Source of the DNA: Burkholderiales bacterium
GTDB taxonomy: Bacteria; Pseudomonadota; Gammaproteobacteria; Burkholderiales; Burkholderiaceae_D
Direction of reading: 5' to 3'
Assembly: GCA_016177875.1 (NCBI GenBank)
Contig: JACOUL010000045.1
Coordinates: forward strand, 1,784-33,783
Length of the DNA stretch: 32,000 nucleotides
This document shows, piece by piece, positions 1-32,000 of this stretch. The notes below the pieces were generated by a model that was not told where the DNA came from, made no database searches, and saw nothing but the letters and a program-made list of their open reading frames with translations. The first letter of the stretch is position 1. Each line of letters opens with the position of its first letter. Position numbers and translations under genes: made by a program.

Positions 1-231
1 TTGTTCGGTCAGGGCGCAGCCATGTTGGGCGACGATGCAAACCACTTGATGCCTGGAGTAATCTCGGCCGTCAACGACGCTGATGGCGAGCGCACGGGCA
101 TTGCCGAGCTGGGCGGCAGCCGTTACGTGGTGCTGGAGCATGCGATGGGCACAGCATCGGAACCGCGCGGCCGGATCTTGATCCTGACATCCTTGGAGGG
201 AGGCGCGCATGGCGATTGGAACGATCAGTGA
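1..231 (+). CDS. 3' end (76 codons) of an unidentified ORF entering from the left edge
   Basis: The frame is open from base 1 to TGA at 229-231. Its stop overlaps the next gene's ATG (209), suggesting operon coupling. No diagnostic motif is present in the fragment. Confidence 0.35.
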   Translation: MFGQGAAMLGDDANHLMPGVISAVNDADGERTGIAELGGSRYVVLEHAMGTASEPRGRILILTSLEGGAHGDWNDQ

Positions 232-1054
232 CATCATCAAGCGCGTGCGCGACCTGCCGTCGTTGCCGGCGGTGGTCATGGACCTGATGACATGCATCGA
301 CCAGGAAGGCGCGGGCGCCAGGACGCTGGGCGAACGGCTAGCGCGCGACCAGGCGTTGGCGGCAAAGACGCTGCGGCTTGCCAATTCCTCCTTTTACGGC
401 ATGCAGCGCAAGGTATCGAGCATTCCGCAAGCCATCGCCATTCTCGGATTTGACAGCGTGCGCACCATGGTAGCGGCGGTCGCCGTGGCTGGCGCGTTTC
501 CCGCCGTTCGTGCGGGGCGCTTCGATTTCGAGATTTTTTGGCGGCATGCGATTGCCAGTGCAATTTGCGCAAAAGTGGTGGCCAAGCAAATGCGCATAGA
601 TGGCGACCAGGCCTTCGTCGCGGGTTTGCTGCATGACATCGGCAGGCTGGTTCTTGTCATGCATTTCCCGCAGGAGTACGAGGCGGTGCTGGATTACCGG
701 ACGGCGAATCAATGCCGCTTGCGGCAGGCCGAACTCGACATATTGGAAATCGACCATGCGCAGGTAGGGCGCATGCTCGCCGAGCATTGGAAATTTCCCG
801 TGCCGATTCAGAACGCGATTGCCAGCCACCATGACCCTGTGCTGGGTCCGGTCGGTGCGCTTGCTACCGCTGTGCAAGTCGCCAATTGCATCACGTTCAG
901 CATGGCGCGCACCGACGAAGAAAAAAATCTGCCGTCGGGTCTTACCGACCGCATGCTAGCTGTGCTGGGCATCAGTGAAGTTGTGGGGCAAGAGATACTG
1001 AATACGACGAAGTTGCAATTTGAAGAAGTGTGCCGGGTTTTGCTGAACAGTTAA
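209..1054 (+). CDS. HDOD-domain signal transduction protein
   Basis: 281 aa. The N-terminal LPSLPAVVMDLM...LARDQALAAKTLRLANSSFYG and the GLLHDIGRLVL / DHAQVG...HH pattern are typical of HDOD (HD-related output) domains. A GGAGGGAGG Shine-Dalgarno sequence lies at 195-203. Confidence 0.8.
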   Translation: MAIGTISDIIKRVRDLPSLPAVVMDLMTCIDQEGAGARTLGERLARDQALAAKTLRLANSSFYGMQRKVSSIPQAIAILGFDSVRTMVAAVAVAGAFPAVRAGRFDFEIFWRHAIASAICAKVVAKQMRIDGDQAFVAGLLHDIGRLVLVMHFPQEYEAVLDYRTANQCRLRQAELDILEIDHAQVGRMLAEHWKFPVPIQNAIASHHDPVLGPVGALATAVQVANCITFSMARTDEEKNLPSGLTDRMLAVLGISEVVGQEILNTTKLQFEEVCRVLLNS

Positions 1055-1055
1055 T

Positions 1056-2363
1056 ATGGAAAACATAAAACAAGAGCCAGCCAAGATTCTGTTCGTCGAC
1101 GACGAACCCAATATCCTATCCTCGCTGCGACGTTTGTTTCGCAACCAGGGTTACCATATTCAAACCGCAGAAAGCGGGGCCGACGGCATAAAAGCGTTGG
1201 AGGCCGAACCATTTGATCTGGTGATTTCCGACATGCGCATGCCGGAAATGGATGGTGTGCGCTTCCTGGAGCATGTGCGTTCCTTGTATCCGAACACGGT
1301 CCGCATCTTGTTGACCGGCTACTCCGATATCCAGTCGATACAGGAAGCGATCAACCGGGGCGAAATCTACCGCTACATCACCAAGCCGTGGGACGACAAC
1401 GACATTACGCTGCTGGTCAAGCATGCGCTGGAGCGGCATGCGCTGGAGCGTGAAAAACGCCGGCTGGAAGAGCTGACGCAGAAGCAGAATGACGAGCTGA
1501 AAGCGCTCAACGCCAGCCTGGAAGTCAAGGTCGAAGAACGCACGCGCGAGCTCAGGAGGGCGGCCGAATCGCTGGTGGCGATGAACGGCAAGCTCAAGGC
1601 GAGTTTTATTACGTCGATCAAGGTATTTTCCAGTGTGATCGAAATGCGGGGCGGGAATCTGGCGGGGCATTCGCTGCGCGTGGCCGATTTGTCGCGCAAG
1701 ATGGCCATGAAAATGGGACTGGATGCGCGTGCTACGCAAGAGGTGTTTGTTGCGGCGCTCTTGCACAATATCGGCAAGGTCGGATTCTCGGATGATTTGC
1801 TGGCGCTAGCCGTCAACCAAATGAACGGCGACAATCTCGGTCTGTACCGCAAGCATCCGCTTCGAGCGGAGCAATTGCTGATGCCCCTGGAGGATTTGCG
1901 CGGTTCGGCCGGCATCATTCGTGCCCAGCTGGAGTGCTTCAATGGAGAGGGCTTCCCGGATGGCCAATCGGGCTTTAATATCCCGACCGGTGCGCGCATA
2001 TTGGCGCTGGCAAGCGACTATTACAACTACCAAAACGGCACGCTGCTGCAGCGCCGATTGCGGCCGGAAGAGGCTAGAGACGTCATCATGCACGGCATCG
2101 GCAAGCGGTACGACCCGCAAGTGGTCAAGGCTTTTTCCGATGTCATGAGCGGCGTGGAGGAAACTGCACAGGAAAACGGTTTGCAATCCTGGCAGTTGCA
2201 ACCCGGCATGACAGTTACCCGAGACGTTATTGCCAAGGATGGTTTTCTGTTGCTGTCGGCGGATCATGTGCTCGACGAGCGTTTGATCGAGCAAATTCAG
2301 GAATTCGAGAAGGCCATGAATGTGCGCCTGACTTATTACATTCGTATCGACCGGAGAACATGA
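1056..2363 (+). CDS. Response regulator: REC domain plus degenerate HD-GYP-like domain (RpfG-family architecture)
   Basis: 435 aa. The REC domain shows ILFVDDEP, DLVISDMRMPEMDG and YRYITKPW. A coiled-coil linker follows, then an HD-GYP-like domain in which HD is LHNIGK (1761-1778) and HHExxDGxGYP is QLECFNGEGFP (1926-1958). Confidence 0.85.
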   Translation: MENIKQEPAKILFVDDEPNILSSLRRLFRNQGYHIQTAESGADGIKALEAEPFDLVISDMRMPEMDGVRFLEHVRSLYPNTVRILLTGYSDIQSIQEAINRGEIYRYITKPWDDNDITLLVKHALERHALEREKRRLEELTQKQNDELKALNASLEVKVEERTRELRRAAESLVAMNGKLKASFITSIKVFSSVIEMRGGNLAGHSLRVADLSRKMAMKMGLDARATQEVFVAALLHNIGKVGFSDDLLALAVNQMNGDNLGLYRKHPLRAEQLLMPLEDLRGSAGIIRAQLECFNGEGFPDGQSGFNIPTGARILALASDYYNYQNGTLLQRRLRPEEARDVIMHGIGKRYDPQVVKAFSDVMSGVEETAQENGLQSWQLQPGMTVTRDVIAKDGFLLLSADHVLDERLIEQIQEFEKAMNVRLTYYIRIDRRT

Positions 2364-2893
2364 TGAAACGCTTTTTGCTTGTGGACGACGAGATAAATGT
2401 TCTGAACGCGCTGCAGAGAATACTGCGGCAGAGACTGGGCGACATCGATGTGAAAGTCGAAACCTGCTCCGATCCGGTGGAAGCGCTGGCGCGCATCGGC
2501 GAGATGTCCTTCGACCTGGTGATATCGGATCAGCGCATGCCGATGATGACGGGCGTGGAATTTCTCAAGGCGGTTCGAAAAATTCAGCCTGATGCGGTGC
2601 GCTTGATGTTGAGTGCTTATTCTGAATTCAGCGCAGTGGTCAATGCGGTGAACGAAGCTGAGGTCTTCCGTTATATCGCCAAGCCGTGGCAGCCGGAAGA
2701 CTTGGAGCAAGTGATCCGGCTTGCGCTGGCACGCCGCGAACAGATCCTGGAGGACAAGCGTCTCGCCGACGAAATGCGCGTGCAGCGCGGCGCCATGTCG
2801 GCGCAGGAACTGGAGGCCAAGCGCTTAGAAGACGAGGAACCGGGAATCACGAAGGTGAATTGGGGGCCGGATGGCTCGGTTCATTTGGAATGA
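2360..2893 (+). CDS. Stand-alone response regulator receiver (REC) protein with a short charged C-terminal tail
   Basis: 177 aa with LLVDDE, DLVISDQRMPMMTG and FRYIAKPW. An ATGA overlap with the upstream gene lies at 2360-2363. Confidence 0.8.
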   Translation: MMKRFLLVDDEINVLNALQRILRQRLGDIDVKVETCSDPVEALARIGEMSFDLVISDQRMPMMTGVEFLKAVRKIQPDAVRLMLSAYSEFSAVVNAVNEAEVFRYIAKPWQPEDLEQVIRLALARREQILEDKRLADEMRVQRGAMSAQELEAKRLEDEEPGITKVNWGPDGSVHLE

Positions 2894-2918
2894 ACGGATA
2901 GCCGGGGAGTCAAGGTAA

Positions 2919-3359
2919 ATGGATATCCTCCAGGACGAAGCGCTGTTTGCCGGTCTGAAGGCACTGGCAGAGAGCGCTTTCCCCAAGCACTGCAAGAACT
3001 GCGGACGTATATTCGAGTCGGCCGAGCAATTCCTGCGCGAGACCAGGAAAATCGACCAGAAACGCTCAGGCTTGAAGCAAAGCTGGGACGACAACGACGT
3101 TCCCATCGTCGAAGTCTATCGGAATTGCCCTTGCGGTTCGACCTTGATGGATTTTTTCTCCGACCGCCGCGATCTTTCGCAGAATGGCTTGGCGCGTCGC
3201 GAGAAATTCGGGAAACTCATGGGCCAACTGATCGCTCATGGATGGCAACACGATACGGCGCGCGCGGAACTTTTGAAGGTTTTGCGCGGCGAGAAAAGCG
3301 AATTGATCGAGCAATTGAGAGCGGCTCAACTTTCTAAAACCAACAATGGAAACCAATAG
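2919..3359 (+). CDS. Small hypothetical protein with a CxxC...CxC cysteine cluster (putative zinc-binding)
   Basis: 146 aa with C25-x2-C28 (HCKNCG) and C70-x-C72 (NCPCG). It sits between REC genes, and its 3' end overlaps the next ORF's start (3346). Confidence 0.5.
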   Translation: MDILQDEALFAGLKALAESAFPKHCKNCGRIFESAEQFLRETRKIDQKRSGLKQSWDDNDVPIVEVYRNCPCGSTLMDFFSDRRDLSQNGLARREKFGKLMGQLIAHGWQHDTARAELLKVLRGEKSELIEQLRAAQLSKTNNGNQ

Positions 3360-3732
3360 CGATTCGGTGTTGATCGCCGACGACAATCATATATCGCTCG
3401 ATCTGTTAAAAGGCTTGCTGGCAAGCTTAGGATATGTCGACATTAAGTGTGTAATGGACGGCGATGCGGCGATAGCGAGCTATCAAGGGAAAAAGTCTGA
3501 CATTCTTTTCCTCGACATAAACATGCCGGTAAAGAGTGGACTGGATACGCTCAAAGAAATTCGCGCCGTCGATCCGAACGCATTTGTCGTTATCGTCAGC
3601 GGCGAATGCTCCGCGGCCAACATCCAGCAAAGTTTGGCGCTCGGTGCACAAGGCTTTGTAGTAAAGCCGTATAGCGTATCTCGCGTCAAGGAGGCGTTGG
3701 ATAAATACCGAAAGGGCAAGACAAGCGTCTGA
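3346..3732 (+). CDS. CheY-like single-domain response regulator
   Basis: 128 aa with VLIADDN, ILFLDINMPVKSG, VVIVSG and GFVVKP, which are the REC-domain acidic pocket, T/S and K positions. Confidence 0.8.
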   Translation: METNSDSVLIADDNHISLDLLKGLLASLGYVDIKCVMDGDAAIASYQGKKSDILFLDINMPVKSGLDTLKEIRAVDPNAFVVIVSGECSAANIQQSLALGAQGFVVKPYSVSRVKEALDKYRKGKTSV

Positions 3733-3744
3733 GTCCGCCTGGAC

Positions 3745-6006
3745 TTAGTTTGACGGCCGTCCAGCTTTCGCCAAGTCGTTCTCAACCGTTTGCTTCAACT
3801 GTGCCCACGCTGAAACCATCACATCTTTATCATCAGCTTTGATGGCCTTATTGAGTTTGTCGGCAAGCTCCGAGATATGTGGAAAACCGAAACTTCCGGC
3901 CGTACCCTTCAAGGTATGCGCGACAAATCCGACCGCACGCCAATCGCCTTTTTGCGCGGCATCGTTAATCTGCAGCATGGTTCCGCCTAGACCAGCGACA
4001 AACTGATCCGCTAATTTGCGGAAAAAGTCCATTTGCTCGATGGCGGTTTCGGCAGGCTTGGTGTCTTTTTCATCTTTGGCTGTCTGTAAATACTTCGCCA
4101 GCATTTTATAAAACTTGTCGATATCGATCGGCTTCGACAGGTAATCCGTACAGCCGCCGGCAAGATACTCATCGATATCTTCTTTCATTACGTTGGCGGT
4201 GAGCGCGACGATGGGCCTGCCGTAAGCGGCTTGCCGCAAAGTCTGGGTCGCTTCCAAGCCGCCCATGATGGGCATTTGCATATCCATCAGAACAAGATCG
4301 AATTCGGCGGACAGCGCTTGTTCGATGGCTTGCAAGCCGTTTTCAACGACGGTGACTTCGATGCCGGCACGACCAAGGTAGGCGCAGGCGAGCTTTTGAT
4401 TGTCAGGACCATCCTCCGCTAGCAGCACGTGGCCTTTCAAGCGCGGTACTTCGTTCGGCGCCATGGCTGCCGCAGATGCATTGCTCAGGTCTTCTATCGA
4501 AGTCAGCATGGTTACGTCATCGAATGCGCCGGTGGCGATGGTGACGGTGAAGCGGCTGCCTTCACCCGGCGCGCTGTCGAGTGTGATTGTGCCGCCTAAT
4601 AGTTGAGCGAGCTGATAGCTGATGTAAAGGCCCAAGCCGGTGCCGCCATACTTGCGCGTGGTCGAAGAATCGGCCTGACTAAACGCGGAAAACAATCTCT
4701 TTTGCTGTTCTTCGGTAATGCCGATGCCGGTGTCGGTCACGGCGATTGTCAGCATTTCGTTTGCGCAGCCCACTCGCAATTGAATGCTGCCATGCTCGGT
4801 ATATTTCAATGCGTTCGTGCAGAGATTGAGCAGGATTTGGCGGAAGCGCGTCGGATCGCCGTGTATCTTCGACGGCAGGGGAAAATCATAGTGGATCGCA
4901 AATTCCAAACCTTTTTCGCATACTTGGGCGCTGACCAGGGAATTCACTTCTCCGATGATTTCAAGTGGAGAGAAGGGAATATTCTCGACTTCGATGCGGC
5001 CGGCTTCGATCTTGGCCACATCGAGAATTTCATTGATCACACTCAGAAGGTGTTTGCCGGCACGCGAAATGGTTGCCAGTTGGTCGCGCGTAGAATCGGA
5101 AGCTTCCAATTCCAGTAGTTGCGCGAAACCGATAATGGCGTTTAAGGGCGTGCGCAGTTCATGACTCATTTGCGACAAGAATTGCGATTTGACTCGGCTG
5201 GCCTGTTCCGCCGCATCGCGTGCCAGCACCAATTCGCTTTCCGCGCGTTTCATAGCGGTGATATCACGGAAGCTGAATACCCGCCCCATTAAGTGATCGC
5301 GCAGGAATTGAGGTTTGGAGCTGCAAACAAAATAGCGGCCGTCCGTCAGCGCTACGATGTCTTCCGTTTCGACTTCAGGATTGTCGGCGATTAAGGCAAG
5401 TATTTCGCCGCATATCGCTTGGTTTTGTAGCAGCCCCTGAATGAAGTCAATTACTTGCGCCTGGCTATGCGACGCCAGGATTTCCTCGGGTACTTTCCAC
5501 ATTTCCGCGAATCGGCGGTTGAAGTTGCCGACATTGCCTTCCATGTCGACCACCAAAATTCCCTCGGCGGTTGCTTCCAACGATGTTTGCAGTTGCGAGG
5601 CAAGTCGTATTTGTTCTTCTTCGATCTGGCGCCGTCGCGTCAAATCCTCGGCGTGAAGCACCCAATAAACTTTATCGCCTTCGCTATAACTCGATACGCG
5701 CTTCTCCACCGAGATGGTGTTGCCGTCGCGTGTTTGCCATTCGCTTTCGATCATGCGTTCGCCGCCGAACGCAGGCGCCATTTTCAGCTCTTCCCAAAAA
5801 AATACGTCTTGCAGAGAGCACTCGATATTGGCGAGCGATTGACCGATTAATTCATCACGCGCATAGCCGAGAATCCGGCATGCGGTGTTGTCGACATCGA
5901 GGATGGTTTGCGCTGCCGAATCGACTACCAGCACAGCATCGCGCGCCGTATCAAGAATATGACGCAACAATCCAAGGCGGGGCGATTCGGCGGAGGTCGG
6001 AGGCAT
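3745..6006 (-). CDS. Hybrid sensor histidine kinase (PAS-PAS-HisKA-HATPase_c-REC-Hpt)
   Basis: 753 aa with two PAS-like segments. The H-box is FLSQMSHELRTPLNAIIGF. The G2 box is GGTGLGLYISYQLAQLLGG. The REC domain has VLLAEDGPDNQ...DLVLMDMQMPIMGG. The C-terminal Hpt has HTLKGTAGSFGF. Confidence 0.9.
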   Translation of the reverse strand: MPPTSAESPRLGLLRHILDTARDAVLVVDSAAQTILDVDNTACRILGYARDELIGQSLANIECSLQDVFFWEELKMAPAFGGERMIESEWQTRDGNTISVEKRVSSYSEGDKVYWVLHAEDLTRRRQIEEEQIRLASQLQTSLEATAEGILVVDMEGNVGNFNRRFAEMWKVPEEILASHSQAQVIDFIQGLLQNQAICGEILALIADNPEVETEDIVALTDGRYFVCSSKPQFLRDHLMGRVFSFRDITAMKRAESELVLARDAAEQASRVKSQFLSQMSHELRTPLNAIIGFAQLLELEASDSTRDQLATISRAGKHLLSVINEILDVAKIEAGRIEVENIPFSPLEIIGEVNSLVSAQVCEKGLEFAIHYDFPLPSKIHGDPTRFRQILLNLCTNALKYTEHGSIQLRVGCANEMLTIAVTDTGIGITEEQQKRLFSAFSQADSSTTRKYGGTGLGLYISYQLAQLLGGTITLDSAPGEGSRFTVTIATGAFDDVTMLTSIEDLSNASAAAMAPNEVPRLKGHVLLAEDGPDNQKLACAYLGRAGIEVTVVENGLQAIEQALSAEFDLVLMDMQMPIMGGLEATQTLRQAAYGRPIVALTANVMKEDIDEYLAGGCTDYLSKPIDIDKFYKMLAKYLQTAKDEKDTKPAETAIEQMDFFRKLADQFVAGLGGTMLQINDAAQKGDWRAVGFVAHTLKGTAGSFGFPHISELADKLNKAIKADDKDVMVSAWAQLKQTVENDLAKAGRPSN

Positions 6007-6036
6007 GATGGATCGTTCTCGAGGAACTGCGCCGGA

Positions 6037-7338
6037 CTAGGATTTTCCGGAACCGGCACCGCCACTGGAGCCGCTTTTGGAGTCGTAATAGTAGGTCACG
6101 CGCTTTCTCGGGCTGAGATAGTCGTAGATTGCACGCGGCAGCTGGCCTGGGCGTATGCTTGCCGTCACACCCAAATCTGCCGACTCTTCCGCCAGATCGA
6201 GAATGATCGCGCTGTCTTTGGGAATTTCCGGGTCGTACACCAAGACGCGCGGCCGCAATGGCTTGCCGATATTGACGTTCATGACCAAACCGACCGCTTC
6301 GTTCGACAGGCGTACCAAGGTGCCCGGCGGATAAACGCCCAGGCAGCGCACCATGGTCGTCAATGCGGCAGGATCGAATTGGGCGCGCCGATGCGCATAC
6401 ATCTTCGACAAGGCTTCATGCGGCGTGAGCGATTGCGATGGGTCGACATGGTTGCATAAATTGTCATAGACGTTGGCGATCGTGACAATGCGCGTGATCA
6501 ACGGGATAGCTTCGCCTTTCAACTTATCCGGATAACCGGTGCCGTCCATGTATTCGTGATGATGGACGATCGCATCGAGCACCGCGTTGCCCATGCCGGC
6601 TTTCTTAGCGATTTCGTATCCATACCGCGTATGCAAGTTATAGAGGTCTTGTTCCGGCTTGGTAAGCGCTTCGGTTTTGAGCAGCACTTTGCTCGGCACG
6701 TCGACTTTACCAAGATCGTGGAACAGGGCGGCTGATCCGACCACCTTGATCTGATCATGCGTACACTTCAATTCATGTGCCAGCATCATCGCCAAGACGG
6801 ATACGTTCAGCGAATGGAAATACATCTCTTCCTCGCCGAAATTTTTTTGGATCAGATGCATGATCGTGTCGTTATCGGTCAGGAAGGCTTCCGCCATGGT
6901 GTTGACCAATTTTCCGGCTTCGGCGATCGTTTCCTGCGGACGCGAAAAAATATTCTTGTCGATGTTCTTGACCGTCGTTGCGGCGTGCACGAATTTTTCT
7001 TCGCAGCGCTTGATTTGTTCGCGCTGCTTCTCAAGCTGTTCCAAGCGTGCGCGTTTCGCGTCCGTGATATTGGCGTAGACGGTTGCATTCGGCGGTGCCG
7101 GTGCGGCCGGCGCTTGCTGTGTCGACGGCTCGGGTGCCCGCGGCGACACCGGGTCGCTCTTGGAAGGTATATAGCGGATATGTTTGAGGTCCAGCGCCTT
7201 CAACTCATCGATCTGCTTTTGGCTGATGATCTTGAATGAATTCATCGGGAAGGAATGCTGAAACCAGCTCAGGTCAAGCCGGATGAACATGCCGATGCGA
7301 ACCTTGTCGATCGAGATGAGCTGACTGTCTTCCGCCAT
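6037..7338 (-). CDS. HD-GYP domain c-di-GMP phosphodiesterase-type protein with a DUF3391-like N-terminus
   Basis: 433 aa. The N-terminal ISIDKVRIGMFIRLDLSWFQHSFP is DUF3391-like. HD is intact (LFHDLGK), and HHHEYMDGTGYP is intact at 6529-6564. The gene lies 30 nt upstream of the hybrid kinase on the same strand. Confidence 0.85.
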   Translation of the reverse strand: MAEDSQLISIDKVRIGMFIRLDLSWFQHSFPMNSFKIISQKQIDELKALDLKHIRYIPSKSDPVSPRAPEPSTQQAPAAPAPPNATVYANITDAKRARLEQLEKQREQIKRCEEKFVHAATTVKNIDKNIFSRPQETIAEAGKLVNTMAEAFLTDNDTIMHLIQKNFGEEEMYFHSLNVSVLAMMLAHELKCTHDQIKVVGSAALFHDLGKVDVPSKVLLKTEALTKPEQDLYNLHTRYGYEIAKKAGMGNAVLDAIVHHHEYMDGTGYPDKLKGEAIPLITRIVTIANVYDNLCNHVDPSQSLTPHEALSKMYAHRRAQFDPAALTTMVRCLGVYPPGTLVRLSNEAVGLVMNVNIGKPLRPRVLVYDPEIPKDSAIILDLAEESADLGVTASIRPGQLPRAIYDYLSPRKRVTYYYDSKSGSSGGAGSGKS

Positions 7339-7414
7339 GTCGTAGAGTAATTTAATTATTTCCCTACAATATAACGGGGATTTTTAGCGGCGGGTGGATT
7401 GTGTTGTCAGAAAT

Positions 7415-7444
7415 CACGGCATATCGCTTCATCGACATGCCGTG
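7415..7444 (-). terminator. Possible weak intrinsic terminator downstream of the glycine-zipper gene
   Basis: An inverted repeat CACGGCAT (7415-7422) / ATGCCGTG (7437-7444) has a 14-nt loop. On the minus strand it is followed by ATTTCTG, which is only a weak U-tract. Confidence 0.25.
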
Positions 7445-7515
7445 AACGAGAGGGGAGGGAAAGACGGCCGAATTTCAGGTCAAATTGCTAACATTTTTGC
7501 ATCGTGCATCAGCGG

Positions 7516-8205
7516 TCAAGCATGCGCCATTAATTTGCCGTTGACGACTTTAACGCGGTCGCCGACTTGCCAGCCTTCTTGCGTTGCTAACGGTACGGTG
7601 CGTACCGACCCGTCTTCCATGCGGATCTTCGCTTGATAAGTGGTCGTGGAGCGGGAACGCTTTTCGATTTCGTTGCCGGCGTAACCGCCGCCCACTGCGC
7701 CCGCAACGGTCGCCAAGGTGCGGCCATTGCCGTTACCCACTTGATTCCCCAGTACGCCGCCCAAGACCGCACCGGCGACGACACCGACGCCGCTCGGTTT
7801 TGCTTGGTGCTGCACGGCATGCACGGAAACAATACGGCCGCAGCTGCGGCAAACCTTAGGCGCTTGCGCAACCGGTGCGTTGTATTGAGCGCCGCTTTGA
7901 GCACGGGGGCGAGTCGATTGGATGGCGGCGGGTTGTTTTGCCGATGCTGTTTTCGGCGGTGCGGGCAGCGGCTCGGCCTTTTCGGCGGGGGCTAAGTTAG
8001 CAACGCCTTTCATCTCGGTTGTCGAGGCCGCGGTAGTCGAGACAGGCGGCGTGCTTGCCAAATTTGCAGCCGGCGCATTATTGCTATGCGAATCCGGCAA
8101 TAGGCCAGTAATGGCGGCGACGCCGGTGAGGCTCACCAGCGTAACGGAAACGGCCGCAACGGCCACCAAAGGATGAATGCGGCTAGGCGTTTTGCCAACT
8201 TCCAT
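7516..8205 (-). CDS. Membrane-anchored glycine-zipper (Rick_17kDa/SlyB-like) protein
   Basis: 229 aa from ATG 8205, with GGAGG 5 nt upstream; the ORF track starts at TTG 8217. It has an N-terminal hydrophobic helix and an Ala/Pro-rich linker. These are followed by CRSCG and the glycine zipper GVGVVAGAVLGGVLGNQVGNGNGRTLATVAGAVGGGYAGN. Confidence 0.65.
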   Translation of the reverse strand: MEVGKTPSRIHPLVAVAAVSVTLVSLTGVAAITGLLPDSHSNNAPAANLASTPPVSTTAASTTEMKGVANLAPAEKAEPLPAPPKTASAKQPAAIQSTRPRAQSGAQYNAPVAQAPKVCRSCGRIVSVHAVQHQAKPSGVGVVAGAVLGGVLGNQVGNGNGRTLATVAGAVGGGYAGNEIEKRSRSTTTYQAKIRMEDGSVRTVPLATQEGWQVGDRVKVVNGKLMAHA

Positions 8206-8330
8206 AATTACCTCCAATCAATTCATGCGACTGTGCGTATGAATTGATTTTCGCTAGGAAGTTTCGGCAAGGCTAGACTGAATGGGTTTCAGATGTAAGC
8301 CTTTGTAACGCTTGCCGAATACATCAAACT

Positions 8331-9848
8331 TTATTCCTCGCGGCGCAGATGCGGGAAGAGAATCACGTCGCGGATATTCGGCGAATCGGTGATGAGCATC
8401 ATCAAGCGATCGATGCCGATGCCGCAGCCGCCGGTCGGCGGCAAGCCGTATTCGAGGGCACGAATAAAGTCGGCGTCGTAATACATCGCTTCTTCATCAC
8501 CCGCGTCTTTGGCGGCCACTTGTTTTTTGAAACGGTCGGCTTGATCTTCGGCATCGTTCAGCTCCGAAAAACCATTAGCGATCTCGCGGCCGGTGATGAA
8601 GAGCTCGAAGCGTTCGGTAATGCCGGGCATGGTGTCGGACGCACGCGCCAGCGGCGAAACTTCGATCGGGTAGTCGATAATGTAAGTCGGGTCCCACAAC
8701 TGCGCTTCGGCGGTTTCTTCGAACAGAGACAATTGCAGCGCGCCCAAGCCGGTAATGATGTGCGGCTCGACACCGAATTTTTTCAGCTCGGTTTTCAGGA
8801 AGGCTTCGTCGTGTAATTGCGCGTCGGTATAGTGGGGCGCGTATTTCTTGATCGCTTCGATGATGGTCATGCGCGCGAAGGGCTTACTCAAGTCGAGCTC
8901 GCGGCCCTGGTAATTCAGGCTGGCGGTGCCGTGCGCATCGATCGCCGCCTGGCGGATCACTTGCTCGGTGAAATCCATCAGCCATTTGTAATCGACATAG
9001 GCCGCGTAGAATTCCATCATCGTGAATTCCGGGTTGTGGCGCGGCGACACGCCTTCGTTACGGAAATTGCGGTTGACTTCGAATACACGCTCGAAGCCCC
9101 CAACCACCAGGCGCTTCAAATACAGCTCCGGCGCGATACGCAAATACATTTCCATGTCGAGCGCGTTGTGGTGGGTGATGAAAGGCTTGGCCGATGCGCC
9201 GCCTGGAATCACATGCAGCATCGGCGTTTCGACTTCCATGAATTCGTGTTCCGCCATGAAGCGGCGAATGGAATTCATTGCAGCAGTACGCGCCTTGAAG
9301 GTGCGGCGCGTTTCTTCACTCATGATGAGGTCGACATAGCGCTGACGATATTTCATTTCCTGGTCGGCCAGGCCGTGGAATTTGTCCGGCAGCGGGCGCA
9401 GCGACTTGGTCAACAGGCGCAGATTGGTCACCTTGACCGACAGCTCGCCGGTCTTGGTTTTGAACAGCGTGCCTTCGGCGCCCAGAATGTCGCCCATGTC
9501 GTAATGCTTGAAGGCTTCGTGCGCCGCTTCGCCTGCCAATTCATTGGTGATGTAAAGTTGAATGCGGCCGTCGGCTTTCGCACCAGACGAATCTTGGACG
9601 GTGGCGAAAGATGCCTTGCCCATCACGCGTTTCAACATCATGCGGCCGGCGACCGAGACTTTCACGCCTTGTTCTTCCAGCGTCTCGCGCTCAGCTTCAC
9701 CATACTGCGCTTGGAGAGCGGCGGCCTTGTGCTGCGGACGAAAGTCGTTCGGGAAGGCCACGCCTTTGGCGCGAATCGCTTTGAGTTTTTCGCGGCGTTC
9801 GGCAATGATGGAATTCTCGTCTTGTGGCAGGTCGGTTTGATCGGTCAT
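8331..9848 (-). CDS. lysS: Lysine--tRNA ligase (class II)
   Basis: Full-length, near-consensus LysS with [19 protein letters not shown] and [13 protein letters not shown] 9848 gives 505 aa; the ORF track begins at TTG 9857. Confidence 0.95.
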
Positions 9849-9878
9849 GATGGGCAAACGATTTTTCTGAGGATTGAA

Positions 9879-10983
9879 TTAGACGCCTTGTTTCAGCGAG
9901 GCGGCGATGAAGTCGTCGAGGTCGCCGTCCAGCACGGCCTTGGTATTGCCGACTTCGTAATTGGTGCGCAAATCCTTGATGCGCGACTGGTCCAGTACGT
10001 AGGAGCGGATTTGATGGCCCCAGCCGATGTCGGTCTTGGCATCTTCCGCCTTTTGCTGCTCGGCCATGCGCTTGCGCAATTCCAGCTCGTACAAGCGCGA
10101 CTTCAGCATGGCCCACGCTTCGGCGCGGTTGCGGTGTTGACTGCGGTCGTTCTGGCATTGCACGACGATGCCGGACGGCGCGTGCGTCAAGCGCACCGCA
10201 GAGTCGGTCTTGTTGATGTGCTGGCCACCGGCGCCGGATGCGCGAAAGGTGTCGATGCGCACGTCGGCCGGGTTGACGTCGATTTCGATCGAGTCATCCA
10301 CTTCCGGGTAGACGAATACGCTGGAGAACGAGGTATGGCGGCCGTTGGCGGAATCGAAAGGCGATTTCCTCACCAGGCGATGCACACCGGACTCGGTGCG
10401 CAAAAAGCCGTAGGCATATTCGCCTTCGACTTTGATCGTGGCGGTCTTGATGCCGGCCACGTCGCCTTCGGATTCTTCCAGAAGTTCGGTCTTGAAACCT
10501 TTGCGTTCGCAGTAGCGCAGATATTGGCGCAGCAGCATGGAAGCCCAGTCTTGCGCTTCGGTGCCGCCGGCGCCGGCTTGAATATCGATGAAGCAGTTGT
10601 TGGGGTCCATCGGATTGCTAAACATCCGGCGGAATTCCATATCCTCGACTTGTTTTTTCAGCTTCTCTGCATCTTCTTCGATGGCGACGATGGTATCTTC
10701 GTCCTGCTCTTCGCGTGCCATCTCGAATAAATCCGAGGCATCTTGCAAATCGGCTTTGATCTGCGTCAGGGAAAGCACGACGGCTTCCAGGGATTTTTTT
10801 TCCTTGCCGAGATCCTGTGCCCGTTTCTGGTCATTCCAGACGTTGGGGTCTTCCAGTTCGGCGTTGACTTGTTCGAGCTTCTCCGACTTTACGTCAAAGT
10901 CAAAGATACCTCCGCAGTTCAGCTTCGCGGGTGGTGAGGTCCGCCAAGAGGGCGGAGAGGGCGTTGAGACGTTCGGCTTCCAT
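9879..10983 (-). CDS. prfB: Peptide chain release factor 2, requiring a programmed +1 ribosomal frameshift
   Basis: The ORF-track piece (9879-10778) contains SPF and GGQHVN-type ([15 protein letters not shown]) RF2 motifs. An upstream 27-codon frame starts at ATG 10983 and ends at an in-frame TGA (10900-10902) in the context CTT TGA C. The +1 frame continues directly into the main ORF. Confidence 0.93.
10899..10913 (-). promoter_or_regulatory. prfB autoregulatory +1 frameshift site (internal SD-like GGAGG, then TAT CTT TGA C)
   Basis: The minus strand reads GGAGG TAT CTT TGA C. GGAGG is at 10909-10913, CTT at 10903-10905 and TGA at 10900-10902. This matches the canonical RF2 recoding signal. 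Confidence 0.9.
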
Positions 10984-11017
10984 GATGACGAGTTGTGCGA
11001 TTAATCCTAAACCACGC

Positions 11018-11023
11018 ATTATA
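11018..11023 (-). promoter_or_regulatory. Candidate -10 box (TATAAT) for prfB-lysS
   Basis: The minus strand reads GAGTATAAT, 34 nt upstream of the prfB ATG. No convincing -35 element was found, and the site lies only about 25 nt downstream of the kinase gene's stop. Confidence 0.3.
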
Positions 11024-11047
11024 CTCGACGGGGCGTTTTGCCGATGG

Positions 11048-13411
11048 TTACAGCCGACGCGCCAATTCCTGGATTTTTCTTATCTTGAAGTAAATCGGCA
11101 GCAGTCGCCAGGCCAGCAGCCCGATGCCGCCGAGTATGGTCAAAGGCACGATGTTGGGACCGAGGAATATCGGTGCAAAAACCGCGGCGAGCAATACGAA
11201 GACGAGCACTTGCGGGCTTAACCATCCGGCATTGGCAGCCTGCCTTTCGGTTAAGGCATCGATTTGCGTGCGAATCAGAATAACCAAGCCTTCCGCACGC
11301 ATGACGGATTTTTTTAATGCCATCCACGGTTCATCCGATCTGCCCGACGAGCGGATCTTTGCCAGCAAGTCGAAATAGCGGTCGAGCGCCGCAGCCAGCT
11401 CGTCGCTGCCGAGCAGTATCTGCATGCCATTGTCGGTGACTGAGTGTATGGCGGTAACGATGAGCGCAAATTCTTGCGTCAATTCGCGGCAGACGTTCAC
11501 ATCGTCATCGCGCCGCCGCGCGTCCGCCTTGATCTGCCGCTCCATGGCCTTGCGCGCTTCGGGCAGCAAAGATTCCAGGACCAATAGCGAAGTCGGATTC
11601 ATGGTTTGCACGTCGCCCATGCCGCCGATCCACGGGCAGTGCGTTTGAATCTTGACCAGCTCTGCCGATAGCCGCATGCGCAAGCGTTCCGCCCATTGCT
11701 CGTCGTAGGCTAGCGCCAACAGGCGTGGGTGCATATCTGTCGTAGCCGGGCGATTTGGTCCGGTTTGGCCGTAAACCAGCTGGTCGAAATTGGCGTATTC
11801 ATCGGGGCCGGAGGCCGGCTTGTTTTTATCGATGAGCGCGAGTCCGTCTTCCCACGCGTGGTCGAACTTGTCGCACATGGCATGCCAACGCTGCACGATC
11901 TCGGCTGCTTCCTGGTTGCCGGCGTCGGCATAGGCTTCCAGTACACGATGGCGGTACAGCAGATCGAGCCAATGGGCGGCGTCGGCATCTCCTTTCAATG
12001 CCTGATTGGCGCGCGACAAAATGGACGGCAGCTCGATGGATTCGCCGCGCCACACCGGCGGAATCCCCGGTGCAAGAAGCAGAATCAGCTTGAGCAGCTG
12101 GGCATCCACATGCATTTGCTTGTCGAAGCGGACTTCAAGCAGCAGGCGTACGGCATTTTGGTCTTTCTGCACATCCCGAAACCAGGCTAGCAGCTGGCCG
12201 TTGTTGATGTCGGCTGCACCGTCGCGCCAATTGCGCGCCAATGCCACGGCCAATTGCTCTTTGCTGTGACAGAGCTCTTTGCCGACATGATACGGAGCGG
12301 TGAATTGACCGCCTGCTCCTGCCTCGACCGGTTCGGTAAGACTGCCGTCATTGGCTAGCCAGCGGCCGACTTCATCTGTGCCCCATCGCGTTTTCGGATC
12401 GCGCAGCAATAGGCCGCGCAAGAGTATGCGCACGCGACGGTCGGACACGCCGCTCGTGTCCATGCTTCTTGTCGTCAAGTGGTGCAGGATCACCGCTTCC
12501 GACAAGCCGGCGAAGGGATGCTTGCCTTGCCCGGCTTCAAGCAAAATCATGCCCAGCGCCCAATAATCCGATTTACCGTCAATGACGCCGGATAAACTCT
12601 CGGGCGAAGCATACGGCAAGGTACGGGCGGCGCCTGTGAAACGTTGTGTGGCGTCGAGCACGGAGGAAATGCCGAAATCGGTCAAGACCAGGTCGAGCGG
12701 CTTTTCAGTGCGCATTAGGATGTTTTCCGGCTTGAGGTCGCGATGCACCAGGCCGGCATTGTGTACGGCGGCGATTGCACTTGCCAGTTCGCGCACCACG
12801 GCGTGCAGCAATTCGCCGGCAAGGGGGCCGGAACGCAGGCGCTCGCGTAGCGAGCCGTGCTCGCAAAACTCCATCAGCTCATAGGCGTATCCATCGGAGA
12901 CACCGGACTCCAACACTTCAACGCGATGACTGGCATCGATTTTCGCGATGCGTTCCTGTACATCGCGTTTCGGCTGTATGCCGTGACGATACACTTTTGC
13001 TACGCGTGCCGGTCCGCCGCTATGTTCTTGCACAAGCAGCAGCTCAGCCTCCGAACCTTGGGCCGGCATCGGCTTGACGATGCGATAGCGTTTTCCGAGC
13101 GCTTGCGGCAAATTCACCAGGCTGGTCGTTTGATCGCGCGAAGTGAGAGCGGCGCCGTCGTTCAGGGGACGGTTGCAATACAGGCAGTTTGTGCTGCCGG
13201 CAGGATTTGGCTGGCCGCAATCCTCAAAGGGGCAGAGTACGGTATCGGCTTCCGGCAAAGCCTCTTGCGTGACAGACGCTTGCTCGGGAGATGCGGCCTG
13301 TTTCAAGATCAGATCTACGCCGGCCAGCAGCGCACCGCAAACGCAGCGCATGATGCTCGGCGCGTTCTCAGCGCCGCAAGTCGGGCAGCGGCGGACGTAG
13401 TCTGCGCTCAT
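11048..13411 (-). CDS. Hanks-type Ser/Thr protein kinase with two N-terminal zinc ribbons, a long helical middle region and a C-terminal transmembrane hairpin
   Basis: 787 aa. The zinc ribbons are CPTCG...CVCG and CPFEDCG...CLYCN. The kinase motifs are RVAKVY (the beta3 Lys), HRDLKPEN (12722-12745), DFG and ASPE. Two hydrophobic helices occupy the last ~60 aa (VLVFVLLAAVFAPIFLG / LTILGGIGLLAWRLLPIYF). Confidence 0.85.
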   Translation of the reverse strand: MSADYVRRCPTCGAENAPSIMRCVCGALLAGVDLILKQAASPEQASVTQEALPEADTVLCPFEDCGQPNPAGSTNCLYCNRPLNDGAALTSRDQTTSLVNLPQALGKRYRIVKPMPAQGSEAELLLVQEHSGGPARVAKVYRHGIQPKRDVQERIAKIDASHRVEVLESGVSDGYAYELMEFCEHGSLRERLRSGPLAGELLHAVVRELASAIAAVHNAGLVHRDLKPENILMRTEKPLDLVLTDFGISSVLDATQRFTGAARTLPYASPESLSGVIDGKSDYWALGMILLEAGQGKHPFAGLSEAVILHHLTTRSMDTSGVSDRRVRILLRGLLLRDPKTRWGTDEVGRWLANDGSLTEPVEAGAGGQFTAPYHVGKELCHSKEQLAVALARNWRDGAADINNGQLLAWFRDVQKDQNAVRLLLEVRFDKQMHVDAQLLKLILLLAPGIPPVWRGESIELPSILSRANQALKGDADAAHWLDLLYRHRVLEAYADAGNQEAAEIVQRWHAMCDKFDHAWEDGLALIDKNKPASGPDEYANFDQLVYGQTGPNRPATTDMHPRLLALAYDEQWAERLRMRLSAELVKIQTHCPWIGGMGDVQTMNPTSLLVLESLLPEARKAMERQIKADARRRDDDVNVCRELTQEFALIVTAIHSVTDNGMQILLGSDELAAALDRYFDLLAKIRSSGRSDEPWMALKKSVMRAEGLVILIRTQIDALTERQAANAGWLSPQVLVFVLLAAVFAPIFLGPNIVPLTILGGIGLLAWRLLPIYFKIRKIQELARRL

Positions 13412-14071
13412 CTACTGTCTCCAGGAGACTGCGCTGAATTCGATGCCACGCTCCTTGCAAGACGCTTCCAAGGCCGCCATATCGCCGCGCGCCGGAATGC
13501 CGACATACCAAATGCGTTCGCCATCCGCCATGGCTTGGATGCGTTTATCGGCGCTGTCCGCCGGCGCATCGACATATTCGGCATAGCGTTTTTTGCCGCG
13601 CTCGGAGAGCAGCACCAGCGGCTGGTTGGATGAGCCGCGCCAGAGATGCGTGAGCGGCCGCGCTTCCACGAAGGGTTCCGGTATCAACGCATCGAGTTTA
13701 TCCAGCAACCGGCGATGCCGCTGTTGCAGTGTTGCCAAGGGATAGCCGCTGTAACACAGGATATCGAAATCGGCGCCGCGATCGGAGCGCCAATGGAGTA
13801 AGCCGTCCAGTAGGGCGGATAAAGCTTGCGGCTGGTCGAAGGGTTCGCCGCCGGAGATGGTGACGCCGTCAAAATCCATGTCCGTCGTAATCTGCCTGCA
13901 CCAGCCGAGCAGCCGTGCTACCGTCATCTGCCGGCTCGGATCGGTCTTCCAAGTGTCTTGCGAAACGCAGCCTTTGCAACCGATGCTGCAGCCTTGCAGC
14001 CAGATGCCGATGCGCCGGCCTGGGCCAAGCACCGTCACCGGAAAGTGCGCCTTGTTGACGGCGATTTTCAT
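13412..14071 (-). CDS. Radical-SAM activase-like protein (NrdG/PflA-type 4Fe-4S single-cluster domain)
   Basis: 219 aa. VLGPGRRIGIWLQGCSIGCKGC carries CX3CX2C (Cys codons at 13988-13990, 13976-13978 and 13967-13969). The ISGGEP SAM-binding motif is present. Small size and N-terminal cluster placement match anaerobic RNR/PFL activases. Confidence 0.8.
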   Translation of the reverse strand: MKIAVNKAHFPVTVLGPGRRIGIWLQGCSIGCKGCVSQDTWKTDPSRQMTVARLLGWCRQITTDMDFDGVTISGGEPFDQPQALSALLDGLLHWRSDRGADFDILCYSGYPLATLQQRHRRLLDKLDALIPEPFVEARPLTHLWRGSSNQPLVLLSERGKKRYAEYVDAPADSADKRIQAMADGERIWYVGIPARGDMAALEASCKERGIEFSAVSWRQ

Positions 14072-15906
14072 GCGGTTTGTATGGTCAGCGTGATGACTTT
14101 ATCGGCTTCGGTGATTTGCGTGACGACCACACGCTGCTTGCCTTCCAGGTCGTGCTCGAATAGGGCACGCGACAAGGGATTGATGAACACCGATTCCAGT
14201 TGATTGCCGATGCCGCGTCCGCCGTGATCGAGGTCGCGCACGCAGCGTTCCAGCAGCGCGGCGCGGATTTCAGGCGGCATGGCGAGCTGCAGTTTGAATT
14301 CTTCGTGAAGCCGGCGCGCGACATTTTTCAGCATGCCGTCGAAAATGCGTTCAGCTACGTCGGGGGCGATGAAGTTGAACACGACGATATTGTCGCCGAT
14401 GCGGTTAAGCAGCTCGGGCCGCGACAATTTGAACTTGAAGTAATTGCCGATGGATTCCTTCACCTTCGATTCGACTGCGTCGTAAGGGTCGCCGGGACGC
14501 ACGTTTTGCACGCGATTGCCGCGCGCGTCTTCCACATAGATGCCGAGGTTGGAGGTGAACACCAGTATCGTCTCGGAAAAATACGCCGTATCGCCGCGGC
14601 CGTCGGTCAGGCGGCCGTCTTCCAGGATTTGCAGGAATTTGTCGAGTATGCGCGGATGGGCTTTTTCGATTTCGTCGAACAGGACAACCGAGAAGGGTTT
14701 TTCGCGCACGGCATTGGTCAGTTCGCCTCCCGCGTCGAAGCCGACATAGCCCGGCGGCGCGCCGAGCAGACGAGCGCCGGTATGTTCTTCGGCGAATTCA
14801 CTCATGTCGAAACGCAGATAGGCGCGCTCGTCGCCGAATACCAGTTGCGTCAGCGTTTTGGCCAGTTCGGTTTTTCCGACGCCGGTCGGTCCGGCGAAGA
14901 ACAGCACGCCGCGCGGCCGGCTGCCGCCGGAGCGTGCTTGCGCACCGGTCAATCCCATCACCGAGCGCTTAAGAATATCGAGCGTCTTCACCACCGCGGG
15001 ATGCTGGCCCTTGACGCGATCTTCGATGAAGGATTGGGCGTCGCGGATTTTCTCGCGCAGATGATCCTTGCGCCACGGATTGTCGAGCGCGCCGACTTTA
15101 TAACAGCGCACCGCATCGTCGATGTCCTTGATGCCCAGACGCTGGCGCTCCGCCAGCTCGGTGATGTCGGACAGCGCGGTTAAAGCCATGCCTTCCGTGC
15201 CCTGGGTAAAGTTTTTGATGAATTGGGCACGCGCCGCTTCGTTTGCTTCGCCGTAGCCCGCGAACAGCGGAGCCAATTGCGCCGCCGCCGCTTGCCGTGT
15301 TTCATAGTCCGGTTTGCCGATGACGAGACTGGCGACGCGCTCGCTGTCGAGCGTGAACCAGGACGGCAGATCCTGCATGCGGTTGACCATCCACAGCACC
15401 GGGTTGAATTGCGGCAGACCGGCGCCGCTGCTCGGCACGACCGGCGCGGCTGTTAATGACAACTTCTCGGCGGCGACGAAGAAACGATGCTCGCCTTCGC
15501 TCAAGTGTTCGACATGGCGTGTCAATCGCGAGGCGAAGTCGAGAACCAGCGCACAACGTGCTTCGCGCTGCGTGCTCAGGTTTTTCATCACATTGGCAAG
15601 GGTTTCCAGGCTGACTTGCTGGCTGCCGTTGGAGAGCTTCAATTCGAATAAGCGTTCAGCCAATTCGCGCTGCGCCGGTTCGTCGGGATAGGCACGTATG
15701 CCGTCCGCAGGATCGTAAACCAGCAGCAGTTTGTAGTCGCGAAGCTTGAGCGATTCCCAAAGCGCGCGCAGCAGCGGCACCAATACCGGGCCGGTCGCCA
15801 GGGGGGCAAGAAAATTATCGCGAATGCTGCCGGACACCACGAACTGCGAGCGGATGGGCAGCAGGCGTTCGAGGTCGGCAAGCCAGCGCGGTTGAGGAAT
15901 CGTCAT
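14068..15906 (-). CDS. AAA+ ATPase with a Clp/Hsp100 D2-type module (AAA_2) and an unassigned N-terminal half
   Basis: 612 aa. Residues ~295-455 are near-consensus ClpA/ClpB D2. They include Walker A GPTGVGKT (14869-14892), LLGAPPGYVGF, Walker B VVLFDEIEKAHP (14659-14688 region), LEDGRLTD and sensor-1 VFTSN. A D2-small-like segment (RPELLNRI) follows. No ClpB N-domain or Walker A is recognisable in residues 1-290. Confidence 0.85.
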   Translation of the reverse strand: MTIPQPRWLADLERLLPIRSQFVVSGSIRDNFLAPLATGPVLVPLLRALWESLKLRDYKLLLVYDPADGIRAYPDEPAQRELAERLFELKLSNGSQQVSLETLANVMKNLSTQREARCALVLDFASRLTRHVEHLSEGEHRFFVAAEKLSLTAAPVVPSSGAGLPQFNPVLWMVNRMQDLPSWFTLDSERVASLVIGKPDYETRQAAAAQLAPLFAGYGEANEAARAQFIKNFTQGTEGMALTALSDITELAERQRLGIKDIDDAVRCYKVGALDNPWRKDHLREKIRDAQSFIEDRVKGQHPAVVKTLDILKRSVMGLTGAQARSGGSRPRGVLFFAGPTGVGKTELAKTLTQLVFGDERAYLRFDMSEFAEEHTGARLLGAPPGYVGFDAGGELTNAVREKPFSVVLFDEIEKAHPRILDKFLQILEDGRLTDGRGDTAYFSETILVFTSNLGIYVEDARGNRVQNVRPGDPYDAVESKVKESIGNYFKFKLSRPELLNRIGDNIVVFNFIAPDVAERIFDGMLKNVARRLHEEFKLQLAMPPEIRAALLERCVRDLDHGGRGIGNQLESVFINPLSRALFEHDLEGKQRVVVTQITEADKVITLTIQTA

Positions 15907-16970
15907 TTGATCGTACGGGTCAAGGGTTGGGTATTCGGCAGGTGAGTCTCCTCGTCGGCAAATGTCGGTAGCTTGCCGGCGTCAACCAATTGCACCGGCA
16001 ATTCGCCCGCTGCAAGCCGCCGCGTGACGTTGAAGCTGATGCCGCGCGCTTCCAATGCTTTCATGAGCGCCGGGAATTCGGCGCACCATCGGTCTTCGGC
16101 AAGGTGGTCGAGCACGCTACGTTCGTTTTCGCCCTCGGCGACTGCGCGGATGACGTTGAAGTTCGCCGTGCTGGTCTTGGGATCGATGCGCATGCGCACC
16201 ATGTAATTGCCCCAGCCCTGACGGCGGAAATGCACGACGCCGCCTTCGACGAACAGCGTTTCGGCAATCTCTTCGACTTGATAGCCGAGATCCTTGAGCG
16301 ATTGGCCGACGATGACGGCGCTTGCTTCCTGCACCTGGCGCCGTTGCGTCTCTTCGGCCAGCGTCTGGATGCGTTTGCGTAGTTCGGTGGCCAGCAAATC
16401 GGCGCGTTCGCCGGGCAGGCAATTGTCGAGTTCGAGCGCGACGTCTTGCAAATCCGCCGGCGGCGGGCCGAGGTGCGCTATGCGTGCGAGCAGCCGCTGC
16501 GCAATACTTTGCGGCACGGAAGCGGTCGCCGATATATGCATTTCGCCCAACGGTGCAGAGGATTCGTCTGCCAGCCGCGCGGCTTCGGTCAGGAGGATGG
16601 CGCGCAGGTCGTCGGCCAGCGTTTGCAAGGCGCGCACATAGGCTGCCTGCGCCTGGATGTCGGTGCCGTCGGGTGCTTGCGGGCGAGTCGCACGGGCCTG
16701 TTCGCCGAGTCCCAAGTTGTCCGCCAATGCGATCAGTTGATCGAGCGTGGTTTGCGCGGCTAAGGTTTCTTGCTCAAGCGCTTCCCGGCCTTGCTCGCCG
16801 GCGCCGGTTTGATGCGCTTGCCGGGCACGCTGGTCTTCGCTATGCGCCCGGCGCAAGTTGGATTCATTGACGTAGCCTTCATAAACGGCGGCCGCCGCGC
16901 GGATCGCCGCTGCGGAGAGCAGTGCGGCTACAGGATTTGCTGCGACGACGGCAGTGATCGGACCGCTCAT
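15903..16970 (-). CDS. Hypothetical protein (Ala-rich hydrophobic N-terminus, Gln/Ala-rich helical middle, globular C-terminal region)
   Basis: 355 aa and the first gene of the cassette. Its stop overlaps the ATPase start (ATGA at 15903-15906). No motif was recognised. Coding is supported mainly by length, operon position and absence of a better alternative frame. Confidence 0.55.
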   Translation of the reverse strand: MSGPITAVVAANPVAALLSAAAIRAAAAVYEGYVNESNLRRAHSEDQRARQAHQTGAGEQGREALEQETLAAQTTLDQLIALADNLGLGEQARATRPQAPDGTDIQAQAAYVRALQTLADDLRAILLTEAARLADESSAPLGEMHISATASVPQSIAQRLLARIAHLGPPPADLQDVALELDNCLPGERADLLATELRKRIQTLAEETQRRQVQEASAVIVGQSLKDLGYQVEEIAETLFVEGGVVHFRRQGWGNYMVRMRIDPKTSTANFNVIRAVAEGENERSVLDHLAEDRWCAEFPALMKALEARGISFNVTRRLAAGELPVQLVDAGKLPTFADEETHLPNTQPLTRTIK

Positions 16971-17289
16971 GAGCTTTTAGTCGTTTTTGAATCGGCGTTG
17001 CTCCAGTATAGCGGTAGGCCGGGTTTTGGGAAATGCTGTGGACTATCAAGAAAACGGCTGTTCGTTTGCTTGCATTGGTAGACGTGCAACGAAAGCGTCC
17101 GCCAATTGTCAACGAATGCAAAATCCCAGGCGCTTATTAGTCTGTCATAGGCGCATCGCATGTTCGGCTGCTGGCCTTTCTGATATCGTACCGCTTCGAT
17201 AAAAACTTCAAATAGAGTCGGACAGTCCGGATTCGGCGCGCCGGTTTTTTCCGATCATAGACTTGCATACCTGTTCGAAAATTGATCCG

Positions 17290-18654
17290 ATGGTGAGCTT
17301 CTGCAACGCGCAAGGCGAGGCAGTGCGGGGCACGATCATCAATCTGCAAAGAAAATCCCTGGTGATGGAGGTATACAACCCTTACTCCATCGTGCAAGTC
17401 AGTGAAGTCCTCGCGGAAGTGACGGTACGATTCGGCGCGCAAATCGCTTATCTCGGCAAAGCAGTCGTCATCAGCCTGGTCAATACCGGACTTACCGCCA
17501 TCGTTTCGGTAACGCTCATCGACGAATGGCGTGAATTGAGCAACATGGCGGTTGCGCCGGGAAGCGTCGGAGCGGAAGCGGAAGCGTTCGTACGGGACTG
17601 GGCAGACCGTTTCCAGATCCGGCACGATTACCAAATCGTGGTGAATGAAATGCGCGCGTTTTTATCCGACGTGTCGCGCTGGATCGAGCAAGTGGACTTA
17701 TCGGACTCGCTGCCCAAGGTAAATGGCCAATTGCGCCCGGATGTCTTTTACGAACTAGCGGCTCCCTTGATGAGGAGGACCAAGTTTTACCTCGACATGC
17801 TGGAGAGCGAAGCCTCGCAAGTCGAAGAGGAGTGGACCCCGGCGCATCGTTCCTACGCGCAAACGGCATTGCATCCCTTGTTGCTCAGGGCGCCTTTCGT
17901 ATTCCGCACCTATACGAAGCCGCTGGGATACGCGGGCGACTACGAAATGGTCAACCAGATCTTGGGCGATCCGCGCCAGGGACCCAATACTTATTTTCAA
18001 ATGGTGAATGCCGCTTTCCTGCAGGCGGCGGTCGCGATCGCCCATCGCAATCGCATCGATATTCTCGTGGACTTTTTGAAGCGGAAGGCGGACGCCGCCA
18101 GGGAAGCGGGCAAGGTATTCCGTATTCTGAACGTCGGATGCGGTCCGGCTGTCGAGATAAAACGTTTTCTGCAGAGCTGTCCGCATCCCGAGTTCCTTGC
18201 TTTCGAGCTGCTCGACTTCAGCGAAGAAACCTTGGGGTGGACGCGTGATACGCTTACCGCCGTCGTCGAACAAATCGGCAAGCCGGTGGCCATTCATTAT
18301 GTGCACGAATCGGTGCATCAATTGCTCAAGCGCCGTATCGATCCGAATTCGGACGCCTCGCGCGAATTTGACGCCGTTTACTGCGCCGGCCTGTTCGATT
18401 ACCTGTCCGACAAGGTTTGCGCAAGGCTTACCGCGCATTTCGCCGCACGAACCAATCGCGGGGGCTCGATCTTGATCACCAATGTGCATTCGAGCAATCC
18501 GGAAAAGTTTGGCATGGAACACCTGTTGAATTGGTTTTTGATTTATCGAGACGAGGCGAAAATTGCGTCGCTTTTTCCGTCTCAGGCGGTTGCCCGCGAA
18601 GTTTGGGTCGATGCGACGGGAGTGAATGTTTTCGCTGCGGCGAACATCCTTTGA
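17290..18654 (+). CDS. Class I SAM-dependent methyltransferase with an N-terminal extension (PhcB-like architecture)
   Basis: Motif I is FRILNVGCGPAVE, with the acidic post-I residue in LLDFSEE. AVYCAGLFDYLSD and ILITNV also fit the class I fold. The ATG at 17290 is preferred; the ORF track starts at TTG 17263. Confidence 0.75.
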   Translation: MVSFCNAQGEAVRGTIINLQRKSLVMEVYNPYSIVQVSEVLAEVTVRFGAQIAYLGKAVVISLVNTGLTAIVSVTLIDEWRELSNMAVAPGSVGAEAEAFVRDWADRFQIRHDYQIVVNEMRAFLSDVSRWIEQVDLSDSLPKVNGQLRPDVFYELAAPLMRRTKFYLDMLESEASQVEEEWTPAHRSYAQTALHPLLLRAPFVFRTYTKPLGYAGDYEMVNQILGDPRQGPNTYFQMVNAAFLQAAVAIAHRNRIDILVDFLKRKADAAREAGKVFRILNVGCGPAVEIKRFLQSCPHPEFLAFELLDFSEETLGWTRDTLTAVVEQIGKPVAIHYVHESVHQLLKRRIDPNSDASREFDAVYCAGLFDYLSDKVCARLTAHFAARTNRGGSILITNVHSSNPEKFGMEHLLNWFLIYRDEAKIASLFPSQAVAREVWVDATGVNVFAAANIL

Positions 18655-18671
18655 TAGGGCAGGAAGATCGG

Positions 18672-20000
18672 ATGGCTAAAGATCTGCATGCGGAATACGA
18701 AATAAACCTGAGAGAATTTCGCGTCGAATTCAGCCGCGGCGGCGCTTATACCGGCATTGTCCTGATCCTGCTTGGCGTCGGCTTGGATTACAGTCTTTAT
18801 CCGCACATGCAGCTCGAATTTGCGGCCGTCAGAATCGGCGTTTCTTTCCTGATTTACGGCATCATTCGGATGATGGAAACGAATTGGGGAAAGGATAGGA
18901 TCCAGTGGCTCACATTCGCCTGGCTGGTGCTGCCGCAGATCATGATTGCGTGGATGATTGCCGTGACGGAAGGGCCAAGCTCGATCTATTACGCCGGGTT
19001 GACCCTCGCCATGTATGCGGCCGGTATCGTGCTGACCTTCGGCCTTTGGCAAAACATCGTCTTCGGTGCCTTGACCATACTGTTTTATGTGCTTGCTTGC
19101 GCGTTTCATCCCAACAGTGCCGGGTTGCGCGGCATTTTTGCCGTCAACGTGATGCTATTGTTTATGGCGGCCACGGTCAGCGCCGTCTATACCTACTTCA
19201 ACGAACGCGGACGTTTTATGCTGTTTCGCCTCAAAGCGGAACTAGCGAACAAGAATGAACAGTTGGAAGAAACGAATAAGAATTTGACGGAAATCAAAGG
19301 GCATATGCTCCAACAGGAAAAAATGGCAGCCCTCGGCACGCTTTCCGCTGGGCTGCTGCATGAGGTAAATAATCCAGTCAATTATTGTCTGATGGCGGTC
19401 GACGTCGCAATGGAAAATCCGGCGGCGAAATCCAATGCGCCGCTTTATGAATGCCTTGTCGATGCGAAAGAAGGCATGCAAAGAATCCACCACATCGTGT
19501 CAGACCTCAAGACTTTCGCGTATCGGACCAGGGATACGTCGAGCTTGAAAAAAGTTTTTCTTTTGGAAAAAGCCATCGATTCGGCGGTTCGCCTCGTGGG
19601 GCATGAAACCAAGGGCATTGCGATCAGCCGCGACCTGCCATCCGACACCCTGGTGCAAGGGGACGAGGCGGCCATTGTCGGCGTGCTGGTCAACTTGCTG
19701 AGCAACGCAGCCTTGGCGATACGTGCGGCAAACCGGGCGGAGCCATCCGTTCATCTGACTGCCGCTTGGGAAGGCAACAGCTTGCGTGTTACGGTGCAGG
19801 ATAACGGCCCCGGCATCGCCCCCGAAAATCTCGCGCGCGTGTTCGAACCGTTTTTCACCACGCGCGAAGTCGGAAAAGGCCTTGGGCTGGGGCTGAGTAT
19901 CAGCTATAGCGTGATTGAGCGCCACGGGGGCACATTGACCGCCGAAAGCGCTGTCGGCGAATGGACCAGAATGATTTTCGATCTGCCGCGGGCCGCATAA
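18672..20000 (+). CDS. Polytopic membrane sensor histidine kinase (about 6 TM segments, HisKA, HATPase_c)
   Basis: 442 aa from ATG 18672, preceded by AGGAAG; the ORF-track start at 18417 overlaps the methyltransferase. It has six hydrophobic helices. The H-box is EKMAALGTLSAGLLHEVNNP, the N-box is LVNLLSNA, and the G-boxes are DNGPGI / GKGLGLGLSISYS. Confidence 0.85.
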   Translation: MAKDLHAEYEINLREFRVEFSRGGAYTGIVLILLGVGLDYSLYPHMQLEFAAVRIGVSFLIYGIIRMMETNWGKDRIQWLTFAWLVLPQIMIAWMIAVTEGPSSIYYAGLTLAMYAAGIVLTFGLWQNIVFGALTILFYVLACAFHPNSAGLRGIFAVNVMLLFMAATVSAVYTYFNERGRFMLFRLKAELANKNEQLEETNKNLTEIKGHMLQQEKMAALGTLSAGLLHEVNNPVNYCLMAVDVAMENPAAKSNAPLYECLVDAKEGMQRIHHIVSDLKTFAYRTRDTSSLKKVFLLEKAIDSAVRLVGHETKGIAISRDLPSDTLVQGDEAAIVGVLVNLLSNAALAIRAANRAEPSVHLTAAWEGNSLRVTVQDNGPGIAPENLARVFEPFFTTREVGKGLGLGLSISYSVIERHGGTLTAESAVGEWTRMIFDLPRAA

Positions 20001-20037
20001 TTCCGGCTGCGGGGAGCCACGTGAAGAGGAGCAAGAA

Positions 20038-21060
20038 ATGACCGATCAAGGCATCATAGCCCCGCTGATTCTGTTCGTTGACGATGAGGCGGTGGTAGTC
20101 AAATACTTTCAACGGGCGATTGATGCCTTGGCTCCGGTAATTACTGCCAGCAGCGTCGAGGAAGGAAGGCGCATACTTGATGAACATGCGCATACGCTCG
20201 CGGTGCTGGTGTCCGATCAGCGCATGCCGGGCGGATACGGCAATGAGTTGCTGCACTACGCTCGAACCCGATATCCGGACATCGTGCGAATACTGACTAC
20301 GGCTTATTCAGAGCTCGAACATACCATCGAGGCGGTCAATCAAGGGCAGATCCATCGATATATCCAAAAGCCGTGGGAAATATCTGCGCTCAGAATGGAA
20401 TTGAAGCAGGCGCTTGAATTGGCGGCATTGCGCAAGGATCATTCACGGCTTCTGCGCGAGAAAATGACCGTGCGGCAAAAGCAAATTGTCTCGAACCGCA
20501 TCGGCGCCTTGCATTCCCTTTGCGCCAGCCTTGCCGCATCGCCGCAGATATTGCCGATTGAAGTATATTTGGCGGCTGCCGCAATCGTCGGCGTGGAGAC
20601 GCCTGAGCCGGACTGGTTGCTGACCGACTATTCGGATTTGATCAGTGCGGAAGCGCACCGCAGCGGCCAATTCGGACATGATGTCCGCAATAAGCTGGCG
20701 GACATCCGGCGGCGCTTTCCGGATCGGCAGGGTAAGGATGTACTCACGCTATTGCCGGAAATGATCGAGGCTGAAATTTCCGCCGATGGAACGATCGACT
20801 TTCCCGATCGGCGGAATTTTGCGGAGTTTCTGGAAACGCCTTCTAATGCACCGATTTCATCGAAACACGCCGCTTGGCTGGCATTTCTGATCTGGTTGCA
20901 CGATTCGGGTTGTTCGTTGAGGCTGACGAAGCCGGAAGCCGGCGTGCAGTGCGGTCTTTACGCGTCGGTTACGCCTACCCCCGACAAGCTCGCGGAATGG
21001 ATTGAGCAGTTTTCCGACATGCTCGTTTTGAACAAAAAGGAAAACGCGCGTTTTATCTGA
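20038..21060 (+). CDS. Response regulator: REC domain plus a ~200-aa C-terminal domain with no recognisable HTH
   Basis: 340 aa, with AGGAG 8 nt upstream. The REC domain has ILFVDDE, VLVSDQRMPGGYG and HRYIQKPW. The C-terminal region begins with an H-box-like helix (REKMTVRQKQIVSNRIGALHSL). Confidence 0.8.
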   Translation: MTDQGIIAPLILFVDDEAVVVKYFQRAIDALAPVITASSVEEGRRILDEHAHTLAVLVSDQRMPGGYGNELLHYARTRYPDIVRILTTAYSELEHTIEAVNQGQIHRYIQKPWEISALRMELKQALELAALRKDHSRLLREKMTVRQKQIVSNRIGALHSLCASLAASPQILPIEVYLAAAAIVGVETPEPDWLLTDYSDLISAEAHRSGQFGHDVRNKLADIRRRFPDRQGKDVLTLLPEMIEAEISADGTIDFPDRRNFAEFLETPSNAPISSKHAAWLAFLIWLHDSGCSLRLTKPEAGVQCGLYASVTPTPDKLAEWIEQFSDMLVLNKKENARFI

Positions 21061-21075
21061 CATTGTCTGAAAATC

Positions 21076-22767
21076 TTACACCGCATGCTCCACGATCAAT
21101 TGGACCTTGGTCACGCCGTTGTATTCATTGTTGTCGAGCCTGTAGGCAATGAGAGCGTTTTCCGGCAAGGCGTCGGCATGGCCGAACCAGATCGCGTCGT
21201 AACGCTGGCCGTCTTTTTCCAGGAGCAGCTTGAGATGCCGCTCCTTAAGCACGCGCTGGTTCAGCACACGGAAGGTGTCGCAAAAGACCGGCGGCGGAAA
21301 ACCTTGTCCCCAGACTTGCTCCTCCAACAGCGTGACGAATTGCGGCGTGAAGTAAGCGTCTTCCAGTGTGCCGTCGGTTTCGACAATGCGTTGCAGTTCG
21401 GCCTCGCTGAGCCATTCCCGGCCGATGGTTTCAAATGCATCCGAGAATGCTTCAAAAGCGTCGGCGCGTATGGTGAGCCCGGCGGCCATCGCGTGTCCGC
21501 CGAATTTATTGATCAAAGCCGGCGCATGTTTGGAAACTAGATCGAGCGCGTCACGCAGGTGAAATCCGGCAATCGAGCGGCCGGAGCCTTTGATCGACAC
21601 GCCGTCGCCGGCCGGCGCAAAAGTAATCGTGGGGCGATAAAACTTGTCTTTTAGGCGCGAGGCGACAATGCCGATCACGCCTTGATGCCATGACGCATCG
21701 AATACAGTGATGGTCGAGCAGTTTTGAGGATCGAAGTTGTCTAAGAGCGATAGGGCGGTGTCTTGCATGCCGGCTTCAATATCGCGCCGCTCGCGGTTGA
21801 TGGCATCGAGTTGATGCGCGATATTCCAAGCCTTGCCTTCGTCGTCGGTAAGCAGGCATTCGATGCCGAGCGACATATCGGCCAGACGCCCGGCTGCATT
21901 CAAACGCGGTCCGAGCGCAAATCCCAAATCGAAGGGTGTCGCCTTGCGCGCTTCGCGACCGGCGGCGCGGAACAGGGCGGCGACACCGGTGTGCATGCGT
22001 CCGGCGCGCATGCGCTTCAAACCCTGGGCCACCAGGATGCGATTGTTGGCATCGAGCTTGACGACGTCGGCCACGGTGCCGAGTGCCACCAGATCGAGCA
22101 GCGTATCCAGCTTGGGCTGGCTGGCCGCATCGAATACGCCACGTCGGCGCAATTCGCTGCGCAAGGCCAGCAGCACATAAAACATGACGCCGACGCCGGC
22201 CAAATTCTTGCTGGGAAAACCGCATTGGGGCTGGTTCGGATTGACGATTACACGAGCGGCCGGCAGCGTATCGCCCGGTAAATGGTGATCCGTCACCACG
22301 ACTTCGATGCCGCGCCGGTTGGCTTCGGCCACGCCCTCGACGCTGGCGATGCCGTTGTCGACGGTGATGATGATGTCCGGGGATTTTTCGCGCACGGCGA
22401 GTTCGACGATTTCCGGCGTCAAGCCGTAGCCGTATTCGAAGCGGTTCGGCACGATAAAGTCGACCCTGGCGCCCATGGCGCGCAAACCGCGCAAGGCCAC
22501 CGCGCAGGCGGTGGCGCCGTCGCAATCGTAGTCGGCGACGATCGTCAGCTTTTTTTGTGCATCAATGGCATCGGCTAAAAAGCTTGCGGCGGCATCTACA
22601 CGCATGAGGTTCGCCGGCGCAATCAATCCGGTGAATTCGCTCGACAATTCGCGTATATCTTCCAGGCCGCGAGCCGCATACAGGCGCGCCAATACCGGGT
22701 GCACGCCTTGTTGGCGCAGCATTTCGGCCGTACGAATGGAGTAGGGGCGGGTCGCGACGCGTGTCAT
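21076..22767 (-). CDS. recJ: Single-stranded-DNA-specific exonuclease RecJ
   Basis: 563 aa. DHH-family motifs are present (IVADYDCDGATA, ITVDNG, VVVTDHH), as is DHHA1 (GGHAMAAG). Confidence 0.93.
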   Translation of the reverse strand: MTRVATRPYSIRTAEMLRQQGVHPVLARLYAARGLEDIRELSSEFTGLIAPANLMRVDAAASFLADAIDAQKKLTIVADYDCDGATACAVALRGLRAMGARVDFIVPNRFEYGYGLTPEIVELAVREKSPDIIITVDNGIASVEGVAEANRRGIEVVVTDHHLPGDTLPAARVIVNPNQPQCGFPSKNLAGVGVMFYVLLALRSELRRRGVFDAASQPKLDTLLDLVALGTVADVVKLDANNRILVAQGLKRMRAGRMHTGVAALFRAAGREARKATPFDLGFALGPRLNAAGRLADMSLGIECLLTDDEGKAWNIAHQLDAINRERRDIEAGMQDTALSLLDNFDPQNCSTITVFDASWHQGVIGIVASRLKDKFYRPTITFAPAGDGVSIKGSGRSIAGFHLRDALDLVSKHAPALINKFGGHAMAAGLTIRADAFEAFSDAFETIGREWLSEAELQRIVETDGTLEDAYFTPQFVTLLEEQVWGQGFPPPVFCDTFRVLNQRVLKERHLKLLLEKDGQRYDAIWFGHADALPENALIAYRLDNNEYNGVTKVQLIVEHAV

Positions 22768-23807
22768 GACAATCTATTCAGGCTGGGTTTGACCCAGAAC
22801 TTATATAGGGAGCGCGACGTGATGGTGTACTCGCTTAAGCGCGTATTGTGCGTCAAGATCAGCGATATTCGATCGATGCGGCGTGCCTGCAGCGCCGACA
22901 AAAGCGGGGTGAACCATTCGCTTTCCAGCCGGTGCAAGTATTGCAGCCATGTACCCCAATCGCTGCCCAAAGCAGGTATTAATAAACTGTCGAGCATGAG
23001 TAAGCCGTGCTCCGGCGCTTGTTGGATCACTTCCGTCGCGGAAAAATCCCTGTTTGCATCGGATAAATGCGCCAATGCATCCGGCCAGCCGTGAAGCCTG
23101 AACGTTCGATCAAACCGATAGACAGGCTGAGCGGAATCGACGGACGCGCCTCCCCATAACCAAATCGAGTTCACCGGCTTATCGCCGCATCCTTCGCGCA
23201 GCTGGTTGACCGGGTGGATATGCCAATGCATTTGCACTTCGTTTTGCAGCTTGCGCCACGCACGCGCGGACTCGCCTTCGGGCATCCAAATATCGATGTT
23301 GTGGCCGGTCGCTGCATCCGGCGTCGACGTGTGCAAGTTTTGCCAGTCGTCGGCGCGCATGAACCAGGTAAGGGCATCGCCATAGACGAGCGTCTTGCCG
23401 GCTTCCTTGAACAAAGGCAAGGCGGCATCGAACAGATTGTGCGATTCTTTTTCAGATAAGGCCAATTGCCGAATGTCGGTCAAAACCAAGTGGTCGCGTG
23501 CAATATGCAGATGTACCGGATGGAGCACAAACCAAGATCCCTCGTCAGCCGCCAATTGCCGGCTTCGCATGGCCGCTTTAGCAATAGGCGGACTATTGTG
23601 AGCCGCGTTCTCGCTTAGGCCAAACTGCTGGGCCAGCCAGGTTTCATGAGGCAGTGAACGCGAAAAGGCATCGAAGCTTTCATCGGCGACAGACTGTGCC
23701 CGCGCCAACAGCATCGCCAACGCCGGTGTTTTGCAATCTCGCAATAAATCGCGGGCCAATTCCGCGGGCGGCAAGGCAAAAGGCAAGAGAATGTTCAAGT
23801 GACTCAT
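22764..23807 (-). CDS. Conserved hypothetical protein co-transcribed with recJ (possibly RpfE-type regulatory protein family)
   Basis: 347 aa from ATG 23807. The ORF-track start at 23879 would overlap the divergent lolC start. The stop overlaps the recJ start (ATGA at 22764-22767). The family assignment rests on recalled synteny only, not on a motif. Confidence 0.5.
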   Translation of the reverse strand: MSHLNILLPFALPPAELARDLLRDCKTPALAMLLARAQSVADESFDAFSRSLPHETWLAQQFGLSENAAHNSPPIAKAAMRSRQLAADEGSWFVLHPVHLHIARDHLVLTDIRQLALSEKESHNLFDAALPLFKEAGKTLVYGDALTWFMRADDWQNLHTSTPDAATGHNIDIWMPEGESARAWRKLQNEVQMHWHIHPVNQLREGCGDKPVNSIWLWGGASVDSAQPVYRFDRTFRLHGWPDALAHLSDANRDFSATEVIQQAPEHGLLMLDSLLIPALGSDWGTWLQYLHRLESEWFTPLLSALQARRIDRISLILTHNTRLSEYTITSRSLYKFWVKPSLNRLS

Positions 23808-23877
23808 GGCATGATTGTATGGCAAACTGCGACCTTTCGAGCTTCTCGTATCGTGACCTTTTCCAGGAACAATTTGC

Positions 23878-25137
23878 ATGTTGAAAAATCTGCCGTTCGA
23901 GTGGCTAGTCGGTTTGCGCTATACGCGCGCCGGGCGGCGTAGCGGACGCAACAGTTTTATTTCCTTCATTTCACTGATTTCAATGGCAGGCATCGCACTG
24001 GGCGTCGCGGCTTTGATCGTTGTTTTGTCGGTGATGAATGGATTTCAAAAGGAAGTGCGCGACCGCATGCTGTCGGTTTTGTCGCATATTGAAGTATTCG
24101 ATGCGTCCGGCGCATTGCCTGATTGGCGCGAAACGGCCAAGGAAGCTTTCTTGAACAAGGAAGTGAAGGGGGCGGCCCCCTATGTCGCAGGCCAAGGCAT
24201 GATTACCCGCGACGACACGGTGCGCGGCGTGATCGTGCGCGGCGTGCTGCCGCAGGAAGAGCCGAAAGTATCTGAGGTGGCTGCGCAGGTACGCCAAGGT
24301 TCCTTCAACAACCTGGTGCCGGGCGAGTTCAATATCGTTCTCGGCGGCGAGTTGGCGCGCGCGATGAACGCCGCGATCGGCGATAAAGTCACGCTGATCG
24401 CTCCGCAAGGCCAGGTGACGCCGGCCGGCGTGATTCCGCGCTTGAAACAGTTCAATGTCGTCGGCATTTTCGAAGCGGGGCATTATGAATACGATTCGTC
24501 TCTGGCCTTCATTCATCTCGACGACGCGATGAAAATGTTCAAGCTTCCGGCGCCGTCGGGCCTGCGCCTGCGCATCGACGATATGCAGCGCGCGCCGCAA
24601 GTTGCGATGGAGCTGTCGCGCATCTTGACCGGCAATGTCTTGATCCGCGATTGGTCCAAGCAAAATCGCAACTGGTTCGCCGCCGTGCAAACCGAAAAGC
24701 GCATGATGTTCATCATCCTGACCTTGATCATCGCGGTGGCTGCTTTCAACCTGGTGTCGACCCTGGTGATGACGGTGACCGATAAGCAAGCGGATATCGC
24801 GATCCTGCGTACGCTCGGCGCATCGCCGCGCTCCATCATGAAAGTCTTTATGATTCAAGGAGCGATCGTCGGCTTGGTGGGTACGGCGATCGGTGTGACG
24901 CTCGGCGTGGCGGTGGCGCTGAATGTCGACGTGATCGTGCCCTTTATCGAACGCCTGCTGGGCATTCAATTCCTGCCGCGCGATATTTATCTGATCAGCG
25001 CCTTGCCGTCCGATTTGCGTTGGCCCGATGTATGGAGCATCGGCGGCGTCGCGGTGGTTTTGGCCTTCATCGCAACCTTGTACCCGAGCTGGTCGGCGGC
25101 GCGTGTCAAACCGGCGGAGGCATTGCGCTATGAGTGA
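23878..25137 (+). CDS. lolC: Lipoprotein-releasing ABC transporter permease, LolC/LolE family
   Basis: 419 aa. It shows the typical N-terminus [15 protein letters not shown], the MacB/FtsX-type topology, and a C-terminal FtsX domain ([16 protein letters not shown]). Confidence 0.88.
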
Positions 25138-25816
25138 TATTGTCTTAACTTGCCGCGGCCTCGGGAAAACCTATGTCCAGGGAAAATACGAAGTCGAGGT
25201 GTTCAAGGGGATCGACTTCGAATTGGTTCGGGGAGAACGCGTCGCGATCGTCGGCGCCTCCGGATCCGGTAAATCCACCTTGCTCCATTTGCTGGGCGGA
25301 CTCGATACGCCGACCAAGGGCAGCGTGACGCTGCTGGGACGCGACTTCGTCAACTTGAATGAAAAGACGCGCGGTGACGTGCGCAATGAATCGCTCGGGT
25401 TCGTCTACCAATTCCACCACCTGTTGCCCGAATTCTCCGCGCTCGATAACGTCGCCATGCCATTGATGATACGGCGAACCAAGCGCGAAGCGGCGCATGA
25501 AACGGCGCAAGCCATGCTCGCTCGTGTCGGTTTGGCCAATCGAGTAACGCATACGCCGGGCGAGTTATCCGGCGGCGAGCGGCAGCGCGTGGCGCTTGCG
25601 CGCGCCTTGGTTACCAAGCCCGCTTGCGTGTTGGCGGATGAGCCGACCGGAAATCTCGATCGGCCCACCGCGCACAAGACCTTCGACCTGATGCTGGAAT
25701 TGTCGCGCACGCTCGGAACGGCCTTCGTTATCGTGACGCATGACATTGAACTGGCGCGCCATTGCGACCGCATCCTGCGCTTGTCGGAAAGCGGTTTACA
25801 ACCCTATGTGGATTGA
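25130..25816 (+). CDS. lolD: Lipoprotein-releasing ABC transporter ATP-binding protein
   Basis: 228 aa from ATG 25130, overlapping the lolC end. Walker A is GASGSGKST, the signature is LSGGERQR and Walker B is [11 protein letters not shown]. Confidence 0.92.
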
Positions 25817-26603
25817 CACGCACTGCCATCTCGACGCGGCGGAATTCGCCGGAGAGGAAGGGGACGTGGCTGCGGAAGCGGCGCAGCAGGGCGTGGAGAT
25901 GATCGTCATTCCGGCGGTCGCCGCATCGAATTTTGAAAGAGTCGCGCAGTTGGCGCAGCAATTGCCGAACTGCGCCTATGCGCTCGGCATTCATCCCATC
26001 TTTATTCCGCAAGCGCAAGAATGTGATCTTGCGGCGCTGCGCAGTGCCGTCAATGCAGCGATGACCGATTCACGTTTTGTCGGCATAGGCGAAATCGGTT
26101 TGGATTTCTTCGTGCCCGGTCTCAAAACGCAGGCGATGCGCGACAAACAAGAATTTTTTTACAGCGAACAATTAAAGATCGCCCGCGATTTCGATTTGCC
26201 CGTGTTGCTTCATGTACGGCGCTCGGTCGATATCATCCTGAAATATTTGCGGCGAATTGACCTGTCCGCCGGCATCGCGCATGCTTTTAACGGCAGCTTT
26301 CAGCAAGCGGAAGAATTCATCAAGCGCGGCTTCAAGCTGGGTTTCGGCGGCGCGATGACATTCACACGCGCTTTGCAAATCCGGCGTTTGGCCGCTGAGT
26401 TGCCGCTGGAATCCATTGTCCTGGAAACCGATGCGCCGGATATTTCGCCGGTGTGGGTACATCCCGGCCGCAACAGTCCCGACCAATTGCCGCGTATCGG
26501 CGCAGTCTTAGCCGAACTGCGCGGCCAGTCTTTGCAGCATATTGCGCAAGCGACTGCGGATAGTGCACTTGCCGTTCTCCCGCGTTTGGCGTCATTGTCT
26601 TAA
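25806..26603 (+). CDS. TatD-family metal-dependent hydrolase/DNase
   Basis: 265 aa from ATG 25806 ([10 protein letters not shown]), with GEIGLDF, LHVR and ETDAP motifs. It overlaps the lolD end. Confidence 0.85.
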
Positions 26604-29035
26604 TGCGCAGCGCAATCCTGGGATTTGTCATCGGTACGGCGCTACTGCAAATGCAGGCAGCCTTGCCTTCGCTGGTTTTTATGGGGTTGCTGGTGGCATG
26701 TGCATTGTTGCCGCCGGTGGTGAGCAAGTTTATTCCCGCATTTACAAAGTTTTCCTTGGCACGGTACACCATGTTTATGGTGTGCGGCGCGGCGGCCGGT
26801 TTTGCGTGGGCAGCGGCGCTGGCGCATACAGCGTTGAGGGAGGAGCTTCCATCCCGCTGGGAAGGCCGCGACCTAACGATCATTGGCACGATCGATAGCT
26901 TGCCGCATCGTTTTGAACAAGGTGTTCGCTTCAATTTTGCGGTCGAGCGGGCACTTCCCGTAGAAAATGACAAGCCTGTCGTACCGACACGACTTGCGCT
27001 TTCCTGGTACGACGGTTTTCGCGGCGATGAGTCAAGTGCGGTCGGCGACGTGCAGCCGGGCGAGCGCTGGCAACTGACGGTGCGTCTGCGTCGGCCCCAC
27101 GGCAATGCCAATCCTTACGGATTCGATTACGAAGTTTGGCTGCTTGAGCAAGGTCTGCGCGCAACGGGCTACGTTCGTCCGGCGGAGAAGGCAGGTTCCG
27201 GTAATCGACGCCTGGATGCCTTCGTTTTGAGCGCCGGGAGCGTCATCGAACGCAGTCGCGCATGGCTAAGAGCGCGTATTCTTGCCGCCTTGCCCGATCG
27301 GCCGTATGCAGGCGTCATCGTCGCGCTGGTGGTGGGCGACCAGCGCGCAGTCGACCAGTCGGATTGGAAAGTATTTAACCGGACTGGCGTCAGCCACTTG
27401 ATTTCCATCTCCGGCCTGCATATCACCATGGTCGCCGGTTTGTTTGCCGCCGCCATTTTTGCCTTATGGCGGCGATCGTTTTTCACCCATATGCAATTGC
27501 CTTTGCTGTTGCCTGCGCAAAAAGCGGCAGCATTGGCTGGTGCGGCGATGGCTTTGGCATATGCATTGCTGGCAGGTTTTGGGGTGCCGGCGCAGCGGAC
27601 TTTGTACATGCTCACCGTGGTCGCGATTGCACTTTGGTCCGATCGTCTTGCCGGCGTATCGCATATTCTGTGCTTTGCCCTAGGCTTAGTTGTACTGCTC
27701 GATCCTTGGGCGGTATTGCAGCCGGGATTTTGGCTTTCGTTCGGCGCGGTGGCGGTGATCTTGTATGCGACTGTTGGACGCTCGCGCATGAGGCGGCAGG
27801 CGGCTCCCGTTACGCACGGTTGGCTGGCGACACTGAAGTCCGCCAGCCATGTGCAATACGCGGTCACGGTCGGGCTGGTGCCGCTCACCATGCTGCTGTT
27901 TGCGCAGGCATCATTGGTTAGTCCCATTGCCAATGCGATAGCGATACCCTTGGTGAGTTTTCTGGTGACCCCGTTGGCCTTAGCGGGAAGCGTTTTGCCT
28001 AATCCCTTGTCCGGCTGGATTTTGCAGCTCGCGCATAGTCTGATTACGCAACTTGCCGTTTTTCTCGAATGGTTAAGCGCTTTGCCATGGTCTGTGTGGT
28101 CGGCGCCGGTACCGGCTTGGTGGATGTTCGCCGGTGCGATGGCAGGTACCATTTGGATGTTGGCGCCGCGCGGCTTGCCTTTGCGCTGGCTCGGAACGTT
28201 GGGTTGGCTTCCGCTGATATTGAACGCGCCGGCTGCGCCGCGTGAGGGCGAGATGTGGATGACCGCTTTCGATGTCGGACAGGGCATGGCATTGCTGGTG
28301 GAGACTTCCCATCATCGTTTGCTGTATGACACCGGACCATACTATTCACCGGAGTCGGACGGCGGCAATCGCGTCATCCTGCCTTACCTGAAAGCGCGCG
28401 GCATTTCCGGTTTGGATGGCATCGTCGTCTCGCATAATGACAACGACCATTCCGGCGGCGCTTTATCGATTTTCGATGAAATGCGTGTAGGTTGGACGGC
28501 TTCATCGCTTGCATTTGAAAGCGCCATCGTGCGTGCCGCACCGAACCATCGGCGCTGCATAGCAGGACAATCCTGGAGCTGGGACGGCGTGCGCTTCGAG
28601 ATGCTGCATCCGACTGCCGTCAGCTACGACAGCACCAAATGGAAACCCAATGCGCGCAGCTGTACGTTGAAGATTAGCCAGGGCGGACATTCCATCCTGC
28701 TGGCCGGCGATATCGAAGCGGTACAAGAAGATGAACTGATCGGCAGCCAAGGGAATAACTTGCAAGCCACGGTTTTGCTGGCGCCGCATCACGGCAGCGG
28801 CACTTCCTCCACCGAAGCATTTCTGAAAATGGTGAAGCCCGAGCTGGCGCTATTCCAGGTCGGCTATCGCAACCGATTCCGTCATCCCAAGCAGGAAGTG
28901 TACGAACGCTACGGCAATCTCGGCATCCGGCGCTTGCGCAGCGACGAATCGGGAGCGATCGAACTACGGTTTGGTACGTCGGTCAGCAGCACAGAGTACC
29001 GCAAGACGCATGCGCGCTACTGGTACAGCAAGTAG
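26603..29035 (+). CDS. comEC: DNA internalisation-related competence protein ComEC/Rec2
   Basis: 810 aa. It has a multi-TM competence domain (GVSHLISISGLHI) and a C-terminal metallo-beta-lactamase domain (FDVGQGMA, SHNDNDHSGG, LLAPHHGS). Its ATG overlaps the tatD-family stop. Confidence 0.88.
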   Translation: MRSAILGFVIGTALLQMQAALPSLVFMGLLVACALLPPVVSKFIPAFTKFSLARYTMFMVCGAAAGFAWAAALAHTALREELPSRWEGRDLTIIGTIDSLPHRFEQGVRFNFAVERALPVENDKPVVPTRLALSWYDGFRGDESSAVGDVQPGERWQLTVRLRRPHGNANPYGFDYEVWLLEQGLRATGYVRPAEKAGSGNRRLDAFVLSAGSVIERSRAWLRARILAALPDRPYAGVIVALVVGDQRAVDQSDWKVFNRTGVSHLISISGLHITMVAGLFAAAIFALWRRSFFTHMQLPLLLPAQKAAALAGAAMALAYALLAGFGVPAQRTLYMLTVVAIALWSDRLAGVSHILCFALGLVVLLDPWAVLQPGFWLSFGAVAVILYATVGRSRMRRQAAPVTHGWLATLKSASHVQYAVTVGLVPLTMLLFAQASLVSPIANAIAIPLVSFLVTPLALAGSVLPNPLSGWILQLAHSLITQLAVFLEWLSALPWSVWSAPVPAWWMFAGAMAGTIWMLAPRGLPLRWLGTLGWLPLILNAPAAPREGEMWMTAFDVGQGMALLVETSHHRLLYDTGPYYSPESDGGNRVILPYLKARGISGLDGIVVSHNDNDHSGGALSIFDEMRVGWTASSLAFESAIVRAAPNHRRCIAGQSWSWDGVRFEMLHPTAVSYDSTKWKPNARSCTLKISQGGHSILLAGDIEAVQEDELIGSQGNNLQATVLLAPHHGSGTSSTEAFLKMVKPELALFQVGYRNRFRHPKQEVYERYGNLGIRRLRSDESGAIELRFGTSVSSTEYRKTHARYWYSK

Positions 29036-29039
29036 AGAT

Positions 29040-29501
29040 TTAGTTGGAAGCCTCGATATCCACCACCACCACCGCGTCGTAGCGCTGCCAGCGCAGATGG
29101 ATGGCGAACGGCCGAGCGCGTGTGCCGATCTTGATCTGCTGTGTCGTGCCGCGCACGGTGACGGGCACGGAGATTTCCAGCGAGCTGCCGAAATGGCGGC
29201 GCGCGTTTCCGGAAATCGTATTGGCCACTTCGCCTACCGCATCGAGCAGGTTGTCCTCGCATGTGTCCGGCTCTTGTAGCTTGATCAAGAGTTCGCGCAC
29301 CAAGAGGCGCGGCGCCGAAAAATAAATGCATCCCCTAAAACGTCCGGATAAGGTAATCAGGCCGGTATAGTCGAAGTAAGGCATGGCCGACTCGGCAAGG
29401 TAGGAGGAGCGGATCGTCGCCGGCTCTTTCGTCAGATGCGAAAAATAATGCGTGACGGCGTCGATAAAAATCTTGAGTTCTGTCTCGTTGAGATTTGTCA
29501 T
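29040..29501 (-). CDS. CheX/CheC-like CheY-P phosphatase
   Basis: 153 aa from ATG 29501 (MTNLNETELK). It has a D-x3-E-x2-N motif (DAVGEVAN) followed by a Pro about 19 residues later. It lies immediately downstream of cheY. Confidence 0.65.
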   Translation of the reverse strand: MTNLNETELKIFIDAVTHYFSHLTKEPATIRSSYLAESAMPYFDYTGLITLSGRFRGCIYFSAPRLLVRELLIKLQEPDTCEDNLLDAVGEVANTISGNARRHFGSSLEISVPVTVRGTTQQIKIGTRARPFAIHLRWQRYDAVVVVDIEASN

Positions 29502-29517
29502 TTTAAATTTGTCACTT

Positions 29518-29883
29518 TTAGCTTGCCACTTCCAACAATGCGTCGACCAATTGATCATCCGAAAAAGGCTTGTGCAAAAATCCGCGCGCTCCTTTTTTCA
29601 GGGCTGAAATCGCGGTCGCTTTATCGCTCAAGGCGGATACCACCAGGATATTGATGGAGGCATTGCTGCCCATCAGGTTTTCGATGCAGGCAATGCCGTC
29701 CATTTCCGGCATGGTCAAATCCATGGTCACCACATCGGGCGAATTGCGCCGGCAAAGATCGACGGCTTCCATGCCGTTGCGCGCCAGGCCGACCACGGAA
29801 AGATTGCGCAAGCGCGGATGGAGCGCGATGCGGGCGATACGCGAGCGGATGATGTTCGAGTCATCGACGATGAGCAACTTCAT
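29518..29883 (-). CDS. cheY: CheY-like single-domain response regulator
   Basis: 121 aa with LLIVDDS, VVTMDLTMPEMDG, LVVSA and FLHKPF. It lies 6 nt downstream of the kinase's stop. Confidence 0.85.
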   Translation of the reverse strand: MKLLIVDDSNIIRSRIARIALHPRLRNLSVVGLARNGMEAVDLCRRNSPDVVTMDLTMPEMDGIACIENLMGSNASINILVVSALSDKATAISALKKGARGFLHKPFSDDQLVDALLEVAS

Positions 29884-29889
29884 AGAGCC

Positions 29890-31953
29890 TTATGCGGAAA
29901 AAAGAATGCTGAACTGCGTAAATGCATTGGCTTGCGACGAGATGCGCAGCCGCGCGCCCAGTTGCTGGATTCTTTGCTTGACCACATCCATGCCGACGCC
30001 ATGGCCGGCGTCGCGGCTGACTTGGCCTGCGGTCGAAAAGCCCGGCTCGAAAATCTTGAGCACCAGCTGGCGTTCATCCAGTTCGTTCAATTGCGTTTCG
30101 GTATAGCGGCCGGAACGCAGCAGTTCGGCGCGAATCCGCTTGGGATCCAGCCCGCGGCCGTCGTCGCGCAGCATCAATTCGTATTCGCCCGCTTGTCCCG
30201 GCTTCAATGCGACGTAGATATTGCCGGAGGGCGGCTTGGCGCGCCCTTCGCGTTCCTTCGCCGGCTCAATGCCGTGGGCGACGGCATTGCGCAACAGCTG
30301 CACCATGATGTCTTTTAATTGGATGGACGTGTCTTGCGGGAGCGAGGTCAGCAATTCGAGGTCGGCCACGATTTTCACTTCTTTGCCGTGGTCTTGTGCG
30401 ACACGCTGTGCCAGCCGGGACAGATTGTCGGCAAATGCTTGGCCGTTTTCCCCTGAACTGAATGCATCATGATAGGCCGCTAGGCGCCTGACCAAATCGC
30501 GCACCATGCCGATACGCTGCAAAAACTCTTCCAGCGGGAAAGGCAGGGCGAGCAGATCTTCGCCGTTGATGCCGCCTTTTTCACGCAAGCTATTGAGCAT
30601 GGTCTCGAATTTCTGCGCCAGGTCTTCGAACATTTCCAGTCCCAGCGTGGCGGCCTCGCCTTTGACGGCGTGGATCAGGCGGAAGATGGTGTTGACGGTG
30701 CGGCGATAATCGAGTGCGCCCCCGGCCATACGCAGATGCTCATTGATTTCCAGTAGTGCCGTTTCGGCATTCTTGAGGAACATCTCCAGCGTGGATGGAT
30801 TGATCTGCAAGAGATCGAGCATGATTTCCATCTCCGCTTTGGCTTTCGCCTTGGCATCCGCCAATGCGCGCTTAAGCTCGACTTGCGTGGTGACGTCGAA
30901 TACGGTCACCAGCAGGTGCGATATTTTTCCGTCTTCAACGACCCGATTGAATTGCATGGTCAGGAAGCGCCGCACCGGCGCGCCATTGGTATCGATGGCG
31001 CTGACCTCGATTTCGTTCAAGGGATTCAAGTCACCCACCAGCGATTCCTTGACATGGGCACCGAACAGCAGGCCGACGTAGTCGCAGGCGAGCGCAGCCG
31101 ATGAGGCCGGCACCATTTCTTGCAGCAGCGCCTTGAAGTCGGCGCCGGCCGTGATCTTTCTTCCTAAGACTTGCGGCAGCGAATCGGAAAATTGCGAGCC
31201 GATGCGGAATTGCGCATCAAGCAGGAATAGACCTTCCTTGACGGTGCCGAGAATTTCGGCCGTTTCTTTTTGTGCGGACTCGACCTTGCGGTCGTTCTCG
31301 CGCAGACGGCGAATGAACTTGAATAAGATGAAAGCGAAGTTCAGCAATGCCAGCAGGATGCCGCCGGTCTGCACTTTACGCAGGGTATCGGCCTTGGCGT
31401 TGGCTGTTTTTTCCAGATCGGTGGTGAGCCTATTCATCAGTGCCAGCAGCTTCAAGTTGTTGGCGTGCGCATAGCGGTCGGCTGCGTCGAACTGCTCAGG
31501 CGTGACGGTGGCGCTCGCGTAAATAGGCGTCAGCAATCGCTTGTACGGTTGCCAGACGGCGTTTGCGTCAGCGAGAATGGCGCGGCCCTGCTCGCTTTCG
31601 ACTGCCGGTAGGAAGACCTGTTTGTCGTCGCCGCCGGTTACCGTGGCTCCGCGCTGAAAACCGATCAGCGTGGTGTCGAATAGTTCGACGGTTTTCTTGA
31701 TCTCCGCCAGGGCGTCGTTGCTCGGCAAGCCGCGCTGAACATTATTCTCGGCCGTCAGTAGGGCTTTGGTCATGCGCTGCGAAAGCATGCGTTGGCGGCC
31801 TGCAAGGTTGATGGCAAGCGCATCTTCGGAGATTTGGAAGGAAATATAAAAGTTCAGTACGAGTACGGCCAGGTCAAACACAAGAAAAAAAGCGACCGCC
31901 AAAATGATTTCGCGGTATTTGCCGAAATAAGAATTCCGATTCGCTGGCTTCAT
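29890..31953 (-). CDS. Membrane-anchored CheA-like histidine kinase (TM, PilJ/NarX-type periplasmic sensor, TM, PAS-like region, Hpt, CheA-type HATPase; no CheW/P5 domain)
   Basis: 687 aa. The N-terminal TM is followed by INLAGRQRMLSQRMTK, a PilJ/NIT-like P-box, and a second TM (GGILLALLNFAFILF). The Hpt has IHAVKGEAATLG. The CheA-type N, G1, F and G2 boxes are LLRNAVAHGIE, DDGRGL, IFEPGFST and GHGVGMDVV. The ORF ends right after the ATPase domain. Confidence 0.8.
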   Translation of the reverse strand: MKPANRNSYFGKYREIILAVAFFLVFDLAVLVLNFYISFQISEDALAINLAGRQRMLSQRMTKALLTAENNVQRGLPSNDALAEIKKTVELFDTTLIGFQRGATVTGGDDKQVFLPAVESEQGRAILADANAVWQPYKRLLTPIYASATVTPEQFDAADRYAHANNLKLLALMNRLTTDLEKTANAKADTLRKVQTGGILLALLNFAFILFKFIRRLRENDRKVESAQKETAEILGTVKEGLFLLDAQFRIGSQFSDSLPQVLGRKITAGADFKALLQEMVPASSAALACDYVGLLFGAHVKESLVGDLNPLNEIEVSAIDTNGAPVRRFLTMQFNRVVEDGKISHLLVTVFDVTTQVELKRALADAKAKAKAEMEIMLDLLQINPSTLEMFLKNAETALLEINEHLRMAGGALDYRRTVNTIFRLIHAVKGEAATLGLEMFEDLAQKFETMLNSLREKGGINGEDLLALPFPLEEFLQRIGMVRDLVRRLAAYHDAFSSGENGQAFADNLSRLAQRVAQDHGKEVKIVADLELLTSLPQDTSIQLKDIMVQLLRNAVAHGIEPAKEREGRAKPPSGNIYVALKPGQAGEYELMLRDDGRGLDPKRIRAELLRSGRYTETQLNELDERQLVLKIFEPGFSTAGQVSRDAGHGVGMDVVKQRIQQLGARLRISSQANAFTQFSILFSA

Positions 31954-32000
31954 TCAGTGCCCTTCATTATTGTTGCGTGCATGGAGAACCCGTCGTTCGT

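Follow-up and report, generated by a model that had tools for sequence, protein, structure and literature searches.

Several bacterial conflict systems regulated by kinase, PP2C and FHA components, including TerY-P, have been described (Kaur et al., 2020; PMC7159879), and these share with the PpkA-PppA-Fha1 pathway of the T6SS, which operates with ClpV, a common logic in which a Hanks kinase, joined in some variants by PP2C and FHA partners, is wired to an NTPase machine with interchangeable effectors. Hanks kinases also occur in the anti-phage proteins Stk2, PD-T4-6, MADS Mad6, BREX PglW and Mokosh MkoA, the last of which combines a kinase with a helicase. ClpB-like AAA+ ATPases are encoded in the Dodola defence operon (DolA/DolB) and in the PADLOC candidate PDC-M37, while Hhe and PDC-S37 represent the DUF4011 SF1 helicase-nuclease defence proteins. 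Radical-SAM enzymes are mentioned in the work of Kaur et al. (2020) only for FtsH ternary systems, whose architecture is not that of the four genes (g1 to g4) described here. These genes follow the same kinase-centered logic and form what the evidence supports as a previously unnamed four-component module. No model in Pfam, NCBIfam (2026), PADLOC or PHROG names such a system, matches in these databases being limited to the generic kinase, AAA+ core and radical-SAM core and falling below family cut-offs, and no paper naming it was found in the literature searched. An earlier note on this locus, made from the sequence alone, had stated that no named system or pathway was known, and this held.

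The cassette lies on the minus strand of the window, that is, the whole 32-kb stretch of DNA analyzed (Table 1). It is one autonomous operon, because its stop/start coupling is conserved and a single promoter-like site lies upstream. Both g1/g2 (15903-15906) and g2/g3 (14068-14071) overlap by the 4 nt ATGA, and at the g3/g4 junction (13412/13411) TAG abuts ATG (...CAG TAG ATG AGC...); coupling of this kind recurs in the orthologous loci L004, L022, and L059. The promoter-like site is the sole sigma-70-like match within 10700-17400. In most of the orthologous loci a -10-like hexamer of their own precedes gene 1 by 35-55 nt, and no operator is common to them. The earlier note had listed four minus-strand ORFs with their sizes, ATGA overlaps and TAG/ATG abutment, all of which held in every detail, as did its motifs and residue numbers for g2, g3, and g4, and its proposal of a single operon is supported by the coupling and the upstream site. 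The catalytic, metal-binding and motif residues of the cassette are far beyond chance, since they are invariant or nearly so across 56 orthologue sets.

Table 1. Features of the four-gene cassette (window coordinates).
Feature	Position	Strand	Description
Promoter-like site TTCCCA-16-TATACT	17005..17032	minus	~35 nt upstream of gene 1; consensus match only
Gene 1 (g1)	15903..16970	minus	355 aa, ATG start; invariant MSGP N-terminus, hydrophobic segment, long helices, C-terminal alpha/beta domain
Gene 2 (g2)	14068..15906	minus	612 aa, ATG start
Gene 2 N-terminal tier, ~residues 1-280	15067..15906	minus	degenerate AAA+ (D1-like), P-loop absent
Gene 2 C-terminal tier, residues 285-612	14068..15054	minus	ClpB/ClpC D2-type AAA+ with D2-small, predicted active
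Gene 3 (g3)	13412..14071	minus	219 aa, ATG start; NrdG-type radical-SAM activase-like, ~65-aa family-specific C-terminal extension
Gene 4 (g4)	11048..13411	minus	787 aa, ATG start
Gene 4 two Cys4 zinc ribbons, residues 9-79	13175..13387	minus	CPTC...CVC and C-x4-C...CLYC, read from sequence
Gene 4 Hanks-type Ser/Thr kinase, ~residues 103-350	12362..13105	minus	predicted active
Gene 4 family-specific region, residues 351-720	11252..12361	minus	no known domain
Gene 4 C-terminal TM hairpin, ~residues 726-775	11087..11236	minus	hydrophobicity

The four genes are a real and widely conserved bacterial module. Of 61 betaproteobacterial loci that could be assessed, 54 contain all four in the same order and on the same strand, with no fifth conserved gene beside them, and four loci contain g1-g2 with g3 and g4 missing within 8 kb. 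The earlier note had proposed checking whether the four families occur together outside the source genome, and with these 54 loci and the shuffled variants described below this check was passed. The cassette is rare, being found with the patterns used in 258 of 185,579 species genomes, and no copies were found on phages or viral contigs. Its flanks are unrelated between lineages. Here it sits between prfB-lysS and recJ, a site used by no other sampled locus, and has a GC content of 0.59-0.63 vs. 0.51-0.58, which makes the earlier suggestion of an accessory insertion plausible. Within Undibacterium, cassette synteny is conserved, suggesting stable vertical inheritance. Median identity among orthologues is 76% for g2 (65-85% across orders), 68% for g3, 53% for g1, and 51% for the kinase; the faster divergence of g1 and the kinase relative to the enzymatic core fits sensor or target-facing parts.

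In Alphaproteobacteria and on a metagenome contig rich in GC, the four families recur with shuffled gene orders; a weaker recurrence is seen in Clostridia. The order is AAA-rSAM-kinase fusion-g1 in Rhizobium, where the cassette is carried on megaplasmids, and in Caballeronia, g1-FHA-PP2C-kinase-TM-AAA-rSAM on the metagenome contig, and kinase-(weak g1-like)-FHA-rSAM-AAA-PP2C-kinase on a Clostridia plasmid; one further distant variant (L083) has neither a radical-SAM nor a g1-like gene. Partner proteins are thus swapped between lineages. In distant variants DUF4011-SF1 helicase-REase proteins are fused to the kinase or encoded beside it; they match PDC-S37 (1e-264, 9e-139), Hhe (8e-111, 8e-65), and also MkoA/MkoC.

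Sequence and structural modeling identify g2 as a protein-threading motor of the Hsp100 type, in which the D1 tier is dead and the ClpB-type D2 tier live; a ClpP-docking loop is missing. Its C-terminal tier matches AAA_2 (residues 331-503, E=3e-47) and ClpB_D2-small in Pfam, ClpC/ClpB D2 in the PDB (E=1e-58 to 1e-51), and positions 553-845 of ClpB in NCBIfam (251 bits vs. a cut-off of 1232). The motifs GPTGVGKT (339-346, including K345), VVLFDEIEKAHP (407), GRLTD (431), and FTSN (450) are present, and the 56 orthologue sets show no variation at K345, D411/E412, N453, R502 or the pore loop GY(V/I); with a full D2 tier, g2 should therefore thread polypeptides. At the position of the ClpP-binding VGF of ClpC the alignment reads VQN. 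The N-terminal half, which the earlier note had left unassigned, is by its modelled fold a degenerate AAA+ D1 tier that is P-loop-less and family-specific. The AF2 model (pLDDT 91.8) matches p97/Cdc48, Rix7 and proteasomal ATPases in Foldseek (probability 1.00, E ~5e-6), SGSIRD occupies the Walker A position, and G26, R29, and D30 are conserved while GK[ST] is absent. This domain family comprises 652 representatives (50% clustering).

By its domains, g3 is a complete radical-SAM activase of the NrdG type, and no gene for a glycyl-radical enzyme lies in the window. It matches Fer4_12 (Pfam, E=7e-25), the NrdG model TIGR02491 over positions 10-151 of 154 (89 bits, E=3e-25) and the PHROG anaerobic RNR small subunit (E=5e-24), while its match to PflA is confined to the surroundings of the cluster and SAM motifs. 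CSIGCKGC lies at 28-35 and GGEP at 74, and GPG.R, C28/C32/C35, and GGE are invariant in the orthologue sets. The C-terminal extension is conserved in distant members, and linkage to the AAA+ gene, found at more than 54 loci, is kept across lineages.

The earlier note had described g1 as an orphan, which failed, as there are at least 608 homologues. Its statement that no motif could be recognized held for annotated families only: no sequence match was found in Pfam, NCBIfam, PADLOC, PHROG or PDB sequences, and neither the PDB nor BFVD contained a significant structural match to the AF2 model (pLDDT 78.5), yet g1 is a conserved coiled-coil protein with a conserved C-terminal alpha/beta domain (~residues 228-330) that is retained in distant loci. 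C296 and G322 are invariant, G322 being the tip of a beta-hairpin (G322..P325-V326), and both are kept even where AAA+ identity is 25-36%. The hairpin reads RRLAAGELPV, which differs from the canonical glycyl-radical motif RVxG[YFW], and no similarity to Gly_radical domains was found.

By its domains, g4 is a membrane-anchored Hanks kinase with intact catalytic residues, predicted to be active, and two zinc ribbons. All eight ribbon cysteines (C9/C12/C23/C25 and C60/C65/C76/C79) are invariant in 56 sequences. Pkinase matches residues 158-348 (Pfam, E=2e-29), HRDLKPEN (223, including D225), DFG (245), and SPE (269) are present, and K139, HRD225, N230, DFG, and (A/S)PE are conserved in the orthologue sets. 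Residues 351-720 have no match in Pfam, PHROG or the PDB; their homologues are solely kinases of the g4 family or fragments of these, and the region remains recognizable in the L086 kinase, a distant one (E=1.8e-11). The TM hairpin, found in 54 of 55 orthologues, shows in Kyte-Doolittle 19-residue windows as values above 1.6 at 726-757.

The module is probably an anti-invader or stress switch, a function that is inferred and not shown. As the most likely reading we propose a kinase-controlled AAA+/radical-SAM conflict module in which the radical-SAM enzyme acts on a protein, possibly g1, although we consider this as likely to be wrong as right. On sensing a membrane or cytoplasmic signal, the kinase would turn the module on by phosphorylation, with PP2C and FHA partners joining this switching in other lineages. 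The AAA+ motor would remodel or present a protein substrate and g3 would abstract hydrogen from a protein, most plausibly at the g1 hairpin glycine. The outcome may be growth arrest or attack on the invader, i.e., an anti-phage or anti-mobile-element system, with the kinase linked to helicase-nuclease effectors in other lineages. The data establish the operon, the identity of the domains, the joint occurrence of the four families, the conserved residues and the exchange of partners; the order of events, the radical-SAM substrate and the biological role are all inferred, and experimental evidence is entirely lacking. A protein-directed g3 is favored by its near-whole NrdG alignment, the lack of a glycyl-radical enzyme in the window and the invariance of C296 and G322 in g1. 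The non-canonical hairpin, the lack of Gly_radical similarity and the lack of a fold match speak against the g1 glycine as target.

The earlier note had offered a defence or stress role as a hypothesis only, and so it stays. The defence hypothesis is strengthened by the Hhe/PDC-S37/MkoA-like helicase-nucleases fused or adjacent in distant variants, but weakened because the immediate flanks at ~45 loci are not defence islands. Most genes in these flanks have housekeeping or signalling roles; defence and toxin-antitoxin genes are only scattered (among 140 ORFs, 3 PIN, 3 PLD, 1-2 MADS, and 1 type I MTase), and Hsp20 neighbors occur at 3 loci. Signals of conflict other than the helicase-nuclease partners are the Rhizobium megaplasmids, a type III R-M module inserted inside the cassette at L082, PIN/antitoxin pairs flanking it at L002, and an RtcB-PrfH pair after g1-g2 at L068. 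Against a conflict reading, g2 shows a degree of conservation unusual in an immune gene, Undibacterium gives a signal of vertical inheritance, phage and viral copies were not found, flanks are mostly housekeeping or signalling, and some loci lack g3 and g4 (the four g1-g2 loci) or the radical-SAM and g1-like genes (L083). Reversible PP2C/FHA partners suit physiological signalling as well as immunity.

A role in stress physiology remains a serious rival because the immediate flanks are not defence islands, although we place it clearly below an even chance. Here a membrane kinase, with PP2C/FHA elsewhere, would exert reversible control over two proteins, a remodeller of the Hsp100 kind and a radical-SAM enzyme that modifies proteins, when triggered by stress to the envelope, by redox or oxygen stress, or by heat. 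In its favor are the conservation of g2 and g3, comparable to that of housekeeping genes, the stable Undibacterium synteny, the flanks and Hsp20 neighbors, the reversible signalling implied by PP2C and FHA, and the absence of the cassette from phages. Many microaerophilic or facultatively anaerobic organisms, such as Gallionella, Sideroxydans, Azonexus and Propionivibrio, are among the hosts, and the oxygen-sensitive Fe-S/radical chemistry of g3 would fit such hosts. Against it stand the patchy, unrelated insertion sites, the rarity of the module, its occurrence on plasmids, the helicase-nucleases fused or adjacent to the kinase, the R-M module within the L082 cassette and the faster divergence of g1 and the kinase.

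Protein or peptide maturation akin to RiPP biosynthesis is unlikely. In such a pathway g1 would be the radical-SAM-modified precursor, the kinase would have the role it has in lanthipeptide synthetases of class III/IV, and the AAA+ would be a chaperone or exporter-coupling factor. The invariant Cys and Gly of g1, the translational coupling of the radical-SAM gene to other cassette genes and generic matches of g4 to LanL/LanKC and TOMM kinase models are compatible with this. However, those matches cover the kinase domain only (70.9 bits vs. a 650-bit cut-off), no lyase, cyclase, SPASM/RRE, protease or transporter genes were found in the cassette or conserved nearby, g1 is modelled by AF2 as a 355-aa folded coiled-coil protein and not a leader-core peptide, and helicase-nuclease fusions elsewhere misfit biosynthesis.

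We regard it as very unlikely that g3 merely activates anaerobic ribonucleotide reductase (or a different glycyl-radical enzyme) and that its position next to the ATPase and kinase genes is meaningless. NrdG is its best family match and the PHROG model agrees, but its score is below the 126-bit NrdG equivalog cut-off, the window contains no NrdD, PFL or other glycyl-radical enzyme, and the C-terminal extension also argues against a plain activase; the overlap with g2, the abutment with g4 and the recurrent AAA+ linkage argue against meaningless adjacency. At least as improbable is a stray T6SS regulatory piece, a ClpV-like ATPase with a PpkA-like kinase in the style of the threonine-phosphorylation pathway, for although g2 matches ClpV1/TssH over D2 (212 bits) and distant variants have kinase, PP2C and FHA partners, g2 lies far under the TssH cut-off of 885 bits, is matched better by ClpB and lacks a Clp_N domain and an active D1 tier, and no T6SS structural genes were found in the window or in ~90 related loci.

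Compared with ClpB, ClpC and ClpV, g2 has in its C-terminal 330 residues a D2 tier close to consensus, with Walker A and B, a GYVG-type pore loop, sensor-1, Arg finger and D2-small, whereas the Clp_N and M-domains are lacking, the family-specific pseudo-AAA+ tier replaces D1, the ClpP-docking loop of ClpC is absent and every NCBIfam equivalog cut-off is missed by a factor of 4-6. The matches of g2 to DolB (E=3.5e-14) and PDC-M37B (E=2e-26) cover only ~120 residues of the AAA+ core, and the cassette lacks a DolA (DUF6414) or PDC-M37A partner. Unlike NrdG/PflA activases, with which it shares the GPG.R, CX3CX2C, and GGE motifs, g3 has an extra conserved C-terminal segment and is always linked to an AAA+ ATPase, g1 and a kinase in place of a glycyl-radical enzyme. 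T6SS, vWA and TerY components are absent from the module, in contrast to the T6SS pathway and TerY-P. The kinase domain of g4, and only this domain, matches the PADLOC models PD-T4-6, mad6 and MkoA (E=2e-34 to 4e-23); the partner genes of the Stk2, PD-T4-6, Mad6, PglW and MkoA systems are absent from the cassette, and the zinc ribbons, 370-aa C-terminal region and TM hairpin are specific to the g4 family. Proteins of the Hhe/PDC-S37 type are absent from this window, where g4 ends in a TM hairpin and not a helicase-nuclease, but in Aristaeella they are encoded next to the module, and the orthologous kinases of Rhizobium and Caballeronia are themselves fused to an MkoA/Hhe-like SF1 helicase-nuclease.

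The four minus-strand genes encode a Hanks-type kinase with a transmembrane (TM) hairpin anchor (g4), an Hsp100-type AAA+ ATPase in which a threading tier sits on a dead scaffold tier (g2), an NrdG-type radical-SAM (rSAM) activase (g3) and a conserved partner protein (g1), with the activities of these proteins being predicted. When two patterns from the g2 N-domain were run against 185,579 species genomes, 258 relatives came up, and the best 80 are Betaproteobacteria (Undibacterium, Rhodoferax, Gallionella, Sideroxydans, Azonexus, Propionivibrio, Methyloversatilis, Ottowia, and others) together with one Methylococcaceae MAG. The order g1-g2-g3-g4 is retained on one strand in 54 of the 61 loci with enough flanking sequence (contiguously in 44), the exceptions being loci with g1 and g2 only (n = 4), without g4 (n = 2), or without g1 (n = 1). 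Measured against the window proteins, median identity falls from 76% (g2) and 68% (g3) to 53% (g1) and 51% (g4), and all catalytic and metal-binding residues of the cassette are invariant in 56 sequence sets. There is no fifth conserved gene, the biggest extra cluster being present in 12 of 82 loci and reflecting Undibacterium synteny entirely.

The four reading frames lie exactly where the earlier note had placed them, and its motifs and residue numbers were all correct (K345 in g2; CSIGCKGC 28-35 and GGEP 74 in g3; D225, DFG 245, and SPE 269 in g4), as were the two Cys4 ribbons and the hydrophobic hairpin (~726-775) that it had described in g4. By their coordinates g1/g2 and g2/g3 each share 4 nt, and the g3/g4 junction reads CAG-TAG-ATG-AGC. 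The sole sigma-70-like site of the region is found 35 nt upstream of g1. No riboswitch or structured RNA was detected near the operon in a search at E up to 0.1, and no common operator upstream of g1 could be recognized by eye in 72 loci. The cassette ends 64 nt upstream of prfB and a convincing terminator is absent from the gap, thus transcription may read through from the cassette into prfB-lysS. The canonical programmed +1 frameshift of prfB also explains why this gene appears in the ORF list only as a 299-aa GTG-started fragment.

Positions of the cassette genes, their surroundings in the window, and additional genes in related loci
Sequence	Feature	Position	Strand	Details
Window	g1, conserved protein	15903-16970	minus	355 aa, ATG start
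Window	g2, AAA+ ATPase	14068-15906	minus	612 aa, ATG start
Window	g3, NrdG-like rSAM	13412-14071	minus	219 aa, ATG start
Window	g4, kinase	11048-13411	minus	787 aa, ATG start
Window	prfB (RF2)	9879-10983	minus	ATG at 10983; lysS next
Window	prfB +1 frameshift site	10899-10913	minus	GGAGG-TAT-CTT-TGA-C, 26 codons past ATG
Window	Three divergent genes between cassette and recJ	17263-21060	plus	Methyltransferase-like, histidine kinase, response regulator
Window	Signalling genes	1-8217 and 29040-31953		HDOD, two REC-HD-GYP-type, hybrid PAS histidine kinase, CheX, PilJ/Hpt/HATPase CheA-like kinase
About 12 Undibacterium genomes	ORF directly 3' of kinase gene	~12910-13380		135-150 aa
L047 (Azonexus MAG)	Alpha/beta hydrolase	7050-7898		Hydrolase_4/Peptidase_S9
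L050 (Azonexus MAG)	Alpha/beta hydrolase	6975-7898		Hydrolase_4/Peptidase_S9
L002/L020 (Methylococcaceae MAG)	Laminin_G_3 protein	7197-7955		Weak TafC-like match
L082 (Rhodocyclaceae MAG)	Type III R-M module	10295-15103		N6_N4 DNA methylase; ResIII helicase with RE_endonuc domain
L068 (Candidatus Aalborgicola)	RtcB and PrfH	10408-12209		RtcB E=6e-74; PrfH 287 bits, above cut-off

On its other side the cassette is separated from recJ by divergent genes for a methyltransferase-like protein, a histidine kinase, and a response regulator. The genes recJ, prfB, and lysS are neighbours in many Proteobacteria, E. coli among them, and it is therefore plausible that the cassette was inserted between prfB/lysS and recJ, a possibility which rests on general knowledge of gene order. 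The GC content of the cassette is 0.59-0.63, compared with 0.51-0.58 in its surroundings. This insertion site is common to no other cassette locus sampled. The three divergent genes may be part of the same inserted segment, and the trio occurs in no other cassette locus. The first of them encodes 463 aa whose only match, a weak one, is to class I methyltransferases (Methyltransf_25, E=2e-4), and the C-terminal 220 aa of the response regulator are without assignment. Unrelated to the cassette, the outer parts of the window hold unusually many signalling genes.

The D2 tier of g2 is near-consensus ClpB/ClpC D2, with Pfam matches to AAA_2 (E=3e-47) and ClpB_D2-small (E=1e-5) at residues 331-595. 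Like ClpB, ClpA, and ClpV1, it has Walker A/B, a pore loop, sensor-1, an Arg finger, and D2-small, and K345, D411/E412, the GY(V/I) pore loop, N453, and R502 are invariant. The N-terminal 310 residues, left unassigned in the earlier note, have no Pfam match and belong to a family whose members, mostly of 600-640 aa, fall into 652 clusters at 50% identity. The AF2 model of this half is confident (pLDDT 91.8) and its fold is AAA+, like that of p97, Rix7, and proteasomal ATPases (Foldseek probability 1.00), with SGSIRD at the Walker A position (family consensus GNIRD). Therefore, it can now be assigned as a degenerate, dead D1 tier. In contrast to ClpB, g2 is without Clp_N, an ATP-binding D1, and the M-domain, and its ClpB alignment begins only at model position 553; the VGF ClpP-binding tripeptide of ClpC aligns to VQN. 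The whole-protein scores against ClpB (TIGR03346, 251 bits vs. an equivalog cut-off of 1232), ClpV1 (212 vs. 885), and ClpA (207 vs. 993) fall far short for each of these identities. Dodola DolB/PDC-M37B was also rejected, the PADLOC match covering residues 326-454 only, and no DolA or PDC-M37A partner was found by PADLOC among g1, g3, and g4.

The remaining two enzymes are similarly recognizable in their cores. With a Pkinase domain of 103 bits (Pfam gathering score 31.7) and invariant K139, H223-R224-D225, N230, and D245-F246, g4 is a Hanks-type Ser/Thr kinase both by score and by its catalytic residues (K, HRD, N, and DFG). The 370-residue stretch beyond this domain has no Pfam, PHROG, or PDB match, and homologues of this region are only fragments of kinases of g4's own family. 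PADLOC matches to PD-T4-6, Mad6, PglW, and MkoA are confined to the kinase domain, NCBIfam scores are far below cut-off for MAD6 (79.8 vs. 460) and PglW (48.1 vs. 990), and MADS, BREX, or MkoB partner genes are absent from the cassette. The rSAM protein g3 matches Fer4_12 in Pfam and aligns to positions 10-151 of 154 of the NrdG model TIGR02491, but it does not qualify as an NrdG equivalog (89.1 bits vs. a cut-off of 126.1). C28/C32/C35 (CX3CX2C) and G74-G75-E76 are invariant in 56 g3 sequences and an additional C-terminal segment is kept in distant family members. By its sequence g3 is an NrdG-type activase in complete form, and any glycyl radical that it would place on a partner is an inference. 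Its neighbours also differ from the NrdD pairing of NrdG, being an AAA+ and a kinase in at least 54 loci, with no NrdD, PFL-like, Gly_radical, or other glycyl-radical enzyme encoded within the 32-kb window.

The label of "orphan" that g1 had been given failed, as it has at least 608 homologues (52-67% identity). It matches no family in Pfam, NCBIfam, PADLOC, or PHROG and no sequence in PDB. Alignment shows an invariant N-terminal MSGP, a helical, variable middle, and a well conserved C-terminal domain (~228-330), and in the AF2 model (pLDDT 78.5) long helices lead into a small alpha/beta domain. Fold searches gave nothing significant in PDB (best E=0.076), a COR-domain candidate with a probability of 0.85 but a TM below 0.2, which was rejected, and no match in BFVD viral models. 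M1-S2-G3-P4, C296, G322, and P325 are invariant across 56 sequence sets. A hairpin reads RRLAAG322ELPV, in which the Gly is invariant and the Pro-Val is invariant in close relatives, and the helix Cys296 and hairpin Gly322 stay invariant in the most distant variants. Pfam finds no Gly_radical domain in g1, and the hairpin is not the canonical RVxG[YFW] fingerprint that such domains carry close to the C-terminus.

Gene order changes among the more distant variants, described here by AAA+ N-domain identity. Locus L084 (36%) encodes g1-like, AAA+, and rSAM proteins, and Rhizobium megaplasmids and a Caballeronia replicon (35-36%) encode an AAA+, an rSAM, a giant kinase fusion, and a g1-like protein that likewise begins MSGP. 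The fusion (2086-2101 aa) joins a kinase, DUF4011, an SF1 helicase, and an MTES_1575 nuclease. L086 (32%), a GC-rich metagenome contig, has a Zn-ribbon protein, g1-like, FHA, PP2C, a kinase sharing the g4-type C-terminal region and TM segments, a multi-TM protein, AAA+, and rSAM. L083 (26%) has PP2C, kinase, TPR protein, AAA+, and FHA, with neither rSAM nor g1 at the locus. An Aristaeella lactis plasmid (25%) carries a DUF4011 giant protein, kinase, a weak g1-like ORF (E=0.024), FHA, rSAM, AAA+, PP2C, a DUF6273 protein, and a second kinase. The giant proteins match PDC-S37 (1e-264, 9e-139), Hhe (8e-111, 8e-65), and MkoA/MkoC in PADLOC. The four families therefore remain linked through these changes of gene order in two or more well-supported lineages; the g1 match in Clostridia is weak. 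The kinase-side partner is swapped between TM hairpin and helicase-nuclease by lineage.

Several close relatives also deviate from the common arrangement. At the g1-g2-only loci (L061, L062, L067, and L068, Rhodocyclaceae/Methyloversatilis-type) the 8 kb downstream hold neither an rSAM nor a kinase gene, which could represent either decay or a two-gene sub-module with partners encoded elsewhere. In L068 RtcB and release factor H (PrfH), a known RNA/ribosome-repair pair, replace the rSAM and kinase. In about 12 Undibacterium genomes (L015, L017, L018, L023-L025, L031, L033, and others) a conserved ORF without an NCBIfam match adjoins the kinase gene, and may be a lineage-specific fifth component or a mere syntenic neighbour. 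The lineage-specific genes that separate g1 from the AAA+ gene in two Azonexus MAGs (hydrolase) and in L002/L020 (Laminin_G_3 protein) may be accessory parts or passengers. In L082 a type III R-M module has come between the AAA+ gene and the rSAM gene of a cassette that is otherwise recognizable.

The function of the module is unproven, and a conflict (defence) role has even to slightly better than even odds. Its chief support is the kinase being fused or adjacent to Hhe/PDC-S37/MkoA-type helicase-nucleases in distant variants. Unrelated insertion sites, plasmid carriage, the R-M module inside L082, toxin-antitoxin neighbours in L002, RtcB-PrfH behind g1-g2 in L068, and the relatedness of g4 to defence kinases also support it. 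A physiological stress role is the main rival, which we consider clearly less likely. Counting against defence are the high conservation of the enzymatic core, vertical inheritance in Undibacterium, and the two nearest genes per side in ~45 loci, which are mostly housekeeping or signalling (MCP, peptidases, PLD, AI-2E transporters, Hsp20, tRNA synthetases, PriA). Defence or toxin-antitoxin matches among these 140 flanking ORFs, for which there was no background control, amount only to 3 PIN, 3 PLD/DrmC-MkoB-like, 1-2 mad2/3, and one each of MTase_I, RtcR, and PDC-S02. A phage origin was rejected, with zero INPHARED or IMG/VR matches, and this lack of viral copies also speaks against defence.

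With regard to mechanism, NrdG/PflA enzymes take a hydrogen atom from a partner protein's glycine, the D2 tiers of ClpB thread polypeptides, and kinase/PP2C/FHA sets gate molecular machines. We propose that a signal sensed by the kinase would license the module, and that the AAA+ would present or reset a protein substrate on which the rSAM would act. The best candidate for this substrate may be g1, because Gly322 and Cys296 hold without exception out to the most distant variants, the g1 and AAA+ genes overlap, the invariant N-terminus of g1 would suit a recognition tag, and g1 is absent from the sole variant without an rSAM (L083). This assignment is speculative and inferred, however, given the non-canonical hairpin and the four loci with g1-g2 without g3. 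A bolder and, as one joint reading, unlikely version is that an NrdG-type activase diverted from ribonucleotide reduction installs a glycyl radical at Gly322 of g1, a non-enzyme coiled-coil protein, while the Hsp100-type unfoldase presents or resets the substrate and the membrane Ser/Thr kinase gates the reaction. A glycyl radical in air cuts the polypeptide backbone, therefore this would be a radical-based one-shot switch, possibly oxygen-triggered, for immunity or stress signalling, and a mechanism without precedent.

Leaving that reading aside, the module itself offers a tractable four-gene model with cultured hosts (Undibacterium, Rhizobium) and clear point-mutant targets (K345, E412, C28/C32/C35, D225, and G322/C296 of g1), and the lineage-dependent effector swap provides a natural handle on its sensing and action. 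The g1 domain defines one new protein family, and the Hsp100 subfamily with a dead D1 and a live D2 defines another. If it is a working system, it would be the first glycyl-radical-activase-type rSAM outside metabolism, hard-wired to an unfoldase and eukaryotic-like phospho-signalling, and rSAM chemistry in conflict or stress biology would reach past viperin-type nucleotide modification.

Hanks and D2 criteria aside, named-family membership was rejected for every cassette protein, each match being below cut-off or limited to a generic core, and g1, the g2 N-domain, and the g4 C-terminal region are covered by no Pfam, NCBIfam (June 2026), PADLOC (2023), or PHROG model. The four-part combination is not described in the openly available literature searched (paywalled work and DefenseFinder models were outside its scope). 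The defence-discovery papers searched do not mention such a system, and radical SAM is mentioned only for FtsH ternary systems by Kaur et al. (2020; PMC7159879). Ophion (rSAM + PHP + PRTase) is unrelated. The core of g1, dead-D1/live-D2 Hsp100, and NrdG-like rSAM has no described counterpart and is new as a system, its function still to be proven, and the cassette resembles known conflict systems in being a kinase-regulated NTPase with swappable effectors.

Follow-up and report, generated by a model that had tools for sequence, protein, structure and literature searches.

A radical-SAM protein related to glycyl-radical activases and encoded in a four-gene cassette with a Clp-type ATPase, a protein kinase and a family-less protein

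The window, that is, the whole stretch of 32,000 nucleotides of Burkholderiales DNA analyzed here, carries on its minus strand four consecutive genes encoding, in operon order, a protein with an N-terminal Met-Ser-Gly-Pro sequence (MSGP protein), an AAA+ ATPase, a radical-SAM protein and a Ser/Thr protein kinase (Table 1). The stop codon of the ATPase gene and the start codon of the radical-SAM gene overlap as ATGA, and the stop codon of the latter is followed directly by the kinase start codon as TAGATG. As judged from these junctions, the cassette is translationally coupled. Together with three further genes (17263–21060), the cassette lies between recJ and prfB-lysS, which are presumably adjacent to each other in Escherichia coli.

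Table 1. Positions in the window of the cassette genes and of their notable features.
Feature	Position	Strand	Description
Ser/Thr protein kinase	11048..13411	(-)	787 aa; zinc ribbons, Hanks-type kinase domain (~104-350), helical region, membrane helices
Kinase C-terminal membrane helices, residues ~726-775	11087-11236	(-)	predicted from hydropathy
Kinase zinc ribbons C9-C25, C60-C79	13334-13387, 13175-13234	(-)	N-terminal; conserved
Radical-SAM protein	13412..14071	(-)	219 aa, ATG start; NrdG/PflA-like core residues 1-154, conserved extension 155-219
C-terminal extension, residues 155-219	13415..13609	(-)	not present in E. coli NrdG (154 aa); holds the family-wide G191-I192-P193
GGEP, residues 74-77	13841..13852	(-)	SAM-binding motif of radical-SAM enzymes; invariant in alignments
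CxxxCxxC triad codons (C28, C32, C35)	13967..13990	(-)	predicted [4Fe-4S] ligands; invariant, n=55 diverse members
AAA+ ATPase	14068..15906	(-)	612 aa; N-domain (1-285) family-specific, followed by a ClpB/ClpC D2-type module
MSGP protein	15903..16970	(-)	355 aa; N-terminal Met-Ser-Gly-Pro (16959-16970), long helical region, C-terminal alpha/beta domain (~200-340)
Sigma-70-like promoter candidate	17005..17032	(-)	35-60 nt upstream of the first cassette gene; consensus match only, 9/12 positions

In a sequence-only reading of this DNA, the third gene had been described as an open reading frame for an activase of the NrdG/PflA type, with an LGPG loop, a cysteine motif and ISGGEP as hallmarks. The open reading frame exists as described, and the hallmarks are present: both VLGPGRRIGIWLQGCSIGCKGC and TISGGEPF are found in the protein, the codons of C28 (13988-13990), C32 (13976-13978) and C35 (13967-13969) fall exactly in the range assigned to the cysteines, and the Pfam model Fer4_12 is matched with an E-value of 6.6e-25 (88 bits vs a cut-off of 22). 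Among 55 diverse relatives, which are 30–78% identical, conservation of the cysteine motif was examined as that reading had proposed, and the triad proved invariant together with G74-G75-E76-P77, G146, S147, N149, and Q150; the identity to over 120 homologues, each 218 aa long, is 70–82%. As far as can be read from these alignments, the motifs are not due to chance. The 154-aa NrdG of E. coli (b4237) is aligned with residues ~6–150 of the protein, with ~30% identity over 149 aa. The two have in common a small single-cluster radical-SAM fold, GPGxR six residues before GCxxxCxxC, a GGEP/GGDP motif and, toward the C-terminus, the NrdG-type motif WRGSSNQ. The spacing between the LGPGRR loop and “GC” is that of both E. 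coli NrdG and PflA, and the N-terminal CxxxCxxC after the GxGxR loop and the GGE motif are in register with the same two proteins, as expected for a member of the glycyl-radical-activase clade. The C-terminal extension relative to minimal NrdG, also claimed earlier, is real and conserved, while its length had been overestimated: E. coli NrdG ends where the extension of the family starts, so that the extension measures ~65 aa and not ~70. MAFFT aligned this region loosely with the C-terminal portion of E. coli PflA, a tentative placement. An AlphaFold model of the radical-SAM protein, built on an alignment of 12 close sequences that was too shallow, had a pLDDT of 60.5 and was unusable.

Profile searches, which had been suggested for placing the protein among the activases and their relatives, gave scores below the curated cut-offs of NrdG, PflA, and QueE. 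The best curated family is NrdG: the equivalog model TIGR02491 of NCBIfam gave the window protein 89.1 bits, short of the 126.1 set as cut-off. NrdG is also the top family for all of the 55 diverse members, and even their best E-value (5.7e-35) corresponds by extrapolation to ~121 bits, still under 126.1. With the PflA model TIGR02493, the score was 54.5 bits (cut-off, 231.75), with a match limited to the N-terminal 80 residues; in line with this, the N-terminal 70–80 residues align with PflA (PDB 3C8F/3CB8) with an E-value of 6e-6. The QueE models (TIGR04322, TIGR04349, and TIGR03963) gave 21.8 and 17.3 bits against cut-offs of 200–300 (21.8 vs 200 for the E. coli-type model), and only two of the 55 relatives matched any QueE model at 1e-5. 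The models for prokaryotic viperins (pVip) in PADLOC did not match the window protein, and one distant Firmicute relative matched weakly (3.7e-4). By its motifs and scores, the protein belongs to a separate and still unnamed subfamily of radical-SAM enzymes that resemble glycyl-radical activases, and it is predicted from the motifs to be catalytically intact.

To our knowledge, the characterized activases of this clade all serve anaerobic glycyl-radical enzymes. The earlier statement that no NrdD- or PFL-like gene is present in the window withstood a tblastn search of the window and of 88 related loci (up to 20 kb) with E. coli NrdD and PflB as queries (E<=0.01), which detected no homologue of either. 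In the control locus of E. coli, nrdG adjoins nrdD; the cassette gene is never beside nrdD and always beside an AAA+ ATPase or kinase gene. Similarly, RV[SCAT]G[YFW] does not occur in the six frames of the window, and a glycyl-radical motif of the RVxG[FWY] type was not found in the three partner proteins, as had been noted before. The sole RVxG among the partners lies in the ATPase (RVKG, residue 297) and belongs to the ordinary “RVxGQ” motif of the Clp/Hsp100 D2 module. The zinc ribbons of the kinase are not followed by a conserved glycine comparable to that of NrdD. Unlike PflA, the radical-SAM protein has neither a PFL-type partner nor an RVSGY-type target motif in its cassette.

The partner genes were analyzed in the same way. 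The ATPase matches Pfam AAA_2 (3.3e-47) and ClpB_D2-small, and its residues 283–610 match the D2 modules of ClpC and ClpB in the PDB with E-values of 1e-55 to 1e-58. Walker A (G339-T346), a pore loop (G386-Y-V-G389) and Walker B (D411-E412) are conserved in 63 relatives. With both domains, the Walker motifs and GYVG, the protein has the features of a Clp/Hsp100 D2-type AAA+ unfoldase, and it is not an equivalog of ClpB, ClpA, or ClpV (251 vs 1232 bits and similar). The N-domain gave no signal as a degenerate AAA module when compared with the D2 module by hhalign, and in a profile search of the PDB it showed a weak match to the lid region of VAT/Vps4 (E-value of 0.003). The kinase matches Pfam Pkinase (2e-29) and the PADLOC kinase models of PD-T4-6 and mad6. 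In many loci, the kinase occurs as a longer fusion protein with DUF4011, an SF1 helicase and REase_MTES_1575, and this helicase-nuclease part matches PADLOC PDC-S37 (4.8e-148), Hhe, and MkoA. The short kinases, including that of the window, end in membrane helices at the place where the long ones have the helicase-nuclease.

The MSGP protein has no match in Pfam, NCBIfam, or PADLOC. Its AlphaFold model had a pLDDT of 78.8, and a fold search with this model at E<=0.001 found no match in the PDB or BFVD. The exact MSGP start is present in 83 of 105 near-full-length cluster representatives. The third residue is Ser or Ala in ~10% of members, and in actinomycetes the glycine moves to position 4; because of this variation, Gly3 is weakened as an obligatory radical site. 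Proteins with an MSGPK start adjoin the AAA and radical-SAM pair in loci of Clostridia, Ignavibacteria, and Bacteroidota, with the remainder of the protein diverged. The single invariant cysteine (Cys296, codon 16083-16085), located in the C-terminal domain, is retained throughout, the diverged versions included. A hairpin glycine, G322, was considered as a universal radical site and rejected: it is conserved in most members and lost in the versions from Ignavibacteria and Bacteroidota.

The association of these genes extends far beyond the window. A scan of 185,579 species genomes gave at least 379 confirmed matches, and 82 loci were sampled from it. The radical-SAM gene is accompanied by the AAA+ gene (detected by the N-domain) in 68 of the 82 loci, by the kinase in 64, and by the C-domain of the MSGP protein in 57, with all four genes together in 55. 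The hosts belong to Beta-, Gamma-, and Alphaproteobacteria, Actinobacteria, Bacteroidota, Acidobacteria, Chlamydiae, Nitrospirae, Ignavibacteria, and Firmicutes. Many host genera are aerobic; Actinomadura, Zobellia, Maribacter, and Rhizobium are known as strict aerobes. The flanks of the cassette are unrelated between genomes, and the cassette is also carried on Rhizobium megaplasmids. In the phage collection, only a T4-type NrdG with ~27% identity was found. Since the radical-SAM gene is joined in a few loci by the kinase alone (L021, L022, and L034) or by the ATPase alone (L040, L041, and L045), the module is not strictly four-part. Taken from gene order and distribution, the four genes nevertheless are a fixed, self-contained and horizontally moving module, and the gene junctions in the window and the recurrence of the same partners in other phyla bear out the earlier description of the radical-SAM gene as embedded in a cassette.

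What such a module might do was approached through its neighborhood and its likeness to known systems. A scan of 99 flanking ORFs with PADLOC and Pfam revealed no general enrichment of known defense genes. Single copies have neighbors of the defense type: a SLATT gene in one locus (L001), a gene with a Lamassu LmuB_C domain in another (L093), and HipAB in a third (L095), the latter two being Pseudomonas copies. In addition, a distant relative (L092) is located amid genes for an anti-phage dCTP deaminase, a dGTPase and toxins. Among the named systems of PADLOC-DB v2 (Dodola, PDC-M37, Mokosh, PD-T4-6, and MADS), none is present as a full set, and the matches are confined to AAA and kinase domains of a generic kind. 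The PADLOC models of Dodola DolB and PDC-M37B hit the AAA core of the cassette ATPase with E-values of 1e-14 to 1e-26, but the match spans only ~120 residues of the generic core. Because of this, and because PADLOC holds no model for the N-domain, the radical-SAM protein or the MSGP protein, the cassette is neither Dodola nor PDC-M37. Likewise, the kinase domain resembles those of PD-T4-6 and MADS Mad6, and the C-terminal helicase-nuclease of the long variants resembles Mokosh MkoA, Hhe, and PDC-S37, whereas these systems have no radical-SAM or ClpB-like partner.

A full-text literature search found no paper describing the module, and one paper alone refers, as markers, to genes that are probably those of the cassette. 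In Pseudomonas aeruginosa, right-flank marker genes of core defense hotspot 1 were reported as conserved boundaries to which no function was given (Johnson et al., NAR 2023; PMC10250203). By their description, these markers match the gene content of the Pseudomonas-type cassette (L060 and L093–L096). If they are the cassette, it is core in every isolate and would therefore be unusual for a defense system. A radical-SAM effector reported in FtsH/vWA systems is unrelated to the present protein (Kaur et al., 2020).

As a whole, the data are best explained, with somewhat better than even confidence, by a protein-directed radical-SAM enzyme that is dedicated to a probable conflict module and likely acts on a cassette protein. 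The enzyme would use its [4Fe-4S] cluster and SAM to generate a 5′-deoxyadenosyl radical, which would abstract a hydrogen from one of the module's own proteins. We lean modestly toward the view that the substrate is a protein at all. The best candidate among the cassette proteins would be the MSGP protein, with its exposed and almost invariant Ser-Gly-Pro N-terminus and its single invariant cysteine, although this particular assignment is tentative and, taken by itself, rather doubtful. The AAA+ ATPase, coupled to the radical-SAM enzyme, would engage or remodel that substrate, and the kinase, which has a membrane anchor in the window and a fused helicase-nuclease in other lineages, may serve as the sensing or effector arm. 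The whole module would most likely be a conflict system of the anti-phage or abortive-infection type; a role in defense or conflict is, on balance, the more credible one.

The module may instead serve stress response, proteostasis or signaling outside immunity, in which the radical-SAM enzyme would mature one of the components, a reading that is compatible with a protein substrate and that we consider a serious but minority possibility. The flanks, which are mostly metabolic or regulatory, with HSP20 genes beside one copy and FHA and PP2C genes in some loci, agree with such a role, as does the core position of the probable P. aeruginosa counterpart. Against it stand the patchy phyletic spread of the confirmed matches over the genomes scanned, the carriage on plasmids, and the existence of two alternative kinase forms, one with membrane helices and the other with a helicase-nuclease, a pattern typical of immune effectors.

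Less probable is a nucleotide or small-molecule substrate, as in QueE or viperins, the product being an antiviral nucleotide analogue or a signal to control either the kinase or the ATPase. Viperins are a known precedent for radical-SAM chemistry on nucleotides in anti-phage defense, prokaryotic members included, and QueE is a radical-SAM enzyme of the same Fer4_12 clade; the weak pVip match of the one Firmicute relative also fits. Nevertheless, the QueE models reach only 17–22 bits for the window protein, the pVip models do not match it, and the kinase of the cassette is a Hanks-type protein kinase, not a nucleotide kinase. The loop before the cluster also follows the activase pattern and not that of QueE, a distinction that also draws on the PflA-peptide structure 3CB8. 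Since QueE models match so few of the relatives and the GPGxR-x6-GC spacing of activases is kept, a cassette protein is favored over nucleotide chemistry as the target.

In another scheme, a foreign or damaged protein, perhaps one that the kinase has marked, would be threaded by the ClpB-like ring, and it would be damaged or cleaved by the radical-SAM enzyme in place of a Clp peptidase. The intact GYVG pore loop and Walker motifs suit this scheme, and so do the translational coupling of the two genes and their adjacency in 68 of 82 loci; moreover, a kinase paired with a Clp-type ATPase recalls the marking of substrates in McsB-ClpC. However, such chemistry is without precedent, the invariant MSGP protein is left unexplained, and binding between the ATPase and the radical-SAM enzyme is putative, so that we regard the scheme as improbable. 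Finally, the idea that the gene is simply the NrdG of this genome, with nrdD elsewhere and its neighbors coincidental, draws on NrdG as the best curated family and on the shared WRGSSNQ but is close to refuted, as the scores of the window protein and, by extrapolation, of the 55 relatives are below the NrdG cut-off (89 vs 126 bits for the former), the 65-aa extension of the protein is conserved, its gene overlaps or adjoins the same partner genes across many phyla, no NrdD was found within 10 kb in the 88 loci, and the hosts include genera known as strict aerobes. From the sub-cut-off scores, the conserved extension and the coupling to the same partners in distant phyla, it can be stated with high confidence that the radical-SAM protein is not a canonical NrdG with merely broken synteny and that it is part of a four-gene module.

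Returning to the reading with a cassette protein as substrate, a more specific version may be outlined, which we offer as a long shot. The MSGP protein could be a minimal protein-radical carrier, from which hydrogen is abstracted at the N-terminal Ser-Gly-Pro and in which a Gly/Cys pair operates as in glycyl-radical enzymes; its N-terminal strand probably lies against the C-terminal domain with the invariant cysteine. The radical, or a backbone cleavage triggered by O2 in hosts that are largely aerobic, could then switch an immune module that the ATPase and the kinase would gate.

The finding adds a conserved sister family of activases, with a Clp-type unfoldase, a protein kinase and a family-less protein as coupled partners, and homologues are present in tractable Pseudomonas and Rhizobium strains. 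The cassette may also account for the conserved genes bordering the main defense hotspot of P. aeruginosa. Should the target be a cassette protein, the enzyme would modify proteins in a way that is new for radical-SAM enzymes, and its target might be a new protein-radical carrier. Should the module be defensive, radical protein chemistry would be added to bacterial immunity, for which the nucleotide chemistry of the viperin type is a known precedent. And if the MSGP protein is indeed a radical carrier, glycyl- or thiyl-radical protein chemistry would operate outside anaerobic metabolism, in the service of conflict.

The radical-SAM protein is encoded by an intact open reading frame, in which the activase hallmarks named by the sequence-only reading can be read in the DNA: a cluster-motif block at residues 15-35 (LGPGRRIGIWLQGCSIGCKGC), whose three cysteine codons indeed fall within 13967-13990, and TISGGEPF at residues 71-78. 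Pfam Fer4_12 matches the protein at 6.6e-25. Among NCBIfam families, NrdG (TIGR02491) scores highest, with 89.1 bits where its cut-off requires 126.1, while the PflA and QueE models give 54.5 (cut-off 231.75) and 21.8 (cut-off 200), respectively; the suggested profile searches thus place it outside all three families. In a PDB sequence search, PflA was the sole match, covering the N-terminal 70 residues. Residues ~6-150 align with E. coli NrdG (154 aa) at about 30% identity. Because E. coli NrdG stops at the motif WRGSSNQVVHHLR, also found here at residues 144-150, the remaining residues form an extension; the proposed C-terminal extension therefore exists, with about 65 rather than ~70 residues.

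Proteins of 218 aa from more than 120 database clusters are related to this one at 70-82% identity. Among 55 family members sampled down to 30% identity, C28, C32, C35, GGEP, G146, S147, N149 and Q150 are invariant, and G191-I192-P193, within the extension, is kept in at least 90%. The idea that the cysteine motif is not conserved in homologues is thereby dismissed. That the gene is simply the canonical NrdG has in its favor that the NrdG model is the best match for all 55 members (QueE models match only two); the best E-value, 5.7e-35, nevertheless extrapolates to ~121 bits, below the NrdG cut-off. As judged from these alignments, the protein is a member of a conserved family and not a decayed NrdG. 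By tblastn, neither NrdD nor PflB was found in any locus examined (the window and 88 related loci).

The gene belongs to a cassette of four tightly packed minus-strand genes without gaps (junctions ATGA, ATGA and TAGATG), with a sigma-70-like site directly upstream of the operon. The ATPase carries a ClpB/ClpC D2-type AAA+ module (AAA_2, 3.3e-47; ClpC/ClpB D2 matches in PDB, 1e-55 to 1e-58), whose Walker A, Walker B, GYVG pore loop and sensor-1 are intact and conserved among 63 relatives, and an N-domain (residues 1-285) found to be specific to this system. The kinase combines a Hanks-type kinase domain (HRD and DFG) with two zinc ribbons and C-terminal membrane helices. For the fourth protein, called the MSGP protein after its N-terminal Met-Ser-Gly-Pro, no family was found in Pfam, NCBIfam or PADLOC.

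Coordinates of features in the window and in related loci (L-numbers) holding radical-SAM relatives
Feature	Position	Strand	Basis
Radical-SAM protein, 219 aa	13412-14071	(-)	ORF call and DNA reading
ATPase, 612 aa	14068-15906	(-)	
Kinase, 787 aa	11048-13411	(-)	
MSGP protein, 355 aa (N-terminus compared)	15903-16970	(-)	
463-aa ORF, then histidine kinase, then response regulator	17263-21060	(+)	
recJ	21076-22767		
371-aa ORF	22764-23879	(-)	
prfB, main ORF (start ~10983)	9879-10778		
prfB frameshift site	10899-10914	(-)	
Genes upstream of lysS	3745-7338; 7516-8217	(-)	
L060, MSGP protein (N-terminus compared)	16965-18323		
L076, MSGP protein (N-terminus compared)	7935-9992		
L079, MSGP protein (N-terminus compared)	6532-8100		
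L081, MSGP protein (N-terminus compared)	6608-8146		
L049, duplicated components	926-10657		
L076, Firmicute region	2948-18443		
L085, Firmicute region	9947-15990		
L092, plasmid region	9989-16654		

The cassette and three further genes lie between recJ and prfB-lysS, which presumably adjoin each other in E. coli, so that the arrangement is consistent with an insertion. The three, which may have arrived with the cassette or separately, are a histidine kinase, a response regulator and a 463-aa ORF that matches nothing in Pfam and may contain a methyltransferase-like motif (GCGPAVE). Pfam also gives no hit at 1e-5 for a 371-aa ORF that overlaps the start of recJ. Since prfB contains the RF2 programmed +1 frameshift site (GGAGGTATCTTTGAC), its split into two frames is expected and the short ORF call does not indicate a pseudogene. 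Upstream of lysS lie genes for a hybrid histidine kinase with PAS, receiver and Hpt domains, for an HD-GYP-like protein (HD_5/DUF3391) and for a glycine-zipper 2TM protein; this is ordinary signalling context, unrelated to the cassette.

A scan of 185,579 species, one genome each, gave at least 379 confirmed matches encoding relatives, and the best 80 of these plus two loci fetched earlier were searched for partners by tblastn and iterated profile HMMs. Beside the radical-SAM gene, the system-specific ATPase N-domain is found in 68 of the 82 loci, the kinase in 64 and the MSGP-protein C-domain in 57, with the complete set in 55; the ATPase is the tightest genomic partner. Hosts include Proteobacteria (Undibacterium, Rhodoferax, Gallionella, Pseudomonas, Burkholderia, Stenotrophomonas, Bradyrhizobium), Actinomadura, Actinoplanes, Maribacter, Zobellia, Parachlamydiales, Acidobacteria, Nitrospirae, Ignavibacteria and Clostridia. 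Flanks vary between genomes and gene order is not fixed: the Pseudomonas type runs ATPase, radical-SAM protein, kinase, MSGP protein, and actinomycetes have the kinase upstream.

There are reduced and divergent cases. L021, L022 and L034 hold the radical-SAM gene and kinase, with neither ATPase nor MSGP protein within 10 kb; in the Actinoallomurus loci L040, L041 and L045, the ATPase and radical-SAM gene are present, and kinase and MSGP protein were undetected. On the Thermoanaerobaculia chromosome of L049, one ATPase-radical-SAM pair is accompanied by two paralogues each of the kinase and of the MSGP-type C-domain protein, which suggests modular duplication of variable components. Firmicute relatives (L085, L076) are linked with other AAA+ proteins (1,242 aa with three AAA matches; a 772-aa AAA_2 protein) and several large proteins without Pfam family; one 1,003-aa neighbor combines Listeria-Bacteroides repeats with a Hint module. 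L092, on plasmid pGM01 of Geminocystis sp. NIES-3708, encodes a distant relative, 31% identical, with five hypothetical genes after it. This plasmid region also holds an anti-phage dCTP deaminase, a dGTPase, a DUF1156 protein and the toxins BrnT and HigB, and another kind of radical-SAM-based system may be encoded there.

Across phyla, the MSGP protein is best conserved at its Met-Ser-Gly-Pro start, after which Lys is frequent. Of the 58 copies found in the loci, 55 start M-S-(G/S/A). When 1.84 billion cluster representatives were searched exhaustively with a profile, 634 matched at E<=1e-3, and the exact MSGP start occurs in 83 of 105 near-full-length representatives; actinomycete versions start MSSG(V/I). 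In Clostridia, Ignavibacteria and Crocinitomix loci, MSGPK-start proteins, otherwise hardly recognisable, adjoin the ATPase-radical-SAM pair. Candidate roles for the tetrapeptide are as a site of modification, as a degron-like tag for the ATPase or as a site of Ser2 phosphorylation. The single cysteine, C296 (D-x3-E-x2-W-C), is retained throughout, unlike the hairpin glycine, G322. In the AlphaFold model (pLDDT 78.8, pTM 0.76), for which PDB and BFVD fold searches gave no match, a short N-terminal strand (4-11) and a long helical region precede a C-terminal alpha/beta domain; as all remaining strands are in this domain, the N-terminal strand probably pairs with it.

The kinase occurs in two forms. 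One of ~2,100 aa (Gamma- and Alphaproteobacteria, Bacteroidota, Chlamydiae) adds DUF4011, SF1 helicase (AAA_11/AAA_12) and REase_MTES_1575, an added part resembling the PADLOC candidates PDC-S37 (4.8e-148), Hhe and MkoA. The other, of 600-1,200 aa (Betaproteobacteria, Actinobacteria, Acidobacteria, Ignavibacteria), mostly has membrane helices within its C-terminal part. A constant core with a membrane or nuclease module would recall many immune systems. Patchy distribution, carriage on plasmids in some hosts, these effector fusions and neighbors in some loci (SLATT, a gene with Lamassu LmuB_C domain, HipAB, dCTP deaminase, dGTPase) suggest that the module may be a defence system. This reading is weakened by the finding of no defence-gene enrichment among 99 flanking ORFs surveyed. 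Marker genes bounding P. aeruginosa core defence hotspot 1 (Johnson et al., 2023; PMC10250203) are probably the same cassette; if so, its occurrence there as core genes carried by every isolate, unusual for a defence system, also counts against this reading.

The ORF is thereby confirmed, and the earlier interpretation of an NrdG/PflA-type activase with no glycyl-radical enzyme partner nearby is supported. The protein shares with glycyl-radical activases features that set these apart from QueE, among them the GPGxR loop, placed at the same distance from the cluster motif; in the structure of PflA with bound peptide, this loop reportedly touches the substrate peptide. Most likely, by its sequence features, the protein works like NrdG/PflA activases and derives from them. 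As to its substrate, chemistry and biological role, we infer from the retained activase-type features that a protein from inside its own module is the favored substrate, the MSGP protein being the best candidate; the ATPase would present or remodel the substrate and the kinase may be a sensor or effector arm. RefSeq labels the cassette genes with generic names only, no PADLOC system covers them, and full-text searching of the published literature found no description of the module; the radical-SAM gene belongs to a widespread subfamily that is new, as is its genomic association.
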